Source: an uncultured Acidobacteriota bacterium (lineage in GTDB: Bacteria > Acidobacteriota > Blastocatellia > Pyrinomonadales > Pyrinomonadaceae). Taken from it: a stretch of DNA of 64,000 nucleotides. Where the stretch lies: the NCBI GenBank assembly GCA_963770215.1, contig CAVYOP010000014.1, forward strand, positions 396,940-460,939, given 5' to 3'. Below the pieces are notes generated by a model that did not search any database, was not told where the DNA came from, and was given only the letters and a program-made list of their open reading frames with translations. A program made the position numbers and the translations under genes. Shown here in pieces: positions 1 through 64,000 of the stretch; positions within the stretch are counted from its first letter, which is position 1, and every line of letters begins with the position of its first letter.

Positions 1-3000
1 ATGTTGGAAGATCTGACTTGGCGACACTCTCAGTCCGGCGAGACGAGCGCGCGCTGACACCTGAATGCTGAGAATCGAATCGCCACCGAGTTCAAAGAAG
101 TTATCGTGAATGCCAACGCGATCCACCTTGAGAACTTCAGCCCAAAGATCGCACAGCACACATTCGACGGAGGTGCGTGGCGCAACGTAGCCGTCTTCAT
201 CAGGGAGATCGGGCTTCGGCAGGGCGCGGCGATCGAGCTTGCCACTCGGCAAACGCGGCAACGCGGCGACTACCGTGAAGCTCGACGGGATCATGTGTTT
301 CGGCACACAACCTGCCAAAAAGTTTCGCAACTCAGTTGAAGTCGTTTTTAGCCGCGGATGCAGGCTGATGTAAGCAGCGAGATGCCGGACGCCTTCGGTG
401 AGATCGTTGGGTATGACAGCCGCCTCACGCACCGCTTCGTGGCGTAGCAATGCCGCCTCGATCTCGGCTGGCTCGATGCGATAGCCGCGAATTTTCACCT
501 GTTGATCGACGCGTCCGAGAAACTCGATCTGTCCATCGGTGCCGGTACCGCGCTAAATCACCCGTGCGATAAAGCCGCGCGCCTGGTAAAAGGCTAAACG
601 GATCGGGAATGAACTTCTGCGCGGTCAATGCCGGATCGCCAAGATAGCCGCGACTAACGCCGGCTCCGCCTATGTACAACTCACCGCGCGCGCCGATAAC
701 TGCGGGCTCGAGTTGCCGGCCTAAAATGTAGTGCCTGAGTGTTAGCGACCGGCCAGCCGATGGATACACCCGTCGTCACGTTACTTCGAGATCGCACATC
801 GTGGCGACGATCGCTGCTTCCGTTGGTCCATAAGTGTTTACCAGCCGGATTCGTCGCCCAACATTTCTGTGCCATCGCTCGACTCTTTCAGCCAGCGCCT
901 GGTCGCCGCCAATGATCACAAGTCGCAAGCTCGCCGGCCACAGCCCAATCAATGGAGATCAGCTCGTGCCAGTAAGTGGTAGGAAGATCCAGCACTGTTA
1001 ACTTCTTTTCGCCGGCACTCTTGCAGAAACTCCGCCGGAGCTTTTGGCACTTCACCGTCACGCAGCACGAGAGTCGCGCCGCTTGTCAGGCTCGTGAAGA
1101 TCTCTTCCACACTGGTGTCGAAGTTGAACGACGAGAATTGAAGGATGCGATCCTGCGGCGCGATCTCGAATGCGAAATTCGCCGCCCGGATATAGTTCGC
1201 CAGCGAACCGTGTTGGACCATCACGCCTTTCGGCGTTCCGGTCGAGCCCGAGGTGTAAATCACATAGGCGAGATTGTCGGCGGTTGCGGCAGACGCGGGA
1301 TCGGCATCACTCTCAGCGTCAATCGCCACGGCCTCAGTCTCCAAAAACTGTTCGGTGAGCAGCAGCGCAGCGCCACTATCTTCGAGCATGAACGCCAGAC
1401 GTTCTTTCGGATACGCAGGATCGAGCGGCACGTAAGCGCCACCGGCCTTAAGCACCGCAAGCACGCACGTCAGCATTGCCGCCGAACGCGGAACGCAGAT
1501 GCCGACACGGATCTCTGGTCCAACGCCGCGCTCGCGCAGGTAGTGCGCCAACTGATTGGCGCGTTTGTTCAATTCGCGATAGCTCAGCGTTTCCTGGCCT
1601 GCCACAATCGCGATCTGATCGGGTGCGCCGGCCGACTTGCTGCGCGAACGATTCATGCACGCAAATGAGCGGTGCAAAGTTCGCGCGCGTGTCGTTCCAG
1701 TCGTATAAGATTTTTGGCGTATGGCCGTTAAAAGTAATGGCAATGCTGCCAGGCTGACTGACGGATCGGCCACGATACTCTCGAGCAGGACGTGAAAATG
1801 TTCGCCCAGACGTTCGATGGTCGATGCGTCAAACAGATCGGTGTTGTACTCGAACGACGCGTCGAGTCCGGAGTCAACTTCAGTCGCTGTTAGCGACAGA
1901 TCAAACTGCGCGGCACGTTGGTCTAACGCCAATGATTCCACTGCGAGATCGCCGAGTTTCAATGCAATGTCGCCTTTCTGAAAGGCAAACATCGCCTGAA
2001 ACAAAGGAGAGCGCGCCGGATCGCGTTCCGGTTGTAGCTCCTTGACGAGCAGATCGAACGGATAATCCTGATGCTCGAAAGCCGCGAGAGTACAGTCTCG
2101 CGCGTGCCAGCGAGAAACTCCGAGAACGATCGCTCGCCTGAAAGCTTCGCTCGCAGCACTAACGGATTGACGAAATAGCCGATTGTTCCGGCAAACTCCG
2201 CTGAGCCACGACCCGACGACGGCGAACCGACCAGGATCTCGTCCTGGCCTGCATACCGATGCAGCAGCACCTGAAACGCAGCGAGCAGAGTCATAAATAA
2301 AGTGGCTTCATGGCTGAACGCGAGTCTCTTCAATCGCTGCGTTAATTGCAGGTCCAACCTTGCTGACACTGTCGCGCCGCGATAACTCGGAACTACGGGA
2401 CGTGCGCGATCCGCAGGCAAATCGAGCACCGGTAACTCGCCCGCTAGCTGTTGCAACCAGTAATTTCGTAAACGCACGCCAGCGGGACCGGCGAGCATTT
2501 CAGCCTCGCTGCGAACGTAGTCTGAATAGGATCGGATTAGAGGCAAAGCGGCCGGACGGCCACCGACTTCCGCTTCGTACAACGAGGCCAGTTCGCGTTG
2601 CAGAACTGCCAGCGACCAGTAGTCGACGATAATGTGATGCGCGCTGAGCAGCAGCACGTACTCACGCTGAGATCTCTCTAATAGCAAAGCGCGCAGCAAC
2701 GGCCCGTGCTCGAGATCGAAAGTGGTCCAGGCTTCGTCCTGCAGACGATTGCGCTAATTCCTCTTCGGACCAACGCACCGCATCCTCGATGACAAGACGG
2801 ACCTCGGAATTTTCCTGAATGACGCACAGCGGCGCGCCTTCGCGGGTTGGAAAGCGTGCGCGCAACATCGAATGCCGCTGAATCAAGATGCTGAACGCGC
2901 GTTGCAGCGCTCGCGTATCAATCTCACCACGGAGACGCGCGGCAACCGAGACGTTATAAGCCGTGCTTTCCGGCGAGACGTGTTGAATGGCCCAAAGCGC

Positions 3001-3111
3001 CTGTTGTCCATGCGACAAATGATGCTCACCATGCTGGTCCGTCGTGACCGCCGGTGTTGCCGCAAACGATCGTTCCGCGCAGGCGAGTATTTCAGCTGGT
3101 GAGATCCGCAA
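1..3111 (-). pseudogene. Non-ribosomal peptide synthetase module (condensation-adenylation-thiolation). The 3' end runs off the window start. The frame is broken at least five times (true pseudogene or indel errors).
   Basis: C domain is in ORFs 2662..3111 and 1959..2699 (HHIIVDYWS = HHxxxD motif). A domain is in ORF 949..2004 (LAYVIYTSGSTGTPKGV) plus fragments 681..875 and 425..769 ([24 protein letters not shown]). My minus-strand translation of 1..545 continues [20 protein letters not shown] ... [13 protein letters not shown] (PCP core). The pieces lie in different frames. Confidence 0.85.
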
Positions 3112-5173
3112 TAGTTGGGTTTCGCAGAAAGTTCGTCGACGACAGTCTTACGCCGAGACTGGTTTCGACTGTATGCGTCAATTCGACGGCCAGCAAAGAG
3201 TCGACGCCGTAGCGCGCGATCGGTTGGCGAGCTTCGATCAGCGGACCATCAACATTCAGTCGCGCACTCAACAACACTCGCAGCCATCGCTCAACAGTCT
3301 CCGGATTCAACTCGTCCGGCGCGACAGGCGTGAAACTGTTTCGCTCGTCAGTCGCGCGCCATTCGGCGATCACACTCAAGCTGTTCTTAAGAAATCCATC
3401 TCGACAAGCGCCACGTCTAATTTTCCCGCTGGACGTTTTCGGAATTGTGCCGGACCTGATCAGCACTACCGCCGCAGGCTGTATTTCAAACTCCTCCGCG
3501 ATTACCGCGCGGATCGTTTGTATGATCGCCTGCCCATAGCTTTGCACAAAAAGTGCGTTATTACGTGAAGCTGTCTCCCGCAAAGGCGCAAAGACGCAAA
3601 GCGCTGCCGCGTTTCGCTGGACTTTCTTTGCGCCTTTGCGCCTTTGCGGGAGAATATCCTTCGCAGCGGACGTTTTTGTGCAAAGCCCCTGCCCATCGTT
3701 CTTACGACTCGTCTCGATCTCCTGGACCACCACCAAACGCTCTTCACTCTGAACCTCAATCGAAAACGCCGCACCCGCATCAGGCTTGAGTGCCGCGTGA
3801 CAACTCTGCACAGCACGCTCGATGTCCTGTGGATAATGGTTGCGGCCACGGATGATGATCAGATCTTTCAGACGTCCCGTGACGAACAGCTCGCCATCGC
3901 GAACGAACCCGAGATCGCCAGTGCGCAGAAATCTCCCACCAGATGAGAGTCGCGCATTAAAAGTATTTTCAGTCTCTTCCGGACGATTCCAATAACCGGC
4001 CGCCACGCCGAGTCCGGAAACCCAAACCTCGCCTACCTCGCTACGCTCGCACTCGCGCAACGACTCCGGATTGACGATCACGATCTCGGTACCCAGTGTG
4101 GCCCGACCGCAACCCACCAAGGTTCGCGAATCGACAGTGCCATAAACTGGTCCAACACCTCTTCGTCCGCCGGTGACTTTCAGCGTCGCTTCGGCCAATC
4201 CGTACGCCGGATAGAACGCCTGCCGCCGAAAACCGCACGGCGCAAACGCGGCAATAAATCTTTCCAATGTCTGATAAGACACGGGTTCCGCGCCGTTGTA
4301 AGCGACACTCCAGGAGCTAAGATCGAGCGACGCGCGTTGTGCTTCGTCGACCCGGCGCACGCACAAGTCATAAGCGAAGTTTGGACCACCACTGTGCGTC
4401 ACGCGGTAGCGCGTGATCGCCTGTAGCCAGCGGGCCGGATTTTGTAACAGCGCGGCGGGCGACATAAGCAGCCCCGTAAAACCGCTGTAAAGTGGTTGAA
4501 TGATTCCATCAACCAACCCCATATCGTGAAAATGCGGCAGCCACGACAGCGACACGCTTTGTGGACCATGCTCGAACCCGTGTTGAATGTAGGCAGAGTT
4601 TTCCAGAACATTGGCATGCGTCACCATCACGCCTTTAGGCGTAGACGTCGAGCCCGACGTGTACTGGAGATAGGCCAGCGCATCGCCGTTGGTCGTTGGC
4701 GGCAGCCATTGCGCAGCTTCGTCGTTCGAAAGATCGTCGGACGTCAACCATTCGAACTGTAGCCGTTCGACTCTTGATAAAACCTGTCGCGTGGTTAACG
4801 CGGCGGCTGCCTGCGCGTCACTCGCGATAGCTTGAAAACGGCCGAACCCGCGCTTCGTTTGCGGCAAGCTGACGGGAACCGCAACAGCGCCGGCGTACAG
4901 ACATCCGAAGAAAGCCGCGATGAAGTCAAGACCCGGAGGGTAGGCCAACAGCACGCGCTCGCGTTGCAAACCTCTGTTCTGTAACAAAGCTGCAACAGCA
5001 CGCGCGCGCAAATCGAGTGCGCCGTAGGTGATGGATGACGTCTCGCTTTCTTCGTCCGCGAGAAAACGATAAGCCGCGAGCGTTGGCTCGTTGAGGCTTC
5101 TAAAGCGTAGGAGATCGATCAGGGTAGATAGTTTGGTCTCAGTTTCAACCGGACAAAGAGAGGGATAATGCAT
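3092..5173 (-). CDS. Fatty acyl-AMP ligase fused to an acyl carrier domain (lipoinitiation module). It carries a 53-codon in-frame insertion.
   Basis: 693-aa ORF with YLQYTSGSTSTPKGVMVTHANVL, RTGDLGF and PKTSSGKIRR (adenylate-forming cores). C-terminal ARYGVDSLLAVEL is a phosphopantetheine attachment motif. ATG at 5173. It overlaps the start of the NRPS C domain by 20 nt. Confidence 0.85.
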   Translation of the reverse strand: MHYPSLCPVETETKLSTLIDLLRFRSLNEPTLAAYRFLADEESETSSITYGALDLRARAVAALLQNRGLQRERVLLAYPPGLDFIAAFFGCLYAGAVAVPVSLPQTKRGFGRFQAIASDAQAAAALTTRQVLSRVERLQFEWLTSDDLSNDEAAQWLPPTTNGDALAYLQYTSGSTSTPKGVMVTHANVLENSAYIQHGFEHGPQSVSLSWLPHFHDMGLVDGIIQPLYSGFTGLLMSPAALLQNPARWLQAITRYRVTHSGGPNFAYDLCVRRVDEAQRASLDLSSWSVAYNGAEPVSYQTLERFIAAFAPCGFRRQAFYPAYGLAEATLKVTGGRRGVGPVYGTVDSRTLVGCGRATLGTEIVIVNPESLRECERSEVGEVWVSGLGVAAGYWNRPEETENTFNARLSSGGRFLRTGDLGFVRDGELFVTGRLKDLIIIRGRNHYPQDIERAVQSCHAALKPDAGAAFSIEVQSEERLVVVQEIETSRKNDGQGLCTKTSAAKDILPQRRKGAKKVQRNAAALCVFAPLRETASRNNALFVQSYGQAIIQTIRAVIAEEFEIQPAAVVLIRSGTIPKTSSGKIRRGACRDGFLKNSLSVIAEWRATDERNSFTPVAPDELNPETVERWLRVLLSARLNVDGPLIEARQPIARYGVDSLLAVELTHTVETSLGVRLSSTNFLRNPTIADLTS
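3529..3696. mobile_element. MITE-like 150-bp palindromic element (3538..3687) flanked by a 9-bp direct repeat CCTGCCCAT (3529..3537 and 3688..3696), inserted inside the FAAL coding sequence.
   Basis: Terminal inverted repeat (A/G)GCTTTGCACAAAAA at 3538..3552 versus 3673..3687. Inner 28-bp inverted repeat at 3574..3601 and 3626..3653 with one mismatch (three tandem CGCAAAG-type octamers). The identical 9-mer on both flanks looks like a target-site duplication. Confidence 0.75.
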
Positions 5174-5274
5174 GGCGCCTTGTGATCATGTTTCCTACCG
5201 GGTCATTTGAGTTAAATGCAAAGTATAGCGATAAAGTTTTCGGTCGAGTGTTGCGTTTGTCCTGCAATCTGCCA

Positions 5275-6495
5275 TTAACCGCCAAACAACAGCCGGCCGA
5301 CCTTGTTCGCCAAATCGTAATCGCCCATGATGTGAATCTTCCCTTGATCGAATGCAGCAATGCTGTTGAGTCTGCCGTTGACGAGATCGAGCAGATCGGC
5401 GGCTGAAATTCGCACCGTGCAATCCGCGTCGCCATCCACGGCTTCGGCCACGCCCTGCGAGTCTTGCAACGTCAACATCCACGTTCCACCACCGTCGCCA
5501 ACATCAAACTTGCACCTGCCACTAACTCCCGCGAGCGACGCGTTTCCGTTCTTCAATAACTGTGGAACGTAATCGCGAAACATCACTTCGACGCTCGAAA
5601 CTATGTCGGTTTCTTCCGTCACAATTCCCGCGGGCAAATAAGGCGACGGCGCGTTGTCCCAATCGTCTCCGACCGGCGGGTAGTCCAGCCGATCGAGCAA
5701 ACGATTCATCTTCTCAAGCAGATCGCCGGGGACGTTTGAACGGGAAATAGTCGAACCGCGTCCAATCGAATCGGTCTTGATCTTCTTCGTGAAAAGAACT
5801 TTTCGGTCTCCCGATCCCTGATCGTGCTGAGTTGAAAAGACTTCATTCAGAAGTTTTTCATTCCATTCCAACCCCATTGCAGCAAACATTGCCGATAACG
5901 TTTGCGAAGGCTCGGTGACTAAGTTTTCATACTTGATGCGAAAGTACTGCTCCGGGTGCGCCAGCTCAAACTCGAGCAATGCGCTCGTCTTTTCAATCCA
6001 GCTATCCACCATCGCGGCGACGATGTTGTCAGGCCGCTTCTGAACATAAGGAACCAGCTCCGGCAGAAAACCGAGGCGGCTGCACTCGATGCTTGAATGC
6101 ACCACATCCATGCAGTTGCGATAAAGACAGACGTATCTCGCGTCAGGGAAAACGTCGTCGAGAAGATTCAGGTATCGCAAGTTTTCCGTGGTCTTCTCGC
6201 ACCACATCTGCTTGCCTTTCGCCCTTACGTAACGTTCCATCAACTCGTCGACGATGCGCCTTATCTCAACAGCCACCAACCGCTCCCGCATCGTCTCATC
6301 CGTCACTTCCATCGTCTGCCCGAGCGAAAACAAGATGGAGGTGTAGAGACTGCTGCAAAGCTGTCCGAGATGAAGATGGGCCGGACTGCAAACTTGCGGG
6401 TGCGTATCGATGATGTAACGAAGCAACGTCGAACCTGAACGTTCGTGTGACAGAACGAACAGAGGTGCTGCCGGTGATTGATTCTCCGAGACCAT
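5275..6495 (-). CDS. Sulfotransferase family protein with a C-terminal SCP2 sterol/lipid-binding domain.
   Basis: 406-aa ORF. N-terminal SHERSGSTLLRYIID is a PAPS-binding 5'-PSB-like loop. The C-terminal ~100 aa (TVRISAADLLDLVNGRLNSIAAFDQGKIHIMGDYDLANKV) resembles SCP2. ATG at 6495, 16 nt after the ABC exporter stop. Confidence 0.75.
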   Translation of the reverse strand: MVSENQSPAAPLFVLSHERSGSTLLRYIIDTHPQVCSPAHLHLGQLCSSLYTSILFSLGQTMEVTDETMRERLVAVEIRRIVDELMERYVRAKGKQMWCEKTTENLRYLNLLDDVFPDARYVCLYRNCMDVVHSSIECSRLGFLPELVPYVQKRPDNIVAAMVDSWIEKTSALLEFELAHPEQYFRIKYENLVTEPSQTLSAMFAAMGLEWNEKLLNEVFSTQHDQGSGDRKVLFTKKIKTDSIGRGSTISRSNVPGDLLEKMNRLLDRLDYPPVGDDWDNAPSPYLPAGIVTEETDIVSSVEVMFRDYVPQLLKNGNASLAGVSGRCKFDVGDGGGTWMLTLQDSQGVAEAVDGDADCTVRISAADLLDLVNGRLNSIAAFDQGKIHIMGDYDLANKVGRLLFGG

Positions 6496-6511
6496 CGTTT
6501 TAGTTGGTGTT

Positions 6512-8164
6512 TTAGTTAGTGCTGACGGCGACCGACGATTTTAAAGACGTCAGAATTTCCTGCTCCATCTTTCCGTAGTTCAACTTGAGAATGCGATCGG
6601 CCACGTGAAAGTAGCGATCGTCGTGACTGATGACAAAAACTGTCTTTCCTCTGGCCTTGAGCTCAGGCAAGAGCCGAAAGTAGAAAATCTCTTTGAAGAG
6701 TGGATCCTGATCTGCCGCCCACTCGTCGAAAACGTAGAAAGGACGATCCTCCAGGTACGCGGTCAGCAACGCGAGCCGCTTGCGCTGACCGTGAGACAGA
6801 TCCGTAGTCGAAAGCACTCCGTCTATCACCTGCACTTTGCGATCGAGTTGCAAGCGCTGCAAATACTGAAGCGCCTGTTCATCCAAAGCGCCGGCATTCA
6901 ATCCCAGCAAACTTTCAAATAGATAGAAATCTGAAAAGACCGCGGCGAAGAGCTCGCGATACTGAGCGCGCGTTTCGTCTGTGATCTGTTCACCGTCGAG
7001 ATAGACGGCGCCTTCGTCGGGTGCATACAAGCCGGTAAGAAGCTTTGCGAGAGTCGTCTTGCCACTGCCGTTGCCGCCAACCAGAAACACGAGCTCAGCA
7101 GGCCGCAGGATCAAATCGATTGGACCAAGCTTGAACCCATCACCATCTTCCGTGTCGTAAGCGTGAGTCACGCCTTGCAACTTCAAACTCTCGTAGCCTT
7201 TGCCTTGTGAACTTTCAGCAGTGGGACGTGTGACACTTTCCGCCGCCAGCGACAACCCCATCGCTTCGATCTGCTGCAAGGCGACGTTGGCGCGGCCCAG
7301 CATCGGCAAAGCGCTCATGATTACTTCCAACGGCGGCAACAGGTAAAGAATGACGAGGCTGTAGCCAATGGTGGTGGCGGTCGTTGTCGGTTGCAGAACC
7401 GGCAGCGCGAAGATCAGTAATCCGATCAGAATGAAGATCAACAGGTGACCGAAACTGGCCGCGAGCGCGTAGATAGCGTCGCCCACCGACGCTTTGTGAC
7501 GAAAAGAGAGCGCGGCGTGTTCGAGCTGGTCGTGAAAGAAAGCGGCGCGGCGCGCCTCGTGCAGCTTGAGTTCCTTGTTGCCGTCGATCAGCGATCGAAA
7601 GTGTTTGAACAAAGCGTTCAGCTCATGCCGGCTCGCACCGAGATAATTCATGGCCCGCCTGAGTGGCAGTTGATAACAGAGCACGCCGAAGAGCAGAAAA
7701 CCGAAGACGCCCGCTAATGCCGGTAACGACAACCAACCCAGATAACCAAGACACGTGACCACCACCACGATGTGAACGACGAGCATCGGTGTGGCGCTGA
7801 GTGCGCCTGCGATCACCGAAACATCGTCGGTGAGGGTCGCGAGCAAACGCGGCGCGCCCAGTTTTTCCAGGTGCTGAAGCGGCGCGGCGAGAATTCGCGC
7901 CGACAGTTCAAGACGTAATTTAAACGTGACTCGATGCGCGAGTTGGACCAGGAAGATCCACGAAGCAGCGCGACTGACGAACATCGCCAGACATAACAAC
8001 GCAAAACTCCAGATCAGCGTGTCGCGAGCCGCGTCCGACTTGCTGAGCACAGAGTTGATGACGATCAAGAGGCCGGTGTTGCTGGCGCCCGCGACGATAC
8101 CAGCCAACACCGCGAGACTGACGGTACCGAGCGACGACCGCAGAAGAAACACGACTAGCTTCAT
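6512..8164 (-). CDS. Cyclic-peptide export ABC transporter (fused permease-ATPase, SyrD/YojI-like).
   Basis: 550-aa ORF. N-terminal half is hydrophobic with six predicted TM segments. Walker A GGNGSGKTTLAKLL, signature LSHGQRKRLALL, Walker B FYVFDEWAADQD. Confidence 0.85.
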   Translation of the reverse strand: MKLVVFLLRSSLGTVSLAVLAGIVAGASNTGLLIVINSVLSKSDAARDTLIWSFALLCLAMFVSRAASWIFLVQLAHRVTFKLRLELSARILAAPLQHLEKLGAPRLLATLTDDVSVIAGALSATPMLVVHIVVVVTCLGYLGWLSLPALAGVFGFLLFGVLCYQLPLRRAMNYLGASRHELNALFKHFRSLIDGNKELKLHEARRAAFFHDQLEHAALSFRHKASVGDAIYALAASFGHLLIFILIGLLIFALPVLQPTTTATTIGYSLVILYLLPPLEVIMSALPMLGRANVALQQIEAMGLSLAAESVTRPTAESSQGKGYESLKLQGVTHAYDTEDGDGFKLGPIDLILRPAELVFLVGGNGSGKTTLAKLLTGLYAPDEGAVYLDGEQITDETRAQYRELFAAVFSDFYLFESLLGLNAGALDEQALQYLQRLQLDRKVQVIDGVLSTTDLSHGQRKRLALLTAYLEDRPFYVFDEWAADQDPLFKEIFYFRLLPELKARGKTVFVISHDDRYFHVADRILKLNYGKMEQEILTSLKSSVAVSTN

Positions 8165-8255
8165 AAACTGGTTAATGATTTTCGATTTTTACCGGGCAGG
8201 GAGGACTACAGTTGACCATCCACCGAACGATTCAGTCAACCCTGCCCCGAGATCG

Positions 8256-8715
8256 GTAGTGGTACAGTTTGACTATGTGCTAGTACGCCGAAGGCGTTCA
8301 CTAATTCCAGCCCAGGGTTGCTTCAACCCTGGGTTGAGTCCTGGATTAACCGTAAAACTCTGAAAGAGTTTCAATTTTGCAACCGAACACTTTCAGTGTT
8401 TTCTAATTCTCTTCTGCTGTACCCAGGGTTGCTTCAACCCTGGGTTGAGTCCTGGATTAACCGTAAAACTCTGAAAGAGTTTCAATTTTGCAACCGAACA
8501 CTTTCAGTGTTTTCTAATTCTCTTCTGCTGTACCCAGGGTTGCTTCAACCCTGGGTTGAGTCCTGGATTAACCGTAAAACTCTGAAAGAGTTTCAATTTT
8601 GCAACCGAACACTTTCAGTGTTTTCTAATTCTCTTCTGCTGTACCCAGGGTTGAAGCAACCCTGGGCTGGAATTAGTGAACGCCTTCGGCGTACTAGTTA
8701 AAACTGTACTACTAC
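8256..8715. mobile_element. MITE-like element, family 1, with long terminal inverted repeats and an internally triplicated 111-bp core.
   Basis: The left end (GTAGTGGTACAGTTT ... TAGTACGCCGAAGGCGTTCACTAATTCCAGCCCAGGGTTGCTTCAACCCTGGG) is the reverse complement of the right end (8644..8715). A diverged single-core copy lies at 38984..39227. Confidence 0.8.
8311..8643. repeat. Three head-to-tail, apparently identical 111-bp tandem units inside the family-1 element.
   Basis: Unit starts are at 8311, 8422 and 8533. Each unit holds three small hairpins: CCCAGGGTTG-CTT-CAACCCTGGG, AAACTC-TGAAA-GAGTTT and ACACT-TTC-AGTGT. This creates the perfect 37-aa repeat in track ORF 8318..8701. Confidence 0.9.
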
Positions 8716-8792
8716 GCGAAGATCGCTGGAGTTTGCACCCGCGACGTGGTCTTGTGGGCCCGGCCAACAAATTAAAGCTGGCAAACTAAAAG

Positions 8793-9455
8793 CTAGCGCC
8801 GTCTCTTCATGCTAAGTGCCGTAAACTCGATTGCTTCGCGCGTCCCGCTGCTCTGGTAGAGTTGTACCAGCGCCTTGCGGCGGTCCACTTCTGAATTATC
8901 AACGTCCGGTGCTTCGATGAGGTGCTGAAGGTCGGCTTTGACCTGGTCGTTCGTCTCGTTCTTGAGGCACAGGAGCGTCAACCCGGTGAACGGGAAGCGC
9001 TCGAAATTCTCGAGAAGAAACTCGCGCAACGCAGGGCTGCGACGGAGATGAAACATGATGATTCGATCGACGCCGCGAACGGGGTATTCCGGAAAGGCTG
9101 CGGCGTGCATCAATGCCGACGCGAAGTTATTGAGAATGAGCTCTGCCATGGCTTTGATCTCGTCTAACGAGACCTCATCGCCGGGGTGCCACTCTGCCTC
9201 GCTGTAGAAATACGGCCGCAGTTTCGGGTGCTGGACGAAGAGGAGGAGATGGTTTGAGGTCTCAGTGACAGCACGCTGGATCAGGTATAAATCAGGCTGT
9301 TTCTGGGAGATCTCCAACTGCCGCACGGCAGTATCGATTTGTTCCTTGGCAATGCGAAGCTGTTTTCGGAAGACGGAGAAGTTCAGCAATCCCACCAGCA
9401 CGAGCAGCAGTGTGCCCATGAAACCAAGTACGCCGATAAGCCACTCGATGCCCAT
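8793..9455 (-). CDS. Hypothetical membrane-anchored protein.
   Basis: 220-aa ORF with one N-terminal TM segment (WLIGVLGFMGTLLLVLVGLL). No family recognised. Confidence 0.5.
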   Translation of the reverse strand: MGIEWLIGVLGFMGTLLLVLVGLLNFSVFRKQLRIAKEQIDTAVRQLEISQKQPDLYLIQRAVTETSNHLLLFVQHPKLRPYFYSEAEWHPGDEVSLDEIKAMAELILNNFASALMHAAAFPEYPVRGVDRIIMFHLRRSPALREFLLENFERFPFTGLTLLCLKNETNDQVKADLQHLIEAPDVDNSEVDRRKALVQLYQSSGTREAIEFTALSMKRRR

Positions 9456-9609
9456 TCCCTCTCCCTATCTCCTGAAATAACGCGCGCAATAGAACGTATT
9501 GCGAGTTGGCCCATCGGTCAAGTTGGCCTTTTGCTCGCGGAAACCTTTTGATATTCTCTTCGCCCGTACTGCTCGCGCAACTCAAACCAGACTGCTGTAA
9601 CGTAAATAA

Positions 9610-10347
9610 ATGAATCCCTCCCCTGCTCCCGCACCTTTCACTTCAGCGCATCTTCGAGCCCGCATTGTGAAGATCTTACTGATCGTCGGCGCATTCGCCA
9701 CTGGCATGTCGTTACTGGCTGAGGCGATTTCACTTGCACTCCCGCCACTGACCGAAGAGCAAGATCTGGGCGACAATCCGATGGGCGTCTTGATGGTGTT
9801 TTTAATATTTCTGCTCGCGGTTCTCGAATTCATTATCTACGTGGCGACGGTGGTCTTTTTCCTTATGTGGCTCTACCGAGCGCATAACAATCTGCGGGCA
9901 TTCAATCAATGGAATCGGCTTGAGTATTCAGCCGGCTGGGCGGTCGGCAGCTTTTTCATTCCATTTGTGAATTTAGTTGTTCCTTATCGTGCTGTAAGAG
10001 AAGTATGGGAAAAGAGTGTGCCGCCGGATCAGGCGCATCTGGCCGAGCCTGGTTCTCCCGCATCCTTTCCTCTTTGGTGGTTGTTTTGGCTGCTCTCATC
10101 GTTTGCTAACAACATCTCGATGCGACTTGCGTTCAACGAGAATGTCCCGGAGAGCACTGCCACAGTGGTTTCGATAATTGCGAGCGCCTTGTCCATCGTG
10201 GCTGCGGTTTTCGCCTACCAGGTTGTTGATGTGATTGATATGAGACAGGAAGAAACCAGCGCGAGGGTAAACCTCGGACAATTCTCAGGCCCGCCACCGC
10301 CGCCTACGAACCTGCCGATGTCGGATGTAATAATGCCGACGTCCTAG
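9610..10347 (+). CDS. DUF4328-like integral membrane protein.
   Basis: 245-aa ORF with multiple TM segments. The FIPFVNLVVPYRAVREVW motif matches my recollection of the DUF4328 signature. Pro-rich C-terminus. Confidence 0.6.
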   Translation: MNPSPAPAPFTSAHLRARIVKILLIVGAFATGMSLLAEAISLALPPLTEEQDLGDNPMGVLMVFLIFLLAVLEFIIYVATVVFFLMWLYRAHNNLRAFNQWNRLEYSAGWAVGSFFIPFVNLVVPYRAVREVWEKSVPPDQAHLAEPGSPASFPLWWLFWLLSSFANNISMRLAFNENVPESTATVVSIIASALSIVAAVFAYQVVDVIDMRQEETSARVNLGQFSGPPPPPTNLPMSDVIMPTS

Positions 10348-10409
10348 TTTGAAACTCTATGTAGCTGGTCGAGCGACGTCGTTAGGCACGCCTGACTTAC
10401 AAAACTGGA

Positions 10410-10710
10410 TTATCCTCTTTCCATCAAACGTTTCCGAATCCATAGAGGATCGCGCCTCAGATCCAGAATGGCATAAACGTAGACTACGTCGTCTTCCACT
10501 TCATAATAGATGCCGAATGGAAATCGCTTTGACAGCATTTCGATTGAATCCAAAGTAGATTGGATGAACACCGGCAAAGAGAACAAGAGAGTCTAAATCG
10601 GAAAGGATTGAATCGAGGAAGTAGTCGCCAACTCCGGTTGCGCACGATTCATAGAATTGTGCGCCCGACTCGAGGTCTTCGGTCGCGTCCTCGAGTATTA
10701 CAACGTTCAT
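10410..10710 (-). pseudogene. RelE/ParE-family type II toxin, with one frameshift.
   Basis: ORF 10501..10710 (MNVVILEDATEDLESGAQFYE...GVHPIYFGFNR) continues in the -1 frame as MLSKRFPFGIYYEVEDDVVYVYAILDLRRDPLWIRKRLMERG*. The junction is at a T3 run near 10538..10540. Confidence 0.7.
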
Positions 10711-10715
10711 TATTC

Positions 10716-10925
10716 CTAACTTCGTAGACGGGATCTCAGTTGGTCCAGAGTCAGAAACTTTGCTTCTCCACGCTGAGCCCGTGCCTTCCGGTCAGCCAAA
10801 ACATCACGATGCCAGTCCGGTGAAGGTATCTCGTCGCTGTGGCGATTGAGAGAATCCCAAAGCTGGTCCATTACCTGGAGCCGTTCGGTGACTGACATCT
10901 TCTCGATCTCGGATGATTCAATCAT
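10716..10925 (-). CDS. Addiction-module antitoxin (putative addiction module component family).
   Basis: 69-aa ORF ending 5 nt upstream of the toxin start. MSVTERLQVMDQLWDSL...PSPDWHRDVLADRKA is typical of this small antitoxin family. Confidence 0.7.
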   Translation of the reverse strand: MIESSEIEKMSVTERLQVMDQLWDSLNRHSDEIPSPDWHRDVLADRKARAQRGEAKFLTLDQLRSRLRS

Positions 10926-10968
10926 GTCGTCACACTACCACCTTGAGGCGTGTGTCGCAAGACGCGTC

Positions 10969-11574
10969 TTATTCTGCTATTAGTTTCTTAATAACTTCTT
11001 CGGTTTCGTCATAGTAACCTTCTCCGACGTGTGTCCAACGCACGCGTCCCTGCTTGTCGAGCACGAAGAAAGTCGGCCATGCTTCGACGCCGTACGCCTT
11101 CCACGTCGAATAGTCCTGGTCCGTAACTACCGGGTACTTGATGCCCAGCTTTGCAACTTCATCCCGTAACTGGTCTATATCTCTTTCAAAGTCTAATTCC
11201 GGAGTATGCACGCCGATGATCGTGAGCCCCTGGTCACGGTACTGCGCATCCCACTTTTTGATAACAGGCAAGGTGTTGCGGCAGTTGTAGCACGCGAACG
11301 TCCAGAACTCGATCAATACCACGCGCCCATGCAAGTTCTTTAGGGTAAGCGGTTCAGAATTGATCCAGAGTCCGCTCGAGATTTCGGACGCCGCCGGCGC
11401 GTTAATTTCCTCAGCCATAGTTGGAGTAGAGAACATCGGTCCTCCAGATGTCAGACGTGAAATACCGTTACTCAAAACGCCCAGCGGTCCTCGTCCGCTT
11501 ACATAACCAGCCGCCACGAACAAAATTAAGGCGATGAATAACAGTGAGCCGAAAATAATATTTTGTCGATGCAT
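10969..11574 (-). CDS. Redoxin/TlpA-like thiol-disulfide oxidoreductase, membrane anchored.
   Basis: Thioredoxin fold with FWTFACYNCRNTLP (CxxC). An N-terminal TM segment follows the Met at 11574. The track ORF extends to 11703, and that extra 43 aa is of doubtful reality. Confidence 0.75.
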   Translation of the reverse strand: MHRQNIIFGSLLFIALILFVAAGYVSGRGPLGVLSNGISRLTSGGPMFSTPTMAEEINAPAASEISSGLWINSEPLTLKNLHGRVVLIEFWTFACYNCRNTLPVIKKWDAQYRDQGLTIIGVHTPELDFERDIDQLRDEVAKLGIKYPVVTDQDYSTWKAYGVEAWPTFFVLDKQGRVRWTHVGEGYYDETEEVIKKLIAE

Positions 11575-11712
11575 GTCAAAAACCGTCGACGTCGATCGTC
11601 GCTTTTGCAAAAGCCTGCGGCGCCTCTTGATCACGCCGAACTTCGAAGCGGCAATGGTCAAAGCTGTGCCGGCAACAAAGCGACGTCTATTCAAAGTTGG
11701 CATGATAGTCCC

Positions 11713-12337
11713 TCAAACGGGCAGCTCTGCGCCGGACTGCTCCGCCACGATGTACCGGGCATACCAGTCGGACCAATTCGGATCTGCCTGCCCGATGCGC
11801 TCTTCGTGCTTGCCGTGGGCAACGGACGCGCGCCGCATTGCGCTCGCCAGATCGTTGGCTGATCCGAAACGAAGTCTCGGCCGAGTCGACGCGTCCGGGA
11901 AGCCGGTTCGTGATCTCCTGTAGCAACCAACTATTGCCATCGGGGTCACTGAATGTGGCAAGCGAGCGATAACTGCGATGCTCAGGATCCGGACCACTGT
12001 CGAAGCCATCGGCGCCGAAATGGAAGATCTCGCTTACATCGATGCCGGCGGCGACCAACTGGTTCCGGGCAGCCTCGATATCAGAGACGATCAAAAACGT
12101 CTTCTGTGCCGATCCGGGTGCGGCCGAAGTAAGGTTTCCGCCGAATTGGACCGAACACGCCGAGCCAGGCGGTGTGAACTGGACCACGCCGGGCGGTGTA
12201 ACATCCAGCCGCCATCCCAGCTTCAGATAAAATTCCTTCGCGCGTTCAACGTCTGAGACGGAAATCACAATAACCTCGAGCTTCATGTCTACTGTCGCAA
12301 CGCTCGTGTCTGTGATGCGAACTTCTCTGGCGCTCAT
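11713..12337 (-). pseudogene. VOC/glyoxalase-family protein, with one frameshift.
   Basis: ORF 11687..12337 begins MKLEVIVISVSDVERAKEFYLKLGW...DPDGNSWLLQEI. The conserved C-terminus (NDLASAMRRASVAHGKHEERIGQADPNWSDWYARYIVAEQSGAELPV) lies in another frame, in ORF 11713..12009. Confidence 0.7.
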
Positions 12338-12368
12338 TGTTTCTTCCTCCGTTTAGTATCGATCGAGT

Positions 12369-12773
12369 TTATCGTTGGGTAACTTCAGTTTTAGATTTGC
12401 GTGGAGCGACAACCGTGACGCGTAGTCCAAACAGCCGTGCGTCCAACGAATATGCGCCTGGTCCCAGAAAGAAGAGCGAAGCCGCAGTCAGTATCCTGAC
12501 GACGTAGACCAGGTTCATTGGCTGCTCAGCCAGGAACAGATTCGCTACGGCAGCAACGCAGGTGATTATCGAGAGGACGGGCGTCAGGAACCCGACAAGA
12601 AGACCGACAGAAATCAGGACTATTAACGAAACGACCGACCAGTGCAGGGTATTGGACGCGAAGTTGAACCGATGCGTAATGTTCAAGGCAAACATCCCGG
12701 CGGCCGCGATCCTCAAGAGGACAAGCCCAACCCCGGGACCGCCTTGAGGAAACATGGAGTAAAGTCTTTGCAC
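12369..12773 (-). CDS. DoxX-family membrane protein.
   Basis: 134-aa ORF with 4 TM segments. FPQGGPGVGLVLLRI and GPGAYSLDARLFG are typical DoxX ends. Confidence 0.7.
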   Translation of the reverse strand: MQRLYSMFPQGGPGVGLVLLRIAAAGMFALNITHRFNFASNTLHWSVVSLIVLISVGLLVGFLTPVLSIITCVAAVANLFLAEQPMNLVYVVRILTAASLFFLGPGAYSLDARLFGLRVTVVAPRKSKTEVTQR

Positions 12774-12866
12774 AGACTTAACTTAACGCCAGACCCCGAA
12801 ACCCAAAACCCGCATTGAGGCTATGCGTCATTCACTCTTTCGGGGGATACAGGTTTTTGGACGAGA

Positions 12867-15800
12867 TCAGAACTGAAGTTTGAGCGCAAACTGGATCGAG
12901 CGCGGCCCGCCAATCTGATAAAGAGGATTGAATCCGCCGTTCGCGCCACCCGCACCAAGACTGTTCGCCAATGTCTGGGTCGAGAGACCAAACAGCGGGC
13001 TGGTCAAAAGATTTGTGGGACTGCCGAAGTTCGGATGATTGAAGATGTTGAAAAACTCAGCCCGGAAGCGAAGCCCGACCCGTTCCGTGATAGGAAACTT
13101 ACGCTGAAGACCGACATCAGCCTGCCACGCCCCAAATCCTCGCAGCACATTGCGCCCGAAATTTCCCTGCGTTCCGGCCGGCGCCGCGGCAAAAGCCGCG
13201 CGATTGAAAATCTTGCCGCCGGGAAACTGCGAGCCAAACAGCTCTAGCGGCACGCCGGGATTCACGTTCGGACGCGGAGCGAGCAAGGTCCCGGCAGCGA
13301 TGAAAGTCGCGCCGGCGATGTTCACCGGCGGCGCCGATCTCGCCAGAATGAAACTGTCCAACGACCAGCCACCGAAAACATGACGAACCGCCTTGTGCTG
13401 CGCCGGAGACGGCAGAACGTAAGTGACGCCGGCAGTGAATGAATGGCGAATATCGAAATCGGAGTTTCCGCGGTCCACGTTCGGAGCAGCTATCGCCGCC
13501 ACCGTGTTGAAGTTGTTGGTGGAGTCGGTCGAAGCAATATCGATCGAGTGAGACCAGGTGTACGAAGTAACGATCTGCAATCCGCGCGACAACCGCCGCT
13601 GAAACTTGATCTGTAACGCGTGGTAATCGGAAGTTGCAGAGTTGTCGGTGATCACGACCGATTGAAAATTCGGGTTCGGATTAAATAGCTGCGTTGTGCG
13701 AAGCAAGTCACGTCCGATTGCCGCGACATAAGTCGACGACAAACTCTGATTGTTACCGATGGACTGCTCCAGCGCGACGTTCCATTGATAAGTCCGCGGA
13801 AGTTTCAAATGCGGGTCCGCGACAAGGATGGTGCTCACCGGCGGATTGAGCGTGGGGACTGGAGGCGCAGCATTCTGAGGACTCAGAGGAAACGGCGCCA
13901 AAGCGAGTGTTTTGGAAACAAGATAAGGAAAGAAACTGGCGACTCCGCCAAGCGATCCCTGGCCGAGATCGTAAAACATCCCGAAGCCTGAGCGTAGCAC
14001 TGCATCCCAATCGCGTATCCCACGGAATTGATAGGCCAGCCCGACCCTGGGAGCGAAGTTGCCATAAGTTGTTTCATAGAGCGGCGTCCCGCGGGGCGCC
14101 AAAGTCATCGTGGCCGGATTGTCGAGACCGGCGATAGTGAAGGGATCGTCCGCGGCATGCTTGCCCTTGAGGGGTGGATTAACTTCCCACCGCACGCCGT
14201 AAGTCAACGTCAATCGCGGCGTTACCTTCCACGTGTCCTGTCCGTAAAGCGAAAGGTTTTGCGACAGCAGGGCGCTGCCCTGAAATACAGTGGGCTGCGC
14301 AAACGAAACGGTTCCCGAGAGCGCTCCTCCGGGATTCGCATTTACTCCAGAGAAGAAGAAAAAGTGACGGTAGGCAAACGGGCTGGTGAACGGTGCGAGC
14401 CAGCGATAGTCAACGCCAAACTTCATCTGATGCGAACCCTTGCTCACGGATAGATTGTCAAGCAAGTTCACCTGGCGCTGTTCGTTCACGCCTTGCTTTC
14501 CCTGAGCGTATTGTCCAGCGCCGCCGACTACAAACAGGAAAAGGCTATCCGCCGACGTGAACTGCGTGGGAAACAACAGCGAATCCGAAAGCGGAACAGC
14601 GCCGCCGAAATCGTCCATCACATAGTCGATCGTGACGCGGTCGTTGCTGTAGTTTGCGCGCACCTCGTTGCTGATTTCAGGAGTTATCAATTGGCTCGTG
14701 CCTAAGGTGAAGGTGTGTATCGAGGCCGCCATCGCATTCGTAGTGCTGAGGACCCTGCCGGATGCGAAGAACGGACCGCGTTGTTCGAGACTCGAAGGCG
14801 AGTAGTTGTATCTGGCAAACACGTTTACTTTCGAGCTCACCACATGGTCCATTCGAATGCCGTAGGCGTTCAACGTGGATGGATTCGAGAAGGAAGCGTT
14901 GAATTGCGCGAGCCCGCCGCCAAGCGCCGGTCCGTTGGCAATCGGAAACGCATTCAGGTACGGCCGCGACGCGGCTGGAGCAGCTTGTCGCGACGCGTTA
15001 TCCGGCACGACAGTTTGCAAACTCGACGGCTGGCGCAATCGCAATCCCTCGTACGAAAAGAAGAAGAACGTTCTGTCTTTGCGAACCGGCCCGCCGATGA
15101 CGCCGCCAAAGTCATTCTGCCGCGTCTCAGGTTTTGGCAAGCCGCTGGCGTTTACAAACCAGTCGCTAGCGTCAAGCACGCTATTCCTGAAATACTCGAA
15201 CAACGTGCCGTGAAAGGCATTACTGCCGGAGCGGGTCGCGATCGAAATCTGGCCGCCGGGAGTGCGTCCAAACTCCGGCGCAAACGAAGACGTTTGCACG
15301 CGAAACTCCTGCGTTGCATCCACGGAGACTAAGCTGTTCGTTCCACCCGAAGCACTGAAGGCGGGTAACGCGCCGCCCGCAGTCTGTACGAGCGTTGCCG
15401 CGCCGGTGATGCCAAAGTTGGCGCTCACTCCATCCACCGAGAAATAATTTGCATCCGCTCGTTGACCGTTGACGCTGAATTGTCCCTGATCGTTTTGCGA
15501 CGTCGCGGTATGGACCACTCCCGGCGCAAGCGCTATCAACGTCTGAAAGCTGCGGCCGTTGAGCGAAAAATTCTCGACGAACGTTCGGTCCACAACGGTG
15601 CTGACACTTGCCGACTCGGTGTTCAGCAGAGGGGCGCCAGCCTTCCACCGTGATGACTTCGGAAAGGTCTCCGATCGTCAGTTCGAGATCGATTCTGAGC
15701 GTATCCTGAACGTGAAGGATCACATTCGGCTTGAGCAGCTTCTTGAAGCCTGACTTTTCGATCTCGAGACGATAGCTGCCGGGTGGAAGATTTGCGAGAT

Positions 15801-15998
15801 AGTATTCGCCTGAACTGTTCGTGGAAGTTTTGTAACTAACACTCGTGGCGTCGCTGATCGCGGCGACGCCGGCCTCGACGATCAGAGCTTTCGCAGGATC
15901 GCTGATGCGACCTGTAAGCGAGGCGTTGGTGGATTGTCCTAATGCAAACGACAGTAGAGCATGAGGAGGAGGAATGCCAATGCAGCGAATCTGCGCAT
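12867..15998 (-). pseudogene. Oar-like TonB-dependent outer-membrane receptor with an N-terminal carboxypeptidase-regulatory-like domain. Two frameshifts near the 5' end.
   Basis: 908-aa ORF 12867..15593 ends in the barrel terminus SIQFALKLQF. Upstream fragments encode a signal peptide (MRRFAALAFLLLML, ATG at 15998) and CarboxypepD_reg (SGEYYLANLPPGSYRLEIEKSGFKK) in other frames. Breaks lie near 15940 and 15640. Confidence 0.8.
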
Positions 15999-16123
15999 CT
16001 GTTCAAACCTCAATTCAAGCGGATGTGTCAGGCTACTTCCGAATTCCCTGTCGCGTCAATACCTCAAAAGAGGGATGCTCCTCCGTGTGGGTTAGATTAA
16101 GCATGCTGTAAGATCTGGTCCAC

Positions 16124-19100
16124 ATGTCGAGATCAACAAAACCAGGGTCACCAATACTCTACCTCGTTTCGGCTTGCATCCTGCTGGTCTCGTGTAATTC
16201 TGCTTACGCTTTGAACCCGTCGATCGAAGTCCGTCAATACTCACACACGACCTGGAAAATTCGCGACGGCTTTTCCAAGGGCGTCATCGGGTCAGTAGCT
16301 CAAACGCCCGACGGTTACCTGTGGCTGGGAACTGAGTTTGGTCTGCTTCGGTTCGACGGCAAACGCAACGTGCCCTGGCAGCCGCCTGCGGGTCAACAGC
16401 TTCCCTCCAACATGATCATGAGCTTGCTCGCAGCGCGCGACGGAAGTCTTTGGATTGGCACTGCAAATGGCCTGGCAAAGTGGCAGGATGGAAAACTCAC
16501 CGAGTACGCTGAATTTGCCGGGAAGTACATTTTCAAAATCATCGAGGATCGCGAAGGAACAATATGGGCCACCGGTATTTCGATCACGACCGGCAAGCTC
16601 TGTGCGATCAAAAACAGCAACGTCTCTTGCGAAGGAGACGACAAGGTTCTCGGACGCGGAGCCTTCAGTCTTTATGAAGACAGCAAGGGCAATCTCTGGG
16701 CAGGATTGAAGAATGGACTTTGGCGATTCAGGCCCGGACCGCCAAAGTTTTATCCCCTGGCCGGCGAGCCGGATGGAATTCAAGGCATCGGTGAAGACGC
16801 AGATGGCACACTCCTGGTCGGCTGGAAAGGCGGAATCCACAGATTTCTTGACGGGCAAACCCAGCCTTATGCGCTTTCGGGCATCGAGGGGCAATTCAAG
16901 GCGAGAAGGATACTGCGCGATCGTGATGGCGGTTTGTGGATCGGAACGGGAGACCGCGGCCTTTTGCACGTACACCACGGCAAGGCAGACTTGTTTGCTT
17001 CCGCGGACGGACTCTCGGGCGACAACATCTACTCCATCTTCGAGGATCGCGAAAACAATATTTGGATCGCGACCGCTAACGGTCTCGATCGCTTTCGCGA
17101 CTTTGCTGTCGTGACGTTTTCCACGAGGCAAGGGCTCTCGAATGTTGTTGTCGCATCTGTTTTGGCAACTCGTGACGGCAGTGTTTGGCTCAGCACTTAC
17201 GGCGGCTTGCATCAATGGATAAACGGACAGATCGCGACCTTCGGCGCGGGGAAAACCAGACGGCAAACTCAACGGACAAAGCCCGAATTCTCTTTTCGAA
17301 GACGGTAGCGGACGAATTTGGGTTTCCACTCCGATGGGTTTCGGCTATTTGCAGGACGACCGCTTCGTTCCTGTCATTAACGTGCCCGGAGCAATCACTG
17401 CTATCGCACAAGACACAGGCCGGAGATCTTTGGATTGCCAACGAGCATGCCACCCTCTTCCAATTGCGCGGCGACAAGGTCGTGCAACAGATCCCCTGGT
17501 CCAGTGTCTGGCACGATGATCCGGGAAGCGCTCTCGCGGTTGATCCGGCTTGGGGCGGCTTGTGGATCGGATTCTGCCTGGGCGGCGTTGTTTATTTCAC
17601 AGACAATCAGATGCGCGAATCGTATGAGGGCGAGTGGGTTCGCGCAAGGGCGCGTCAATTATCTGCGTTTCGATCGCGACGGCGCGCTTTGGGCAGCGAC
17701 TAGTGGCGGTTTGAGCCGGTTGAAAGACAGCCGCGTAATCACGCTCACAAGCAGTAATGGATTGCCGTGCGAGACGGTTCACTGGATGATTGAAGACAAC
17801 TCTGGTTCGTTCTGGCTGGACACAGCTTGCGGCCTCGTGCGCATCACCCGGAACGAGTTGGACAAGTGGGTGGATGCGGTTGAAAAAGATCAAGGCAGCC
17901 AGGCCACAGATCCAGTTCGCAGTCTTCGATAGCTCAGACGGCGTCAGAAGCGTTTCGAGTGGCAGTCATTTCAGTCCCCAGGTGGCGCAGTCAGCGGACG
18001 GGAAAATATGGTTTAGCGGCATCGATGGTTTAAATGTCATCGACCCGAATCACCTTCCCTCCAATAACGTTCCGCCGCCGGTCAGCGTCGAACAGTTCAT
18101 CGCCGATCGGAAGACTTATGAGGCAGGGTCAGACGGAACCGTTGCGCTTGCCGCCGCTGATCCGAGATCTGCAAATAGACTACACGGCCCTGAGCCTCGT
18201 CGCTCCGGAAAAGAACCTGTTTCGTTACAAACTCGAGGGCCGCGATACCGATTGGCAGGAAGTCACCGATCGTCGGCAGGTCTTTTATAACGATCTGCCG
18301 CCCGGCAACTATCGTTTCCGCGTCATGGCTTCCAACAACAGCGGCGTCTGGAACGAGACCGGCACGTATCTCGATTTCTACATCGCCCCAGCTTATTATC
18401 AGACGACCTGGTTTCGCCTCGCCGTGGTTATCGTGTTTCTGTTAGGGCTGGTTGCGATTTATCAACTGCGGTTGCGGCAAGTTGCGCGGCAAGTGCGCGG
18501 GCGCATGGAAGAACGTCTGGAAGAGAGGGAGCGCATCGCTCGCGATTTGCACGACACGCTATTGCAAGGCGTGCAAGGTTTGATTCTGAAGTTTCATGCA
18601 GTCTCGAAACAGATACCTGCCGACACGCCGGCTTACAACGCGCTCGAGAAAACATTGGACCACGCCGATGAGGTTTTGGCAGAAGGAAGAGATCGCATTC
18701 GAAATCTGCGCGTCGATTCTGCGTCACTGAGTGATTTGCCGGCGGCATTCCGTTCTGTCGCCGAAGAGACGTCGCAGGGTCGTGATGCGGTCTTTAAGAC
18801 TGTGGTTGAGGGACATGTCCGTGACTTGCACCCGCTGGTGCTTGAGGAGTGTTACTCGCATTGGGCGCGAGGCCATAATCAATGCGCTGAGCCATTCCGA
18901 AGGTCAAAACGTCGAAGCAGAGATCGCCTATCGACTGCGCGACAGTTTCGTCTGCGCGTTCGTGACGACGGACGAGGCATCGATCCTAGGATCCTTGAAG
19001 CAGGGGGGCGTTCCGGTCATTGGGGACTTCAGGGAATGCACGAGCGAGCGCAAAAGATTGGCGGTCAATTGAGATTCTGGAGTCGACCGGAAACGGGCAC

Positions 19101-19202
19101 GGAAGTTGAGTTGACGGTTCCGGGAGCGACTGCGTATCAAGCTCGTCTCACAAATCAAAGAAGTTTTGGTTCGGCAAAAAGCAGAAAACACAAGATGAAT
19201 AA
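16124..19202 (+). pseudogene. Sensor histidine kinase (signal peptide, two-component regulator propeller repeats, Y_Y_Y, TM, HisKA_3, HATPase). Many frameshifts. The 3' end is uncertain.
   Basis: Fragments are 16124..17308, 17185..17703, 17435..17932, 17790..18290, 18034..19449 and 18731..19072. Recurrent GxLWIGTxxGL propeller motif, ERERIARDLHDTLLQ (H-box), GHWGLQGMHERAQKIGGQL (G-box). Paralogous to 22755..25745. Confidence 0.8.
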
Positions 19203-19239
19203 TTCGTGTTCGGTTTTGCATTTTGTGCCTTACTATGGC

Positions 19240-19868
19240 TTAGATTTCGATGATGCCGCGTTTCACGGCAATCGTTACGGCATGCGTTCGATCGTTTGCG
19301 CCAAGCTTCGAAAGAATGCTCTTCATGTGCGCTTTGATTGTTTCTTCGGAAACGTTGCAGGAGTTGGGCCACCATCTTGTTGGCGTTACCGGCCGCCACT
19401 TCCCGCAACACCTCGATTTCACGTTCAGTCAACGCAGTCGTCACTGTGATGCTCGGCCATCTCGACGGCGATTTCGGAAGGAATTCTTTTCTTGCCGGAG
19501 TGGACCGTGCGGATCGTGTCGATCAATTCCTTTCGCACCATGTTCTTCAGCAGATAACCTGAAGCGCCGGCTTTAATGGCGCGGGCCGCCTGCGCATCGC
19601 CGCTGTAAGTGGTCAGCACGATGATGCGAGCATCGGGAAACTCTTCGCGAATTTTCACAATCGCGTCGATGCCGTTGACCTCCGGCATCTGCACGTCCAT
19701 CAGAGTTACGTCGGGCCGATTGAGTGCGGAACTGTTCGATCGCTTCACGCCCGTTACTGGCTTCGGCGACGAGGACCATGTCATCTTCAGCAGCAAGCAC
19801 AGCGGCGATTCCCTCGCGCAGACACCGGGTGATCGTCCACCGTCAGGATTCGAATGCGGGCGGTTCAT
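19240..19868 (-). pseudogene. NarL/LuxR-family response regulator, with at least two frameshifts.
   Basis: The receiver domain is split between ORFs 19573..19800 and 19425..19931 (DVTLMDVQMPEVNGIDA). The HTH is in ORF 19240..19422 (ETIKAHMKSILSKLGANDRTHAVTIA). It lies directly downstream of the lasso precursor on the same strand. Confidence 0.75.
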
Positions 19869-19991
19869 GTTTCGCAGTCTACTACGAATTCCAGGTAAAC
19901 CTGGAGAGGAAAGCGGGCTCGCATCTACCAATTGCGATCGGTGGGCACAGCATGCAGATCAGCGAACCCGCCCCGGTTTTTTCTTACCATG

Positions 19992-20126
19992 TCAGACTAT
20001 CCTGTTCGAATTCAAAGTCGGGGCCAGTTGGTTTGGAACGTCATCGCCGCCCAAGCCAAAGCCCAGCACAACTACTTCTGCTTGACCAATCAGTGTCAAC
20101 TCAGGGGCTTCGTATTTGTTTTGCAT
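19992..20126 (-). CDS. Lasso peptide precursor (A peptide), 44 aa, not in the ORF track.
   Basis: My translation is MQNKYEAPELTLIGQAEVVVLGFGLGGDDVPNQLAPTLNSNRIV*. AGGAGG lies 9 nt upstream of the ATG. The leader fits YxxPxLx3Gx5(T)x with exact spacing. The predicted core starts with Gly and has Asp at positions 7 and 8. It begins 88 nt downstream of the cyclase stop. Confidence 0.7.
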   Translation of the reverse strand: MQNKYEAPELTLIGQAEVVVLGFGLGGDDVPNQLAPTLNSNRIV

Positions 20127-20213
20127 CGTACCTTTCCTCCTTTCTTTGTTTTTGAAGAGCTTATGTTTTGAAGAACTTATGCCGCCGCCAGAAACATTTG
20201 CGTAGCGCGCTTC

Positions 20214-21885
20214 TCACTCGCACGATTGCCGCAGCCACAACTCGAGCATGATGATCTGCCGCAACTGGTGCTCGTTGCAGTCGAGTCCGCGGCAAAGGCG
20301 CTCCAGCCGCGAGCGCACGCTCGTGTGATCAACAAATCCTCGCTCCACTACGTGCAATTGTTTAGCTTCTGCGAGACCGCGCGCCAACGGTCGCAGCGCT
20401 GCCTGCCACGGAGCATTGAACACACCTTTCGATCGACGCTCGCGCAACTTCGCAGGCCAGAAATCCGAGAAAGCCGAACGCATCAATCTTCGCGGCTCGC
20501 CCGGCCGGCAAAGAATATTCGCCGGCACGCTCATCAGGTACTCAACCAACGGGCGATGTCCGAATGGGTGCGTGTAGTCCAGATGTTGTAACGGCTCAGC
20601 GGGCTGTAGCTGCCGTAACTCCAGCATTGTCGCGAGCGTTCGAAAGTGTTTGCGACGCTCCGGCGGCGCTTGCATCCAGGAATTCGAGAAGTAGCTCGCT
20701 GAATCCATGAGACCCGTCCGGTCCTGAAAACCGGTGACCAAAGAAGTCTCGATACTGTGCGGCATATACGAACCATCTGCCGCCGCGTAAATCCTCGTTG
20801 GTGACAATCGCGGCGGGAGTGCAGCCTGAATTCCGCGCCAAAGAATCGGGTAGATAGGAACGCGGAGGAGTTTGCTCCACTCGAGCGCTTCCGCACATGC
20901 ACGCGCAGGACGAAAGCTTCGCAGCGATCTCGCCACCTGGAGACTGTCGTCAAACCAATTCCCCGTCATCAAGTCGCCGGCTTGTCCGGTTAGGACAGTA
21001 TTGGCCTTGAGATCATCCGCGACTGAAGCAATTGCCATCCGCAATGGCTGAAAAGTTTCGGGTGTTGCATTGCCAACTTGCTTTTCGGCGATGATTGGAA
21101 CGTCGTGGGTTGAAATGTACGTCCCTTGAATTCCGCAATGCGATTCGACCTCACGGATGAAAGGCTGGTCCAACGAGTTTTCCCAGACAAAGCTCACACT
21201 GCTGAGTCGCGTTGCCTGCGCCGCGCCTTCTCGCATTAGATCCGTTGCCACGCAAACAACAGACGACGAATCGAGTCCACCGCTTAGTTCGGCAAGAATC
21301 GGCGATTCGCCTTGCAGCCTGACGGCTACCGCTTCGCAAAACAGCGTCCGCAGCTCTTCTTCGTACCGGTGTTGGTTTTGATACTGGATCACGTCACCGA
21401 TGGGCATCGTCCAGAATCGTCTAATCTTTGTTTCACTAGCGGAAACACATACCGCATGGCCTGGAGGGACCGAGAAAATACCTTTGTATGGTGTGCGATT
21501 CGGACAACCGCCGAACGTCAGAAAACCTGCCACAAACTGCTCGTCAAGATCCGAGATGTCGAGTGGCGTCAACTAAAGACTGCAAGCGGTTGGACCACTG
21601 AACTCGTCCGCGTTGCACGTGATAATAAAGAGGACGGACGCCGGCGAAGTCACTTGCAAGCACCGTGGTCCTGTTCTCGTGATCGCGCAGGACTAGACTC
21701 CAATCGCCGATCAGTTGGACCAAACCTTCAGCTCCCCAACGCTCGTAGGTCGCACGCGCGATCGCTGCATCATTTGTCTTGCCTTTCAGCTCGTCTCTCA
21801 AGCGCAACAGCAAGTCGGATCGATTATCCAATCGGCCATCCCAGTGCAGGACTTCGACTCGCATATCGTGTATGTTCGCCAGCAT
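20214..21885 (-). pseudogene. Lasso peptide isopeptide bond-forming cyclase (asparagine synthetase-like, C protein), with one frameshift near 21560.
   Basis: ORF 20214..21572 has the PP-loop AELSGGLDSSSVVCVA. The N-terminal Ntn-like part is in ORF 21544..21954. The likely ATG at 21885 is preceded by AAGGAGG. Confidence 0.8.
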
Positions 21886-21898
21886 CTTCTTTCCTCCT

Positions 21899-22280
21899 TT
21901 AGACCACGTGCAGCGGCAAGAGTCGTTTCTGGTATGCAGATGAGCCGTAAACAACGCGCCCGTTTACTTCGACCCACGCATGAGAGAAAAACGGCGACGG
22001 ACGATAACCGATCACGAGGCGCGCGTTGATGCCATGCCTTCTAAGCAAGCGGACTGTACAGACGGCCCGTTGCAGACACAGCACCGGCTTCCAGTAGAAG
22101 CACGAAGCGAGCAAAACGGCGTCGCAAATCGACTTTTCCAACTCGGCGTCTGCGGCCTTCGCCGCGATAGACTGCTGTTTCAACTGCGACAGAATGCGCC
22201 CCGAGCCCCTGCAACGAAAGGGTCAATTCGTAATGGACGATCTCGTAAAGCGCTCTCAAGACGAGCCCGATCGTTTTCAT
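21899..22280 (-). pseudogene. Lasso peptide biosynthesis B2 protein (transglutaminase-like leader peptidase), with one frameshift near 22199.
   Basis: ORF 21899..22183 contains CLQRAVCTVRLLRRHGINARLVIGY...FFSHAWVEVNGRVV (Cys and His of the catalytic triad). The N-terminus MKTIGLVLRALYEIVHYELTL is in ORF 22041..22280. ATGA overlap with the B1 stop. Confidence 0.8.
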
Positions 22281-22567
22281 CGCGCAACCTCTCTTTTGAT
22301 TAGCGCTTGCTGCTCGAGTGCAGCCAGGAAGTTGATCGTGTGCACGCGTGCAGTTGGTCCAGCTATTTGAAACTCGCTGCTGATTTCCGCGACGATGCCG
22401 TCCAACGAACGTCGTTGTTCGATCCCGCGCCAGATGAGCGCGCCAGTCTTGTTGGAGCTGAACACTCGCCCTTTGCTCGTGTGCAGAATCACAATTCCGT
22501 CGTCGTAAGTGGAAGCAGCAGCTTCAGGGCTCACTGAATAACCAAACTTGCCAACATGGTCCGTCAT
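22277..22567 (-). CDS. PqqD-family RiPP recognition element protein (lasso B1).
   Basis: The sequence from the Met at 22567 (MTDHVGKFGYSVSPEAAAS...VFSSNKTGALIWRGIEQRRSLDGIVAEISSEFQI...) is typical PqqD/RRE in size and pattern. Confidence 0.75.
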   Translation of the reverse strand: MTDHVGKFGYSVSPEAAASTYDDGIVILHTSKGRVFSSNKTGALIWRGIEQRRSLDGIVAEISSEFQIAGPTARVHTINFLAALEQQALIKREVAR

Positions 22568-22754
22568 GCTCAACCTTCCCTTCACCATCAGAATCAACAG
22601 TAAGAAGATAGGCGAGCCGGGCAAAACGGAACACACTGATTACCGTAGATATTAAACAGCGCTTTTCGGCAGTTGGGAGATAACTCGAAAGGGTAATCGT
22701 GAGGTAATCCAAAAGTGAGAGTGGGCTTGGACCAACGAGGCCAAACTATGCCAA

Positions 22755-25745
22755 CTACGACGGCCCGGTGCGAAAGGCTACGCGCCCGGGAACTACCAGA
22801 ATAATGACGGTGCCTGAATCCGCGGAGCTGGCTAAACTGAACTTAGCACCGATGCGTTCAGCACGTTCTCGCATACCGCGCAATCCGAAATGACCTTCCT
22901 TGCCTTTCTCTGCCACTTCGGAATCGATGCCGACTCCGTTGTCGCCGACACGCAGCGTGAGATCGTGGGCATATTCGAGCCTGAGCGCCAAACGGTCACC
23001 GCCCGAGTGCGCACAGGCATTGCGAATCGCTTCATATCCAATTCGGTAGACTTCATCACGAACCACCGGATGTATTTCGCGGGCCTCTCCATCCATGGAA
23101 AACGTGATCTCGGCACTGCTTCCTCTGCCACATTCGTCGATCACGCGGCGAAACGCGTCGGCCAGATCGTTCTTTTCCGTAGTCGAGGCGCGCAACGATA
23201 GCAGTGCGGCGCGTCCTTCTTCAGTCGCCTGGGCCAACCACGTCGATAACTGTTCCATCGCCCGCACCATACGCGTCTGATCCGCGGGGTTCTTCAAAGC
23301 ATGATCCGCGACCAGCTTGCTGCCCTGGACCGTCTGCAACAAGGTGTCATGTAACTCGCGTGCGACGCGAGTGCGCTCGGCGAGGCGCTCGTCAAAACGA
23401 GCGCTAAGCATTCTGGAGATTTGGGCCACGCGCAATCGATAGATGAGGACTACCAGCAAAACACCGAGCGCAACCATCGCCGCGACGAACCAGCGTGTTT
23501 GATAGAAATAAGGTTGCTGCGTGACGCTGAAAACCACGCCCTGCCGGTCCCAGATGCCGCTCCGGTTGCAAGCACGAATATGCAACGCATGTGTCCCGAC
23601 CGGGATATTGCTGTAGATCGCCACCGGATCAGCCGGAGCGTCGAGCCATTCCGAATCAACTCCATCCAGCCGGTATTGCAGACGAATCTTTTCCGGCGCG
23701 GAGACTTCGACCGCCGCAAAATTAATCTCCAGCCGGCTGGTTCCCGGTGGCAGTATGATTTCGCGGCCGGCAGGTTGAGTGTTCCTGCCGATTGTCACGT
23801 CTGTAAGGTAAATCGACGGCTTCGCGTTCGTGACCGCAAGGCGACGAAGGTCGAACATGGCTAAGCCTTTCGGAGTAGCCGCATAAACTTTGCGGTCAGG
23901 AGTCAACGCCAGACAGCGGCCTGGCCCAGTCGCCTCTCGAGTAAACAATCCATCGGCGGTCGAAAACGCTTCGAAATCAAGCGGCTCATCACTCGACCGC
24001 GCCGGAGCAAAATTTCCGGGTTGTACTCTGCCTAGACCATCACCAGCGAGCCAGACTTCTCCTTCATCAGTCTCGACCAGATCACAGGCTGTCAATTGTT
24101 TAATCGTCTCAGCGCGATCTTTATGGAACCGGTGAGTAACTGCCTCCGAATCGACCTCGAGTTGGTAGAAGAGACCGCCGTCCCGATCTTCGCCAAAAGG
24201 AATGACCAACGCTTTGGGAAAAGACGCCTGATTCTCGAAACGATCGCCCGCCAATCGATCGAGTCCCTGTCTACTCCCGATCAAAATGTTTCCAGCTCGA
24301 TCCTCAAACACTCTGACAATCGAATTACCGGAAAGCCCGTCAGCCGTCGTAAAGGTGCGAAACTGTCCATTCTGCAAACGGGTAAGCCCGCCGTATGTGG
24401 CAAACCAAACAACGCCATCGCGCGCGGCGACGATGCTTCTGACTCGATCGTCTGGCAATGCCTGGCCCTTTGAATATTGGGTAAACCTGCCGTCGTGAAA
24501 ACGAAAAGCGCCGCCGCCGGAGGTCCCGATCCAAAGATCGCCATTCAGATCTTCGGCCAGCGACGAAATGCAACTATTGATTAAACCGTCCTTTTCGGTG
24601 TAGGTCCGAAAACGCTGCCCATCAAAATGGGCGATGCCGCCGCAATAAGCGCCGACCCAGAGAGTGCCGTCACGCGCAGTAAGCACGGTCTTGATTAAAT
24701 TGTTAGGCAGTCCATCATCGGTGGTGAACATTCTCACCGCCGGGTCTTTGAATTTGTATAACCCGTCTCCGTTAGTGGCAACCCACAAGTTATCATCGCG
24801 ATCGCTGTAAAGAGCTCGTACTTGCACTCCAGTCAACACTGCTTCAAGCCCTGATGGTGTTGCGCGAAATAGCCCATCTTCTTTTCCGATCCAAATCGTC
24901 CCTTGCGCGTCTTCATGTGCGCGAGACACCGCTTGCCGAATGCCGGCATAAGCTCCAAGCTTCGCGATTCGTCCATTTGCCTCGAGCGCAACGCCCTTCG
25001 CCGTGCCATACCACGTATTACCGTGACGGTCCTTCAGAACGTCGAAGATCTCACTATTCCTTATTCCCAGTTGAGCGGCGAGTCCGGAGTGAGAAATCAG
25101 CTCAGAGCCTGCGAGTTCCATTAAGCCCTGCTCATTCGTCACCAACATATGTCCGTCGGGCGCTTCGACAATCTGACCGGTTCGAATTCGTGGTCCAACA
25201 GCAACGAACTGTTCGTGTTCGTAGCGAAACAATCCATCGCCGGTTCCGACCCACAGGGCACCACTCTTACTGAAGCGAAGGCTCCAGATCGGCGTCGCTT
25301 TGTCGGGGATAGGACGGTAGAAAGTCAAGCGACTGAGTGAAAATTGATTGAAACTAGACGAAGGGATACGTACCAGGCCTTCAGTGTTGCCAACCCAGAG
25401 ATCCCCATCCGGGGCTACGGCCATTGTTGTAACCCGTGGGTTGTTGAAACGGTAGAAATTCCTGCCGTCGAAGCGAACCAGGATTGCGCCATTGAGAATC
25501 AGCCAAAGAAAACCATCTTTAGTTTGCACTGTCTGATCTACCACTAGCGCGGGCAGACCATTGTCGGTGGTGTAGTGGGTGCGGAGCAGACTGCTCGCCG
25601 GCAGGTTTGGATCGAGCGCGCAAACAGGAACACCTGCGAGGAAAACCGCGAGGACAGTGAGCGCTAAACGCCTAATCTTTTTTACAACGTTCACAAAAGC
25701 CGACCTGCCGAGTATCTGGCGAAACTTTATCTCAGGCAGATCCAT
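22755..25745 (-). CDS. Sensor histidine kinase with two-component regulator propeller repeats, Y_Y_Y, TM, HisKA_3 and HATPase domains (intact).
   Basis: 996-aa ORF. Repeated DGxLWVGTxxGL motifs. TM segment WFVAAMVALGVLLVVLIY. H-box ERTRVARELHDTLLQ. GHFGLRGMRERAERIGAKF. Confidence 0.9.
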   Translation of the reverse strand: MDLPEIKFRQILGRSAFVNVVKKIRRLALTVLAVFLAGVPVCALDPNLPASSLLRTHYTTDNGLPALVVDQTVQTKDGFLWLILNGAILVRFDGRNFYRFNNPRVTTMAVAPDGDLWVGNTEGLVRIPSSSFNQFSLSRLTFYRPIPDKATPIWSLRFSKSGALWVGTGDGLFRYEHEQFVAVGPRIRTGQIVEAPDGHMLVTNEQGLMELAGSELISHSGLAAQLGIRNSEIFDVLKDRHGNTWYGTAKGVALEANGRIAKLGAYAGIRQAVSRAHEDAQGTIWIGKEDGLFRATPSGLEAVLTGVQVRALYSDRDDNLWVATNGDGLYKFKDPAVRMFTTDDGLPNNLIKTVLTARDGTLWVGAYCGGIAHFDGQRFRTYTEKDGLINSCISSLAEDLNGDLWIGTSGGGAFRFHDGRFTQYSKGQALPDDRVRSIVAARDGVVWFATYGGLTRLQNGQFRTFTTADGLSGNSIVRVFEDRAGNILIGSRQGLDRLAGDRFENQASFPKALVIPFGEDRDGGLFYQLEVDSEAVTHRFHKDRAETIKQLTACDLVETDEGEVWLAGDGLGRVQPGNFAPARSSDEPLDFEAFSTADGLFTREATGPGRCLALTPDRKVYAATPKGLAMFDLRRLAVTNAKPSIYLTDVTIGRNTQPAGREIILPPGTSRLEINFAAVEVSAPEKIRLQYRLDGVDSEWLDAPADPVAIYSNIPVGTHALHIRACNRSGIWDRQGVVFSVTQQPYFYQTRWFVAAMVALGVLLVVLIYRLRVAQISRMLSARFDERLAERTRVARELHDTLLQTVQGSKLVADHALKNPADQTRMVRAMEQLSTWLAQATEEGRAALLSLRASTTEKNDLADAFRRVIDECGRGSSAEITFSMDGEAREIHPVVRDEVYRIGYEAIRNACAHSGGDRLALRLEYAHDLTLRVGDNGVGIDSEVAEKGKEGHFGLRGMRERAERIGAKFSLASSADSGTVIILVVPGRVAFRTGPS

Positions 25746-25805
25746 CGCGCGCTATCAAACTCTTGAGCAGTGTTACCACAGTTTTCTGTAGGTTTGCCGA
25801 ATCGA

Positions 25806-26435
25806 TCAGAATGGCAACAGCCCGCGACGGGCCGCGATCGTAACCGCATGCGTGCGATCGTTCGCTCCTAACTTGTCGACGATGTTCTTGATATGAAAGT
25901 TGACGGTGTTCTCGGAAATCGACAGTTGATCGGCTATCTGTTTGTTCTTGTAGCCATCGCGGATCAATTGCAGCACCTGCACCTCCCGAGGCGTCAGGTC
26001 TTCTTCACCCAAATGTTCGGCGAGCAGCGCCGCTACCGCCGGCGGAACCTGTCGTTTGCCTGAATGAACCGATCGGATCACTGCCAGCAAGTCGTCCTGT
26101 GGCATGCTCTTGAGAACGTAACCTGCCGCTCCCGAACGCAGTGCACGCTGAATTTCGCCATCGCTGTCGGACGACGACAGCATAATGATTCGCGCGTCAG
26201 GAAACTCTCCGCGAATTGCAATTAGTATGTCGGTGCCGTTAGTGCCGGGAAGGCGCAGATCCATCAGCGTGACGTCCGGGCGATGGCGTCGAAACTCGGC
26301 GATAGCCTCGACTCCGTTAGCCGCCTGAGCGACCAGGACCATGTCCGATTCCGTTTCGATAATTGTGGCGAGACCCTGGCGAAAGACCGGATGATCTTCG
26401 ACGCTCAGGATGCGAATTTGTTTGGAGTGGACCAC
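25806..26435 (-). CDS. NarL/LuxR-family response regulator.
   Basis: 209-aa ORF. Receiver domain (ILSVEDHPVFRQGL, DVTLMDLRLPGTNG). LuxR HTH (LTPREVQVLQLIRDGYKNKQIADQLSISENTVNFHIKNI). Confidence 0.9.
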   Translation of the reverse strand: MVHSKQIRILSVEDHPVFRQGLATIIETESDMVLVAQAANGVEAIAEFRRHRPDVTLMDLRLPGTNGTDILIAIRGEFPDARIIMLSSSDSDGEIQRALRSGAAGYVLKSMPQDDLLAVIRSVHSGKRQVPPAVAALLAEHLGEEDLTPREVQVLQLIRDGYKNKQIADQLSISENTVNFHIKNIVDKLGANDRTHAVTIAARRGLLPF

Positions 26436-26464
26436 GCTGTCCTCCTGGTCTGCGCAGTGTAACG

Positions 26465-28684
26465 TTAAACTGACGCACTTATCACCTTTTCAGCCTTCTT
26501 CTGCCGCGGCTTCTGGCTTTGCGCGCTTTTAACGTCATCGCGTTTCACTGGACTAAACTCGACAGTCTCCAACTCCATCTGTGCGTCGAAACTCTTCTCA
26601 CCTGCAGCCGGCTTGACGCGTACGTACGTGCCGTCGGCGCGCAACTCGCGCGCGTTGACGTTGTCCTTTAAATAAGCCGCCAACACCGTGTCTTTCAACA
26701 CACTCCTTAGCTGTGCGTCTTTGATTGGCGTAAGCACCTCGACGCGCCGGCTAAGGTTCCGATACATCAGATCGGCGCTCCCGATGAACACCTCTTCCTT
26801 TCCGTGGTTCGCGAAATAGAAGATGCGGCTGTGCTCGAGAAACCGCCCGACGATGCTGCGCACCCTGATATTCTCTGACACCTGCGGAACGCCGGGCCGA
26901 AGCATGCAGATTCCGCGGACGATTAGATCGACGGACACGCCGGCCTGCGATGCAGCATAGAGAGCGCGAATCAACGCAATATCAGTAAGGCTGTTGAGCT
27001 TGGCAATGATGCGGCCATCCCGACCAGCTTTAGCGTGCGCCTTTTCGCGTTGAATGAGTTTGATGACTCGCTTTCTCAGATTCAACGGCGCGACGAGCAG
27101 GCAATCATAATCACTGAACTCGGAGTAGCCCGTTAAGGAGTTGAAAAGATTCGTTGCGTCGTCGGCAATCTCATCGTCACATGTAAAAAGCCCGATGTCC
27201 GTATAAATTCGAGACGTGGTCTGATTGTAGTTTCCGGTAGCGAGATGAACGTAACGCCGCAGGATCTTGCCTTCACGCCGCACGACTAATGCGAGCTTGC
27301 AGTGAGTCTTCAGACCCACCATCCCGTAAACCACGTGCACACCTGCTTGTTCCAGTCGCCGCGCCCATTCGATATTGCTCTCTTCGTCGAAGCGGGCCTT
27401 CAACTCTACGAGAGCCGTAACTTGCTTGCCTCTTTCTGCTGCGTCGATCAACGCCTTCACGATTGGAGAGTTGGGACCAGTGCGATACAGGCAGATCTTG
27501 ATGGCGACGACGTTCGGCTCGGAGGCGGCTGAGTTGATGAAATTCGTGACCGTAGAATAAGCAGTGTACGGATGGTGCACGAGCACATCCTGGAACCTGA
27601 TCGCGTCAAAAATGTTCTCATGCCCTCGCAACGCAGCAGGAGTGCTTACCTGCAAAGGCCGGTCTTTTAGTTCCGGCTTGTCGAGATCGTACAACTGCAT
27701 CATGTCCGGAAGATTGAATGGTCCATCGACGGTGTAGACGTCGTCAGCCCTGAGCTCGAGAGACTTCGTCAGGGACGACACCATCTCACGAGGCATACTC
27801 GCAGCGACTTCCAATCGCACCGCATCTCCGAATCTCATGCGCCGCACGTGCTTTTGCATCGTGCGCAGGAGATCGCCGGCTTCATCCTCCTTGATTTCGA
27901 AGTCTGCATCGCGAGTCACCCGGAACAGATGACACTTCCCGGTTCGCATGTTGGGAAACAACATCTCGATGTTGGCGGCAATCAAACTGCCCAAAAATGT
28001 GAACCGGGGTCGCTTATCATCAATCGGGATCAAGCGCGGAACGATTGGCGGAAGCTTGATGCGCGCGAACCTCGCCTCTTTCATCGTCGAGGTTGCGTCT
28101 TTTGTTTTCTTCGAAGGTCCCGGAGAAACCATCACGCCGAGATTCAGACTCAGATTGGACACGTACGGAAACGGATGACCGGGATCGACAGCTTGCGGCG
28201 TCAGGATTGGAAAAACATTCTCGAGAAAATAATCGTTCGCAAACTTTCTCTCGCGCTTGGTGAGATCGCGAAACGAACGGATGATGATCCCGTTTTTCGC
28301 AAGCGCCGGCAGGACCTCTTCCTTCAAACAACGCATTTGCCGTTCGAGCAGCGGACTAAGTCGCGAGCGGATCTCCGTCAACTGATCCAGCGGAGACATA
28401 CCGTCAGGCGACTCTTCAAGAATTTCAGATTCCAGCGCTTCCTGAAGTCCTGAAACACGCACCATGAAGAACTCGTCCAGGTTGGACGAAAAGATCGCGA
28501 GAAACTTGAGCCTTTCCAGCCAGGGATGACGATCGTCGAGTGCTTCCTCCAGGACGCGCCGGTTGAATTCCAGCCAGCTCAATTCCCTGTTTATTAAAAG
28601 GTGTTTCTGGAGGCGAGGATTCCGCGAGAGCTTCGCTTCGTTGGCTTGCTGAGATCCTTTTTGCTTCGCGCGATCGGCAGTCAT
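26465..28684 (-). CDS. ppk1: Polyphosphate kinase 1.
   Basis: 739-aa ORF. N-terminal LINRELSWLEFNRRVLEEA...LKFLAIFSSNLDEFFMVRV and the overall length are typical of PPK1. Confidence 0.9.
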   Translation of the reverse strand: MTADRAKQKGSQQANEAKLSRNPRLQKHLLINRELSWLEFNRRVLEEALDDRHPWLERLKFLAIFSSNLDEFFMVRVSGLQEALESEILEESPDGMSPLDQLTEIRSRLSPLLERQMRCLKEEVLPALAKNGIIIRSFRDLTKRERKFANDYFLENVFPILTPQAVDPGHPFPYVSNLSLNLGVMVSPGPSKKTKDATSTMKEARFARIKLPPIVPRLIPIDDKRPRFTFLGSLIAANIEMLFPNMRTGKCHLFRVTRDADFEIKEDEAGDLLRTMQKHVRRMRFGDAVRLEVAASMPREMVSSLTKSLELRADDVYTVDGPFNLPDMMQLYDLDKPELKDRPLQVSTPAALRGHENIFDAIRFQDVLVHHPYTAYSTVTNFINSAASEPNVVAIKICLYRTGPNSPIVKALIDAAERGKQVTALVELKARFDEESNIEWARRLEQAGVHVVYGMVGLKTHCKLALVVRREGKILRRYVHLATGNYNQTTSRIYTDIGLFTCDDEIADDATNLFNSLTGYSEFSDYDCLLVAPLNLRKRVIKLIQREKAHAKAGRDGRIIAKLNSLTDIALIRALYAASQAGVSVDLIVRGICMLRPGVPQVSENIRVRSIVGRFLEHSRIFYFANHGKEEVFIGSADLMYRNLSRRVEVLTPIKDAQLRSVLKDTVLAAYLKDNVNARELRADGTYVRVKPAAGEKSFDAQMELETVEFSPVKRDDVKSAQSQKPRQKKAEKVISASV

Positions 28685-29676
28685 TACTCCGGTTTGCCCT
28701 CAACGTTCGTTGGCGCTACGACAACTATTGACGTTACCAGGGGGCGGCTCTCGGCATTCAGCCTCTCTCTCAATTTCGCACTGGTGTCATGTGACTCCCA
28801 TTCACACCAGTGGTCGAAAGCCTGGCGTAGATGTTTGGTCCGAAGCTTAACAAAATGGCCTAACAACCACACGAACGCAGCTACCTGCTCGTCGCGTTTA
28901 TGCTTGCGCGCCGCGCGAATCTCGCGGCCAAAACTCTCGATCCAAACATCACAATCGTGCACGTCTCCGAGCGCGGTTTGGATGCGAGCGGAACGTTTGG
29001 CGTAAGTCGCAAGCGAGTTTCGCCAGCACTGTTGAAAAAGCTCTAAGGCATAACGCAGGCGCTTGGCGGCAATCCGCATCTCATGGAGGGTTTCGATTTC
29101 AAAAGGATCGAATAGACCATTACTCAGTTTTTCCAGCTCTTTCAAGCGATCCAAAATTATCGACCGTGACATCTTTCGGAAAGTGAGCTCCGGGTCATCT
29201 GTCGCCGTCGCCTTATCGACCTTTTCACTAAAAGCTGCGTCCAGTTTCTCGAGCTCACTCTGTTCCAGCACTGCGATCAATTCCTCACGTGCCCGTTCAC
29301 GAACTTCTTTTCTAGCGTCGATAAATTCTTTGAGTGCGGGCGACACTTTCGTTGGAGTGTGCGAAGCGATCTTCTCCAGCGCCATGATGGCAACATCTTG
29401 ATCACGTACTTCCCCGAGCGCATCAGCGAGACTCCTTATTTCTTTCTGGATAGACGTGAGGCTCCGCTTGCGAAGGTAAGGCGTGCAATCACGCAACACA
29501 CTGCGCAGCCGGCGGGAAGCGACGCGCATTGAATGGACCCCTTCCGGATCGGACCAATCCAACGCTGCGTCACGCAATTCATACAACTCTTTGAACCTCG
29601 TAAGCAGCACCAGTTTAACGCCGGCGGCAGCAGCGGCGTTGCACTTGATTCCTTTGACTCGTTTTGCTTTTGCCAT
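28684..29676 (-). CDS. CHAD domain-containing protein.
   Basis: 330-aa helical ORF with repeated HxxRxxxKRLR motifs (HSMRVASRRLRSVL, LHEMRIAAKRLRYALELF). Its start and stop each overlap the neighbouring gene by 1 nt. Confidence 0.8.
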   Translation of the reverse strand: MAKAKRVKGIKCNAAAAAGVKLVLLTRFKELYELRDAALDWSDPEGVHSMRVASRRLRSVLRDCTPYLRKRSLTSIQKEIRSLADALGEVRDQDVAIMALEKIASHTPTKVSPALKEFIDARKEVRERAREELIAVLEQSELEKLDAAFSEKVDKATATDDPELTFRKMSRSIILDRLKELEKLSNGLFDPFEIETLHEMRIAAKRLRYALELFQQCWRNSLATYAKRSARIQTALGDVHDCDVWIESFGREIRAARKHKRDEQVAAFVWLLGHFVKLRTKHLRQAFDHWCEWESHDTSAKLRERLNAESRPLVTSIVVVAPTNVEGKPE

Positions 29677-31250
29677 CAGGTGCGATCGGACGCAAAAACT
29701 TTCTGGCGTCGCATGCTAAAACTGAGAGAGCGATTGAATGATTGGTCGAACAGATCTCGCTTTCGTTCGACCTCGAGCATTTCGTTTGAGCAATCGGCGG
29801 TGCTGCACACTTCCACGTGTAAGTTTTTTCCCTGGTCGTGACACCGAAGATCGAAAATGCGGCTATCGTGACTCCGATCGAGCGCGTCAGCCAGTTTCAC
29901 GATGCCCGCCAGCTTGCAGACGATCTCGCGGTCGGCGAGGTTGAGGGCCGCGAAGTCAGCGTGGCGCTTCTTTGGCAATGGACCACGATGATAGCGCGCG
30001 ATGTTTGCGATAACGGCACGCTCTGCTTCTGAAAAACCGGTCAGCTCAGAGTTCTGGATCAGGTAAAGCGCATGCTTTTGATGAGACTCATGTGCGATGT
30101 GATAACCAATATCATGCAGCAGCGCGGCTGCGAGCATGAGCGTTCGATGATGACGCGAGAGGTTCTCCGCGGGCGAGAGCGAGTCAAAAATTTTCTCCGC
30201 GAGTTTTGCTACTTGCCGCGCGTGAGTTTCTTCGTAGCCAAAACGCCGGCCAACGGCATGCACGCCGTGAAGTTTCTGATCGGCGAAGTCAGGCGCAGGA
30301 CGCGATTCGTCTTCCGACTCGCGCAGACTGTCGATGATTACGCCTTCCCTGAGTGCCCAATCGCAAGTGCGCAGCACATTGATGCCGAGCGCTCGCATCG
30401 CACCTTCCAGTATGTGACTGCCCGCGACGATGATTTCTGACCTTTGCGAAGTTATTCCCGAGAGCGCGCGCCGCCCCGCGGAGTCCAGACTGGCGAGACG
30501 TGCGTTCAAAGCTGCCAGTTGACTCAGCGGAATCTCCGTGTCGGTTGGTTGCACTGCCTGGTTCTTACGGTCATTGTTGTTTGAGACGCCGCGAAGTGCA
30601 GCGCCGATGGCGAGTATCGTTCCGGAAGTTCCGGAAGCATGGTGCCATCTGAAGGTTTGCAGCTCTCGCTTGGGGCGTTCAAAAGCAGCGTGCACTTCCG
30701 TCTTGAGACTGGCGAGCTCTTTTGGTTTGGGCGGATCAGATCGAAGGTATCGTTCGGTTAGACCGACCGCGCCGAGTTTTAGCGAGAACAACGACAGGGC
30801 CGTGCCGTTACGAAAGAGCGAAATCTCTGTGGAACCGCCGCCGATGTCGATATTGATGTTGGTGGCGCCATTGAGCGCGCAGCCGCGCGATGCCGCAAGG
30901 CCGATCAAACGCGCCTCTTCGACACCCGAAAGAATTTCCACTCGCACGCCGGTTTGGTTTTCGACTTCCTTGATAAACTGCGCGGCGTTGTTTGCCTCGC
31001 GCACGGAAGCAGTGGCAACTGCAATGATCGCGTCTGCCTGATGCGCCTCGGCAATAGTCTTATAACGCTGGATGCAGCCAACCGCGCGTTCGATCGCGTC
31101 GCGGGATAGACGTCGGCGGCGCAACGTCTCATGCCCGAGTCTGACGACTTCTTTCTGACGCGTGACGACTGCAAACGAACTGCTGTCGACGGCATCGACG
31201 ACGGCGAGTTTTATGGAATTGGAGCCTATGTCTATTGCTGCAAGTTTCAA
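29676..31250 (-). CDS. ppx: Ppx/GppA-family exopolyphosphatase with a C-terminal HD domain.
   Basis: 524-aa ORF. LAAIDIGSNSIKLAVV and DIGGGSTEI (ASKHA fold). LLHDIGYHIAHESHQKH (HD). Confidence 0.9.
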   Translation of the reverse strand: MKLAAIDIGSNSIKLAVVDAVDSSSFAVVTRQKEVVRLGHETLRRRRLSRDAIERAVGCIQRYKTIAEAHQADAIIAVATASVREANNAAQFIKEVENQTGVRVEILSGVEEARLIGLAASRGCALNGATNINIDIGGGSTEISLFRNGTALSLFSLKLGAVGLTERYLRSDPPKPKELASLKTEVHAAFERPKRELQTFRWHHASGTSGTILAIGAALRGVSNNNDRKNQAVQPTDTEIPLSQLAALNARLASLDSAGRRALSGITSQRSEIIVAGSHILEGAMRALGINVLRTCDWALREGVIIDSLRESEDESRPAPDFADQKLHGVHAVGRRFGYEETHARQVAKLAEKIFDSLSPAENLSRHHRTLMLAAALLHDIGYHIAHESHQKHALYLIQNSELTGFSEAERAVIANIARYHRGPLPKKRHADFAALNLADREIVCKLAGIVKLADALDRSHDSRIFDLRCHDQGKNLHVEVCSTADCSNEMLEVERKRDLFDQSFNRSLSFSMRRQKVFASDRT

Positions 31251-31311
31251 TTACACGCACTCTAGGTAAACTGTGTTACAGGAAAGTAAACCTTAGCTGA
31301 AGTAATTCTGG

Positions 31312-31806
31312 ATGAAAACCCTTTTTCTCTTACGACACGCCAAATCGCATGGGAAAGATGAGACTCTGCCGGACTTTGACCGTCCCCTGACCCGCCGCGG
31401 CAAGCGCACGGCCGAAACTGCGGGGCATTATCTAAGGAGCAACGCCAGCGTCCCGGAATTGATATTGAGTTCACCTGCCATAAGGACACGGGAAACGACT
31501 GAGATCGTGGTCAAAGCTGCGAAGTGGACCACCGAAGTGCGTTATGACCAGCGCATCTACGCTGCCGACGGAACGCGCCTCGCAGAGGTGGTCGCTCAGA
31601 TCGAGAACGATTGGAAAGTGGTGCTGATCGTGGCTCACAATCCGGCGATTGAAGAGTTGGTGTTGCTGCTAACCGGAAATCGCGAACAGATTCCGGCAGG
31701 GAGTGTCGCCAAGATCAAGGTCAAGGCGAACAAGTGGGGCAATGCAGTAGACAAACGAGCCACACTGGAATGGCTGGTTACACCCAGAGAGATCGAGGCT
31801 GATTGA
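31312..31806 (+). CDS. Histidine phosphatase family protein (SixA-like phosphohistidine phosphatase).
   Basis: 164-aa ORF. MKTLFLLRHAKS (RHA catalytic motif), IVAHNPAIEEL. Divergent from ppx. Confidence 0.8.
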   Translation: MKTLFLLRHAKSHGKDETLPDFDRPLTRRGKRTAETAGHYLRSNASVPELILSSPAIRTRETTEIVVKAAKWTTEVRYDQRIYAADGTRLAEVVAQIENDWKVVLIVAHNPAIEELVLLLTGNREQIPAGSVAKIKVKANKWGNAVDKRATLEWLVTPREIEAD

Positions 31807-31872
31807 CACGACCAACAGACCGATCTTCAACCGAACTCGAACTAAGACGGCGCGTCACATCAGATCTAAGTC

Positions 31873-32112
31873 AGCTTGCCTCAAAAGTTTTGTTCCCAGC
31901 GGCTCTGCCGCCGGATGTGAGGCGAGGCTCCGCCTCGCCGTTCGCTGAAGACAAGACGTGGGCTGTGCCCGCGGTTATGGCCTATGGCCCATAAACATTG
32001 GGCCGAGCCCGAACCAGGGGCGAAGCCCGGGGGCCATTCAGCCGGACCGGCGAGGCCGAGCCTCGCCTCACATCCGACGGCAAAGCCGCGGCGTGAGACT
32101 TTGGGGTAAGCT
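31873..32112. mobile_element. MITE-like palindromic element, family 2, copy A.
   Basis: About 70-bp terminal inverted repeats (AGCTTGCCTCAAAAG...GCCGCCGGATGTGAGGCGAGGCTCCGCCTCGCCG versus CGGCGAGGCCGAGCCTCGCCTCACATCCGACGGC...CTTTGGGGTAAGCT). A related copy lies at 44541..44775. Confidence 0.75.
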
Positions 32113-32120
32113 GATTTAAG

Positions 32121-35100
32121 TTAGGATTGAGATGGGCTTCCGTGAAAGGCGATGCGACCGGGAACTACCAGGGTAATAACGGTGCCTGAATCCGGAGAGC
32201 TGGCTAAAGTGAATTTACCGCCGATGCGTTCAGCGCGCTCTCTCATACCGCGCAATCCGAAATGACCTTCCTTGCCTTTCTCTGCCACTTCAGAGTCGAT
32301 GCCCACGCCGTTGTCGCTGACACGCAACGTGAGATCGTGCGCGTATTCGAGTGTTACCTCCACACGGTCACCGCCCGAGTGCGCACACGAATTTCGAATC
32401 GCCTCGTAACCAATCCGGTAGACTTCATCACGAACAACCGGATGTATCTCTCTGGAATCTCCATTTACGGAAAACGAGATCTCGATACTACTCGCTCTGC
32501 CACATTCATCAATCGCTCGGCGAAATGCTTCGGCCAGATCGTTCTTTTCCGTGGTTGATGCGCGCAAAGATATGAAGCGCGGCGCGTCCTTCTTCCGTAG
32601 CCTGTGCCAGCCACGTCGACAACTGTTCCATCGCCCGCACCATGCGCGCGTGATCGGCGGAGTTCTTCAAAGCATGATCCGCAACCATCTTGCTTCCCTG
32701 GACCGTTTGCAGACAAGGTGTCGTGTATTTCGCGCGCTACGCGAGTGCGCTCGGCCAGACGTTCGTCAAAGCGGGCGCTCATTTGGCGAGAAATTTGTGC
32801 CACCCGCAAACGATAGATGAGGACCATCAGCAGAATTCCGAGCGCAACCATCGCGGCGACGAACCAGCGTGTTTGATAGAAGTAAGGTTGCTGCGTGACG
32901 CTGAAAACCACTCCCTGCCGGTCCCAGATGCCATTCCGATTGCAGGCGCGAATATGCAATGCATGCGTCCCGACCGGGATATTGCTGTAGATCGCACGCG
33001 GATCGGTCGGAGCATCGAGCCATTCCGAATCAACTCCGTCCAGCCGGTATTGCAGGCGAATTTTTTCGGGCGCATGAGATTTCGACGGCCGCGAAATGAA
33101 TCTCGACGTGATTGGTTCCCGGTGGCAGTACGACTTCGCGGCCGGCGCGTTCGGTGTTCCTGCCGATAGTCACGTCTGTCAGATAGATCGAGGGCTTCGT
33201 GTTCGTGACTGCGAGGCGACGAAGATCGAACATGGCTAATCCTTTCGGAGTGGCCGCGTAGATTTTGCCATCAGGAGTCAGAGCCAGAGTAGCCACCCAG
33301 GCTAGATGCGTCCTGGCGGTAGTCAACCCATCGGCGGTCGAAAACACTTCATAATCGAGCGGCTCATCGTGCGACCGCGCATGCGTAAAATTGCCCGGTT
33401 GCACCCTGACTGAAGGGAATGCCGCCGAACCATAGTTCTCCCTGTTCAGTTTCGACCAGGTCATAAGCCGATAATTCCTTAATGGTATCAACGCGATCTT
33501 TGTAGAAGCGACGAGTAACTGCCTCCGCAGCCGACCTGGACATTGACGAAGAGGCCGCCGTCTCGATCCTCTCCAAAAGGAACGACCACCACTTTGGGTA
33601 TGGACGCGAAATTCTCAAAACGATCGCCGACCAGCCGGTCAAGTCCATAGTCGCGTGCCGACCCAAATGTTTCCGGCCCGATCCTCAAATACTTTGATGA
33701 TCGGATTAGCTGAAAGCCCGTCAGCGGTCGTAAAGTTGCGAAACTGTCCATTCCTCAGCCGGGTCACGCCGCCGCGCGTGCCGAACCAGATCGTGCCGTC
33801 GCGCGCGGCGACAGATGCTGGTGACTCGATCGTCTGCCAATCCCTGGCTCTTTGAATATTGAGTAAAGTTGCCGTTGTGAAAACGAAAAGCGCCGCCGCC
33901 CCAGGTTCCGATCCATAGATCGCGATTCAAGTCCTCGGCGATCGCATAAACGCAACTATTCAGCAGACCATGCTTTTCGTTGTAGGTTTGAAAACGCGTT
34001 CCATCAAAACGCGCGATGCCGCCGCAATTCGCGCCGGTCCAAACGGACCCGTCGCTGCGCGGCAATCACAGTCATGAGCAGATCGTTAGGCAGTCCATCG
34101 GCGGTCGTGAACATTCGAACCGCACGTGTCTTTGAATCGATACAATCCGTCTCCATTTGTACCGACCCACAAGTTACCGTCGCGATCGCTGTAAAGAGAT
34201 CGAACTTGCATTTCGCGCAGCCACTAATTCAAGCCCCGCAGATGTCGCGCGAAACAGGCCCTCTTCTTTTCCGATCCATATCGTCCCTTGCGCATCCTCA
34301 TGCGCGCGAAATGCGGCGTGTCCAGATCGGGGCAGTGAGTTCCAAGCTTCTCGATTCGTCCATTCGTCTCACGCACGACTCCCTTCCCAGTGCAGTACCA
34401 GGTGTTGCCGTGACTGATCTTTTAGAACATCAAAGATCTCGTTGTCCTTGACTCCCAGTTGAGCGGCGAGTTGAGGGTGAGGCACAACCTCAGAGCCCGC
34501 TAACTCCATGAACCCTTCTCGATTGATTACCAACAGATGTCCATCCGGCGCCTCTCGAATTCGGTGCGTCGCGCACTCGTGGCCCAACGGCCACGAACTG
34601 ATCCCGTTCGTAGCGAAACAGCCCGTCAGCAGTTCCTACCCACAGCACGCCACTTCTACTGAAGCGAAGGCAATTAAAATGGCTCGCATTGCCGGGGCCG
34701 GGATGGTAGGAGGTCAGTCCGCTAAGTGTGAACTGATTGAAACTGGACGAAGGTATGCGTATCAGTCCTTCAAATGTCCCAACCCAGAGATCTCCGTCAG
34801 GGGCTACGGCCAGTGTTTGGGGCCGTGGGTGGTTGAAAAGGTTGAAATTTTTTCCGTCGAACCGAACCAGGCCGAAGCCATTGATGACCAGCCAAAGAAA
34901 ACCATCCTTAGTTTGTTCGGCCTGATCTACTACCGCGCCGGGCAGACCCTTCTCGTCGGTGAAATGAGTACGGAGGATGCTGCTCGCAGGCTGGTTTGGA
35001 TCAAGCGCGCGCGCAGGGATACCTGACATTAAAACGCAGAGGGTGGCGAGCAACAGACATTTAATCTTCTTTGCGATTGTTCACGACGGCTCGACCTGCG

Positions 35101-35122
35101 GATCCCGGACCAGTTGGTCCAT
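32121..35122 (-). pseudogene. Sensor histidine kinase, a close paralogue of 22755..25745, broken by at least eight frameshifts.
   Basis: Fragments are 32121..32567 (HATPase), 32465..32959 (TM plus H-box), 33030..33491, 33364..33666, 33488..33751, 33721..34065, 34369..34587 and 34490..35053. The N-terminal ATG at 35122 is in yet another frame. Many long peptide stretches are near-identical to the intact paralogue. Confidence 0.85.
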
Positions 35123-35204
35123 ATATTAACGTGAGATTCCGGGAAGCGGAATATCCAGGTGAGGAAAGTGGAGTACGAAGAGCCGAGATGCTTCTCAAAT
35201 GCAA

Positions 35205-36032
35205 TCACTTGTACGCGGCACAAGGTGATTGATCGAGACGAACGACCATTGCCAGGGTAAGTCTATATCCCAGGTAAACACTCGTCGGGTTTACTTTAGC
35301 GGCTTGATCGTTACCGCTATGGAGGATTGTCGGCCAGTCGTTACTCATGCCGTGGATTGTAACGGCCGGGATATTCTTCTCGACGAACGAAGTCGAGTCT
35401 GAATTCGCCCCCGGGATGTTGGCGCGCGAGAAAGGCATCTGCATCTCCTTAGCCAGATCGGCAGTGAACTGCGCCAGCTTATTGCTCGACATGTTGTCGG
35501 CCACCTGCGGCGGAGCTAACCCTAAACTATCCAGATTGATCATCGCGCAGTACTCAGCAGCGATTTGATCTTTCTTGATGGCATTCGTCATTGCACGTGA
35601 GCCAACCAGCCCCAGCTCCTCCTTCCCGAAGGCGACGAATACCACAGTCTTCTTAAGCGGAATGTCCTTGAGTGTGCGGTACAGGTGCGACAAGGTGACT
35701 ACGCCAGTCCAATTATCCAATGCACCACAACCTTCTGAGACTTTGTCATAGTGAGCTCCGATGACGATCTTTTCAGAAGACTCTCCCTTCTTAGTCACTA
35801 CAACGTTCTCCACATCCTTGTGCTTATCAATCGTGACATCAGAAGACGGCACACCTGCACGCTCAAAAAGAGACTTAACGGCGTCAAGCCGTTTCTTATC
35901 TTCACAAGGGACTGCGCTGAAATCTTCTTTTATCTGTTCGGGAGTGGAAACCTTGACGCTGGTGTTTTGAGCACCTGCCGGAATTGCTGCTATCAAGAAA
36001 ACCAGGATCGGCAAGAATGATCTGGGACGCAT
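35205..36032 (-). CDS. M28-family metallopeptidase (secreted aminopeptidase-like).
   Basis: 275-aa ORF with a signal peptide. IGAHYDKV, GALDNWTG, FGKEELGLVGS and INLDSLG are metal-ligand motifs. Confidence 0.8.
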   Translation of the reverse strand: MRPRSFLPILVFLIAAIPAGAQNTSVKVSTPEQIKEDFSAVPCEDKKRLDAVKSLFERAGVPSSDVTIDKHKDVENVVVTKKGESSEKIVIGAHYDKVSEGCGALDNWTGVVTLSHLYRTLKDIPLKKTVVFVAFGKEELGLVGSRAMTNAIKKDQIAAEYCAMINLDSLGLAPPQVADNMSSNKLAQFTADLAKEMQMPFSRANIPGANSDSTSFVEKNIPAVTIHGMSNDWPTILHSGNDQAAKVNPTSVYLGYRLTLAMVVRLDQSPCAAYK

Positions 36033-36201
36033 GGGGGATTCTCCATATTAATAAATTGGCCGGGCGAGGACCCGGGCCTTTATAGTATCTGGAGCGCCAC
36101 CATCAGGTAAACAGACTTCTGCTATCACCCGAGAAATCCACGATTTCCCTGCGTCGGGGCTTAATTATTCAAAGGGTCGTTAAGTTTGCCCTGGTCCCTG
36201 C

Positions 36202-36855
36202 TCAGGACGCTTTTCGCCTTCGCCTCGCCGCCAGGAATCCCACGAGGCCGGCGCCCAACGTCAGCATCGTCGCTGGTTCCGGAACCGGTGCTCCGGCCTG
36301 AAAACCAGTCACGGTAACGCGCGCGATCTGATCGACCAGCAATGCCGTTCCACCGGCGTTCTCGCCAACGAAGTCAAGCAACTCCATTGTGAATACAACC
36401 GTTCCACCTTCCGGAGTCGAGAAGACGAATGGGCCGCTGCCGGTCATCCAGTTGACTGCAAAAGTTCGGGTCGCCCCATCCGCTTCTTCAAAGAAGCCGG
36501 TGAAACTCAGAACCCCGATCGGCGTGGTCAGATTTCCTGTCAATGTGATCGGCACGCACGGGCCATCCGTGCAACCGGAATCGCCGGAGTCCCCCGTCGC
36601 TGGTCCGATCTGGTATTGACCAAAAACAAAGTCGAAGGTCTCACCAATCGAAGTCACGTTGAAGTTTTGATTGAAGACTTGTCCAAGAAAGGCTATTTCG
36701 CCTGAAGAACCGACCACCGGATTCTGGGTATCACTACTACCGATGATCGTTAGCGTGTCGGCTTTCGCCGGCGCTTGGAAGAGGACGGTTAGACACAGCA
36801 GAACAACCGCCGTGCATACCGATTTGACGATGAGAGGTGTCGAGATAGACATCAA
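36202..36855 (-). CDS. PEP-CTERM sorting domain-containing protein.
   Basis: 217-aa ORF. N-terminal signal peptide. C-terminal VPEPATMLTLGAGLVGFLAARRRRK (PEP motif, TM segment, basic tail). Confidence 0.85.
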   Translation of the reverse strand: MMSISTPLIVKSVCTAVVLLCLTVLFQAPAKADTLTIIGSSDTQNPVVGSSGEIAFLGQVFNQNFNVTSIGETFDFVFGQYQIGPATGDSGDSGCTDGPCVPITLTGNLTTPIGVLSFTGFFEEADGATRTFAVNWMTGSGPFVFSTPEGGTVVFTMELLDFVGENAGGTALLVDQIARVTVTGFQAGAPVPEPATMLTLGAGLVGFLAARRRRKAS

Positions 36856-37195
36856 ATTCTCCTTCCAGACATTTTGCGAGCAAGATTGGTTTAATTCTTA
36901 ATGGTTTAAACGAAGAATAACGCTCGAGTGTATTTCGCAGGCGGCGCGCACGACCGCAGAGAAGGGATGGCTAGATCTGAACTCAGCCAGCAGCCTGTGA
37001 AGTGTAGAGCGGGCGAGAATCTACCTTTAGCTTGTGTCGAAGTCGTGTCAAAGTCAGGGCTGTCTCAGAAAAAACGAGGAGCGACGAGATCTCCAAAATA
37101 GTGTAGGCTATCGACCTCAGAAAACTGCGCCAGCCAGTCCAGAGCTGGACGGTATTCGTCGATCTTCAGAAACTCACTTCACGGAAGAATCACCG

Positions 37196-38051
37196 ATGGA
37201 TAATCTCGACTCCCTCGTCCGTCCACTTGAAAGTTTCGCGGCAACCAAACCAGGACTATACCGGCTGCGTGTAGGTCTGCTCGCCGCACTTGGCTACGTC
37301 TACCTGCTGTCCATCGTCCTGATCTTGTTGGCGATTGTGGGAGTTGGACCAGTATTGCGAGACACGGCCGTTAACACTCGACGAGCGCTGGGAGCGCGTG
37401 AAGCTGTTGAGTCAGGTCGAGGATGACAACGCAGCGTTACCTTCGCTCAAAGCGATCCTGGATGATAATCCCGAACACACCAGGGCCAATTTCGCGATAG
37501 GCGCGATTCTGCTCGAGCAAGAAAACTCTGCGGGTGTCCCGTATCTCGAAAAGGCAATGCAACTCGAGCCCACGACGAGCGGACATGCAAGCACGCTCCT
37601 TTCGGGTTTTTACTTTGCCCAGGGAAACAAAGCGCTGGCCGAAGAGTTTTCCAGACGCGCGGCAGAGTTCTTCGAGAAAGAACGCAAACAGCGCGAACAG
37701 GCGTTAACTATCACGGCCAACGATCATTTCATCCCGCACGGTCTCGACGAAACCGCGACTGCTCAACTCCGGGAGCAGCTCAGGAAAGTACATGGTTTGA
37801 GCGAGGCGTACTTGGTCCGGAAAGTTCTGGAAGATTCTGACGTGTCGCTATACGTCTTCGCTGTCAGTGCCACCTATACGTGGAGGAATGGTCAACACGC
37901 GAAACACGTCGATGCGCTGTTTGAAGAGTTGTTTCAGATAAACGAATTTCCGGGACCAATCGTGTTTCTATCAGTCGACGGTCAAAATGGTGATGTGCTT
38001 TATAAAATGAGCGCGATTCCCGGTGCGCGGATCTTCGCTGCCGCCGGTTGA
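37196..38051 (+). pseudogene. Hypothetical membrane-anchored helical-repeat protein, frame broken (or internally deleted) near 37330..37430.
   Basis: ORF 37034..37426 from the Met at 37196 (MDNLDSLVRPLESFAATKPGLYRLRVGLLAALGYVYLL, TM segment) overlaps ORF 37335..38051 (TPR-like helical region, LKAILDDNPEHTRANFAIGAILLEQ). Confidence 0.4.
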
Positions 38052-38100
38052 GCAAATTGTAGGGGCGGCGGGCGTGGCCGCCCCTGCATTGCGCGTTTTA

Positions 38101-38866
38101 CTAACCAATGCACTCGATTGCCGCTACCCATTCACAACACGCCTCTTCATGCCGCTCCGGTGACCAATCTCCAGTCCCTTTGAGCATAAAGAGGGAGGCT
38201 TGCGGAATGCCGCAGCAGTCAACATAGTAAGTTCCGAGAATTTCCCAACAAATTATGTTGCTGTTTTCCCGCGCGCCTACCTTGAGAAAACTAAACGCGG
38301 GCGAGTCAGTCTGAGCCGAAGCTTTACTGGTGTTCCGGACCACGTTCCAAACCAGCGGATTGTTTGGCTCCATCACGTGCGGCAGACCATTGAACCACGC
38401 GGTCTCGTCATTGAATATGACGCCATTGATCTTCGTGGTTGCGTGATCGCCGGAGAGAGCGCGGGCATCCATTTCACGTAGACGTTTCTTCATCAATTCG
38501 CAGGCGTGTTGGTCCACGTTGAGATTTATCTTCGCACCCGGTTGGAGAGCCTGGATGTTGTTATCAACCGGTTTCCCTGGTTGTTTACCAAAAGCAAGCA
38601 TGAAGTGATCTGTCACACCAGGCAGCGTGACTTCGATCGTCAGGTATTCGATTGGTTTCGATTGAAACGTTCTCGACTTGCACGAGCGGTTGACGTGTCC
38701 ACCCCTTTTGCAGATCGAGTGATAGCCGGCGTCGTGATCTTGAGAGGTGCTGCGGCTAACTGCGGAACGCGAGCTCCCGTCCTGGTATTCCACTGCGACA
38801 TTCCCTGTATTGCTGATGATGCAATGACAATAAGGCATCCTAATAGCAACGCTGTGTATTTCATCT
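38101..38866 (-). pseudogene. Secreted cysteine-rich hypothetical protein, with a frameshift just after the signal peptide.
   Basis: AGGAG plus ATG at 38866 gives MKYTALLLGCLIVIASSAIQG (in ORF 38640..38951). The mature part is in ORF 38101..39054 and ends CCEWVAAIECIG. The 5' extension of that ORF runs into a MITE. Confidence 0.5.
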
Positions 38867-38983
38867 TTATCTCCTTTGACAGGGCTGGATGAGCAAGGTG
38901 TGCACCTTGTTGGGAGAAGAAGTATGAGAGGAATTTCAGGATAGTTTTCACGCGCGCGGGAAGTCAAGAAACATATGCTTCTT

Positions 38984-39227
38984 GTAGTTGTACAGTTTGC
39001 CTGTCTGTTAGTACGCCGAAGGCGTTCTCTAGTTCCAGCCCAGGGTTGCCTCAACCCTGGGTTGAGTTATGTATTGATCCCTTGAACTCTGAAAGAGTTT
39101 CAATTGCAAACCGAACACTTTCAGTGTTTTCTAATGCTCTTCTCCTGTCCCCCAGGGTTGAAGCAACCCTGGGCTGGAATTAGAGAACGCCTTTGGCGTA
39201 CTAACACATAGTCGAACTGTACTTCTG
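38984..39227. mobile_element. MITE-like element, family 1, single-core copy.
   Basis: Same architecture as 8256..8715: GTAGTTGTACAGTTT...TAGTACGCCGAAGGCGTTCTCTAGTTCCAGCCCAGGGTTGCCTCAACCCTGGG ... CCCAGGGTTGAAGCAACCCTGGGCTGGAATTAGAGAACGCCTTTGGCGTACTA. One diverged core unit. Confidence 0.8.
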
Positions 39228-39255
39228 CCCATCACTCTTGTTATCGCGACTCTTG

Positions 39256-40359
39256 CTATCGCGCTGGTGTGGAGTCGGGATTGGCGCCAAGCCAATTTAT
39301 AAAGAGCTCATAGCCGAGCGCCAACACCGTCGCACCCACAAACATGCCGAGAATTCCGCCACTCGCCATGCCACCCAACGCGCCGAAAAGTATCACCGGC
39401 ATTGGGACGTCAACGCCGCGGCCAAGCATGAGCGGCTTCAGGACGTTATCGGCAATGCCGGTCAGCAAAAGGATGATGGTGTGTACGATCGCCGCTCCGT
39501 TGCTGTAATCACCGCTGGCCCAGATGTAAACGATAACTGGAAGTGTGACGATTAACGCCGGCACTTGAGCGATACCCAACACGAGCGCAATGATTGCCAA
39601 TACACCCGCCACCGGTATGCCGGCGAGCAACAGCGCCAAGCCGATCAGGATCGCTTGAATAGCCGCAACACCGATGACACCCAGCGCCACAGCTCGAATG
39701 GTTGCGAGTGCAAGGTTCGCCATCGACTCACCCCGGGACGAGCCTGCCACACGAGCGAAGATAGCTCGCCCGCTGCGCCCAACTGAGTCGCCGTACGCCA
39801 TCACGATGTTGGCAACGACAAACGACGCCAGAAACAACAACATCGTGCCGCCGATGCTTGCGACCATCGAAAGCGCATCTCGCGCCAGAGCGCCGATCTT
39901 CGGCTGCATACTCTGAACCAGCGCGGGAAGATCGCCATGAGCTTTTGACCAGACGTCGTGGAGGCTCTTGCCCACGATGGGCCAACTTCTTACTCCCTCA
40001 CTCGGAGGCGGTATTTGCAGTGTGTTCTGTTGCGCCGCGCCCACGAGCCTTTGCACCGAATCGGCGAATGAATTCATCAGCAACCAGGTCGGAACGACAA
40101 TCAGCGTGATCCCCAGGAGCACCAGAATAGTCGAGGTCAGTCCTTGTCTGCCGCCGATCCTGCGGGCAAGCATTTGGTGCAATGGATAAAGTGTGACCGC
40201 CAGAATGATCGACCAGATCATCAGGTTCAGAAACGGCGAAAAGACCCGGAAACACAGCACGGCCAAAGCGCCAATCAATCCGACGCGAATTAACGCGTCC
40301 CACAAATTGGAGGACAGCCGGTGTTCAAACCCGAGATCTTGCTGTGCAATGGGCTTCAT
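39256..40359 (-). CDS. AI-2E family transporter (PerM/UPF0118).
   Basis: 367-aa polytopic membrane ORF. Its size and overall pattern fit the AI-2E family as I recall it. Confidence 0.7.
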   Translation of the reverse strand: MKPIAQQDLGFEHRLSSNLWDALIRVGLIGALAVLCFRVFSPFLNLMIWSIILAVTLYPLHQMLARRIGGRQGLTSTILVLLGITLIVVPTWLLMNSFADSVQRLVGAAQQNTLQIPPPSEGVRSWPIVGKSLHDVWSKAHGDLPALVQSMQPKIGALARDALSMVASIGGTMLLFLASFVVANIVMAYGDSVGRSGRAIFARVAGSSRGESMANLALATIRAVALGVIGVAAIQAILIGLALLLAGIPVAGVLAIIALVLGIAQVPALIVTLPVIVYIWASGDYSNGAAIVHTIILLLTGIADNVLKPLMLGRGVDVPMPVILFGALGGMASGGILGMFVGATVLALGYELFINWLGANPDSTPAR

Positions 40360-40660
40360 CGGTTTCGTGTGTCAAGCGCACGCTGATGCAACTCTATTTC
40401 GGCTACGCGTGGCTGGCTACTGTAACTTTTGACAGTGGGCCCCGAAGCCCAATAGCCCGCTAGTCACCACACAACCCGCGGCTAATCACATCCAACTGCC
40501 GTCCCGTCACAAAATCGGCTCTGCCAGAACGTTCCGAGCATACGATGGGCCCACAATTGATCGCTCCCCAATAACTTCCTTTCCGTTGCTCAAGCCTGCG
40601 CATCGACGACGCGCTAACTAAAACAACCAGCCTTTAAGCTCAGCCCGGAAGGGGACCACC

Positions 40661-43600
40661 ATGAGAAGAACCATCGCCTTTGCCATCGCCGTTTTGTTGT
40701 CTGCTATCACGCTGTTGCCCCTCACGAGAAGTGCGACTGGTCAGGGGGAAGCTGCCGCGGAAAGTAAGTTCTACAGATCTGAAAACCCAGTGCCGAATCA
40801 GTACCTGGTCATCTTCCAGGACAACCTTGAAGGTGAAGAACAGTCGACAATGGCGAGCGATCTGGCCCAACAATACGGCGGACAAGTGCTGCAATGTCCA
40901 TACGAGGCTGGAGTGAACGGCTTTTCAATCCAGACGAGTGAAGCATATGCGTTGGCGCTGAGTGAGGATGCGAGAGTTCAGTACGTTCAAGAAATTCCGG
41001 TGTCAGGTTTTCCGCGCTCGGGATCAGGAACCAACGTGGCTTTGGCGTCAAACGGCGCTCAGGCTTTCGCCTCCTCCACGTTGAATACCAACTTTCCTGT
41101 GAGCGCCATCATCAACGGCGATCGCCGAGGCGCAGGATGGGCAGCAGGCACAGGCGGGTGGCACGACGCCACCGGAAACAGCTTTCCTGACTATCTGGAG
41201 ATCCACTTCAACGGCGAGAAAAGAATCAACCAGATCGATTTCTTCACGCTGCAAGACATTTTCAACAATCCGGCTGAGCCAACCGAAGAAATGACTTTCT
41301 CTCAGTACGGAGTCACTTCTTTCCGGCTTAGCTATTGGGACAGTGCAACGGGCCAGTGGGTAACGTTGGCCCAGGTGGACGGCAACAACAAGGTATGGCG
41401 AACAACGAAATTCCCGACTGTTGTTACTCCGAAGTTATCGATCACGATCCTCAACGGCGCCACGAACTACTCTCGCGTCGTGGAGATTGAAGCGTGGGAA
41501 GCGCCGCAGTCAAACAATGTCGCCCTGGCGTCGAACGGCGGTCAGGCATTCGCATCGTCAACCCTAAACAGCAATTTTCCCGCCAGTGCCGTAATCAATG
41601 GCGACAGCACGGGAACCGGCTGGGGCGCCGGCACGGGCGGTTGGCACGACGCCACCGGCAATATTTTCCCGGACACGTTGGAAGTGCACTTCAGCGGCGA
41701 GAAGCGGATCAACGAAATCGATTTGGTCACTCTCCAGGACGACTTCAACGAGCCTGTCGAGCCCACTCCGACCATGACTTTTTCTCAATACGGTGTCACC
41801 AAGTTTTCAGTCAACTACTGGAATAGCGCGACCGCGCAATGGGTGACGTTGGCCGAAGTAAAAGACAACAACCTCGTTTCGCGGAAGCTGCAATTTCCCA
41901 CCATCAAGACGCCAAAAATCTCGATCGCGATTCTCAAGGGGTTGACCAGTCATTCACGCGTGGTTGAGGTCGAGGCGTGGGAAGCGCCGCCGTCGATCAA
42001 TGTCGCGTCAGCAGCAAACGGCGGTCAGGCATACGCCTCGTCGACGTTGAACGCGAATTTCCCGGTGAGCACCGTGATCAACGGCGATCGCAAAGGAAGC
42101 GGCTGGGGAGCGGGGACAGGCGGCTGGAACGATGCCACGCCAAACACGTTTCCCGACTATCTCGAACTGCACTTCGACGGCGAAAAGATCATCCACCAAG
42201 TGGACACTTTTACTCTTCAGGACAACTTCAACAATCCGATCGATCCTTCATTGTCGACTACGTTCTCTCAGTACGGAGTCACTGCCTTTCGCATCAACTA
42301 CTGGAACAGCGCCACCTCGCAATGGGTGATGTTGAAAGAAGTACAAGGCAACAACAACGTGTGGCGGAGAGTGGAATTCGATCCGGTTCAAACACCGAAG
42401 CTCTCAATTATGATCCTGAACGGCGCCACGAACTACTCTCGCGTAGTAGAGATCGAAGCTTGGGGAGCATCATTGCCGGTAGCCGGCACTGAGGAAGGAA
42501 CTCCGGTGACTGAGGAAAGTCCCGCGCCGACGCCTGAACCCGAGCCAACCGTCGAAGAAGGGATTGTTTTTCCTGGTCCTACTCCGGGAGGTCAGGAATT
42601 TCCTGACGCTGCCGCCGCTGAGGCGCCGCCGACAGAAAATCTCAGGCTGGCAACGGACAAGCGGTATTTCCTTTATCGAAATAAAACTATCGCGCTGGTT
42701 GGGAACTCGAGCTCGTACGTCCCGCATATCGCCAGGAACCGAACCAAGAACTTCCGCTACGATCCGGTCTTCGAGAATTGCACTTTCGATCTGGTTGGCG
42801 GAACCCTGCCTGACGGTACCCCAAAGCGGAAGTTTCATGTTTGCGTCAATCAGATGGTGCAAGACGGTTTGAATCACATGCAGATCTGGGTGGCGCTCAA
42901 TCACAGCCTCGGTAAGTTGCGCAAAGAGGGTCCGGACCCGGTTAACAACATCCTCGGCCAACCCTTCACCGACGAGCAGCCATTCAAGCTGCTCAACGGC
43001 AAGTGGGATTTGAAGCTGGTTACCACCGAGCCAAATCTAACGAAAGCTTTCAATCCGAATTTCTTCGCCAACCTCAAGCAGGTAGTAGATTACTGCCAGC
43101 AAAAGGACGTCATCGTTGGTGTTGTGCTTTTCGATCCCTGGTCCGGTTGGGAGGGACCGGGCGACACACCGACAATCAGTCCGTGGTGGTCCACTAACAA
43201 TACTCTGAATATTGGGTTCTTCGATTCCAAACACTTCGGCAAGTCTGACAGTTTCAATACCAATACTGTCGGCGATCCGACTAAGCCAATCGACACCAAT
43301 GCCAACAATAAAACGCTGCGGAGCGTTCAGGTTGCGTTGTTGAAGAGAACGGTGAATGAGTTGAAGGATTTCAAGAACATCTACTGGGTGCTCTCCAACG
43401 AACCGGATATCGGCGGGGCTGCTGTGGGCCAACCACTGATCACCTGGCTCAGGTACATGGCAAAAACGCTTCGCGCACACGAACCGGTGGCTAATCGCCA
43501 TCTGATTGCAGTCAATGTAACGACTAATCCCGCCGCTATCCAGGGACACCCTGCTGACCGAACCGATCCTTTGAATCCGTCGACGACCAAAGTCATTACT

Positions 43601-44527
43601 GCGATGACGAAGGAAGCCAACGTCGACATCATCACGAGCCACTATGTCCAACTGCTTGGCCCAGTCGGTCCAACCGGGGGCAGAGTGTTTGAAGGAGATC
43701 GATTTGGCGCGATCAGGCTGTTGCAGGATTTCAACAAGTACACGAATGGCGGCGCTAATATCGACAACACCAAGCTCTGGGGATATACGGAGGACAGGCC
43801 AACCGGAGTCAGGAACTGGAATCCTCCGTGGAGCAGTAACGCGGTATTTACCTCGTACGATCCGACATGGGCCGCGGCTGCGGTTCGCGTCGAGGCCTGG
43901 GAGTTCTTGATGAACGGCGGCGGGCTCTTCGATCACTTGAGCTATCGCTGGGGGAACCTCGCGAACGCAGATCCGCCCTTCGCCTGGAACCGAGGCAATG
44001 AACCGCAAGCATTAGCCGCGCGAGCTCAGTTAGGGTACCTGAAAAAATTTATGGGCGCCCTTAACCTTGATGGGATGAAGCGAATGATGCTGGGGGAGAA
44101 CAGCACCTGGATACTTTCGCCTCCCATTTACGGGTCGCAAAAGTACTGGTCCGCGATGTCGAGGCCGCGGACCGGCACCGGTGCTGCGACGAAGTACGAG
44201 ACATTTCTCTTTTACTTTCATCGCAGCACCCTGGTGAATACCGGGGCCAAATATGAGCCGTGGAATATAAACAACAACTTGACAACTCTCACGCTCAGAG
44301 TCACTCAAATGCCAAACGTCGGCTGTTACAAGGCTGAATGGTACACGCCGAGTGGCGAGACGATTGATAACAAGGTCGGGCTGGAAGGTGGAGCGCTGAG
44401 GGTAATACAGACCAACAAATTCTACTCCTCCGGAACAACAAGCTGGAGGGACATAACGGGTCCTAAATACAAACAGGACACGCTGGTGAAGATCACGTGG
44501 CTTCAAGCCGGGCTATGTCCGCCGTAA
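40661..44527 (+). CDS. Secreted multidomain protein: peptidase-inhibitor I9-like domain, three discoidin (F5/8 type C)-like domains, a Pro/Glu linker, and a clan GH-A-like glycosidase domain.
   Basis: 1288-aa ORF with a signal peptide (MRRTIAFAIAVLLSAITLLPL). YLVIFQDNLEG...NGFSIQTSEAYALALSEDARVQYVQE is I9-like. Three ~161-aa repeats follow. YWVLSNEPDIGG is a NEP motif typical of clan GH-A. Confidence 0.7.
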   Translation: MRRTIAFAIAVLLSAITLLPLTRSATGQGEAAAESKFYRSENPVPNQYLVIFQDNLEGEEQSTMASDLAQQYGGQVLQCPYEAGVNGFSIQTSEAYALALSEDARVQYVQEIPVSGFPRSGSGTNVALASNGAQAFASSTLNTNFPVSAIINGDRRGAGWAAGTGGWHDATGNSFPDYLEIHFNGEKRINQIDFFTLQDIFNNPAEPTEEMTFSQYGVTSFRLSYWDSATGQWVTLAQVDGNNKVWRTTKFPTVVTPKLSITILNGATNYSRVVEIEAWEAPQSNNVALASNGGQAFASSTLNSNFPASAVINGDSTGTGWGAGTGGWHDATGNIFPDTLEVHFSGEKRINEIDLVTLQDDFNEPVEPTPTMTFSQYGVTKFSVNYWNSATAQWVTLAEVKDNNLVSRKLQFPTIKTPKISIAILKGLTSHSRVVEVEAWEAPPSINVASAANGGQAYASSTLNANFPVSTVINGDRKGSGWGAGTGGWNDATPNTFPDYLELHFDGEKIIHQVDTFTLQDNFNNPIDPSLSTTFSQYGVTAFRINYWNSATSQWVMLKEVQGNNNVWRRVEFDPVQTPKLSIMILNGATNYSRVVEIEAWGASLPVAGTEEGTPVTEESPAPTPEPEPTVEEGIVFPGPTPGGQEFPDAAAAEAPPTENLRLATDKRYFLYRNKTIALVGNSSSYVPHIARNRTKNFRYDPVFENCTFDLVGGTLPDGTPKRKFHVCVNQMVQDGLNHMQIWVALNHSLGKLRKEGPDPVNNILGQPFTDEQPFKLLNGKWDLKLVTTEPNLTKAFNPNFFANLKQVVDYCQQKDVIVGVVLFDPWSGWEGPGDTPTISPWWSTNNTLNIGFFDSKHFGKSDSFNTNTVGDPTKPIDTNANNKTLRSVQVALLKRTVNELKDFKNIYWVLSNEPDIGGAAVGQPLITWLRYMAKTLRAHEPVANRHLIAVNVTTNPAAIQGHPADRTDPLNPSTTKVITAMTKEANVDIITSHYVQLLGPVGPTGGRVFEGDRFGAIRLLQDFNKYTNGGANIDNTKLWGYTEDRPTGVRNWNPPWSSNAVFTSYDPTWAAAAVRVEAWEFLMNGGGLFDHLSYRWGNLANADPPFAWNRGNEPQALAARAQLGYLKKFMGALNLDGMKRMMLGENSTWILSPPIYGSQKYWSAMSRPRTGTGAATKYETFLFYFHRSTLVNTGAKYEPWNINNNLTTLTLRVTQMPNVGCYKAEWYTPSGETIDNKVGLEGGALRVIQTNKFYSSGTTSWRDITGPKYKQDTLVKITWLQAGLCPP
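41030..42478 (+). repeat. Three 483-bp tandem coding repeats (discoidin-like domains), diverged.
   Basis: Repeat starts are at about 41030, 41513 and 41996 (NVALASNGAQAFASS / NVALASNGGQAFASS / NVASAANGGQAYASS). Each ends in SRVVEIEAWEAP-like sequence. Confidence 0.85.
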
Positions 44528-44540
44528 GCTAGTTCTGGGT

Positions 44541-44775
44541 TGCTTTGCCTGAATCTCACACCACGGCTTTGCCGCCCGATGTGAGGCGAGGCTTGCCTCG
44601 CCGTTCGCAGAACAGAAGAACTCATGGGCTTCAGCCCTTGGTTCGGCCTTGGCCCACAAGCAAGGGCCAAAGCCCGAACCAGGGCGAAGCCCAGAGTTTT
44701 AGGCCGTCTGCGGCGAGGCCAAGCCTCGCCGCACATCGGGCGGCAAGCCGCGGCGCGAAACTCTTGAGGCAAAGC
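44541..44775. mobile_element. MITE-like palindromic element, family 2, copy B.
   Basis: GCTTTGCCTGAATCTCACACCACGGCTTTGCCGCCCGATGTGAGGCGAGGCTTGCCTCGCCG versus its imperfect reverse complement at the right end. It starts 14 nt after the stop of the 1288-aa gene. Confidence 0.75.
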
Positions 44776-44788
44776 GAGCCCTGAATAA

Positions 44789-45736
44789 CTAAACGGCTGA
44801 GCCGGCGGTCTCTCGTACGGCAACGGGTTCCGCGACGCGAGATCGCAGGCTGGCCATCAGGAGACAAGCGCCACGCGCGGCGCAAACGATCGTCACGCTG
44901 TAGAACATCATGTACTGAACGTGAGCGTCAGCAGCGCATAGTAAGCGAACGCGATTGAAGCGCCGAAGAAAATCTGACTTCGCAATCGCGATGGCGACGT
45001 CTGCGGATCAGTGATCATGTAGAAGGTGAACAGCACCATCGGGATGCCGGTCAGCACCACCAGCTCGGCCGGGCAGCGGCGTGCCGCGGATCAGTGAGCG
45101 ACGAAGCCGAGCACGACGAAGCGTGCCCGAGCCACGCAAGAGATGCTGGCGATCCTGCCGGTGAAAGAGCAGGTTCAAACGCGTCGCCGAGCATCACGAT
45201 CGCAAGCGGCACCACCCAGTCCCACGGACTGATGAATGTCGGTGGTGAAGTTCCACGGCAGGACACCGGTCCATTGATAGACGATCAAGCACGATCGCGA
45301 TGCCGAAGTTCGACGGGTTCATGAAGTGCTGCAGCCGCCCGTTGACGCGCACCCGAAGAACGTGTTTGGAGCCGATGGCGAGCGCGACGGTGAGCGCCAT
45401 GATCCAGAGCCGTTCACCAAAGTAGAGCAGGAACGACAGCGTGATCGACGTCATGTGCGGCGCAAGCAGAAAGTCGACGAGCTTTGCGAAAGCCGCCGCC
45501 GGCGTAGGCCGGGCTGGCAGCCGCTGGCCCGCGCATCGACCCATTCGAAAAGCAACGCGCAGGAGTAGCCGGTTACCGAGCGCCACGAACACCTGGCTCA
45601 GCGGTTGCTCGAAGCCAAAGACCGTATGGCCCAGAATAGTGAACACTGTGGCCAGAGAGGCCGACATTTTGAGGCCGGTGCGCGGATCGCGTTTCTTGCG
45701 CTCGACGTTGGCGATTGGAGCGGTGGCCGCGTTCAT
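44789..45736 (-). pseudogene. UnbU-like polytopic membrane protein (RnfD/NqrB-like fold), with several frameshifts.
   Basis: ORF 45194..45736 (LGHTVFGFEQP, FMNPSNFGIAIVL) plus out-of-frame continuations that I translated (VLTGIPMVLFTFYMITDPQTSPS..., ending ...VAVRETAGSAV*). About 315 codons. ATGA overlap with the upstream UnbV-like gene. Confidence 0.55.
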
Positions 45737-47744
45737 TTCGTACCTCCTTGCGCAGCCAGAACAACCGTGTGGTAACCGGGCGTAAGCGAAAGCGCGTCGC
45801 GATGAAGCGCGCCGTGCAGATCGCGCCAGGTGATCCGGACTGGAATCTGTTGGCCGACGCTTTGCCCGAGACCGAAGAGAACCTGCGGACTGCGCTGTCC
45901 CGAATGGCCGTTGCCGCCGTCAACCTGACGGATCTGAGTTCGACCGCCGGGCACGTCGACCTCGACAAATGCGCCGATCGCAGGCGTGCCTTCACGCCAA
46001 CGTCGGATGTCCGTCGTGCACCTGGTCGTGGCCGGCGGTTTCACGCTGACTGTCCGGATTGGCTACCGGCAGCAGCAGATGCAGACCGAGAAAGCGATTG
46101 CCGCTCGTCTTCGTTCTTGACGTAAACCGAGTCTTCCCAGAAGTTCGCGTAGACCATCTCCGGGATAGCCGTCGCCGTCTACGTCGGCGACCGCGATGCC
46201 GCGAGTAGCCGGTGTCAGTCCCGGGAACAGTGTTGTCGACAGGTCGGCGTAGCGCCCGTTCTCACTCAGCACCCAGAACGGATTCGGGTAAGAGCCGTCG
46301 ACTCTCCGCCGAGCCCATGCGAAACTCCGGCCAGCACGACTGGTACTTGACAAACACGTCGTTGCCGGCGCCTACTTGCGACAAATCCGGCCAGCGATTG
46401 TGCTGTGCCTTTCACGAGACCCGTGGCCTGGACCAGCTCGAGCACGCCGTCGTTATTGAAGTCTTCAAAGCGCGAGTCCCACGCCCAGGCGCTGTGGGCG
46501 ACGCCGGCCTGTGCTGGCGATTGACCCAGGGCGCGACACCTCGCGCGATCGCTCGCATTTGCCGGTGCTGGTCCACAGGAAGTGAGCTTCCTGAAGGGCA
46601 AACGGCGAGCCGATGTTGCTGACGGACATGTCGAAGATGCCGTCGTCATTGACGTCGCCGAAATCGATGCTCATGCCTTTGAATGAATCGTGGCCAATCG
46701 CCATCGACCGCGGATCGCCAAGAAGCCGTTCTTGCCCTTCAGCTCCTGAAACTTGACCGTTGCCCGGTTGTCGAACGATTCCACAGCAGCTGGTCGGGAC
46801 CGAAGTCGTTGGCGATGTAGAGATCGGAGAGGCCGTCGCGGTCGAGATCGGCCGCGCCGATGGCCAGCGTCCACCCATACTCGCCGTCGATCCGGAAAGA
46901 CGTCGCCGGCATCGCGGTAGACGCACCGACGGCGTCGGACCGGACGTGCTGTTCGGCGTAGAGAAAGATCCGGTTCTTGCCGCCGTTGCGCGCGCGCGAG
47001 AAGTCGCGCGTTCATTTCAAACGGACGGCTCGAGTTGCCGTCGAGTGATCTCGGCGCCGTCGGGATAGTAGTTGCCGACGATGATGTCCTGATGGCCGTC
47101 GCCGTCGACGTCGGCAAAAGCAGCCGTCGCGGTCCACCAGCGTTGCGTCGAGACCGGGAACCAGTTCCGCAACCGTAAACATGCCTGCATCGAAAGGCGC
47201 ACCTTGTTCAGTTGCGCTCGGCGCGTTGCGCAACAGCAAGCAGCGGAGGCCGGCCGTAGAAAGTGACGAACAGGTCGGAGAGACCGTCTTCATTCATGTC
47301 GGCGATGCGACAAACGCTCGGATGCTCGCGTCACGCGATCGAAGAAGGTTCCAAACTCGAGCGTAAACGGCGGATAGCGATCGCCGGTGCTCGGAGCACC
47401 GGTCTCACGCATCGCCGACTTGGTTTGCACATCGGTGAGGCATAGATCGTTGGGCAGGCCGTCGCCGTCGAGATCGCCCAAGCGCGGCGGATTCGCCGAC
47501 CTGGTAGAAGTAAAAGGCCATGTGCGTGCGCGGTCTTGTTCACCGGGAAGACGACTCCGCCGGGCGGCACAGGAGGGGCGGGCAAGGTGCTCCACGTAAA
47601 TTGAAACTGCGAGGCTAAACGCGCTGCTTCACTGTCAGGCACACCAGGCAGTCGCGCCAGGTACGCCAGTGCTCCGCACACGACGACTACAGTCAAAACT
47701 ACCGTGAAATTTTGTTTTCGCTGAGGATCTTTTCTGGTTGACAT
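45733..47744 (-). pseudogene. FG-GAP/VCBS-repeat protein with a C-terminal ASPIC/UnbV-like domain (CRTAC1 family), with many frameshifts.
   Basis: Fragments are 47331..47744 (N-terminal anchor), 47290..47595 (GDLDGDGLPNDLCLTD), 47017..47202 (DVDGDGHQDIIVGNYYPDG), 46465..46926 (DFGDVNDDGIFDMSVSN), 46266..46649, 46063..46353 (ADVDGDGYP) and 45733..46044 (VRITWRDLHG...LTPGYHTVVL). Confidence 0.65.
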
Positions 47745-47770
47745 AAAAGCATCTTCCCTGTCTTTTACCT

Positions 47771-48850
47771 TTAGAGATGAGCCGTGGGGGTAGCGTGGTG
47801 AAGCTCACTCTGTTTGAGGTTTGGGTAATTGTCGCCGGCGTCCGGTTCCCGCAACGGCGCGAGATTTCGCTGATGTCGATAGCGCGAGATCACCGGGTAG
47901 ACTTCCCTTCGCGCCCGATTGATGTTGCCTAGCGGTCGATGTTCCGGCAGGGTGCGCCAGGCATTGAACGAGATGTTTTCACAGAACGCCGTGTGTTCGG
48001 GCGAGTCACAGCGTTGTGCTGGAATTTTGATCGTCGCCACCTTCCGGTAAGGCGAGAGAGATTCATTCCAGGCGACATTGGCGTCTTCGATCGGCATTCG
48101 ATTCGCGTCCGTCTGAAACTGAATGCTGAAATCAAAAGCGGCGTCGGTAGTGGCCAGTTGTGCTGTCAACCGCTCGCGCAGAAAGTTGTTGGCCGGTTCG
48201 CTCGGCAGTTTACTGACTGCTGGTTGATGTGGTCTGAGGTGATATTGGACCGCGCGAGTGCCAAACAAATAAGGTGTCTGGCTGAAGTACGGAACTTCCA
48301 GCAGGTTCGAACATTTCTTGAACGACGTCAGGATGGTCCAGGCAACGCGCGGATGAGTCAGGAAAAACCAGAGTTGCTTGAGACGGCTTCCATCGAGAGC
48401 AACTTCGAGGTCATAGAACTGTTGCAGGTTCGGCGTCAGAAACTTCTTAAATCCCATCATGATGAGATCGAGCGTTTCCGCCGTCTCATCGTCCTGCCAA
48501 AGCATCCGGCCGCTGACGCCGATTAGTTTGATCGACATCGATCGGACGTCGCGTTTCTTGTCTGCCTGTGGAATAGGGCTCGTGTTCGCGAACCTGATCC
48601 AACACGGATAGGTGCGAGCCTCTTTAAAAAGCCCCACTCTCAACTCCTCAGGCAGGTCGGCCTCGACACGAAACTCTCCTTTGACGATGCAGTGTCCCTT
48701 GGCATGAGTGTCGCGATAAGTCGTGCCGGTCAGGTAACTCTTTTGCAGCATCTCGAGCAGCAGCGCCGTGAGCTTGCGCGTAAGCTCGGCTTCGTTGGCC
48801 TGCGGATACTCTTTGTTCAGCTCGAGTTTCACGAATAACTCCTGAGACAA
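47771..48850 (-). CDS. Catalase-related haem protein (small catalase-family, y4iL/AOS-like).
   Basis: 359-aa ORF. Distal-His motif YRDTHAKGH. Proximal-Tyr motif RREVYPVISRYR. It lacks the size of a true catalase. The start is probably TTG at 48850, 3 nt after the upstream stop (start uncertain). Confidence 0.7.
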   Translation of the reverse strand: MSQELFVKLELNKEYPQANEAELTRKLTALLLEMLQKSYLTGTTYRDTHAKGHCIVKGEFRVEADLPEELRVGLFKEARTYPCWIRFANTSPIPQADKKRDVRSMSIKLIGVSGRMLWQDDETAETLDLIMMGFKKFLTPNLQQFYDLEVALDGSRLKQLWFFLTHPRVAWTILTSFKKCSNLLEVPYFSQTPYLFGTRAVQYHLRPHQPAVSKLPSEPANNFLRERLTAQLATTDAAFDFSIQFQTDANRMPIEDANVAWNESLSPYRKVATIKIPAQRCDSPEHTAFCENISFNAWRTLPEHRPLGNINRARREVYPVISRYRHQRNLAPLREPDAGDNYPNLKQSELHHATPTAHL

Positions 48851-48853
48851 TCG

Positions 48854-49441
48854 CTAGCTGCCGATTAACACAAACACCCAGAAAACGAACGACACGAACA
48901 TCGTGACCCCGCAAAAAGCAAAGATGACAGCAAACGACGATCGCGGCATCGGCGACTGCGACTCTGCATCTAAGTCGCTGGTTCGATAATGACGATCCAA
49001 TACGGCGAGCAATTTCACGTTTCGCTCGTCCTTGGCAGCCAACGCCTTGTAGACCAGCACCGTCATGATCCCGCCCAAAACGTTCCAGGAAATGAGCAAC
49101 AGGCAGGCGAGATTGAAGAACCAGCCCGGTCGTGACTTATCCAGCAGCAAACCCACGGCAACAGCGTTGACGCTGAATTGCAGCGCAAACCAGCCGAAGT
49201 AAACTTGAAAACCAAGGCGCATCCAGTTGCTCGACTCTTCCATCTCCTTCTGCAGCAATTTCGCGCCGTCGTCGCTGGTGTTGGATCCGTTTGGTGAAGG
49301 TGTGTCGTGCTTGTGTTCGTGGATGTGAACGTTTGGATTCACCACGGTGCCGTAGAGCACGCGGTTGCTGCGTTTTTTGGATCTGCGCAAGCTAACGTAA
49401 CGAAAGCGCGGATCGGCGGTTTGCCATTTCACAAAGCGCAT
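48854..49441 (-). CDS. Hypothetical membrane protein.
   Basis: Runs from the ATG at 49441 (MRFVKWQTADPRF...) and has three or four TM segments. Its start overlaps the upstream stop (TGATG). Confidence 0.5.
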   Translation of the reverse strand: MRFVKWQTADPRFRYVSLRRSKKRSNRVLYGTVVNPNVHIHEHKHDTPSPNGSNTSDDGAKLLQKEMEESSNWMRLGFQVYFGWFALQFSVNAVAVGLLLDKSRPGWFFNLACLLLISWNVLGGIMTVLVYKALAAKDERNVKLLAVLDRHYRTSDLDAESQSPMPRSSFAVIFAFCGVTMFVSFVFWVFVLIGS

Positions 49442-49803
49442 CAAAAACGATTCCTGAGAAAGAGTTTGAAGCCGTCCCACGCGATCTTTAAGTTCAGCCC
49501 GCCCTTGCTCGCGCTGTAGACCGGCGTATACGTGAGATTGGAAAAGTACTTGTACATCACATAGCCCTGCACCATCTCTTGCGTTGCGTCCTGCGTTGGA
49601 AGATTGAAAAGCAGCCAACCGCTGTGAAGGTCCGTAGTGGTATAAGCTGCCTTCCACTTGCGTTCGAGCGCAGTTGCCACACCGTAAACGTAATCACCAT
49701 TCTTCAGTCGGGCTTGCTCTGCGCTATCGAGCTCAAAAAACGATGGATCAAGGTCGTATGTAACCAACCACCACGTCGGCCGGCCCGGGTCTGCTTCAGC
49801 CAT
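49441..49803 (-). CDS. Hypothetical protein.
   Basis: The ATG at 49803 is preceded by GAGGTG and lies 10 nt after the desaturase stop (MAEADPGRPTWWLVTYDLDPSFF...). No family recognised. Confidence 0.5.
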   Translation of the reverse strand: MAEADPGRPTWWLVTYDLDPSFFELDSAEQARLKNGDYVYGVATALERKWKAAYTTTDLHSGWLLFNLPTQDATQEMVQGYVMYKYFSNLTYTPVYSASKGGLNLKIAWDGFKLFLRNRF

Positions 49804-49813
49804 GTCGTTCACC

Positions 49814-50785
49814 TCACTGCTGTATTGTCTTGGCTGGCTGAGCCATCGCACGCAACTCATCTTTAGGCCCGGGCAAGTAGACCTTGTGCGCGAGCCTCGT
49901 CTTTTTTAAAAACCAAATGCAGTACCAGGCGGGGTCCCACTGGTACCAACGCAGACCATGCCGGGCCGATCGTTGATGAGCATGGTGATTGTTGTGCCAT
50001 CCTTCGCCGAAAATGATCAGCGCCACCAGAAAATTGTTTACTGAGGTGTCTGCTCCGCCGGTCTTGTAAGGACGCGATCCGATTTCGTGACAAACGGAAT
50101 TGATGAACCCAAACGCGTGCAGCACGGCTACGCGATTGAGCAGGCCAACCCAAACGAAGAAACACATCGCGTTGTATGAGTCGAACTGAAACGGCGCGGT
50201 CTGAAGCCCGCCGATCAGTCCGCCCGCAAGATACGAGACGATCAGGATTCCGAAGTAAGTGAGATAGTCACGCCTTTCATTATCCAGAAAACGGTACAGC
50301 GGGTCGTGCAACAGATCGGGAGTCAGCTTGCGATAAACCTCAGTGTCCCAAACATCTCGTCGTCTTCGCTGGTGCCAGCCGAAATGCACGTGCAGCAGTC
50401 CTTCGCGCGGCGTATGCGGATCGCGGCCGGGAATATCGCTGTAGCGGTGGTGCAATCGATGCATCGCCACCCAGAAGATCGGCCCACGCTGGATGGCGAG
50501 ATAACCGGAGATCGCGATGACGTGTTCGAGCCACTTGGGCACTTCGAATCCGCGGTGCGCGAAAAGCCGGTGATAACCGAGCGTTAGACCAAGACCCGTG
50601 ATCGTGTAGAAAATCAGAAACCCGATGATCGCGGAGCGGGAGTAAAAGAAGAACGGAAGCACACAGGCCGCCAGCGTCGAAGCCACATTGACAATCGTGA
50701 ACGGAACATCGAGACGCGTTTCGTTCAGCACAGCGGTCGCTGTGCCTGCCGTCGTCGTCATACTAATGTTGTTCACGTGACTCAT
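49814..50785 (-). CDS. Acyl-CoA/acyl-lipid desaturase (membrane di-iron, Delta9-like).
   Basis: 323-aa ORF with three histidine boxes: HRLFAHR, HRLHHRYSD and GEGWHNNHHA. Confidence 0.85.
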   Translation of the reverse strand: MSHVNNISMTTTAGTATAVLNETRLDVPFTIVNVASTLAACVLPFFFYSRSAIIGFLIFYTITGLGLTLGYHRLFAHRGFEVPKWLEHVIAISGYLAIQRGPIFWVAMHRLHHRYSDIPGRDPHTPREGLLHVHFGWHQRRRRDVWDTEVYRKLTPDLLHDPLYRFLDNERRDYLTYFGILIVSYLAGGLIGGLQTAPFQFDSYNAMCFFVWVGLLNRVAVLHAFGFINSVCHEIGSRPYKTGGADTSVNNFLVALIIFGEGWHNNHHAHQRSARHGLRWYQWDPAWYCIWFLKKTRLAHKVYLPGPKDELRAMAQPAKTIQQ

Positions 50786-50788
50786 AAA

Positions 50789-53059
50789 TCAACGTCCGCG
50801 ATTGCGCGCGGGGCTTGCTGCCGGCGATGGACTCGGACTGGGCTGCGCAGTGCCACTTGTCGGCGTATAGGGCTGCGATTTCGCTGCCTGCTCGATGGAC
50901 TGGCAAAAAGCTTTTCTATCGAAGCCGCCCTCACCTTCGGGTAGATTGCCGGGCTCAACCCAGTACGAACCCTGATATTCGCGACGGTTTTTTTCATAGA
51001 AAGGCGACATCGCGTCGAGTAGCGCAGTCCGCTGCGCCAGTCGGTTCTTCGTTTCCGGATGGCTGTCGAGAAACTCCTGGACCGAACGCAGCGCCTTCAA
51101 ATACTCGATGATGTCGAGTCGTTGATCGGGACTGAGATAAGGACCAATAACGCCACGCGTATTCGGAGCAGCGTCGCGAAATTCGTGTCCCGCATTGGAG
51201 TTCCCTGCCAGCGAAGTGTCGTAAAGAAATGCTCCCTCAACGGAATCATTGCGGTAGCCGAGGTAAACGGGATCAAATTCCCTGGTTCCGACCCAGAAAG
51301 TCTTTGCCCGCTCGTTTACGGGCGAGAGCAGTTCGTAGATCGTGCGTATCGATCCGTTGTGAAGAAATGGTCCGGTGGACCAGTAACCGTCAAGCGGCCG
51401 CGCCGGATAACCGAGCGGCGCGCGAAACAGATTTTCGCGATGGCCCTGCATGATCGCGCGGCAATCTCCGGAAATATTGTGTTCGTTGAACCAGCGATTG
51501 AGGATGTTTGTGATGCTGACGGTGAGAATTTCGCCGATGCCGACTACGTCTTTGCCGTTTAAGGCTGACTTGAGATATCCGGTTTGCACCTGTCGCGCCG
51601 CAAACTGTTTTGCGTCATCGGGATCCGTGTCCATAATCTCCTGCCGGTAGAGCGGGAGTTGCAGGAAACGACCGTATTGACTGTTGGACGAATAAGCGCC
51701 AATCGGTTCAAACGCCGGTGCATGGCAACGAGCACAGTATCCGGTCTTGGGCCGATCAGGATTTGGACCAAGAACCAGGGCGTTCGGGTCGGCCGGTAAC
51801 TCAGCCTGTTCCGCCGGAGGGGCTTTGTCCCAGACCGCTTGCTCGTAGAGAAATTTGCCACGCGCAAACCTGGCCTGATCGATCGGACCGAGAATGCCGG
51901 CCGGCCATTCGGGCGCCTGAAGCACGGACAGCAGCGTTTCCATCCAAAACATGTCGTCGATGTTCGCGGTAGCCGCCCAGCGCTTCCCCTCGTCCTTCAG
52001 CTCGACTCTGACACTCACACCCCAGGCCTCGGTGACGTTGCGTCCGAGTGGTTGGCGGATCGCCGTGGTTGATTGGACCCAGTCGTATTCGTGCGTGTAC
52101 CAGAGCGGTGGAAAGCTGACTGGACCGGTGTTTACGTTTACGTTCCGATAACAGTGCCGGTCCAACTTGCTGGTGCACACGTCGAGTGGTCCAAACTCGC
52201 CGTTCACGCCGCGGCCGAGGGCAGACGTGCGCGTGAATCCCTCGGTGGTCGGATAAGTGTGACGCATCAAGGCAATGATGGCTGAGTCAACCAGATCGCT
52301 ATTGAAGTATCTTTTTACTTGTTGCCGCAGCGTTGCCTTAGCCTGCGCCGAGCAACGGGCGTTGTCGCCAAGCCCGTAGACGCGACTGCAAAAGCGTTCG
52401 AACCTTGAAGGGACTGTTGAAGTCAACATCAGGGAGAACACCATGTCGCCGGACCACTTATCAAAATTCCAAAAGCTTTGTCCGCCATCGATTCGCATGG
52501 CGGTGCCGTTGTACAGAATCTGGCCGGTATGACAGGCCGCACAGGAAATGCTGGCCCATTCCTTCTGACCTTCTCCGAGGTTCTCGACGTACTGATCGGC
52601 CACGATGTTCTTGACGATCCCGACAGGCATCAGGTCTTTGTTGTATTCCGCGTTGTTATCGGGCAGCAGACCGTACCTGGCCTGGACGTGAGGCGCCGCA
52701 AACATCTCGTGGCTGGTGCGCCATTCGAGTGCGCGAAACCACGCGTACGGCATCACGAGGCTCCCCTGGCTCGTTTGGTAGTAGCGCTCGCGTTGATTGT
52801 CGGTCCATTGATCTTTCCCACCGTAGGAAGCGACTGCAGGTGCGGCTGTCCCGTCTGTCGCCGGCGCAGTCGTGTCGCCGCGTTGTGGTGGGAGTACGAA
52901 GTAATTGGAATAAACAGGCGGCTCCGGCAGGCGCACGAAAACAGAGGCGTAGAGTTTATAAGCAACGAAGCCGAGCAGCGCTAACAGGCCCACGACCCAT
53001 AACGTGTAATTCGTTGCCAGGCGGTTGATGAGCGAATCGAGCAGTTTGACTATTTTCAT
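50789..53059 (-). CDS. Di-haem cytochrome c peroxidase-family protein, membrane anchored.
   Basis: 756-aa ORF. N-terminal TM segment. Two CxxCH motifs (CAACHTGQ, CARCHAP). GGAGG RBS before the ATG at 53059. Confidence 0.7.
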   Translation of the reverse strand: MKIVKLLDSLINRLATNYTLWVVGLLALLGFVAYKLYASVFVRLPEPPVYSNYFVLPPQRGDTTAPATDGTAAPAVASYGGKDQWTDNQRERYYQTSQGSLVMPYAWFRALEWRTSHEMFAAPHVQARYGLLPDNNAEYNKDLMPVGIVKNIVADQYVENLGEGQKEWASISCAACHTGQILYNGTAMRIDGGQSFWNFDKWSGDMVFSLMLTSTVPSRFERFCSRVYGLGDNARCSAQAKATLRQQVKRYFNSDLVDSAIIALMRHTYPTTEGFTRTSALGRGVNGEFGPLDVCTSKLDRHCYRNVNVNTGPVSFPPLWYTHEYDWVQSTTAIRQPLGRNVTEAWGVSVRVELKDEGKRWAATANIDDMFWMETLLSVLQAPEWPAGILGPIDQARFARGKFLYEQAVWDKAPPAEQAELPADPNALVLGPNPDRPKTGYCARCHAPAFEPIGAYSSNSQYGRFLQLPLYRQEIMDTDPDDAKQFAARQVQTGYLKSALNGKDVVGIGEILTVSITNILNRWFNEHNISGDCRAIMQGHRENLFRAPLGYPARPLDGYWSTGPFLHNGSIRTIYELLSPVNERAKTFWVGTREFDPVYLGYRNDSVEGAFLYDTSLAGNSNAGHEFRDAAPNTRGVIGPYLSPDQRLDIIEYLKALRSVQEFLDSHPETKNRLAQRTALLDAMSPFYEKNRREYQGSYWVEPGNLPEGEGGFDRKAFCQSIEQAAKSQPYTPTSGTAQPSPSPSPAASPARNRGR

Positions 53060-53086
53060 GCATCCTCCATAGTGGCGCCGGAAGCG

Positions 53087-53515
53087 CTATGGTTGATACT
53101 TGGTTCCGAGATACATAAAGAAGGCTATGAGCAGCACAAACACCCACTGAAACGCGCGCAGCATCGTCTTTATGTAGGATTGGCCGGGCCGCAGCGACAA
53201 TGCGCCTATCAGCCAGATCTCGATGAAGATGAGAATCCAGAACACGATCAGAAAATAGATAAGCACTATCCCGTAAGGAATGAGTGTGCCGATGCCAACC
53301 ATGACGTTCACCACAATCGTGACGAGCAGGTTGACGGTAAAGAAGTGCCACACTGTGCGATAGAAGCCCTTTACAACTTCGGGTCCGCCAAACGGGAAAG
53401 AGGGGAAGCCTTCGTCCTTGAGCTTGGGCCAAATCCACACTTCAAACGTGTAGATGTGCAGTGAGATCGCTACCGTCGCGACGACGGCGGCAATCAGCAG
53501 GTAGATGTTTACCAT
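53087..53515 (-). CDS. Hypothetical 4-TM membrane protein.
   Basis: 142-aa hydrophobic ORF with a GGAGG RBS. It is co-directional and closely spaced with its neighbours. Confidence 0.5.
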   Translation of the reverse strand: MVNIYLLIAAVVATVAISLHIYTFEVWIWPKLKDEGFPSFPFGGPEVVKGFYRTVWHFFTVNLLVTIVVNVMVGIGTLIPYGIVLIYFLIVFWILIFIEIWLIGALSLRPGQSYIKTMLRAFQWVFVLLIAFFMYLGTKYQP

Positions 53516-53584
53516 TTAGCTAAAGTCCTCCGTTGAGGGAGAGTGTCCCACTCTCAGTGAGAATCGATGCGCGTTCGGCCGGAA

Positions 53585-55339
53585 CTATTCTTGTGACTTA
53601 ACGGGTAACCATTCCTGGTTCCACGCCTTGAACACGTCACGAATGTAGCTTCGCTTACGACGAGCCGATGCGCGGTTGCTATCCAGAATTGAAGCGAGGA
53701 TGTACTTGTACGCGGTAAACGAGCTCCAGCCGAAAAGCGACTTGCGCAAGGGGCTCGGAGCAAAAAAAGTAAACCAGAAATACATCTTGGTCATGCCCCA
53801 GATCGTGAAGGCCGGCGTGGTCCGCACAAATGATTCGTGCCAGCGCCAGTAACTCGGCACATATTTGAGGCCGTCGAACAGACTGCGTATTTTCTTTGCC
53901 GCCTCAGCCGGAGTGGTCTCGCCATCGCTGACGCGATCCATCTCTGCAAGGGCCGGCCCGAAAGAGCTTTTGAAACTCCGTAAACTTTCCGCCCAGCAGT
54001 ACCGAGTATGGTTCCTTGCCTGACATCTCGAGCACGTCCCGGTCCTTCGTCTCGATGTACTTCAAGTAGAGACTGGCGTTAAGACAGGTGCCGATGAACA
54101 GACCGACGACCCAGACACGGAACCACGAGTCCCAAAGATCGAAATCGCGGAACGCAACAAAAGAGCTGCTCACCATCTTGGTCGGCGTAAGTTATGTTGT
54201 TGACGAAAAACTGGTTGAGGTGCTCGAAGTTTTCCACTGCAAAATCGTTTGTCCTGGAACGCCTTTAGCAATTGGCCGCCCAGCAGATCGACCCAGGCAG
54301 TAGTCAGGGCCAGCCCGGTGGAATACAGCGGGTCGATGAAGAAACCGGCGTGCGACAAGAGACAGTAACGATGGCCCGTGATGTTTTTTGATCCGTACTG
54401 CAACCGCCCGGTGCTGACCCAGTTGCGCACCGGCTGCGCACCTTCGAACTGCATGGACCATGTCGGGAAACTTGTTGACGAACGACCAGAATTCCGTTTC
54501 CGCGTCCATGCCGGTTTCCGGATGAACTCGGCGATTGAGCACCAGCCCAACACTACAGAGCGGATTGGTGCTGTCCTGGTGATTGTTGAAAGGAATGATC
54601 CAGAACCAGCCGCCCTCGAAGACGTGGTGCAGCGTGCTTTGCGACAGCGGATATTTCAGTCCGTGGTTCTGTCGCGGCTGCCGACCTGGTCGTACAACTT
54701 AACGCCTACCATGTGCGTGAAAATGGCGCGCGTGTTTGTGCGGAACTTCTCCGGGATCGTCGCGCAGGCCAAACTTGTGCGACAGAACAGATTTCATCCC
54801 CGTGCCGTCGACCAAAAACTTTCCTTTAAACGTTTCGCCTTTGTCGCTGGTGAGCGTGACGAGATCTTCCTGGATATCGATCTCCGCAATCTTGGTTTGC
54901 TGCCGCACGTTCGCGCCGTAATTCAACGCCATCGCCATCATGTAAGCGTCCGTGTCCTGGCGGAAGAAATGGCAATCAGGTCCCATTGGCGGCGCGAGCG
55001 TCGGATACTGGTGCGTCTCCAGTGCGTTCTGGTCCTGGCCCTCTCGCTGGTAGAGAAAACTGAACGCGCGCTTCACACCGCAGGCGGGACTGACGAGATC
55101 GCGAGTTGAATGAAAAGCACTGAGGGGGGCGATCTCCGGCACGTCGTATTTCAACGATAGGAGTTTCAAACGAAAGTTGGTATCGGGAGTCGTTGCCTCG
55201 CCAATCGCAAACCGCGGATGACTCTCGGAGTCGAGCATCAGCACGTTCAGGCCGTGACGTGAGCAAGGATCGAGCCCAGCATTCCTCCGCCGATGCCTGT
55301 TCCAAGAATCAGGACGTCGTAGATAGGCTTAACGGTCAT
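53585..55339 (-). pseudogene. Flavin-dependent (tryptophan-type) halogenase, with several frameshifts.
   Basis: ATG at 55339 gives MTVKPIYDVLILGTGIGGG (GxGxxG). I translated HHVFEGGWFWIIPFNNHQD (WxWxIP motif) from about 54545..54630 on the minus strand. Fragments are 54699..55244, 54170..54553, 53904..54176 and 53585..53941. Confidence 0.75.
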
Positions 55340-55377
55340 TTCATCCTCGCAATCTCTGTTTCATAATTCGGAATGGA

Positions 55378-56327
55378 TCAAAAGAAATCTTCCAGACGGC
55401 GCTTCACGCTGTTTCGCAGAGCCAGGTAACACTCGCTCCGTATGTCGGCTTCGGCGGCTGTCGTGTTCAGATAACTATTCAACTCAGCGTCGATCAGTTT
55501 GGAGGTTTCGGTTACTGTGAGATTCAGGAGCAACGAACAGACTTCATCGGTCCAGTGAGCAGGATTTTCTCCCCTGGCGCGCATGTGGGCTGCGAAAGGA
55601 ATGCCGCTCAACAAATCGAATCGATATTCGCCGGCCAATTTCGGGAGCATCGGGATCACGCCCGCGGACATTCCTCCGGCATACGCGACTGCGGTCCCGA
55701 TTCCGGTCCACATCTCCGCTCGACGGTCCCGGTCAAACCGAGAGATCGCGGCAGCTTGATCTGCTCTGCGTCTGCGCCGAACACCCACCACATCGCTCGA
55801 CCGACCCCCGCGTCGAAGAGACCGCGGTTTTGCCGGTTGAGCGATATTGGTGGCGCCTCCCCTCTCTGCGATAAAGAATTTCCACTGAAAGAATCCCTGA
55901 TGAAAGCCGTATCCGTCCGCGAGACACCAGGCGGTCAGCGGATCGAGCTTGCGCTGGTACGATCTCCAGGCGGCGTAAACCAAAAGGAACACGCGCCACG
56001 GCGAAGCCGCCGCCGACCATGGTGATGAAGTCGTGTTGCCGTCCGAACATTCGCGTGAAAACAGTCAGCCGATTTTCAGCGCGCGGAACGACTAAATCCG
56101 CCAGCGCGAAATAGAGATCCGGCGCCTTCATAAGCGAAGCCGACAAGCGGAGGCGTAAACGAGGAGTCGAGCCGCCGGGCGAGCTCCGACATGTCGGCTT
56201 CGACAAGTGCAATGTTGTATCCCGCAATGAACGTCTCAATGATTCGTTCGAGGTGGCGCGGCTGGACGAATTCAATGCCTGGGAAGCCTCGGCGTACGAA
56301 ACGAGGCTTCCTTCGGAGAGAGATCAA
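55378..56327 (-). pseudogene. DUF1702-family protein (possibly UnbL-like), frameshifted.
   Basis: Fragments are 56076..56327 (RRGFPGIEFVQPRHLERIIETFIAGYNIAL...GFAYEGAG), 55733..56275 and 55378..55992 (LADGYGFHQGFF, MWTGIGTAVAYAGG). About 316 codons. The family call is from memory of DUF1702 motifs. Confidence 0.5.
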
Positions 56328-56399
56328 GCAAACGACTCTTCAGCCGAGTTACAACCGAAGGGTTAAGCTGCAATTTGCGTTGCGTCCAACATGGACTTG

Positions 56400-57884
56400 T
56401 TACCAGCCCTGCGAGGAAATTCCGCCGTCCATGATCAGCACGCTGCCCGTAAACAACTTCACCGGCTCACTAAGCAGATAGGCGATGAAGTGAGAGACGT
56501 CGCGGGCCTCGCAAAGACGTGTGTAGGCGGTGTTGTTCTCCCACTGCTGAATCAGACGTTCGCTCTCGGGCCACTTGTTAAGCAACTCTCCGTAGACCGG
56601 GCCCGGCGAGACGCAGTTGACCTGGATGTTGTCCTTCGGCAAACTCGATCGCCATGCTCTTGGTCAGCGACTCGACAGCGGCCTTGACTGCAGCCCATGC
56701 AGCCGAAGTAATCGACATAGCCGTGGGCACGCCGGCGTTGAGAGCGTGATGATCTTGCCGCCGCCTCGTCGTTTCATCAGCTCGACCGCTTTGAGCGCGG
56801 TCTGGTGGAGTCCGACGACGTTCGTGCGGAAGGCTTTTTCCCAGTGCTCGGGCGTGATGTCTTTAAGTCGCGCGAGCATGCCGTTTGAAGCGTTGCTGAT
56901 GAAGAAGTCGAGAGCACCGTAAGCTGCGTCTCGATTTGCTGGAAGATCGTCGTCGACGTGTTCGGGATTGGCTACGGAGCCCCACGGATGCATGGCCGTC
57001 GCCGCCGTCCGCCTTGATCTCTTCGACTGTGTTTTCACCTCGCTCGCGAGAGTGGAATGAATTGACGACGACGGACGCGCCGAGTTCGGCCAGATAAGAA
57101 GGCAATGTCGCTGCCGAGTCCGCGGCCCGAGCCGGTAATCAAGGACGACCTTGCCGGCGAACGGTTTGCGTTCCGGAGTGAGGGCGGCGAACGACTGCGC
57201 GGATGTCACGTCAGCAAGTGGCGCTGGAGTTTCAAGCACAGTGACCGTTGCCGAGCCGGAGCCATTTGTCGGCGGTGACGCAGCCTGAAAATGTCCCAGG
57301 TAGCCGTGGAGTGCTTCGGTAATTCCGGCGATCGACTTGAGCTGCTCGCGCGGGAGATCGAGTTTCTCAGGCAGGTTGTATTGTTCGCGCAAAACGGCGA
57401 ACACTTCTCCCAACTTCACGGAATCGATTCCCAGATCTTCTTCCAATGCGGCGGTGGGTTCGAGGATCACTAACGGATAGCGAGTTACCTGCGCGAAGAT
57501 CTCACGCACCTTTTCCAGCAGCGCCGCCGTGTCGCCATGACCATTGCCTGTTGCTTCATGTCCATTTGAGCCTGTGGCTTGTGGCGCCGTGGGCAACGCC
57601 GGTGTCGGCGGCGGCGTGTGTTTGAGATACACCTGGAGCGCTTCCGCGATACCACCAATCGTCCGGAGTTGTTCACGCGGCAGGTCGAGCTTTTCCGGCA
57701 GGTCGTATTGCTCGCGCAAGACGGCAAAGACTTCGCCGAGTTTTACCGAGTCGATCCCAAGATCCTCTTCCAGTCCGGACGACAGATCCAACACTTCGAG
57801 CGGATAGCGAGTCACTTGCGCGAAGATATTCCGGATATCATTGCTGAGGTTACTCGCAACGGGAACTGTGTGTGTTGAGCTCAT
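56400..57884 (-). pseudogene. Tandem acyl carrier protein (two ACP domains) fused to an SDR ketoreductase-like domain. The SDR part is frameshifted.
   Basis: ORF 56664..57884 has two near-identical ACP repeats (EEDLGIDSVKLGEVFAVLREQY). The Rossmann start FAGKVVL, then ISNASNG and the C-terminus FTGSVLIMDGGISSQGW (ORF 56400..56642) lie in shifted frames. Confidence 0.75.
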
Positions 57885-58677
57885 TTATTACTCCAGACTG
57901 AGGATTCATAACGGTGAGAATCCAATTCCGTGTGCCGGCCACCGCAACCTGCACCGGTATTTCACCCTGCGGCTCTTTGATCCGAACCGGAAACGAAACC
58001 AGGTGGTCCATCGCCAACGCATCGGTCGCCGCAGGGACAAATCTGCCGAGGTTAGAGAGATCTTCGATCTCGATGCGCGGCAATTCCCAGATTGTGGCGC
58101 TTCTGAGTAGTTTCAACTTCAGCGCGGACTCTTTAAGCGTCCAGAGCAGCGTGAAAAACCAATGCGACTTGAACTCGTCATCACGCGCCCGGCTGCTGAC
58201 CCACCTTCGTTCCGCGACGGTAAAAGTCTTCCTGTAAAAAGCCGTGACTCTCGAGGTCGCGACCTCGATGTCGACCGCAGTGGGCGTCGCGGCCATTGAT
58301 GCGCACGAGACGCCGGTGGTGTGCGACAGCGAGATGTGCTCGTTGCGTTTCGCGCCGCACCACATAAGCACTGGTTTCGCTTGCGGCGTTTCGTCAGGCG
58401 GAAGCACTTCGACGTGCCGGTACAGCCACGGAGAATGACGGCGAAGCATCTCGCACGTCAGTTTCGTGAAGCGGCGTTCGCGCGGCAGAGCGTCGTGGCC
58501 CAACTCGCCCAGTTCGAAGCTGCTGAGAAAAAGGTATTTCGCTGCGAGTCGAGCAGCGAGCCACTCGAGCTTTCGCCGGGTGCTCGAGAGCTGCGCCCAG
58601 CGTTTCAGTTCACTCATCGATAAATGAGTGGTGTAATCCGCGCTGAGCAACTCGCGCGATTCCAGAAGTGCAGCCAT
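57850..58677 (-). CDS. 4'-phosphopantetheinyl transferase (Sfp/PfaE-like).
   Basis: WLAARLAAKYLFL, HISLSHTTGVSCASMA and WTLKESALKL (W/FxxKES) motifs. The likely Met is at 58677, 7 nt after the PKS stop. The track ORF extends to 58728. Confidence 0.75.
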   Translation of the reverse strand: MAALLESRELLSADYTTHLSMSELKRWAQLSSTRRKLEWLAARLAAKYLFLSSFELGELGHDALPRERRFTKLTCEMLRRHSPWLYRHVEVLPPDETPQAKPVLMWCGAKRNEHISLSHTTGVSCASMAATPTAVDIEVATSRVTAFYRKTFTVAERRWVSSRARDDEFKSHWFFTLLWTLKESALKLKLLRSATIWELPRIEIEDLSNLGRFVPAATDALAMDHLVSFPVRIKEPQGEIPVQVAVAGTRNWILTVMNPQSGVINELNTHSSRCE

Positions 58678-58684
58678 GCAACCT

Positions 58685-61600
58685 TCAGGAACCGGCTGAG
58701 GAGACCTTGGTGTACAGGCCGTGTACACTAGTTACTTCTCCGAATCTGCGGCATATGCCGCGTTCCACAATCACTAACGTGTTCCCATTCTCGTCGGTCG
58801 CTTCGACCGGACCCATGTGAAGCCGTTCGCCGTCCGGCCGTGGGTTTGCGCCATAGAGTGTCAATGGTGAAGACAAGGGCAAGACAAAGTCGTGGAAGTC
58901 GAAAAATATCTTCATCACTTCGCAAGCTTCGGGAACAAAAACCGGCAGCGCGTTTCCTTCAACTCGAATGACGCCAAATCTCCAGAGCGAATCCATGAGC
59001 ACGATCTTTGCGAGCAGCGCTTGCTGGCCGGCGCTGCAATCGTTGACGTTGTCCAGTCGCAAATGAGCCGATCGGTGATCGGGGCCGACGATCAGGTTCT
59101 TAATCGCGTCAAAAGGTCCGCTTAGCAGGACAGACGATCCGCTCATCGTGAAGGGATCGGGTAAGGCGCTGCCGTTGATAACGCTGTCTCTGGAGGTCCG
59201 CGGTGGCGCCGCACATTGGGCCGCCATGCGCACGAGGATCTCGTGTTGCAGCACGTCCTTTTGCAACGTGATGCCTGAGCTGTGAACAAAGTCCGAGAGA
59301 ATGCGGACTTGCACAACAGTGCTTGCGTCGTCTTCGGAAACGATGTGTGATTCGACGCGGAGACGCGTCTTTCGTTGCTTAAAAACTTTGGTGAACCGGC
59401 GAAATCCGGCGTGCTCAAACGAAATGATCTTTAAGTTTGGTCTAAGCTCCTGCGCCGCATCCGCAAAAACAGAAATTACGAAAGCGCCCGGGAGAGTCGG
59501 TACTCCGTCGACGAGATGATTGTTGAGATAGGGAATGTTTTCGACTGAAATCTCACGTTCAATTACGCACGAGTCGCGGAGCAGTTTGACTGGTGCAGCC
59601 GGGACTTCAGCAGCAGCAGAACTGATTGCGACTTTGTAAAAATCGATCTCACCGTCGGCCATCAGTATGTTGACCGGCGTTGACGGCGGTCCCTGCATCA
59701 ACTCGGCAAAGATGCGTTGTCCTTCTTCTTTCGTAACGCCTCTCAGCCTTCGTGAAGCGGCGAGTGCCGCAAACTCCGAATCGCGCGTCATTCCGATTCC
59801 GGCCCAGCCAAGCCACGCCATCGACGACCAGTGCGCTTCGTTCGAGACGGAGTTCATACACTCGGCGATGCGATTCATGGCTTCATTGGCGGCGCCGTAA
59901 TCGGGTTGCCCGTCATTGCCCATGTAGCTGAACGCGGAGGTGAGGATATGAAAGTGGACCGGTTGCCCGTTGCGGTGCTTTTCGCAGGCGTTATACAGAT
60001 TGCTCAGGCCATCCAGCTTCGTAGCAACGATTTTGCGAAAGTCGTGAATAGACTTTTTCGTCAGCGCCTTTGAGATCTGAATGCCCGCGCCGTGCAGCAC
60101 CAGATCGACGCGGCCGTACTTGCGATAGACTTCCGCCACGACTTGCTCGATCGCTTCCCTGTTTACGATATCAACGCTGTGGTATTCGTATCTGCCCGAA
60201 ATCGCCTGCAACTCGCTCGTTAAGCGATGCACCTCGTTGGCTGCTCGAAAGGCGCGATACTCCTGCTTGAGCTCGGTTATTTTCTTTTTACCTTCCGCCA
60301 TGCCCTGGCGGTAGAACTCTGCCTCGTAATTCGCGAGCGTCTGCTCGTCCATCGCTCTTACGTGTTCGGGTGCGGAATTCGGATCGGTGCGGCCCAGTGC
60401 GATCACGCGGCAACCGGCTTTCCTGAGCAGATCTTCTATGAGCACGGCGGTCACGCCGCGCGCGCCACCAGTGGCGATAACGACGGAGTCGGAATCGATA
60501 TACGGCGTGTTTGACTGGCTGAGCCGCTCGATCGGAACGAGTGTGAAAGTGCTGCGAGCACCTGCTCGATAACAGACTTCAACCGCGTCGTCCGCTTGGC
60601 CCAGCTCGATCTCTACACATCTCAGTGCTTCGTAAAAGCTGCCGCTATCGGTGTTGATTACACGACAGAGCGGACCATCAAGCTCTCGCGCAAGCGATTT
60701 GATAAACCCGGAAGCGAGGCCCGTGTAAGGATCGAGCAGCTCGTCGTGATAGGCGTTCAGACACAGGGCCACGATGGGAATTCGGCGGCTCTTGATCGTG
60801 TCATAGCTTTTCCGGCAAACGGAAAACAACGATTCGATCCAGCGGAGCTCGGTATGTGAGCCATCGCGTAGCAGCGATTCCTGGCGCCGACCTTCGAGAG
60901 TCTTGATCGCGATAATGACGTCGAAATCAAACTGGTCTAAAGCCATTAAGGATTCGGCAACGCTTTCATCGGACGCGAGGTCGAGCGGCAGAAGTTTCGC
61001 GAGTCTGCGATCGCCGGCACAAACTACGCGATAGTCGAAGGGCGCGAGAGCGCCTGAGCTTTCCAGCATAGACCAGTGATCGGGTTGATCGATTACGAAA
61101 AGAATCTTCCGGTCCTTCAAGGTCTTTGGCTCGCCGGTCGCTTTCGCAGCGATCAGACGGGGTGAGTAAAAGCGTATCGGCGTGCCCTGCACGTATGCAT
61201 GACTCCGCGGAGGATCGGGCGCGATCTCAGGCGCCGGGGCCGCGGGAGTTTGGATCTCGACTGTCGGCTCAAAAACTAAACTTCTACCGGTAAACGGTCC
61301 ACTCGTTTCACGAAACGCAGTGGGAGCACCCTGCTCGCGCGTTTTCTGTAACGCATCGAGTATTTCCGTAACGCCTTCAGCGCCTCGGTAATTGCGAGCG
61401 CGATCTCCGTTAGTGCTTTGTTGCAAGCCAAAGTTTTCGTGTGTCCGGTCAAGTCTCAACGTGCTGAGTATCGGCAGCCCTTCACTCTCGGCAGTTTCAA
61501 CTGTCGTCAAGCCGAGCAGGACCGCGCACTCCGCATCGTTTGAACCGGCTTTGGTGTTTGCATTGATGGCGCCGGCAAGCACGATTTTGCACGCACCATG

Positions 61601-64000
61601 ATTGAGAAGCTGTTGCGCAGCAAAAAGACTCAGCGGCAACGAATGACGGCCCGCGTCAATCACGATGTTTGGGCCGTTCAGGTCGAACATGTGAGTGATC
61701 CGGCTCGCCGTCACGTTGGGCATCAAGCCCGGAAGTGTGTATGGACCAGAGGGAACGTTCCGGTTGCGAATACGATCGACAGTCTTGTCGAGCACCCGAT
61801 TGACGTCCGCGTCTGAGAGCGCGCCGTTTCGAGTGGCGCTGAGCACCTGGCGGCGTAACCGGTCAGCAAAGACGCGTTCGTTGGCGCGTCTGCCACGTTC
61901 AGTTTTTGACTCGATGCCGAGAACTACGCCGATCTCGTTCTTGAATCGTTCCCAACCTTTAGGCAATCCTTCAAGCGCGTTTGAAGCTGCCAGTGCCGCT
62001 AAAAACTGGCTCGGGTCCATGTGGTCCGTGACGTCCGGAAGCAGCATCTTCCGGGGCGGCAGGCGGAGAGACTCGCGCGCGAAGCGCGAATTGTGTGACG
62101 CGGCACGGCCGGCGACGCCGTCGCTGTCGGGAAAGAGATTAGCAACGCTGACCACCGCCAACTGTTTGGAAACCGCTTTTTTCTCCGGCAGCTTCTGGCA
62201 AAGCTGGCGATGATATGGCTCGTCAAAGTCCTCGAGGATCAGATGTGCATTGGTTCCACCAAATCCAAATCCGTTGATCGCGGCGCGTCGTGGAAAGTTG
62301 TTGACGTTAGCAGGCCACGCATGCGAGCTCTGCGAAATCGCAAACTGCGAACCAGCCAGATCGATCTCCGGACTCGGCGAAACGTAGTTGTACTGTTTGG
62401 GAATTACTCTCGCTTGAAACGCTTTGCAAATCTTGATTATCGAAGCAACTCCGGCAACCCACCCGGTGTGTCCGATCAAAGCCTTAACACTGCCAAGTTC
62501 GATGCGGGCAGACTCAGGCGCTTGCGGCAGCACGTCTTTCAACGCATTGAATTCAACTGCATCGCCGACGAGTGTGGCCGTTGCGTGGGCCTCTACATAT
62601 TGAATAGTCGTGATATCGACGGCCGCATTCTCATAAGCGCGGCGAATGGCGATCGCCTGCCCCTTTGCCTGCGGCACATTGATCGACGGACTTCTGCCGT
62701 CGCTCGATAACCCAAGGCCCCTGATCACGCCGTGAATGCGATCGCCGTCACGCAACGCGTCGGGTAATCTCTTGAGTACGAGGATTCCGGCGCCGTCGCC
62801 GAAAACTACTCCTTCGGCAGCAGCGTCAAACGGGCGGCTCTGTTCCTGGGCCAACCCTTTGAACTGTGCAAACAGAGTGTTGTTCGCCGGTCCCGGCGCG
62901 AACACGCCACCGGCTAACACAAGATCGCACTCGTCGTCCTGCAGACTCTTGAGTCCGAAATAAACTGAATACAACGACGACGAGCAGGCGGTATCGACGA
63001 CGTAAGTCGGGAAACGCGAACCGGCGACCTTCTTGACGACAGCTTCATAGATCTGATGTTGCGTCAGGCGGTCAGCGTCACCGCGTCGATAAACTGAAAT
63101 CTGGTCCAACAGGCGACGAAAAGCGCCGTTGACGTTTTCCGGTTCGTCGAGGCTGGCGACGATATCGTGCACGCTGTCAGAGAACAGAGCGTCGTCGTAC
63201 TCCTTCGATCCGTCCGCGGTAGCTCCGAGTATGCATTGCATTCTCGGGGAGCCGGAATGCTTCACGGTGAGCGAGGAAAGACTCTGGGCCAGGGCAAGCG
63301 CAAGAAGTTTTTGTCCGTTCGTAAGCGCGCCGAACTCGTCTTCCGAATACGACGCGGAGAGGAGCGCCGCATCGTATGGAATGTCAACTATGCTGCCGTG
63401 CAAAAGCGTGTAAGTCTTGTCCGGCGTGATGGCGACTGTGGAAGATTTGCTCTCGATCAGGAAGTCAGATCTCACTGACGGATCAGTCGCGCTGAGATCC
63501 GTGATGCCCGACACGCCGTTCAGAATGTTTGACCAATAATGGTCCGGGCCGTTCGCGCCCGGAAGCACACAGCCCAGCGAAACGATAGCGATCGGGATCT
63601 CTTCACATTGCTCGGCAGGATAAACGAGCTCCGGTTCAATACTCGGCTCTGGAGTTAGACCGCCAACTACACGACGGGCCTGCTCCACGAGTTGAGACAT
63701 CTCCTCGACAATCAGGGAAAGGCGCTCCTGCATTTGTTCGGCAAGCAGTCGCGGCTCACGTTGTGGTCCAACCTCACCGATTACTTGTTCCAAACCTTCG
63801 CGAAGACTTTTGTCGGTTGCGGCAGTAAGCGAGGTCTTGATCTCGGCAGCGTGCCCGGCAAGGTTCTGCTCGATTATCTTTGTGACTATGTTACCCGCGC
63901 CGCATTCCACGTAGTTGCGGTATCCACTCTCGTAAAGAGTGCTGACAACTTTCCTGAAATCGAGACGGCGAATAAATTGTGAGGAGAGGGCCTGGGCCAG
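58685..64000 (-). CDS. Iterative type I PKS / PUFA-synthase-like protein: (AT C-terminus)-KS-truncated CLF-like-KR-DH. The 5' end is outside the window.
   Basis: The frame is open to the window edge (LAQALSSQFIRRLDFRKVVSTLYESGYRNYVECGAGNIV = AT C-terminal end). KS: VDTACSSSLYS (Cys codon 62984..62986), YVEAHATAT, GSVKALIGHTG. Second KS-like half with IDAGRHSL (no Cys). KR: VVIATGGARGVTAV, SSAFSYMGNDGQPDYGAANE. DH: HLVDGVPTLPG. Confidence 0.85.
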   Translation of the reverse strand: MAQALSSQFIRRLDFRKVVSTLYESGYRNYVECGAGNIVTKIIEQNLAGHAAEIKTSLTAATDKSLREGLEQVIGEVGPQREPRLLAEQMQERLSLIVEEMSQLVEQARRVVGGLTPEPSIEPELVYPAEQCEEIPIAIVSLGCVLPGANGPDHYWSNILNGVSGITDLSATDPSVRSDFLIESKSSTVAITPDKTYTLLHGSIVDIPYDAALLSASYSEDEFGALTNGQKLLALALAQSLSSLTVKHSGSPRMQCILGATADGSKEYDDALFSDSVHDIVASLDEPENVNGAFRRLLDQISVYRRGDADRLTQHQIYEAVVKKVAGSRFPTYVVDTACSSSLYSVYFGLKSLQDDECDLVLAGGVFAPGPANNTLFAQFKGLAQEQSRPFDAAAEGVVFGDGAGILVLKRLPDALRDGDRIHGVIRGLGLSSDGRSPSINVPQAKGQAIAIRRAYENAAVDITTIQYVEAHATATLVGDAVEFNALKDVLPQAPESARIELGSVKALIGHTGWVAGVASIIKICKAFQARVIPKQYNYVSPSPEIDLAGSQFAISQSSHAWPANVNNFPRRAAINGFGFGGTNAHLILEDFDEPYHRQLCQKLPEKKAVSKQLAVVSVANLFPDSDGVAGRAASHNSRFARESLRLPPRKMLLPDVTDHMDPSQFLAALAASNALEGLPKGWERFKNEIGVVLGIESKTERGRRANERVFADRLRRQVLSATRNGALSDADVNRVLDKTVDRIRNRNVPSGPYTLPGLMPNVTASRITHMFDLNGPNIVIDAGRHSLPLSLFAAQQLLNHGACKIVLAGAINANTKAGSNDAECAVLLGLTTVETAESEGLPILSTLRLDRTHENFGLQQSTNGDRARNYRGAEGVTEILDALQKTREQGAPTAFRETSGPFTGRSLVFEPTVEIQTPAAPAPEIAPDPPRSHAYVQGTPIRFYSPRLIAAKATGEPKTLKDRKILFVIDQPDHWSMLESSGALAPFDYRVVCAGDRRLAKLLPLDLASDESVAESLMALDQFDFDVIIAIKTLEGRRQESLLRDGSHTELRWIESLFSVCRKSYDTIKSRRIPIVALCLNAYHDELLDPYTGLASGFIKSLARELDGPLCRVINTDSGSFYEALRCVEIELGQADDAVEVCYRAGARSTFTLVPIERLSQSNTPYIDSDSVVIATGGARGVTAVLIEDLLRKAGCRVIALGRTDPNSAPEHVRAMDEQTLANYEAEFYRQGMAEGKKKITELKQEYRAFRAANEVHRLTSELQAISGRYEYHSVDIVNREAIEQVVAEVYRKYGRVDLVLHGAGIQISKALTKKSIHDFRKIVATKLDGLSNLYNACEKHRNGQPVHFHILTSAFSYMGNDGQPDYGAANEAMNRIAECMNSVSNEAHWSSMAWLGWAGIGMTRDSEFAALAASRRLRGVTKEEGQRIFAELMQGPPSTPVNILMADGEIDFYKVAISSAAAEVPAAPVKLLRDSCVIEREISVENIPYLNNHLVDGVPTLPGAFVISVFADAAQELRPNLKIISFEHAGFRRFTKVFKQRKTRLRVESHIVSEDDASTVVQVRILSDFVHSSGITLQKDVLQHEILVRMAAQCAAPPRTSRDSVINGSALPDPFTMSGSSVLLSGPFDAIKNLIVGPDHRSAHLRLDNVNDCSAGQQALLAKIVLMDSLWRFGVIRVEGNALPVFVPEACEVMKIFFDFHDFVLPLSSPLTLYGANPRPDGERLHMGPVEATDENGNTLVIVERGICRRFGEVTSVHGLYTKVSSAGS

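Follow-up and report, generated by a model that had tools for sequence, protein, structure and literature searches.

An in-frame MITE insertion in a fatty acyl-AMP ligase gene of an uncultured Pyrinomonadaceae bacterium

The 64,000-nt stretch analysed here (the window), from the genome of an uncultured soil acidobacterium of the Pyrinomonadaceae, contains on its minus strand an open reading frame for a fatty acyl-AMP ligase (FAAL) fused to an ACP (3092..5173, 693 aa), of which 53 residues are accounted for by an inserted palindromic segment and one copy of the short direct repeat that bounds it. How did such a segment come to lie within a coding sequence, why is the frame open through it, and what becomes of the enzyme? 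With high confidence, we interpret the segment (3538..3687; 150 bp, non-coding) as a non-autonomous DNA transposon (MITE) of a widespread group with RGCTTTGCACAAAAA ends, inserted into the FAAL gene by a SWIM + DDE transposase that was presumably supplied in trans and is distantly related to the IS903 type (IS5 family).

The product of the host gene has AMP-binding (PF00501), FAAL-type C-terminal (PF23024) and ACP (PF00550) domains identified by Pfam, and its closest solved relatives, 7r7e (with PDB 7r7f and 7r7g), 3kxw and FadD32, are all FAALs. With an AMP-binding domain, a FAAL-type C-terminal domain and a fused ACP, it is a fatty acyl-AMP ligase, as the first-pass annotation of this DNA had named it. 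In the orthologues, however, the gene continues as FAAL-ACP-C-A-T, with condensation, adenylation and carrier domains. The corresponding continuation in the window (1..3096, minus strand), recognised by tblastn, translations and reads lacking the extra bases, is split by at least nine insertions of 1–2 nt. Discrepancies of this insertion type, in comparison with short-read contigs that match the window at every other base, were also found at 10538, 15643, 17892 and 21564, and deletion of each extra base at these positions gives a longer ORF. Because the window has such discrepancies in other places as well, the downstream frameshifts are probably assembly errors.

The inserted segment is framed by a 9-bp target-site duplication, CCTGCCCAT (ATGGGCAGG on the coding strand), at 3529..3537 and 3688..3696. 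The two copies are 159 bp apart, start to start, and identical at 9/9 positions; a repeat of this kind abutting both element ends is expected by chance at ~4e-6 per placement. The left terminal inverted repeat is AGCTTTGCACAAAAA (3538..3552, plus strand) and the right one reads GGCTTTGCACAAAAA on the minus strand (3673..3687); the 14 nt GCTTTGCACAAAAA at 3539–3552 and 3673–3686 are perfectly repeated, or 15 nt if the outer R/Y pair is counted. Further inside lies a hairpin module (3574..3653), the 28-nt stems of which (3574–3601 and 3626–3653) consist of (GCGCAAAG)n units, are 96% complementary and enclose the loop CGCTGCCGCGTTTC... (3602–3625). The 150 bp are made almost wholly of such nested hairpins. 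The duplication flanking terminal inverted repeats and the near-perfect inner 28-bp repeat are precisely those that the first-pass annotation had described. The boundaries are fixed in three independent ways, namely by the duplication, by the points at which contigs of the soil metagenome X1 diverge, and by the offset common to 43 related elements. Prokaryotic MITEs measure ~50–800 bp (PMC11602168) and have no coding capacity of their own. The window element is of this size, with terminal inverted repeats and a target duplication that is constant in length and variable in sequence among copies; it occurs in several copies with unrelated flanks, relatives have an empty site, and autonomous elements sharing its ends were found at loci outside the window.

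The empty site is preserved in relatives. The insert is present in 0/117 homologues covering the site, and a gap of exactly 53 columns is found at its position in 15 aligned homologues; removal of the 159 bp gives a length as in the orthologues. At the DNA level, two syntenic orthologous loci of Pyrinomonadaceae (L100 and L101) lack the element and have just one homologous 9-mer. Both the empty site and the restored FAAL spacing had been predicted from the sequence beforehand. A native loop insertion, the counter-explanation raised at that stage, was rejected, since the homologous segment that it calls for in orthologous FAALs was looked for and is absent from all 117. Perfect ends, a perfect duplication and the empty site of the orthologues point to an insertion that is recent and confined to this lineage. 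Given the many small insertion-type errors in the window, the segment could also be an assembly artefact, that is, a repeat misplaced into the contig, but this is extremely improbable: an independent short-read X1 contig (3675–3840) crosses the right junction, including the right copy of the duplication, with 0 mismatches, and the flanking 9 bp, perfectly duplicated here, are present only once in the orthologues, a pattern that a misassembly would not create.

Copies of the element were sought in the X1 soil metagenome contigs and in other genomes and MAGs. In X1, depth is 18–33x on the element ends vs ~3x on the flanks (a 6–10-fold pile-up), and the contigs split into several different flanks exactly at 3536–3539 and 3687–3690. 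Ends, stem and loop are shared by six related copies, which were found in further acidobacterial MAGs and are each flanked by a different 9-bp duplication. The doubt expressed in the first-pass annotation, that the element might have no other copies, is thus removed. A genome scan found the same ends in at least 96 loci. Among 95 elements of other genomes with the same termini, the flanking 9-mers agree at 8 or 9 positions in 45, and 43 of those 45 have the duplication at the same offset as the window element (shifted control, 0/95). At least 43 elements, from several phyla, combine these ends with a 9-bp duplication; the group as a whole occurs in Acidobacteriota, Dehalococcoidia, Planctomycetota, Gemmatimonadota, Pseudomonadota and Entotheonellaceae. 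Related copies are 131–139 bp long, which with the duplication is not divisible by three; exact copies of the 150-bp subfamily were seen solely as short metagenome contigs. Scanning of JGI metagenomes with an IUPAC pattern for both subterminal ends gave no exact subfamily element, and its two matches (L097 and L098) arose by chance, neither being an element. The inner arm, ~30 nt long and very abundant, was also considered as a CRISPR-like repeat; this was rejected, as the arms always form inverted pairs around a conserved loop and sit inside elements with terminal repeats.

The 64-kb window contains no full-length element of this group. Pairing of ends 700–2500 bp apart in the first 96 loci, aimed at an autonomous element, produced false pairs only, and tblastn with the IS903 transposase gave no match on these loci. 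Autonomous partners were found via a scan of viral contigs and then a second tblastn. One of them (L105, 740–4629) is a full-length element; its ends are GGCTTTGCAC(C/A)AAAAGTCC, and it is flanked by AGCCTATGC as a perfect 9-bp duplication. It codes for a SWIM + DDE_Tnp_1 transposase and, as cargo, a DNA methylase, and its right end is identical to that of the MITE at 15/15 bases. The other (L042, 5689 to ~7083) is a transposase-encoding copy in a Pyrinomonadaceae MAG, which has a degenerate right end and adjoins three MITEs with the same ends. In three of four Dehalococcoidia transposase loci (L108–L110), a matching right end, ...GTGCAARGCC, lies directly after the stop codon; none was found in the fourth (L107), and the 350 bp upstream contain no left end at any of the four loci (L107–L110), which are probably longer, cargo-carrying elements.

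The cognate transposases are related to IS903. According to the ISfinder classification, the IS903 group of the IS5 family is defined by a 9-bp duplication and GGC ends, and the window element has both. IS903 itself generates a 9-bp target duplication, and its repeat GGCTTTGTTGAATAAATC (plasmid NZ_CP031809) starts with the same outer seven bases, GGCTTTG, as the ends of the MITE. The best NCBIfam model for both SWIM-DDE transposases, as for IS903, is NF033579, which they cover almost end to end; their scores of 121 and 107 bits miss the cut-off of this IS5 model (140 bits), whereas IS903 reaches 353 bits. Because they score below the curated threshold, they are distant relatives of IS903 and not members. 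They share ~28% identity over 194 aa with the IS903 transposase and differ from it in length (~410 aa vs 307–322) and in having a SWIM zinc finger added at the N terminus. Moreover, unlike IS903, some full-length elements carry cargo, such as the methylase of L105. In the literature searched, the end sequence of the element group appeared in no paper, and no paper combined SWIM, IS5 and insertion sequence.

We infer that the MITE was mobilised in trans. A full-length element elsewhere in the genome would supply the transposase, which would recognise the 15-bp ends, make staggered cuts 9 bp apart within the FAAL coding sequence and join the element to the cut target; repair would then yield the duplication. 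The resulting transcript would contain a highly stable hairpin. In the protein, ~53 basic residues of predicted disorder, with a net charge of ~+8, would be added to the loop in front of the last helix of the C-terminal subdomain, N-terminal to the catalytic lysine of PKTSSGK.

The first-pass annotation had emphasised that the element sits within the gene without breaking the ORF. The frame is indeed open: the element and one duplication together span 53 codons (159 nt), none of them a stop on the coding strand, and the inserted peptide between ...EIETSRKNDGQG and AIIQTIRAVIAEEF matches the quoted one exactly, together with these neighbours. However, this is largely a property of the element. 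As 150 + 9 is divisible by three and 4/6 frames within the element are stop-free, random insertion of the element into a gene would leave the ORF open in about two thirds of cases. The intact frame can therefore be explained without selection, and its retention, being mostly a matter of arithmetic, is no evidence of selection.

The RNA of the coding strand, the folding of which had been proposed as a check, has a predicted fold of -88.6 kcal/mol (z = -8.0 vs shuffles). The main effect of the insertion could thus be exerted at the RNA level, if an mRNA hairpin of about -89 kcal/mol lowered translation or triggered cleavage, with polar or attenuating consequences. We consider this improbable: the predicted fold is very stable, but neither stem is followed by a terminator-like U-tract, and an Rfam search of the element gave no family above threshold. 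Since its matches, all miRNA-like hairpins, were sub-threshold, a known RNA family was also rejected as the identity of the element. Neither an intrinsic terminator nor a promoter was found within it.

Several observations concern the enzyme itself. Structure modelling, also proposed beforehand, places the 53 residues as a disordered loop outside the fold, in the C-terminal subdomain, linking a beta-hairpin to the helix that leads up to the PKTSSGK motif, where they replace a 9-residue linker of the closest solved FAAL. The insert may therefore be a tolerated addition to a surface loop of an enzyme that still works, by analogy with the palindromic elements in functional genes of Rickettsia. 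This is a possible reading, which we hold tentatively. It agrees with the position of the site between secondary-structure elements, the intact frame, the undetectable relaxation of selection in the dN/dS values given below, and the recurrence of in-frame MITE fusions in other bacteria (reviewed in PMC10969869). On the other hand, the insertion is apparently so recent that selection had little time to act, and the open frame is the outcome expected by chance in about two thirds of insertions. Moreover, only 2/43 copies of the wider group lie within plausible genes, the window copy and that of L066, and the latter breaks its ORF. Finally, the C-terminal subdomain must rotate in catalysis, and a basic loop of 53 residues nearby may interfere with this movement.

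The opposite reading is that the insertion, together with an in-frame deletion of 54 nt (18 aa), inactivated the enzyme, so that the FAAL-NRPS is a young pseudogene with an accidentally open frame. The deletion, identified by comparison with nearly all homologues, has its junction at 4132..4133 (minus strand) in the FAAL N-terminal domain, and an X1 contig (4006–4206) spans it with 0 mismatches. The missing residues follow the YGLAE motif, where ~110/119 homologues have 15–24 residues and the window protein none; judging by this position, they may correspond to the FAAL-specific insertion described in the N-terminal domain of these enzymes (PMC8460268). Both in-frame lesions are thus particular to this allele, Pfam recognises the FAAL C-terminal domain only as far as the insertion, and the C-A-T part contains the frameshifts mentioned above, while relatives from the same and other soils lack the extra bases. 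Nevertheless, all of these frameshifts are of the insertion type that looks like assembly error, the invariant catalytic motifs of FAAL are all retained in the homologue alignment, dN/dS to the orthologues (0.17–0.18) equals that between two intact orthologues (0.19), and the window branch has no excess of dN. As the insertion-type discrepancies are window-wide and dN/dS does not rise, inactivation seems to us less likely than not.

The element stands close to IS903 and to the MITEs derived from IS5-family elements, and the insertion has parallels in several other known systems. A review (PMC10969869) describes Rickettsia palindromic elements (RPEs; Ogata et al., 2000, 2002) as ~150-bp palindromes located in-frame within genes, to which they add a stop-free peptide segment, often at surface positions. 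The window MITE is likewise a palindrome of about this length that adds a peptide to a protein-coding gene; however, RPEs recur in dozens of genes with a conserved encoded peptide, whereas among the 43 copies of the MITE group just the two named above lie in plausible genes, and of these the window copy alone is open through the element. To our knowledge, RPEs have neither clear terminal repeats nor target duplications, and no known transposase; the window MITE, in contrast, has terminal repeats, a target duplication and a cognate transposase family.

Terminal repeats and 7–9-bp duplications are also found in the Coxiella burnetii elements QMITE1 and QMITE2 (PMC5896051) and in the intragenic ERIC and Anabaena MITEs (PMC10969869). 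These are likewise predicted to form very stable RNA hairpins and are now and then fused in frame with host ORFs, but belong to other sequence families and hosts and have no link to SWIM-DDE transposases. The MITEs of the Anabaena microcystin (NRPS/PKS) genes are also similar in that a non-autonomous element lies in a natural-product synthetase gene. A 2011 paper by Fewer et al. (reference 66 of PMC10969869) reportedly names in its title the inactivation of these MITE-interrupted gene clusters, whereas the window FAAL preserves its frame. REP/BIME sequences are 20–40-bp extragenic, RAYT-linked palindromes without terminal repeats or duplication, both of which the window MITE has.

The in-frame insertion is real and well documented, and such events are already known from other bacteria; it does not change the current view of how MITEs work. 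It seems doubtful that the locus offers more than this, which would be either a 53-residue MITE loop expressed and tolerated in a working FAAL-NRPS, or an undescribed cross-phylum SWIM-DDE transposon/MITE group with almost invariant GGCTTTGCACAAAAA ends and, in some members, DNA methylase cargo. A tolerated loop would, if true, represent an RPE-like protein-coding palindrome outside obligate intracellular bacteria. For annotation, the long open FAAL ORF holds 159 nt of transposon-derived sequence, so that gene callers and domain predictors will report an odd, split C-terminal domain. Pyrinomonadaceae are rich in NRPS and PKS clusters, and in natural-product mining MITEs could serve there as a cheap marker of recently altered, possibly silenced, biosynthetic genes. 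As to mobile elements, a MITE end sequence of many soil phyla is now tied to an IS903-related SWIM-DDE transposase family. The hairpin core is not confined to these ends: the (GCGCAAAG)n stem also occurs inside MITEs with other ends, and in soil metagenomes the stem alone is 25–140 times commoner than the flanks, an abundance in which the inner hairpin, taken by itself, resembles REP.

The host ORF (3092-5173, minus strand) encodes a 693-aa protein with AMP-binding, FAAL-type C-terminal and carrier domains (FAAL, fatty acyl-AMP ligase), whose top-scoring homologues are Pyrinomonadaceae (Acidobacteriota) MAG proteins. The first-pass annotation had placed a palindromic MITE in frame within this gene, and the anatomy it described was confirmed. 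The 9-bp target-site duplication CCTGCCCAT is present at 3529-3537 and 3688-3696; the 150-bp segment between the copies (3538-3687) carries perfect 14-nt terminal inverted repeats, GCTTTGCACAAAAA (15 nt with the outer A/G counted), and a central 28-nt inverted repeat with 96% complementarity. Together with one duplication it amounts to 159 nt, or 53 stop-free codons in the open frame of the gene, whose translation is exactly the inserted peptide quoted in that annotation. The coding-strand RNA, suspected of forming a very strong hairpin, folds at -88.6 kcal/mol (z = -8).

The expected empty site was found as well. In the alignment with 15 homologues, 53 columns are filled in the window protein alone, and when all 120 hits are aligned, no insert occurs in the 117 homologues covering the site. 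Two syntenic Pyrinomonadaceae loci (L100 and L101), which have the gene order ABC transporter, sulfotransferase/SCP2, FAAL-ACP-C (ACP, carrier domain) in common with the window, lack the element and contain a single 9-mer homologous to the duplicated one. Removal of 159 nt restores the predicted spacing, as the resulting ...SRKNDGQAIIQTIR... aligns without gaps to ...RKHEAPAIIETTR...; in the closest solved FAAL (7r7e/f/g) the insertion position is a 9-residue linker.

The Pfam match of the FAAL-type C-terminal domain ends at residue 489. In an AlphaFold2 model built from a 16-sequence alignment (mean pLDDT 72), residues 490-538 have pLDDT ~30 and are without secondary structure; strand 477-486 precedes these low-pLDDT residues, and on their other side a helix begins at 531 and continues into the native AIIQTIRAV helix. 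With 10 K or R versus 2 D or E, the inserted sequence is basic. A tolerated surface loop, one of the outcomes proposed from the sequence, would be compatible with this predicted structure.

As the MITE is stop-free in four of six frames and 150 + 9 is divisible by three, about two thirds of its insertions into a gene would leave the ORF open; for a random 53-codon stretch of the same composition the probability is 0.125. Keeping the frame is not a habit of the MITE group. Related copies are 131-139 bp long, and among 43 copies with good duplications only those of the window and of locus L066 lie inside plausible genes, the latter disrupting its ORF. In a published census ~90% of bacterial MITEs were intergenic (PMC11602168).

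Soil metagenome X1 has contigs that are 99-100% identical to the FAAL region, and one of them (3675-3840) crosses the right junction with 0 mismatches. X1 depth is ~3x in the flanks, 18-33x at the element ends and 70-425x in the inner stem, and contigs with several distinct flanks diverge precisely at 3536-3539 and 3687-3690. When one genome per species was scanned for the end pair TTTGCACAAAAA-N(100-130)-TTTTTGTGCAAA, at least 96 loci were obtained, the listed matches being mostly from Pyrinomonadaceae and other Acidobacteriota, and further from Dehalococcoidia, Planctomycetota, Gemmatimonadales, Pseudomonadota and Entotheonellaceae. Among the matches listed, the two flanking 9-mers are identical or differ at a single position in 45 of 95 elements (0 of 95 in the shifted control), in 43 of the 45 at the offset giving element ends RGC...GCY, the same as in the window. 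Six elements from four other MAGs have their ends, inner stem and loop (CGCTRYCGCGTTTC) in common with the window MITE, each with its own 9-bp duplication; these and the multi-flank X1 contigs supply the additional copies that the first-pass annotation had proposed to look for. A scan of JGI metagenomes with the 150-bp subfamily's exact subterminal sequences gave no real match. A same-ended element with a duplication of 8/9 was found on a Candidatus Aenigmatarchaeota MAG contig (L006:3269-3423), reflecting either cross-domain transfer or a binning error.

The MITE ends are similar to the IS903 repeat GGCTTTGTTGAATAAATC (read from a plasmid), and IS903 generates 9-bp duplications. No IS903-like gene was present in the first 96 scan loci. 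A search of viral contigs with GGCTTTGCACAAAAAGT uncovered L105 (IMGVR_UViG_3300045930_000344). Its 3890-bp element (740-4629) terminates in GGCTTTGCACCAAAAGTCC and GGCTTTGCACAAAAAGTCC and is flanked by a perfect duplication of 9 bp, AGCCTATGC. The encoded transposase, 409 aa long, combines a SWIM zinc finger with a DDE_Tnp_1 domain; the cargo is a DNA methylase (N6/N4) to which an Mrr-like nuclease domain is fused. At locus L106 the same methylase adjoins the same element end, and at L107 a transposase is followed by a methylase. The L105 transposase family is large (7956 hits at E <= 1e-10). One homologue, 41% identical, is encoded at L042:5751-6968 in a Pyrinomonadaceae MAG (JBARIW010000109.1); its element, with left end GGCTTTGCACCAAAAGCCCG, adjoins three MITEs with matching ends. 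This nest (L042:3960-7083) comprises MITEs of 189, 158 and 107 bp and the full-length element of ~1.4 kb; the four share GGCTTTGCAC ends and are inserted side by side up to a tRNA-like sequence, which suggests clustered insertion or elements targeting each other's flanks. For both transposases the best NCBIfam model is NF033579, with scores of 121 and 107 bits below the cut-off of 140, versus 353 for IS903; by sequence comparison, the candidate cognate transposases thus count as distant relatives of the IS903 type that have a SWIM extension, outside membership by the curated threshold.

In three of four Dehalococcoidia homologues ...GTGCAARGCC directly follows the stop codon; the opposite element ends were not found for these four. 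One Dehalococcoidia genome (MAG OZ250168 / CBDEGW01) provides 16 of the at least 96 scan loci (L001, L004, L013-L017, L030, L031, L036, L049, L062, L073, L076, L078 and L083), with a 128-152-bp MITE that has window-type ends and a core of its own. This is a MITE burst in a different phylum, in agreement with the Dehalococcoidia and Chloroflexota origin of the named transposase homologues.

In the orthologue protein, the ACP is followed by condensation, adenylation and carrier domains; the window retains this continuation in shifting frames, with at least nine shifts, each a 1-2-nt insertion. The extra bases at 538, 731, 781-782, 929, 1632 and 2753 are missing from reads and contigs of relatives (~96-98% identical), one contig without them translating into an intact adenylation domain; those at 2092-2093 and 3095 were deduced from orthologues only. 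The extras at 781-782 and 2092-2093 are two-base, all others single-base. Single bases at 10538, 15643, 17892 and 21564 are likewise absent from X1 contigs, and deleting each extends an ORF, e.g., from 452 to 582 codons; apart from the missing base, the contigs at 15643 and 21564 match the window with 0-1 mismatch. Without exception the discrepancies are insertions that interrupt or truncate an ORF, and long homopolymers contain few of them. Since the same type of discrepancy recurs across the window, these are probably assembly errors, and reads should be consulted before any 'pseudogene' in this window is accepted. dN/dS is 0.17-0.18 between the window and two intact orthologues and 0.19 between the latter, with no excess on the window branch. 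The initial reading of the frameshifts as a pseudogene was set aside, and on this sequence evidence we do not call the host gene one, because the discrepancies occur window-wide and dN/dS is at the level of the intact orthologues.

Two lesions of the host gene are borne out by reads: the MITE, and the loss of 54 nt in frame at 4132/4133 in the minus-strand gene, a junction that a 100%-identical X1 contig (4006-4206) spans. The 18 missing residues (NAPALEQHRILSAEIGAS in the orthologous protein P0001) are present in about 110 of 119 homologues and, judged by position, probably constitute most of the FAAL-specific insertion, whose deletion from other FAALs is reported to confer a weak capacity for acyl-CoA formation (PMC8460268).

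In-frame MITE insertion as such is already known, from Rickettsia RPEs, Coxiella QMITEs, ERIC and Anabaena elements (PMC10969869, PMC5896051); inactivation of Anabaena microcystin gene clusters is tied to MITEs by the title of a paper cited in PMC10969869. New here are a clean example in Acidobacteria and an identified transposase family, the MITE end sequence having no occurrence in the literature searched. Two by-products were less expected: the SWIM-DDE elements form a wider group, and the (GCGCAAAG)n hairpin core is shared.

The inner hairpin of GCGCAAAG units (3574-3653) also occurs at L064:2455-2585, L063:6760-6895, L035:7040-7110 and L047:3045-3095. It is far commoner in soil metagenomes than the MITE (up to ~140 times flank depth), is found alone or within MITEs whose ends are quite unlike those here (GTGGGTCAGTTT..., GCGGACAAACGCGGATTTCGCGGAT...), has its loop at one or the other end of the stem, and looks like a shared hairpin module. 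A second MITE-like family (8257-8716 and 38988-39232) carries GTAGTxGTACAGTTTG at its ends and a CCCAGGGTTGCTTCAACCCTGGG hairpin inside, the former copy containing a 111-bp unit three times; it is multi-copy, as X1 contigs with several distinct flanks diverge at its edges (~8255 and 8692-8715). With a third palindromic element of ~180-190 bp (31899-32089 and 44569-44746; arms with GATGTGAGGCGAGGC...GCCTCGCC), three families contribute at least five MITE-like elements to the 64-kb window.

What the first reader, a model, noticed from the sequence alone, without database searches (positions are those of the whole stretch)
19992..20126. Unlisted 44-aa ORF is a strong lasso-peptide precursor candidate with Val instead of the conserved Thr at position -2
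This ORF is below the ORF-track cut-off. AGGAGG lies 9 nt before the ATG at 20126. The peptide is MQNKYEAPELTLIGQAEVVVLGFGLGGDDVPNQLAPTLNSNRIV.

Tyr5, Pro8, Leu10 and Gly14 reproduce the YxxPxLx3Gx5Tx leader motif that PqqD-type RREs bind. The spacing puts the cleavage site before Gly22. The predicted core GFGLGGDDVPNQLAPTLNSNRIV has Gly1 and Asp7/Asp8, which would allow a 7- or 8-membered macrolactam, followed by a 15-16 aa tail. The -2 residue is Val, not the near-invariant Thr. I do not recognise the core sequence.
Basis: partly seen in the sequence, partly recalled or inferred. Interest (0 to 1): 0.75.

Follow-up and report, generated by a model that had tools for sequence, protein, structure and literature searches.

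The report
Frameshifted lasso-peptide precursor gene, Val(-2) family
The small ORF is a real lasso-peptide precursor gene from a large, uncharacterised family in soil Acidobacteria that always has Val instead of Thr at leader position -2, but in this window a one-base deletion garbles its last residues, so the predicted product is wrong at its C-terminus.

Summary
The ORF (20126..19992, minus strand), its AGGAGG site and its YxxPxLx3G motif are all as described. It lies directly after PqqD/B1, B2 and lasso-cyclase genes. I found 107 distinct homologues in Pyrinomonadaceae and Terriglobales MAGs and soil metagenomes, always in the order B1-B2-C-A. So the lasso-precursor reading and cleavage before Gly22 are supported.

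Three corrections:
1. The tail "TLNSNRIV" comes from a 1-nt deletion near 20020-20024. The family ends in a near-invariant DFEFEQD, and the window still encodes DFEFEQDSLTW one frame over.
2. The ring acceptor is Asp8 (106 Asp and 1 Glu of 107). Asp7 is variable.
3. Val(-2) is family-wide (106 Val, 1 Ile, no Thr). It pairs with loss of the B1 tyrosine thought to contact Thr(-2). Ile/Val(-2) lasso leaders were already reported in Acidobacteria (PMC10368454).

B2, C and the neighbouring regulator, kinase and TonB-receptor genes also carry about 14 single-base indels. Their pN/pS matches that of intact orthologues, so these are probably assembly errors.

Verdict: a new member of a known kind, of moderate interest.

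The parts
19992..20126 (-). Precursor (A) ORF as read: 44 aa. The 21-aa leader is MQNKYEAPELTLIGQAEVVVL. The core starts at Gly22.
   Evidence: Homologues. Purifying selection in this frame.
19984..20126 (-). Precursor gene after frame repair: 47 aa, MQNKYEAPELTLIGQAEVVVLGFGLGGDDVPNQLAPDFEFEQDSLTW. One base is missing in the GGCCCCG run at about 20020-20024.
   Evidence: The DNA alignment with L004, L002 and L003 shows a single 1-nt gap in the window only. The adjacent frame reads DFEFEQDSLTW*. The L024 core is identical up to D22.
20136..20141 (-). Shine-Dalgarno AGGAGG, 9 nt upstream of the ATG.
   Evidence: AAAGGAG(G/A) is conserved at the same place in 19 genome loci.
20214..21885 (-). Lasso cyclase (C), an Asn-synthetase homologue. 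It is split by a +1 insertion at about 21563. The SGGLDSS ATP-binding motif is present.
   Evidence: The intact orthologue is 563 aa.
21899..22280 (-). Leader peptidase B2 (transglutaminase-like Cys protease). It is split by a +1 insertion at about 22215. Its start overlaps the B1 stop (ATGA).
   Evidence: NF033537 lasso_biosyn_B2 scores 70.6 bits against a cut-off of 33, and PF13471 also matches. Frames. Family alignment.
22277..22567 (-). B1, a PqqD-type RiPP recognition element. It is intact.
   Evidence: PF05402 scores 50 bits against a cut-off of 23.4. The orthologue matches TbiB1 (5v1u) at E 1.1e-8..
19897..19979 (-). Long hairpin followed by UUUCCUCU, directly after the A stop codon. 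It looks like a terminator or attenuator. Homologous loci have different sequences that also form inverted repeats here.
   Evidence: -34.1 kcal/mol, z -1.9. The consensus terminator scan did not call it.
19240..19858 (-). LuxR-type response regulator (RR2), co-conserved with the cluster. It is broken by four +1 insertions at about 19821, 19722, 19437 and 19357.
16124..19140 (+). Sensor histidine kinase (HK2) with Reg_prop, Y_Y_Y, HisKA_3 and HATPase domains, co-conserved with the cluster. It is broken by at least 7 insertions.
12867..15954 (-). TonB-dependent receptor with a CarboxypepD_reg domain and a beta-barrel, co-conserved with the cluster. It has one +1 insertion at about 15644.
12396..12755 (-). 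Small protein of about 120 aa with no Pfam match ('h123'). It recurs beside the cluster in several loci.
22755..26435 (-). A second two-component pair upstream of B1: HK1 at 22755-25745 and RR1 at 25806-26435. Both are intact.

Best explanation
The ORF is the A (precursor) gene of a class II-type lasso-peptide cluster, B1-B2-C-A, from an Acidobacteriota genome that is most likely Pyrinomonadaceae.

Inferred mechanism:
- B2 cuts between Leu(-1) and Gly1.
- The cyclase adenylates Asp8 and joins it to the Gly1 amine. This makes an 8-residue ring through which the tail is threaded.
- Phe17 and Phe19 of the conserved DFEFEQD tail are the likely plugs.

Val(-2) is the family's normal P2 residue. The B1 residue equivalent to TfuB1 Tyr33, which is proposed to contact Thr(-2), is aliphatic in every family member. 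This suggests a hydrophobic S2 pocket.

In this window the A gene has lost one base. The true product is therefore MQNKYEAPELTLIGQAEVVVL | GFGLGGDDVPNQLAPDFEFEQDSLTW, not the 44-aa peptide as read. B2, C and the neighbouring RR2, HK2 and TonB-receptor genes carry similar single-base indels. These are most likely assembly errors rather than decay.

Shown: homology, synteny, conservation and the indels. Inferred: cleavage site, ring, threading, the S2 explanation and the artefact reading.
For: Cluster identity:
- B2 passes the NCBIfam lasso B2 cut-off, B1 passes PqqD, and C matches Asn_synthase and lasso-cyclase models.
- The orthologue of B1 matches TbiB1.

Family conservation (107 unique precursors):
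- Y-17, P-14, L-12, G-8 and G+1 are each 107/107.
- Position -2 is Val in 106 and Ile in 1.
- Position 8 is Asp in 106 and Glu in 1.
- D16, F19 and D22 are invariant, and F17, E18, E20 and Q21 nearly so.
- The core is 22 aa in 89 of 107.

Synteny: wherever upstream DNA exists, the cyclase lies immediately upstream of A, across about 100 loci.

Frameshift in A: a 1-nt gap is present only in the window, and DFEFEQDSLTW* reads in the adjacent frame.

B1 covariation: the Tyr33-equivalent is L 39, V 10, M 3, F 1 and never Y in 53 unique B1 sequences. Register comes from 6jx3_B. The role of Tyr33 comes from bioRxiv 10.1101/2022.04.06.487251 and PMC10368454.

Artefact reading:
- There are 14 insertions against 1 deletion, mostly outside homopolymers.
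- All four RR2 insertions are unique to the window among more than 20 homologues.
- After indel removal, pN/pS equals that of intact orthologues: RR2 0.11 vs 0.10-0.13, C 0.25 vs 0.25-0.32, B2 0.23, HK2 0.25. There are no extra stops.
Against: - No product has been observed for any family member.
- The precursor scores below the NCBIfam lasso_leader_L3 cut-off (12-17 bits against 19).
- No exporter, isopeptidase or tailoring gene is conserved nearby, so the peptide's fate and function are unknown.
- B2 has Gly where TfuB2 has the third triad residue, Glu124. E124A does keep 15% activity.
- I have no read-level data, so real and very recent frameshifts cannot be excluded. No independent assembly of the same strain over this region was found.
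Confidence: 0.85

Rival explanations
1. The cluster, including A, is a true recently inactivated pseudogene block. The frameshifts are real mutations and the organism no longer makes the peptide.
For: - The deposited sequence carries frame-breaking indels in A, B2, C, RR2, HK2 and the TonB receptor. All of these belong to one co-conserved module.
- Flanking genes B1, HK1, RR1 and ppk are intact.
Against: - pN/pS and pN of the repaired genes are no higher than in intact orthologues, and there are no extra stops.
- Four indels in the 618-bp RR2 gene without excess substitutions is not what gradual decay gives.
- The 14:1 bias towards insertions runs against the usual deletion bias of bacterial pseudogenes (my own knowledge).
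- A second indel-rich patch lies in an unrelated kinase paralogue at 32139-35071.
Confidence: 0.15
2. The 44-aa peptide exactly as read, with tail PTLNSNRIV, is the functional precursor of a novel lasso peptide.
For: The ORF is open, has a strong RBS, and has a correct leader, Gly1 and Asp8.
Against: - The tail differs from all 107 homologues only through a 1-nt deletion.
- The DFEFEQD codons are still present out of frame, at the same nucleotide identity as in relatives.
- The as-read tail lacks the two conserved Phe residues.
- B2 and C are also frameshifted, so the pathway as read could not process it.
Confidence: 0.03
3. The peptide is a substrate of a different RiPP pathway or a non-RiPP small protein, and its position next to lasso genes is coincidental.
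For: It fails the curated NCBIfam leader cut-off and lacks Thr(-2).
Against: - It is strictly adjacent to B1-B2-C in about 100 loci, across two different gene arrangements.
- The Y-17/P-14/L-12 spacing to an invariant Gly is exact.
- There is an invariant acidic residue at position 8.
- No other RiPP enzyme genes are nearby.
Confidence: 0.02

Closest known systems
Fusilassin/fuscanodin pathway of Thermobifida fusca (TfuA/FusA, TfuB1/FusE, TfuB2/FusB, TfuC/FusC) and the TbiB1-leader complex (PDB 5v1u/5v1v, 6jx3)
   Same: - Split B1 (PqqD-type recognition element) and B2 (Cys protease), plus an Asn-synthetase-like cyclase.
- Leader with Y(-17)xxP(-14)xL(-12).
- The B1 residues equivalent to Val24, Leu26 and Gly31 of TfuB1 are conserved.
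   Different: - Position -2 is Val, not Thr.
- The B1 Tyr33-equivalent is Leu, Val or Met.
- B2 has Gly at the position of Glu124.
- A follows C (B1-B2-C-A).
- The core is strongly acidic, with a conserved C-terminal DFEFEQD.
BsfA of Bradymonas sediminis and the predicted Ile/Val(-2) precursors of Acidobacteriaceae and Sphingomonadales (Duan et al. 2023, PMC10368454)
   Same: - Aliphatic residue at -2 instead of Thr.
- Partly an Acidobacteria host range.
- YxxPxL leader.
- Acidic C-termini (for example ...YESDE).
   Different: - All those clusters encode a kinase or phosphotransferase. None is found beside this family.
- The precursor sequences are unrelated. YEAPELT and DFEFEQD do not occur in the held literature.
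- The hosts are Pyrinomonadaceae and Terriglobales MAGs.
Isopeptidase-type proteobacterial lasso clusters (astexin-like)
   Same: They have no ABC exporter but do have a TonB-dependent transporter and dedicated regulators next to the lasso genes (PMC9266682).
   Different: - No isopeptidase, GntR regulator or sigma/anti-sigma pair is found here.
- Regulation would go through LuxR-type two-component systems.
- B is split into B1 and B2.
Microcin J25
   Same: It has a Gly1-to-acidic-residue-8 ring of 8 residues, about 21-22 residues in total, and two aromatic residues near the C-terminus as plugs. This is from my own knowledge and was not tested here.
   Different: No sequence similarity. B is fused and a McjD exporter is present. 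Position -2 is Thr.

Membership tests
Lasso peptide precursor (RiPP class) | Encoded next to a leader peptidase (B, or B1+B2) and an Asn-synthetase-like lasso cyclase (C) | tested here: met
   B1 matches PF05402, B2 matches NF033537 above its cut-off, and C matches PF00733 and lasso-cyclase models. The order B1-B2-C-A holds in about 100 homologous loci.
Lasso peptide precursor (RiPP class) | [quoted passage not shown] | tested here: met
   Y5, P8, L10, G14 and G22 in the window. All are 107/107 in the family.
Lasso peptide precursor (RiPP class) | Thr at leader position -2 | tested here: not met
   Val in the window. The family has Val 106, Ile 1 and Thr 0. Exceptions with Ile/Val/Ala(-2) are documented (PMC10368454).
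Lasso peptide precursor (RiPP class) | Core residue 1 is Gly/Ala/Ser/Cys, and there is an Asp/Glu at position 7-9 | tested here: met
   Gly1 is 107/107. Position 8 is Asp in 106 and Glu in 1. Asp7 occurs in only 72 of 107.
Lasso peptide precursor (RiPP class) | Tail long enough to thread, with bulky plug residues | tested here: inconclusive
   The repaired tail has 14-18 residues with conserved Phe17 and Phe19. The as-read tail lacks them. Threading itself cannot be computed here.
Lasso peptide precursor (RiPP class) | Dehydrated, threaded product formed from the peptide | not testable with these tools
   This needs expression and MS/MS. Expected masses are given.
NCBIfam NF033521 lasso_leader_L3 | Score at or above the curated cut-off of 19 bits | tested here: not met
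   Scores are 12.2-16.9 bits for the window peptide, its repaired form and four of five relatives. The fifth gave no match. All matches are in register from Tyr5.
Kinase-associated Ile/Val(-2) lasso clusters (Duan et al. 2023) | A kinase or phosphotransferase gene in the cluster | tested here: not met
   Neighbours within 6-10 kb are only two-component systems, a TonB receptor, a small unknown protein and housekeeping genes.
Isopeptidase-type lasso clusters | A lasso isopeptidase gene plus a TonB-dependent transporter | tested here: not met
   The TonB receptor is present and co-conserved. No peptidase gene was found in the window flanks or in the loci examined.
Functional gene in this window | Open reading frame collinear with homologues | tested here: not met
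   There is a 1-nt deletion at about 20020-20024. B2 and C each carry a +1 insertion.

The most novel reading that the evidence does not exclude
This family may be a distinct lasso system built around recognition of an aliphatic P2 residue.
- Val(-2) is paired with an aliphatic residue in place of the B1 tyrosine.
- B2 lacks the third triad acid.
- The product, with a net charge of about -6 and an invariant DFEFEQD tail, would not be an exported antibiotic. It would be a ligand taken up or sensed by the co-conserved TonB-dependent receptor and propeller-type histidine kinase/LuxR regulator. That would make it a peptide signal or metallophore-like molecule in uncultured soil Acidobacteria.
Probability: 0.25. 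Interest if true: 0.65.

Novelty: new member of a known kind. Interest (0 to 1): 0.4.

Why it matters
- The family is abundant in soil metagenomes. There are 107 distinct precursors, and 2735 B2 relatives at E <= 0.001.
- NCBI names its B2 as a lasso protein, but the one precursor that carries an NCBI name (P0004) is annotated as a hypothetical protein.
- The natural pairing of Val(-2) with loss of the B1 tyrosine is a ready-made test of the proposed S2-pocket model for lasso leader peptidases.
- The constant linkage to a TonB receptor and two-component systems hints at a non-antibiotic role.
- For this window the practical message is a caution. The peptide as read is not the real product, and the locus needs sequence verification before any synthesis or expression.

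Tried and rejected
- Rfam and tRNA scans of the window found nothing.
- The consensus promoter/terminator scan missed the hairpin after A.
- A codon-usage frame plot, meant to map all frameshifts in the window, was too weak to be informative.
- Exact-protein look-ups for an independent assembly of the same strain:
  - RR1 is on a 5-kb Logan contig (ERR11571147), but no DNA was available and it does not reach the lasso genes.
  - B1 with three different starts, and ppk, are not on record.
- A PDB sequence search with B2 gave no hit.
- Kretsch et al. 2023 (PMC10126823) is not held, and the LassoESM supplements are not held. I could not check whether RODEO-type datasets already list this family.
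- Alternative cleavage sites were considered and rejected. A core starting at Ile13, Gly14, Gly26 or Gly27 has no acidic residue at positions 7-9 or a non-permitted first residue. A core starting at residue 23 would have a variable first residue.
- The ORF of 65 aa called after A in L001 is not conserved and has no family match.

Full report
**Observation.** ATG is at 20126 and the stop codon ends at 19992 on the minus strand. The product is MQNKYEAPELTLIGQAEVVVLGFGLGGDDVPNQLAPTLNSNRIV, and AGGAGG lies 9 nt upstream. A six-frame scan for a relaxed lasso-leader pattern finds this site and no other in the 64-kb window.

**Genomic context.** On the same strand, directly upstream, lie three genes.
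- A PqqD-family gene (B1, 22567..22277) matches PF05402 above its cut-off.
- A transglutaminase-like gene (B2, 22280..21899) scores 70.6 bits on NF033537 'lasso peptide biosynthesis B2 protein', against a cut-off of 33.
- An asparagine-synthetase-like gene (C, 21885..20214) matches PF00733, with best NCBIfam hits to lasso and macrolactam cyclases. It carries the SGGLDSS motif.

B1 is intact. B2 and C are each split between two frames.

**Homologues.** A protein search with the 44-aa peptide returned 27 peptides of about 43 aa. Scans of GTDB genomes and JGI metagenomes with the family alignment added 19 and 80 loci. All 19 genome loci are MAGs. Sixteen are titled Pyrinomonadaceae, Blastocatellia or Acidobacteriota, and two are Terriglobales. 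The window's DNA is 74-89% identical to them, so the window is most likely from a Pyrinomonadaceae-like acidobacterium.

In total there are 107 distinct precursors.

| Position | Residue counts (of 107) |
|---|---|
| -17, -14, -12, -8 | Tyr, Pro, Leu, Gly, each 107 |
| -2 | Val 106, Ile 1, Thr 0 |
| -1 | Met 98, Leu 8, Phe 1 |
| +1 | Gly 107 |
| 6 | Gly 104 |
| 7 | Asp 72 |
| 8 | Asp 106, Glu 1 |
| 10 | Pro 101 |
| 16-22 | D-F-E-F-E-Q-D, invariant or nearly so |

The core is 22 residues long in 89 of 107. In the reading frame, pN/pS between the window and its relatives is 0.04-0.44. The same DNA read one base over gives 0.5-1.2. This is a real, selected coding sequence.

**Synteny.** It is not; this ORF is the conserved one. 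Some loci carry two to four tandem precursor genes (L029, L077, L094, L092, L081).

**The correction: A itself is frameshifted.** The window peptide diverges from every homologue after Ala35-Pro36. A DNA alignment with three relatives shows a single 1-nt gap in the window only, in the GGCCCCG run at about 20020-20024. The following codons for DFEFEQD are still there, and the adjacent frame reads DFEFEQDSLTW*. This resembles P0001/L004, which ends ...DFEFEQDSPTW. The L024 core is identical to the repaired window core up to Asp22.

The as-read tail 'TLNSNRIV' is therefore an out-of-frame reading. The true or ancestral product is MQNKYEAPELTLIGQAEVVVL | GFGLGGDDVPNQLAPDFEFEQDSLTW.

**Are the frameshifts real?** I compared the window with the syntenic intact locus of Pyrinomonadaceae MAG DATELZ010000085.1 (L001, L002, L005). 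Frame-breaking indels occur in these genes:
- the TonB receptor (about 15644);
- HK2 (a 13-nt insertion at 17249, and single bases at 17418, 17890, 18137, 18857, 18931, 18937);
- RR2 (19357, 19437, 19722, 19821);
- A (about 20020, a deletion);
- C (about 21563);
- B2 (about 22215).

That is 14 insertions against 1 deletion, mostly not in homopolymers. All four RR2 insertions are unique to the window among more than 20 homologues. A second patch lies in an unrelated kinase paralogue at 32139-35071. B1, HK1, RR1 and the ppk-CHAD-ppx genes are intact.

After removing the indels, the window's genes have the same pN/pS as intact orthologues, and no extra stop codons.

| Gene | Window pN/pS | Intact orthologues |
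|---|---|---|
| RR2 | 0.11 | 0.10-0.13 |
| C | 0.25 | 0.25-0.32 |
| B2 | 0.23 | 0.17-0.26 |
| HK2 | 0.25 | 0.24-0.29 |

Many indels with no excess substitutions, and a strong insertion bias, fit patchy assembly or consensus error better than pseudogene decay. I rate artefact over real at roughly 4:1. Without reads I cannot settle it. Attempts to find an independent assembly of the same strain failed.

**Mechanism (inferred).** The spacing Tyr-17, Pro-14, Leu-12 is that of the leader motif bound by lasso recognition elements. These three residues were the ones mutated in BsfA (PMC10368454). The orthologous B1 matches TbiB1 (5v1u/5v1v) at E 1.1e-8 and aligns with TfuB1 (6jx3).

Cleavage before the invariant Gly, followed by isopeptide formation with the invariant acidic residue at position 8, gives an 8-membered ring. 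Asp7 is too variable to be the acceptor. Other candidate core starts lack an acidic residue at positions 7-9 or begin with a variable residue. Phe17 and Phe19 are the obvious plug candidates. The mature peptide would carry a net charge of about -6.

**Why Val(-2).** In TfuB1, residues Val24, Leu26, Gly31 and Tyr33 lie on the sheet that faces B2. L26A, G31A and Y33A abolish cleavage without affecting leader binding (bioRxiv 10.1101/2022.04.06.487251). Tyr33 of FusE is suspected to contact Thr(-2) as part of the S2 pocket (PMC10368454).

The 6jx3_B numbering is offset by 9, which puts Tyr33 in the G-E-Y motif. The aligned position in this family's B1 is Leu 39, Val 10, Met 3, Phe 1 and never Tyr, among 53 unique sequences. 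Val24, Leu26 and Gly31 keep their counterparts. The window has GRVF. So Thr(-2)->Val goes together with Tyr->aliphatic, consistent with a hydrophobic S2 pocket.

In addition, B2 keeps the catalytic Cys (VLCLQRA) and His (SHAWVE). It has Gly at His+12, where TfuB2 has Glu124 of the Cys-His-Asp/Glu triad. E124A retains about 15% activity, so this need not be inactivating.

**Neighbourhood and possible function.** Three genes accompany the lasso genes in two different arrangements: a LuxR-type regulator (RR2), a propeller/Y_Y_Y histidine kinase (HK2) and a CarboxypepD_reg-type TonB-dependent receptor.
- Arrangement 1: A-RR2-HK2(reverse)-receptor. This is the arrangement in the loci titled Pyrinomonadaceae.
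- Arrangement 2: RR2-(small protein)-B1-B2-C-A-receptor(reverse)-HK2. The two Terriglobales loci show variants of this.

Linkage that survives rearrangement argues for a functional module. No ABC exporter, isopeptidase, kinase or other tailoring gene is conserved. One exceptional locus has a TonB homologue downstream.

The nearest precedent is the proteobacterial isopeptidase-type cluster. It also lacks an exporter and carries a TonB-dependent transporter and regulators, and it has been likened to siderophore systems (PMC9266682). A signalling or uptake role is a hypothesis only.

**What is known.**
- Lasso clusters with the order B1-B2-C-A have been recovered from Acidobacteria-like soil metagenome DNA (PMC9064862).
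- Ile(-2) has been validated in BsfA, and Ile/Val(-2) leaders were predicted in Acidobacteriaceae and Sphingomonadales. All of those clusters have a kinase (PMC10368454).
- Those precursors are unrelated in sequence to this family. The strings DFEFEQD and YEAPELT occur in no held paper.
- Every family member tested scores below the curated cut-off of NCBIfam lasso_leader_L3, and one gave no match.
- The one precursor with an NCBI name is called 'hypothetical protein', while its B2 neighbour is named as a lasso protein.

**Verdict.** This is a new, uncharacterised and abundant lasso-precursor family. The window holds a copy whose sequence as deposited is frameshifted, probably by assembly error. 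It is a new member of a known kind, with moderate interest (0.4). The interest comes mainly from the Val(-2)/B1 covariation and the conserved receptor and two-component linkage.

Noticed in passing
window 15640-22220: This stretch holds a dense patch of at least 15 frame-breaking indels: 14 insertions (13 of a single base and one of 13 nt, mostly non-homopolymer) and 1 deletion. They hit the TonB receptor, HK2, RR2, A, C and B2, while flanking genes are intact. After repair, pN/pS equals that of intact orthologues. The patch looks like a local assembly or consensus error.
   Followed up: yes
window 32139-35071 (minus strand): A second indel-rich patch. A paralogue of the upstream histidine kinase (HK1-like, up to 87% aa identity in pieces) is broken into at least 7 frame segments.
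   Followed up: partly
window 22460-22480 (B1 motif GRVFSSN); loci L005-L103: The B1 residue equivalent to TfuB1/FusE Tyr33, the proposed contact of Thr(-2), is Leu, Val, Met or Phe in all 53 unique family B1 sequences. This pairs with Val(-2) in the leader.
   Followed up: yes
window about 21925-21960 (B2 C-terminus HAWVEVNGRVVYGS); loci L005-L072: B2 has Gly at His+12, where TfuB2 has the triad residue Glu124. The same is true of all aligned family B2 sequences (about 40, from 50 unique). The paeninodin-group B2 proteins also lack an acid there.
   Followed up: partly
window 19897-19979 (minus strand): A long hairpin (-34 kcal/mol) followed by UUUCCUCU lies right after the precursor stop. 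Homologous loci have unrelated sequences that also form inverted repeats at this place.
   Followed up: partly
L029 5584-6050; L077 1008-1620; L094; L092; L081; L026: Some relatives carry 2-4 tandem precursor genes with different ring and loop sequences but the same leader and DFEFEQD tail. L026 has two complete B1-B2-C sets in tandem.
   Followed up: no
window 6512-8164 (minus strand): A half-size ABC transporter (ABC_membrane + ABC_tran, 550 aa) lies about 12 kb from the precursor. It has the format of lasso D exporters but is not part of the conserved neighbourhood in homologous loci.
   Followed up: partly
L075 388-650: One metagenome homologue reads through into an 87-aa product after ...GGDD. 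This is probably another frameshifted copy or contig error.
   Followed up: no
window 26465-31806: An intact polyphosphate gene set (ppk, a CHAD-domain protein, ppx/GppA and a histidine phosphatase) lies next to RR1. In the MAG orthologue a catalase occupies this side instead.
   Followed up: no
window 12396-12755 (minus strand); L001 16870-17241: A protein of about 120 aa with no Pfam match recurs beside the TonB receptor or the lasso genes in both gene arrangements.
   Followed up: partly
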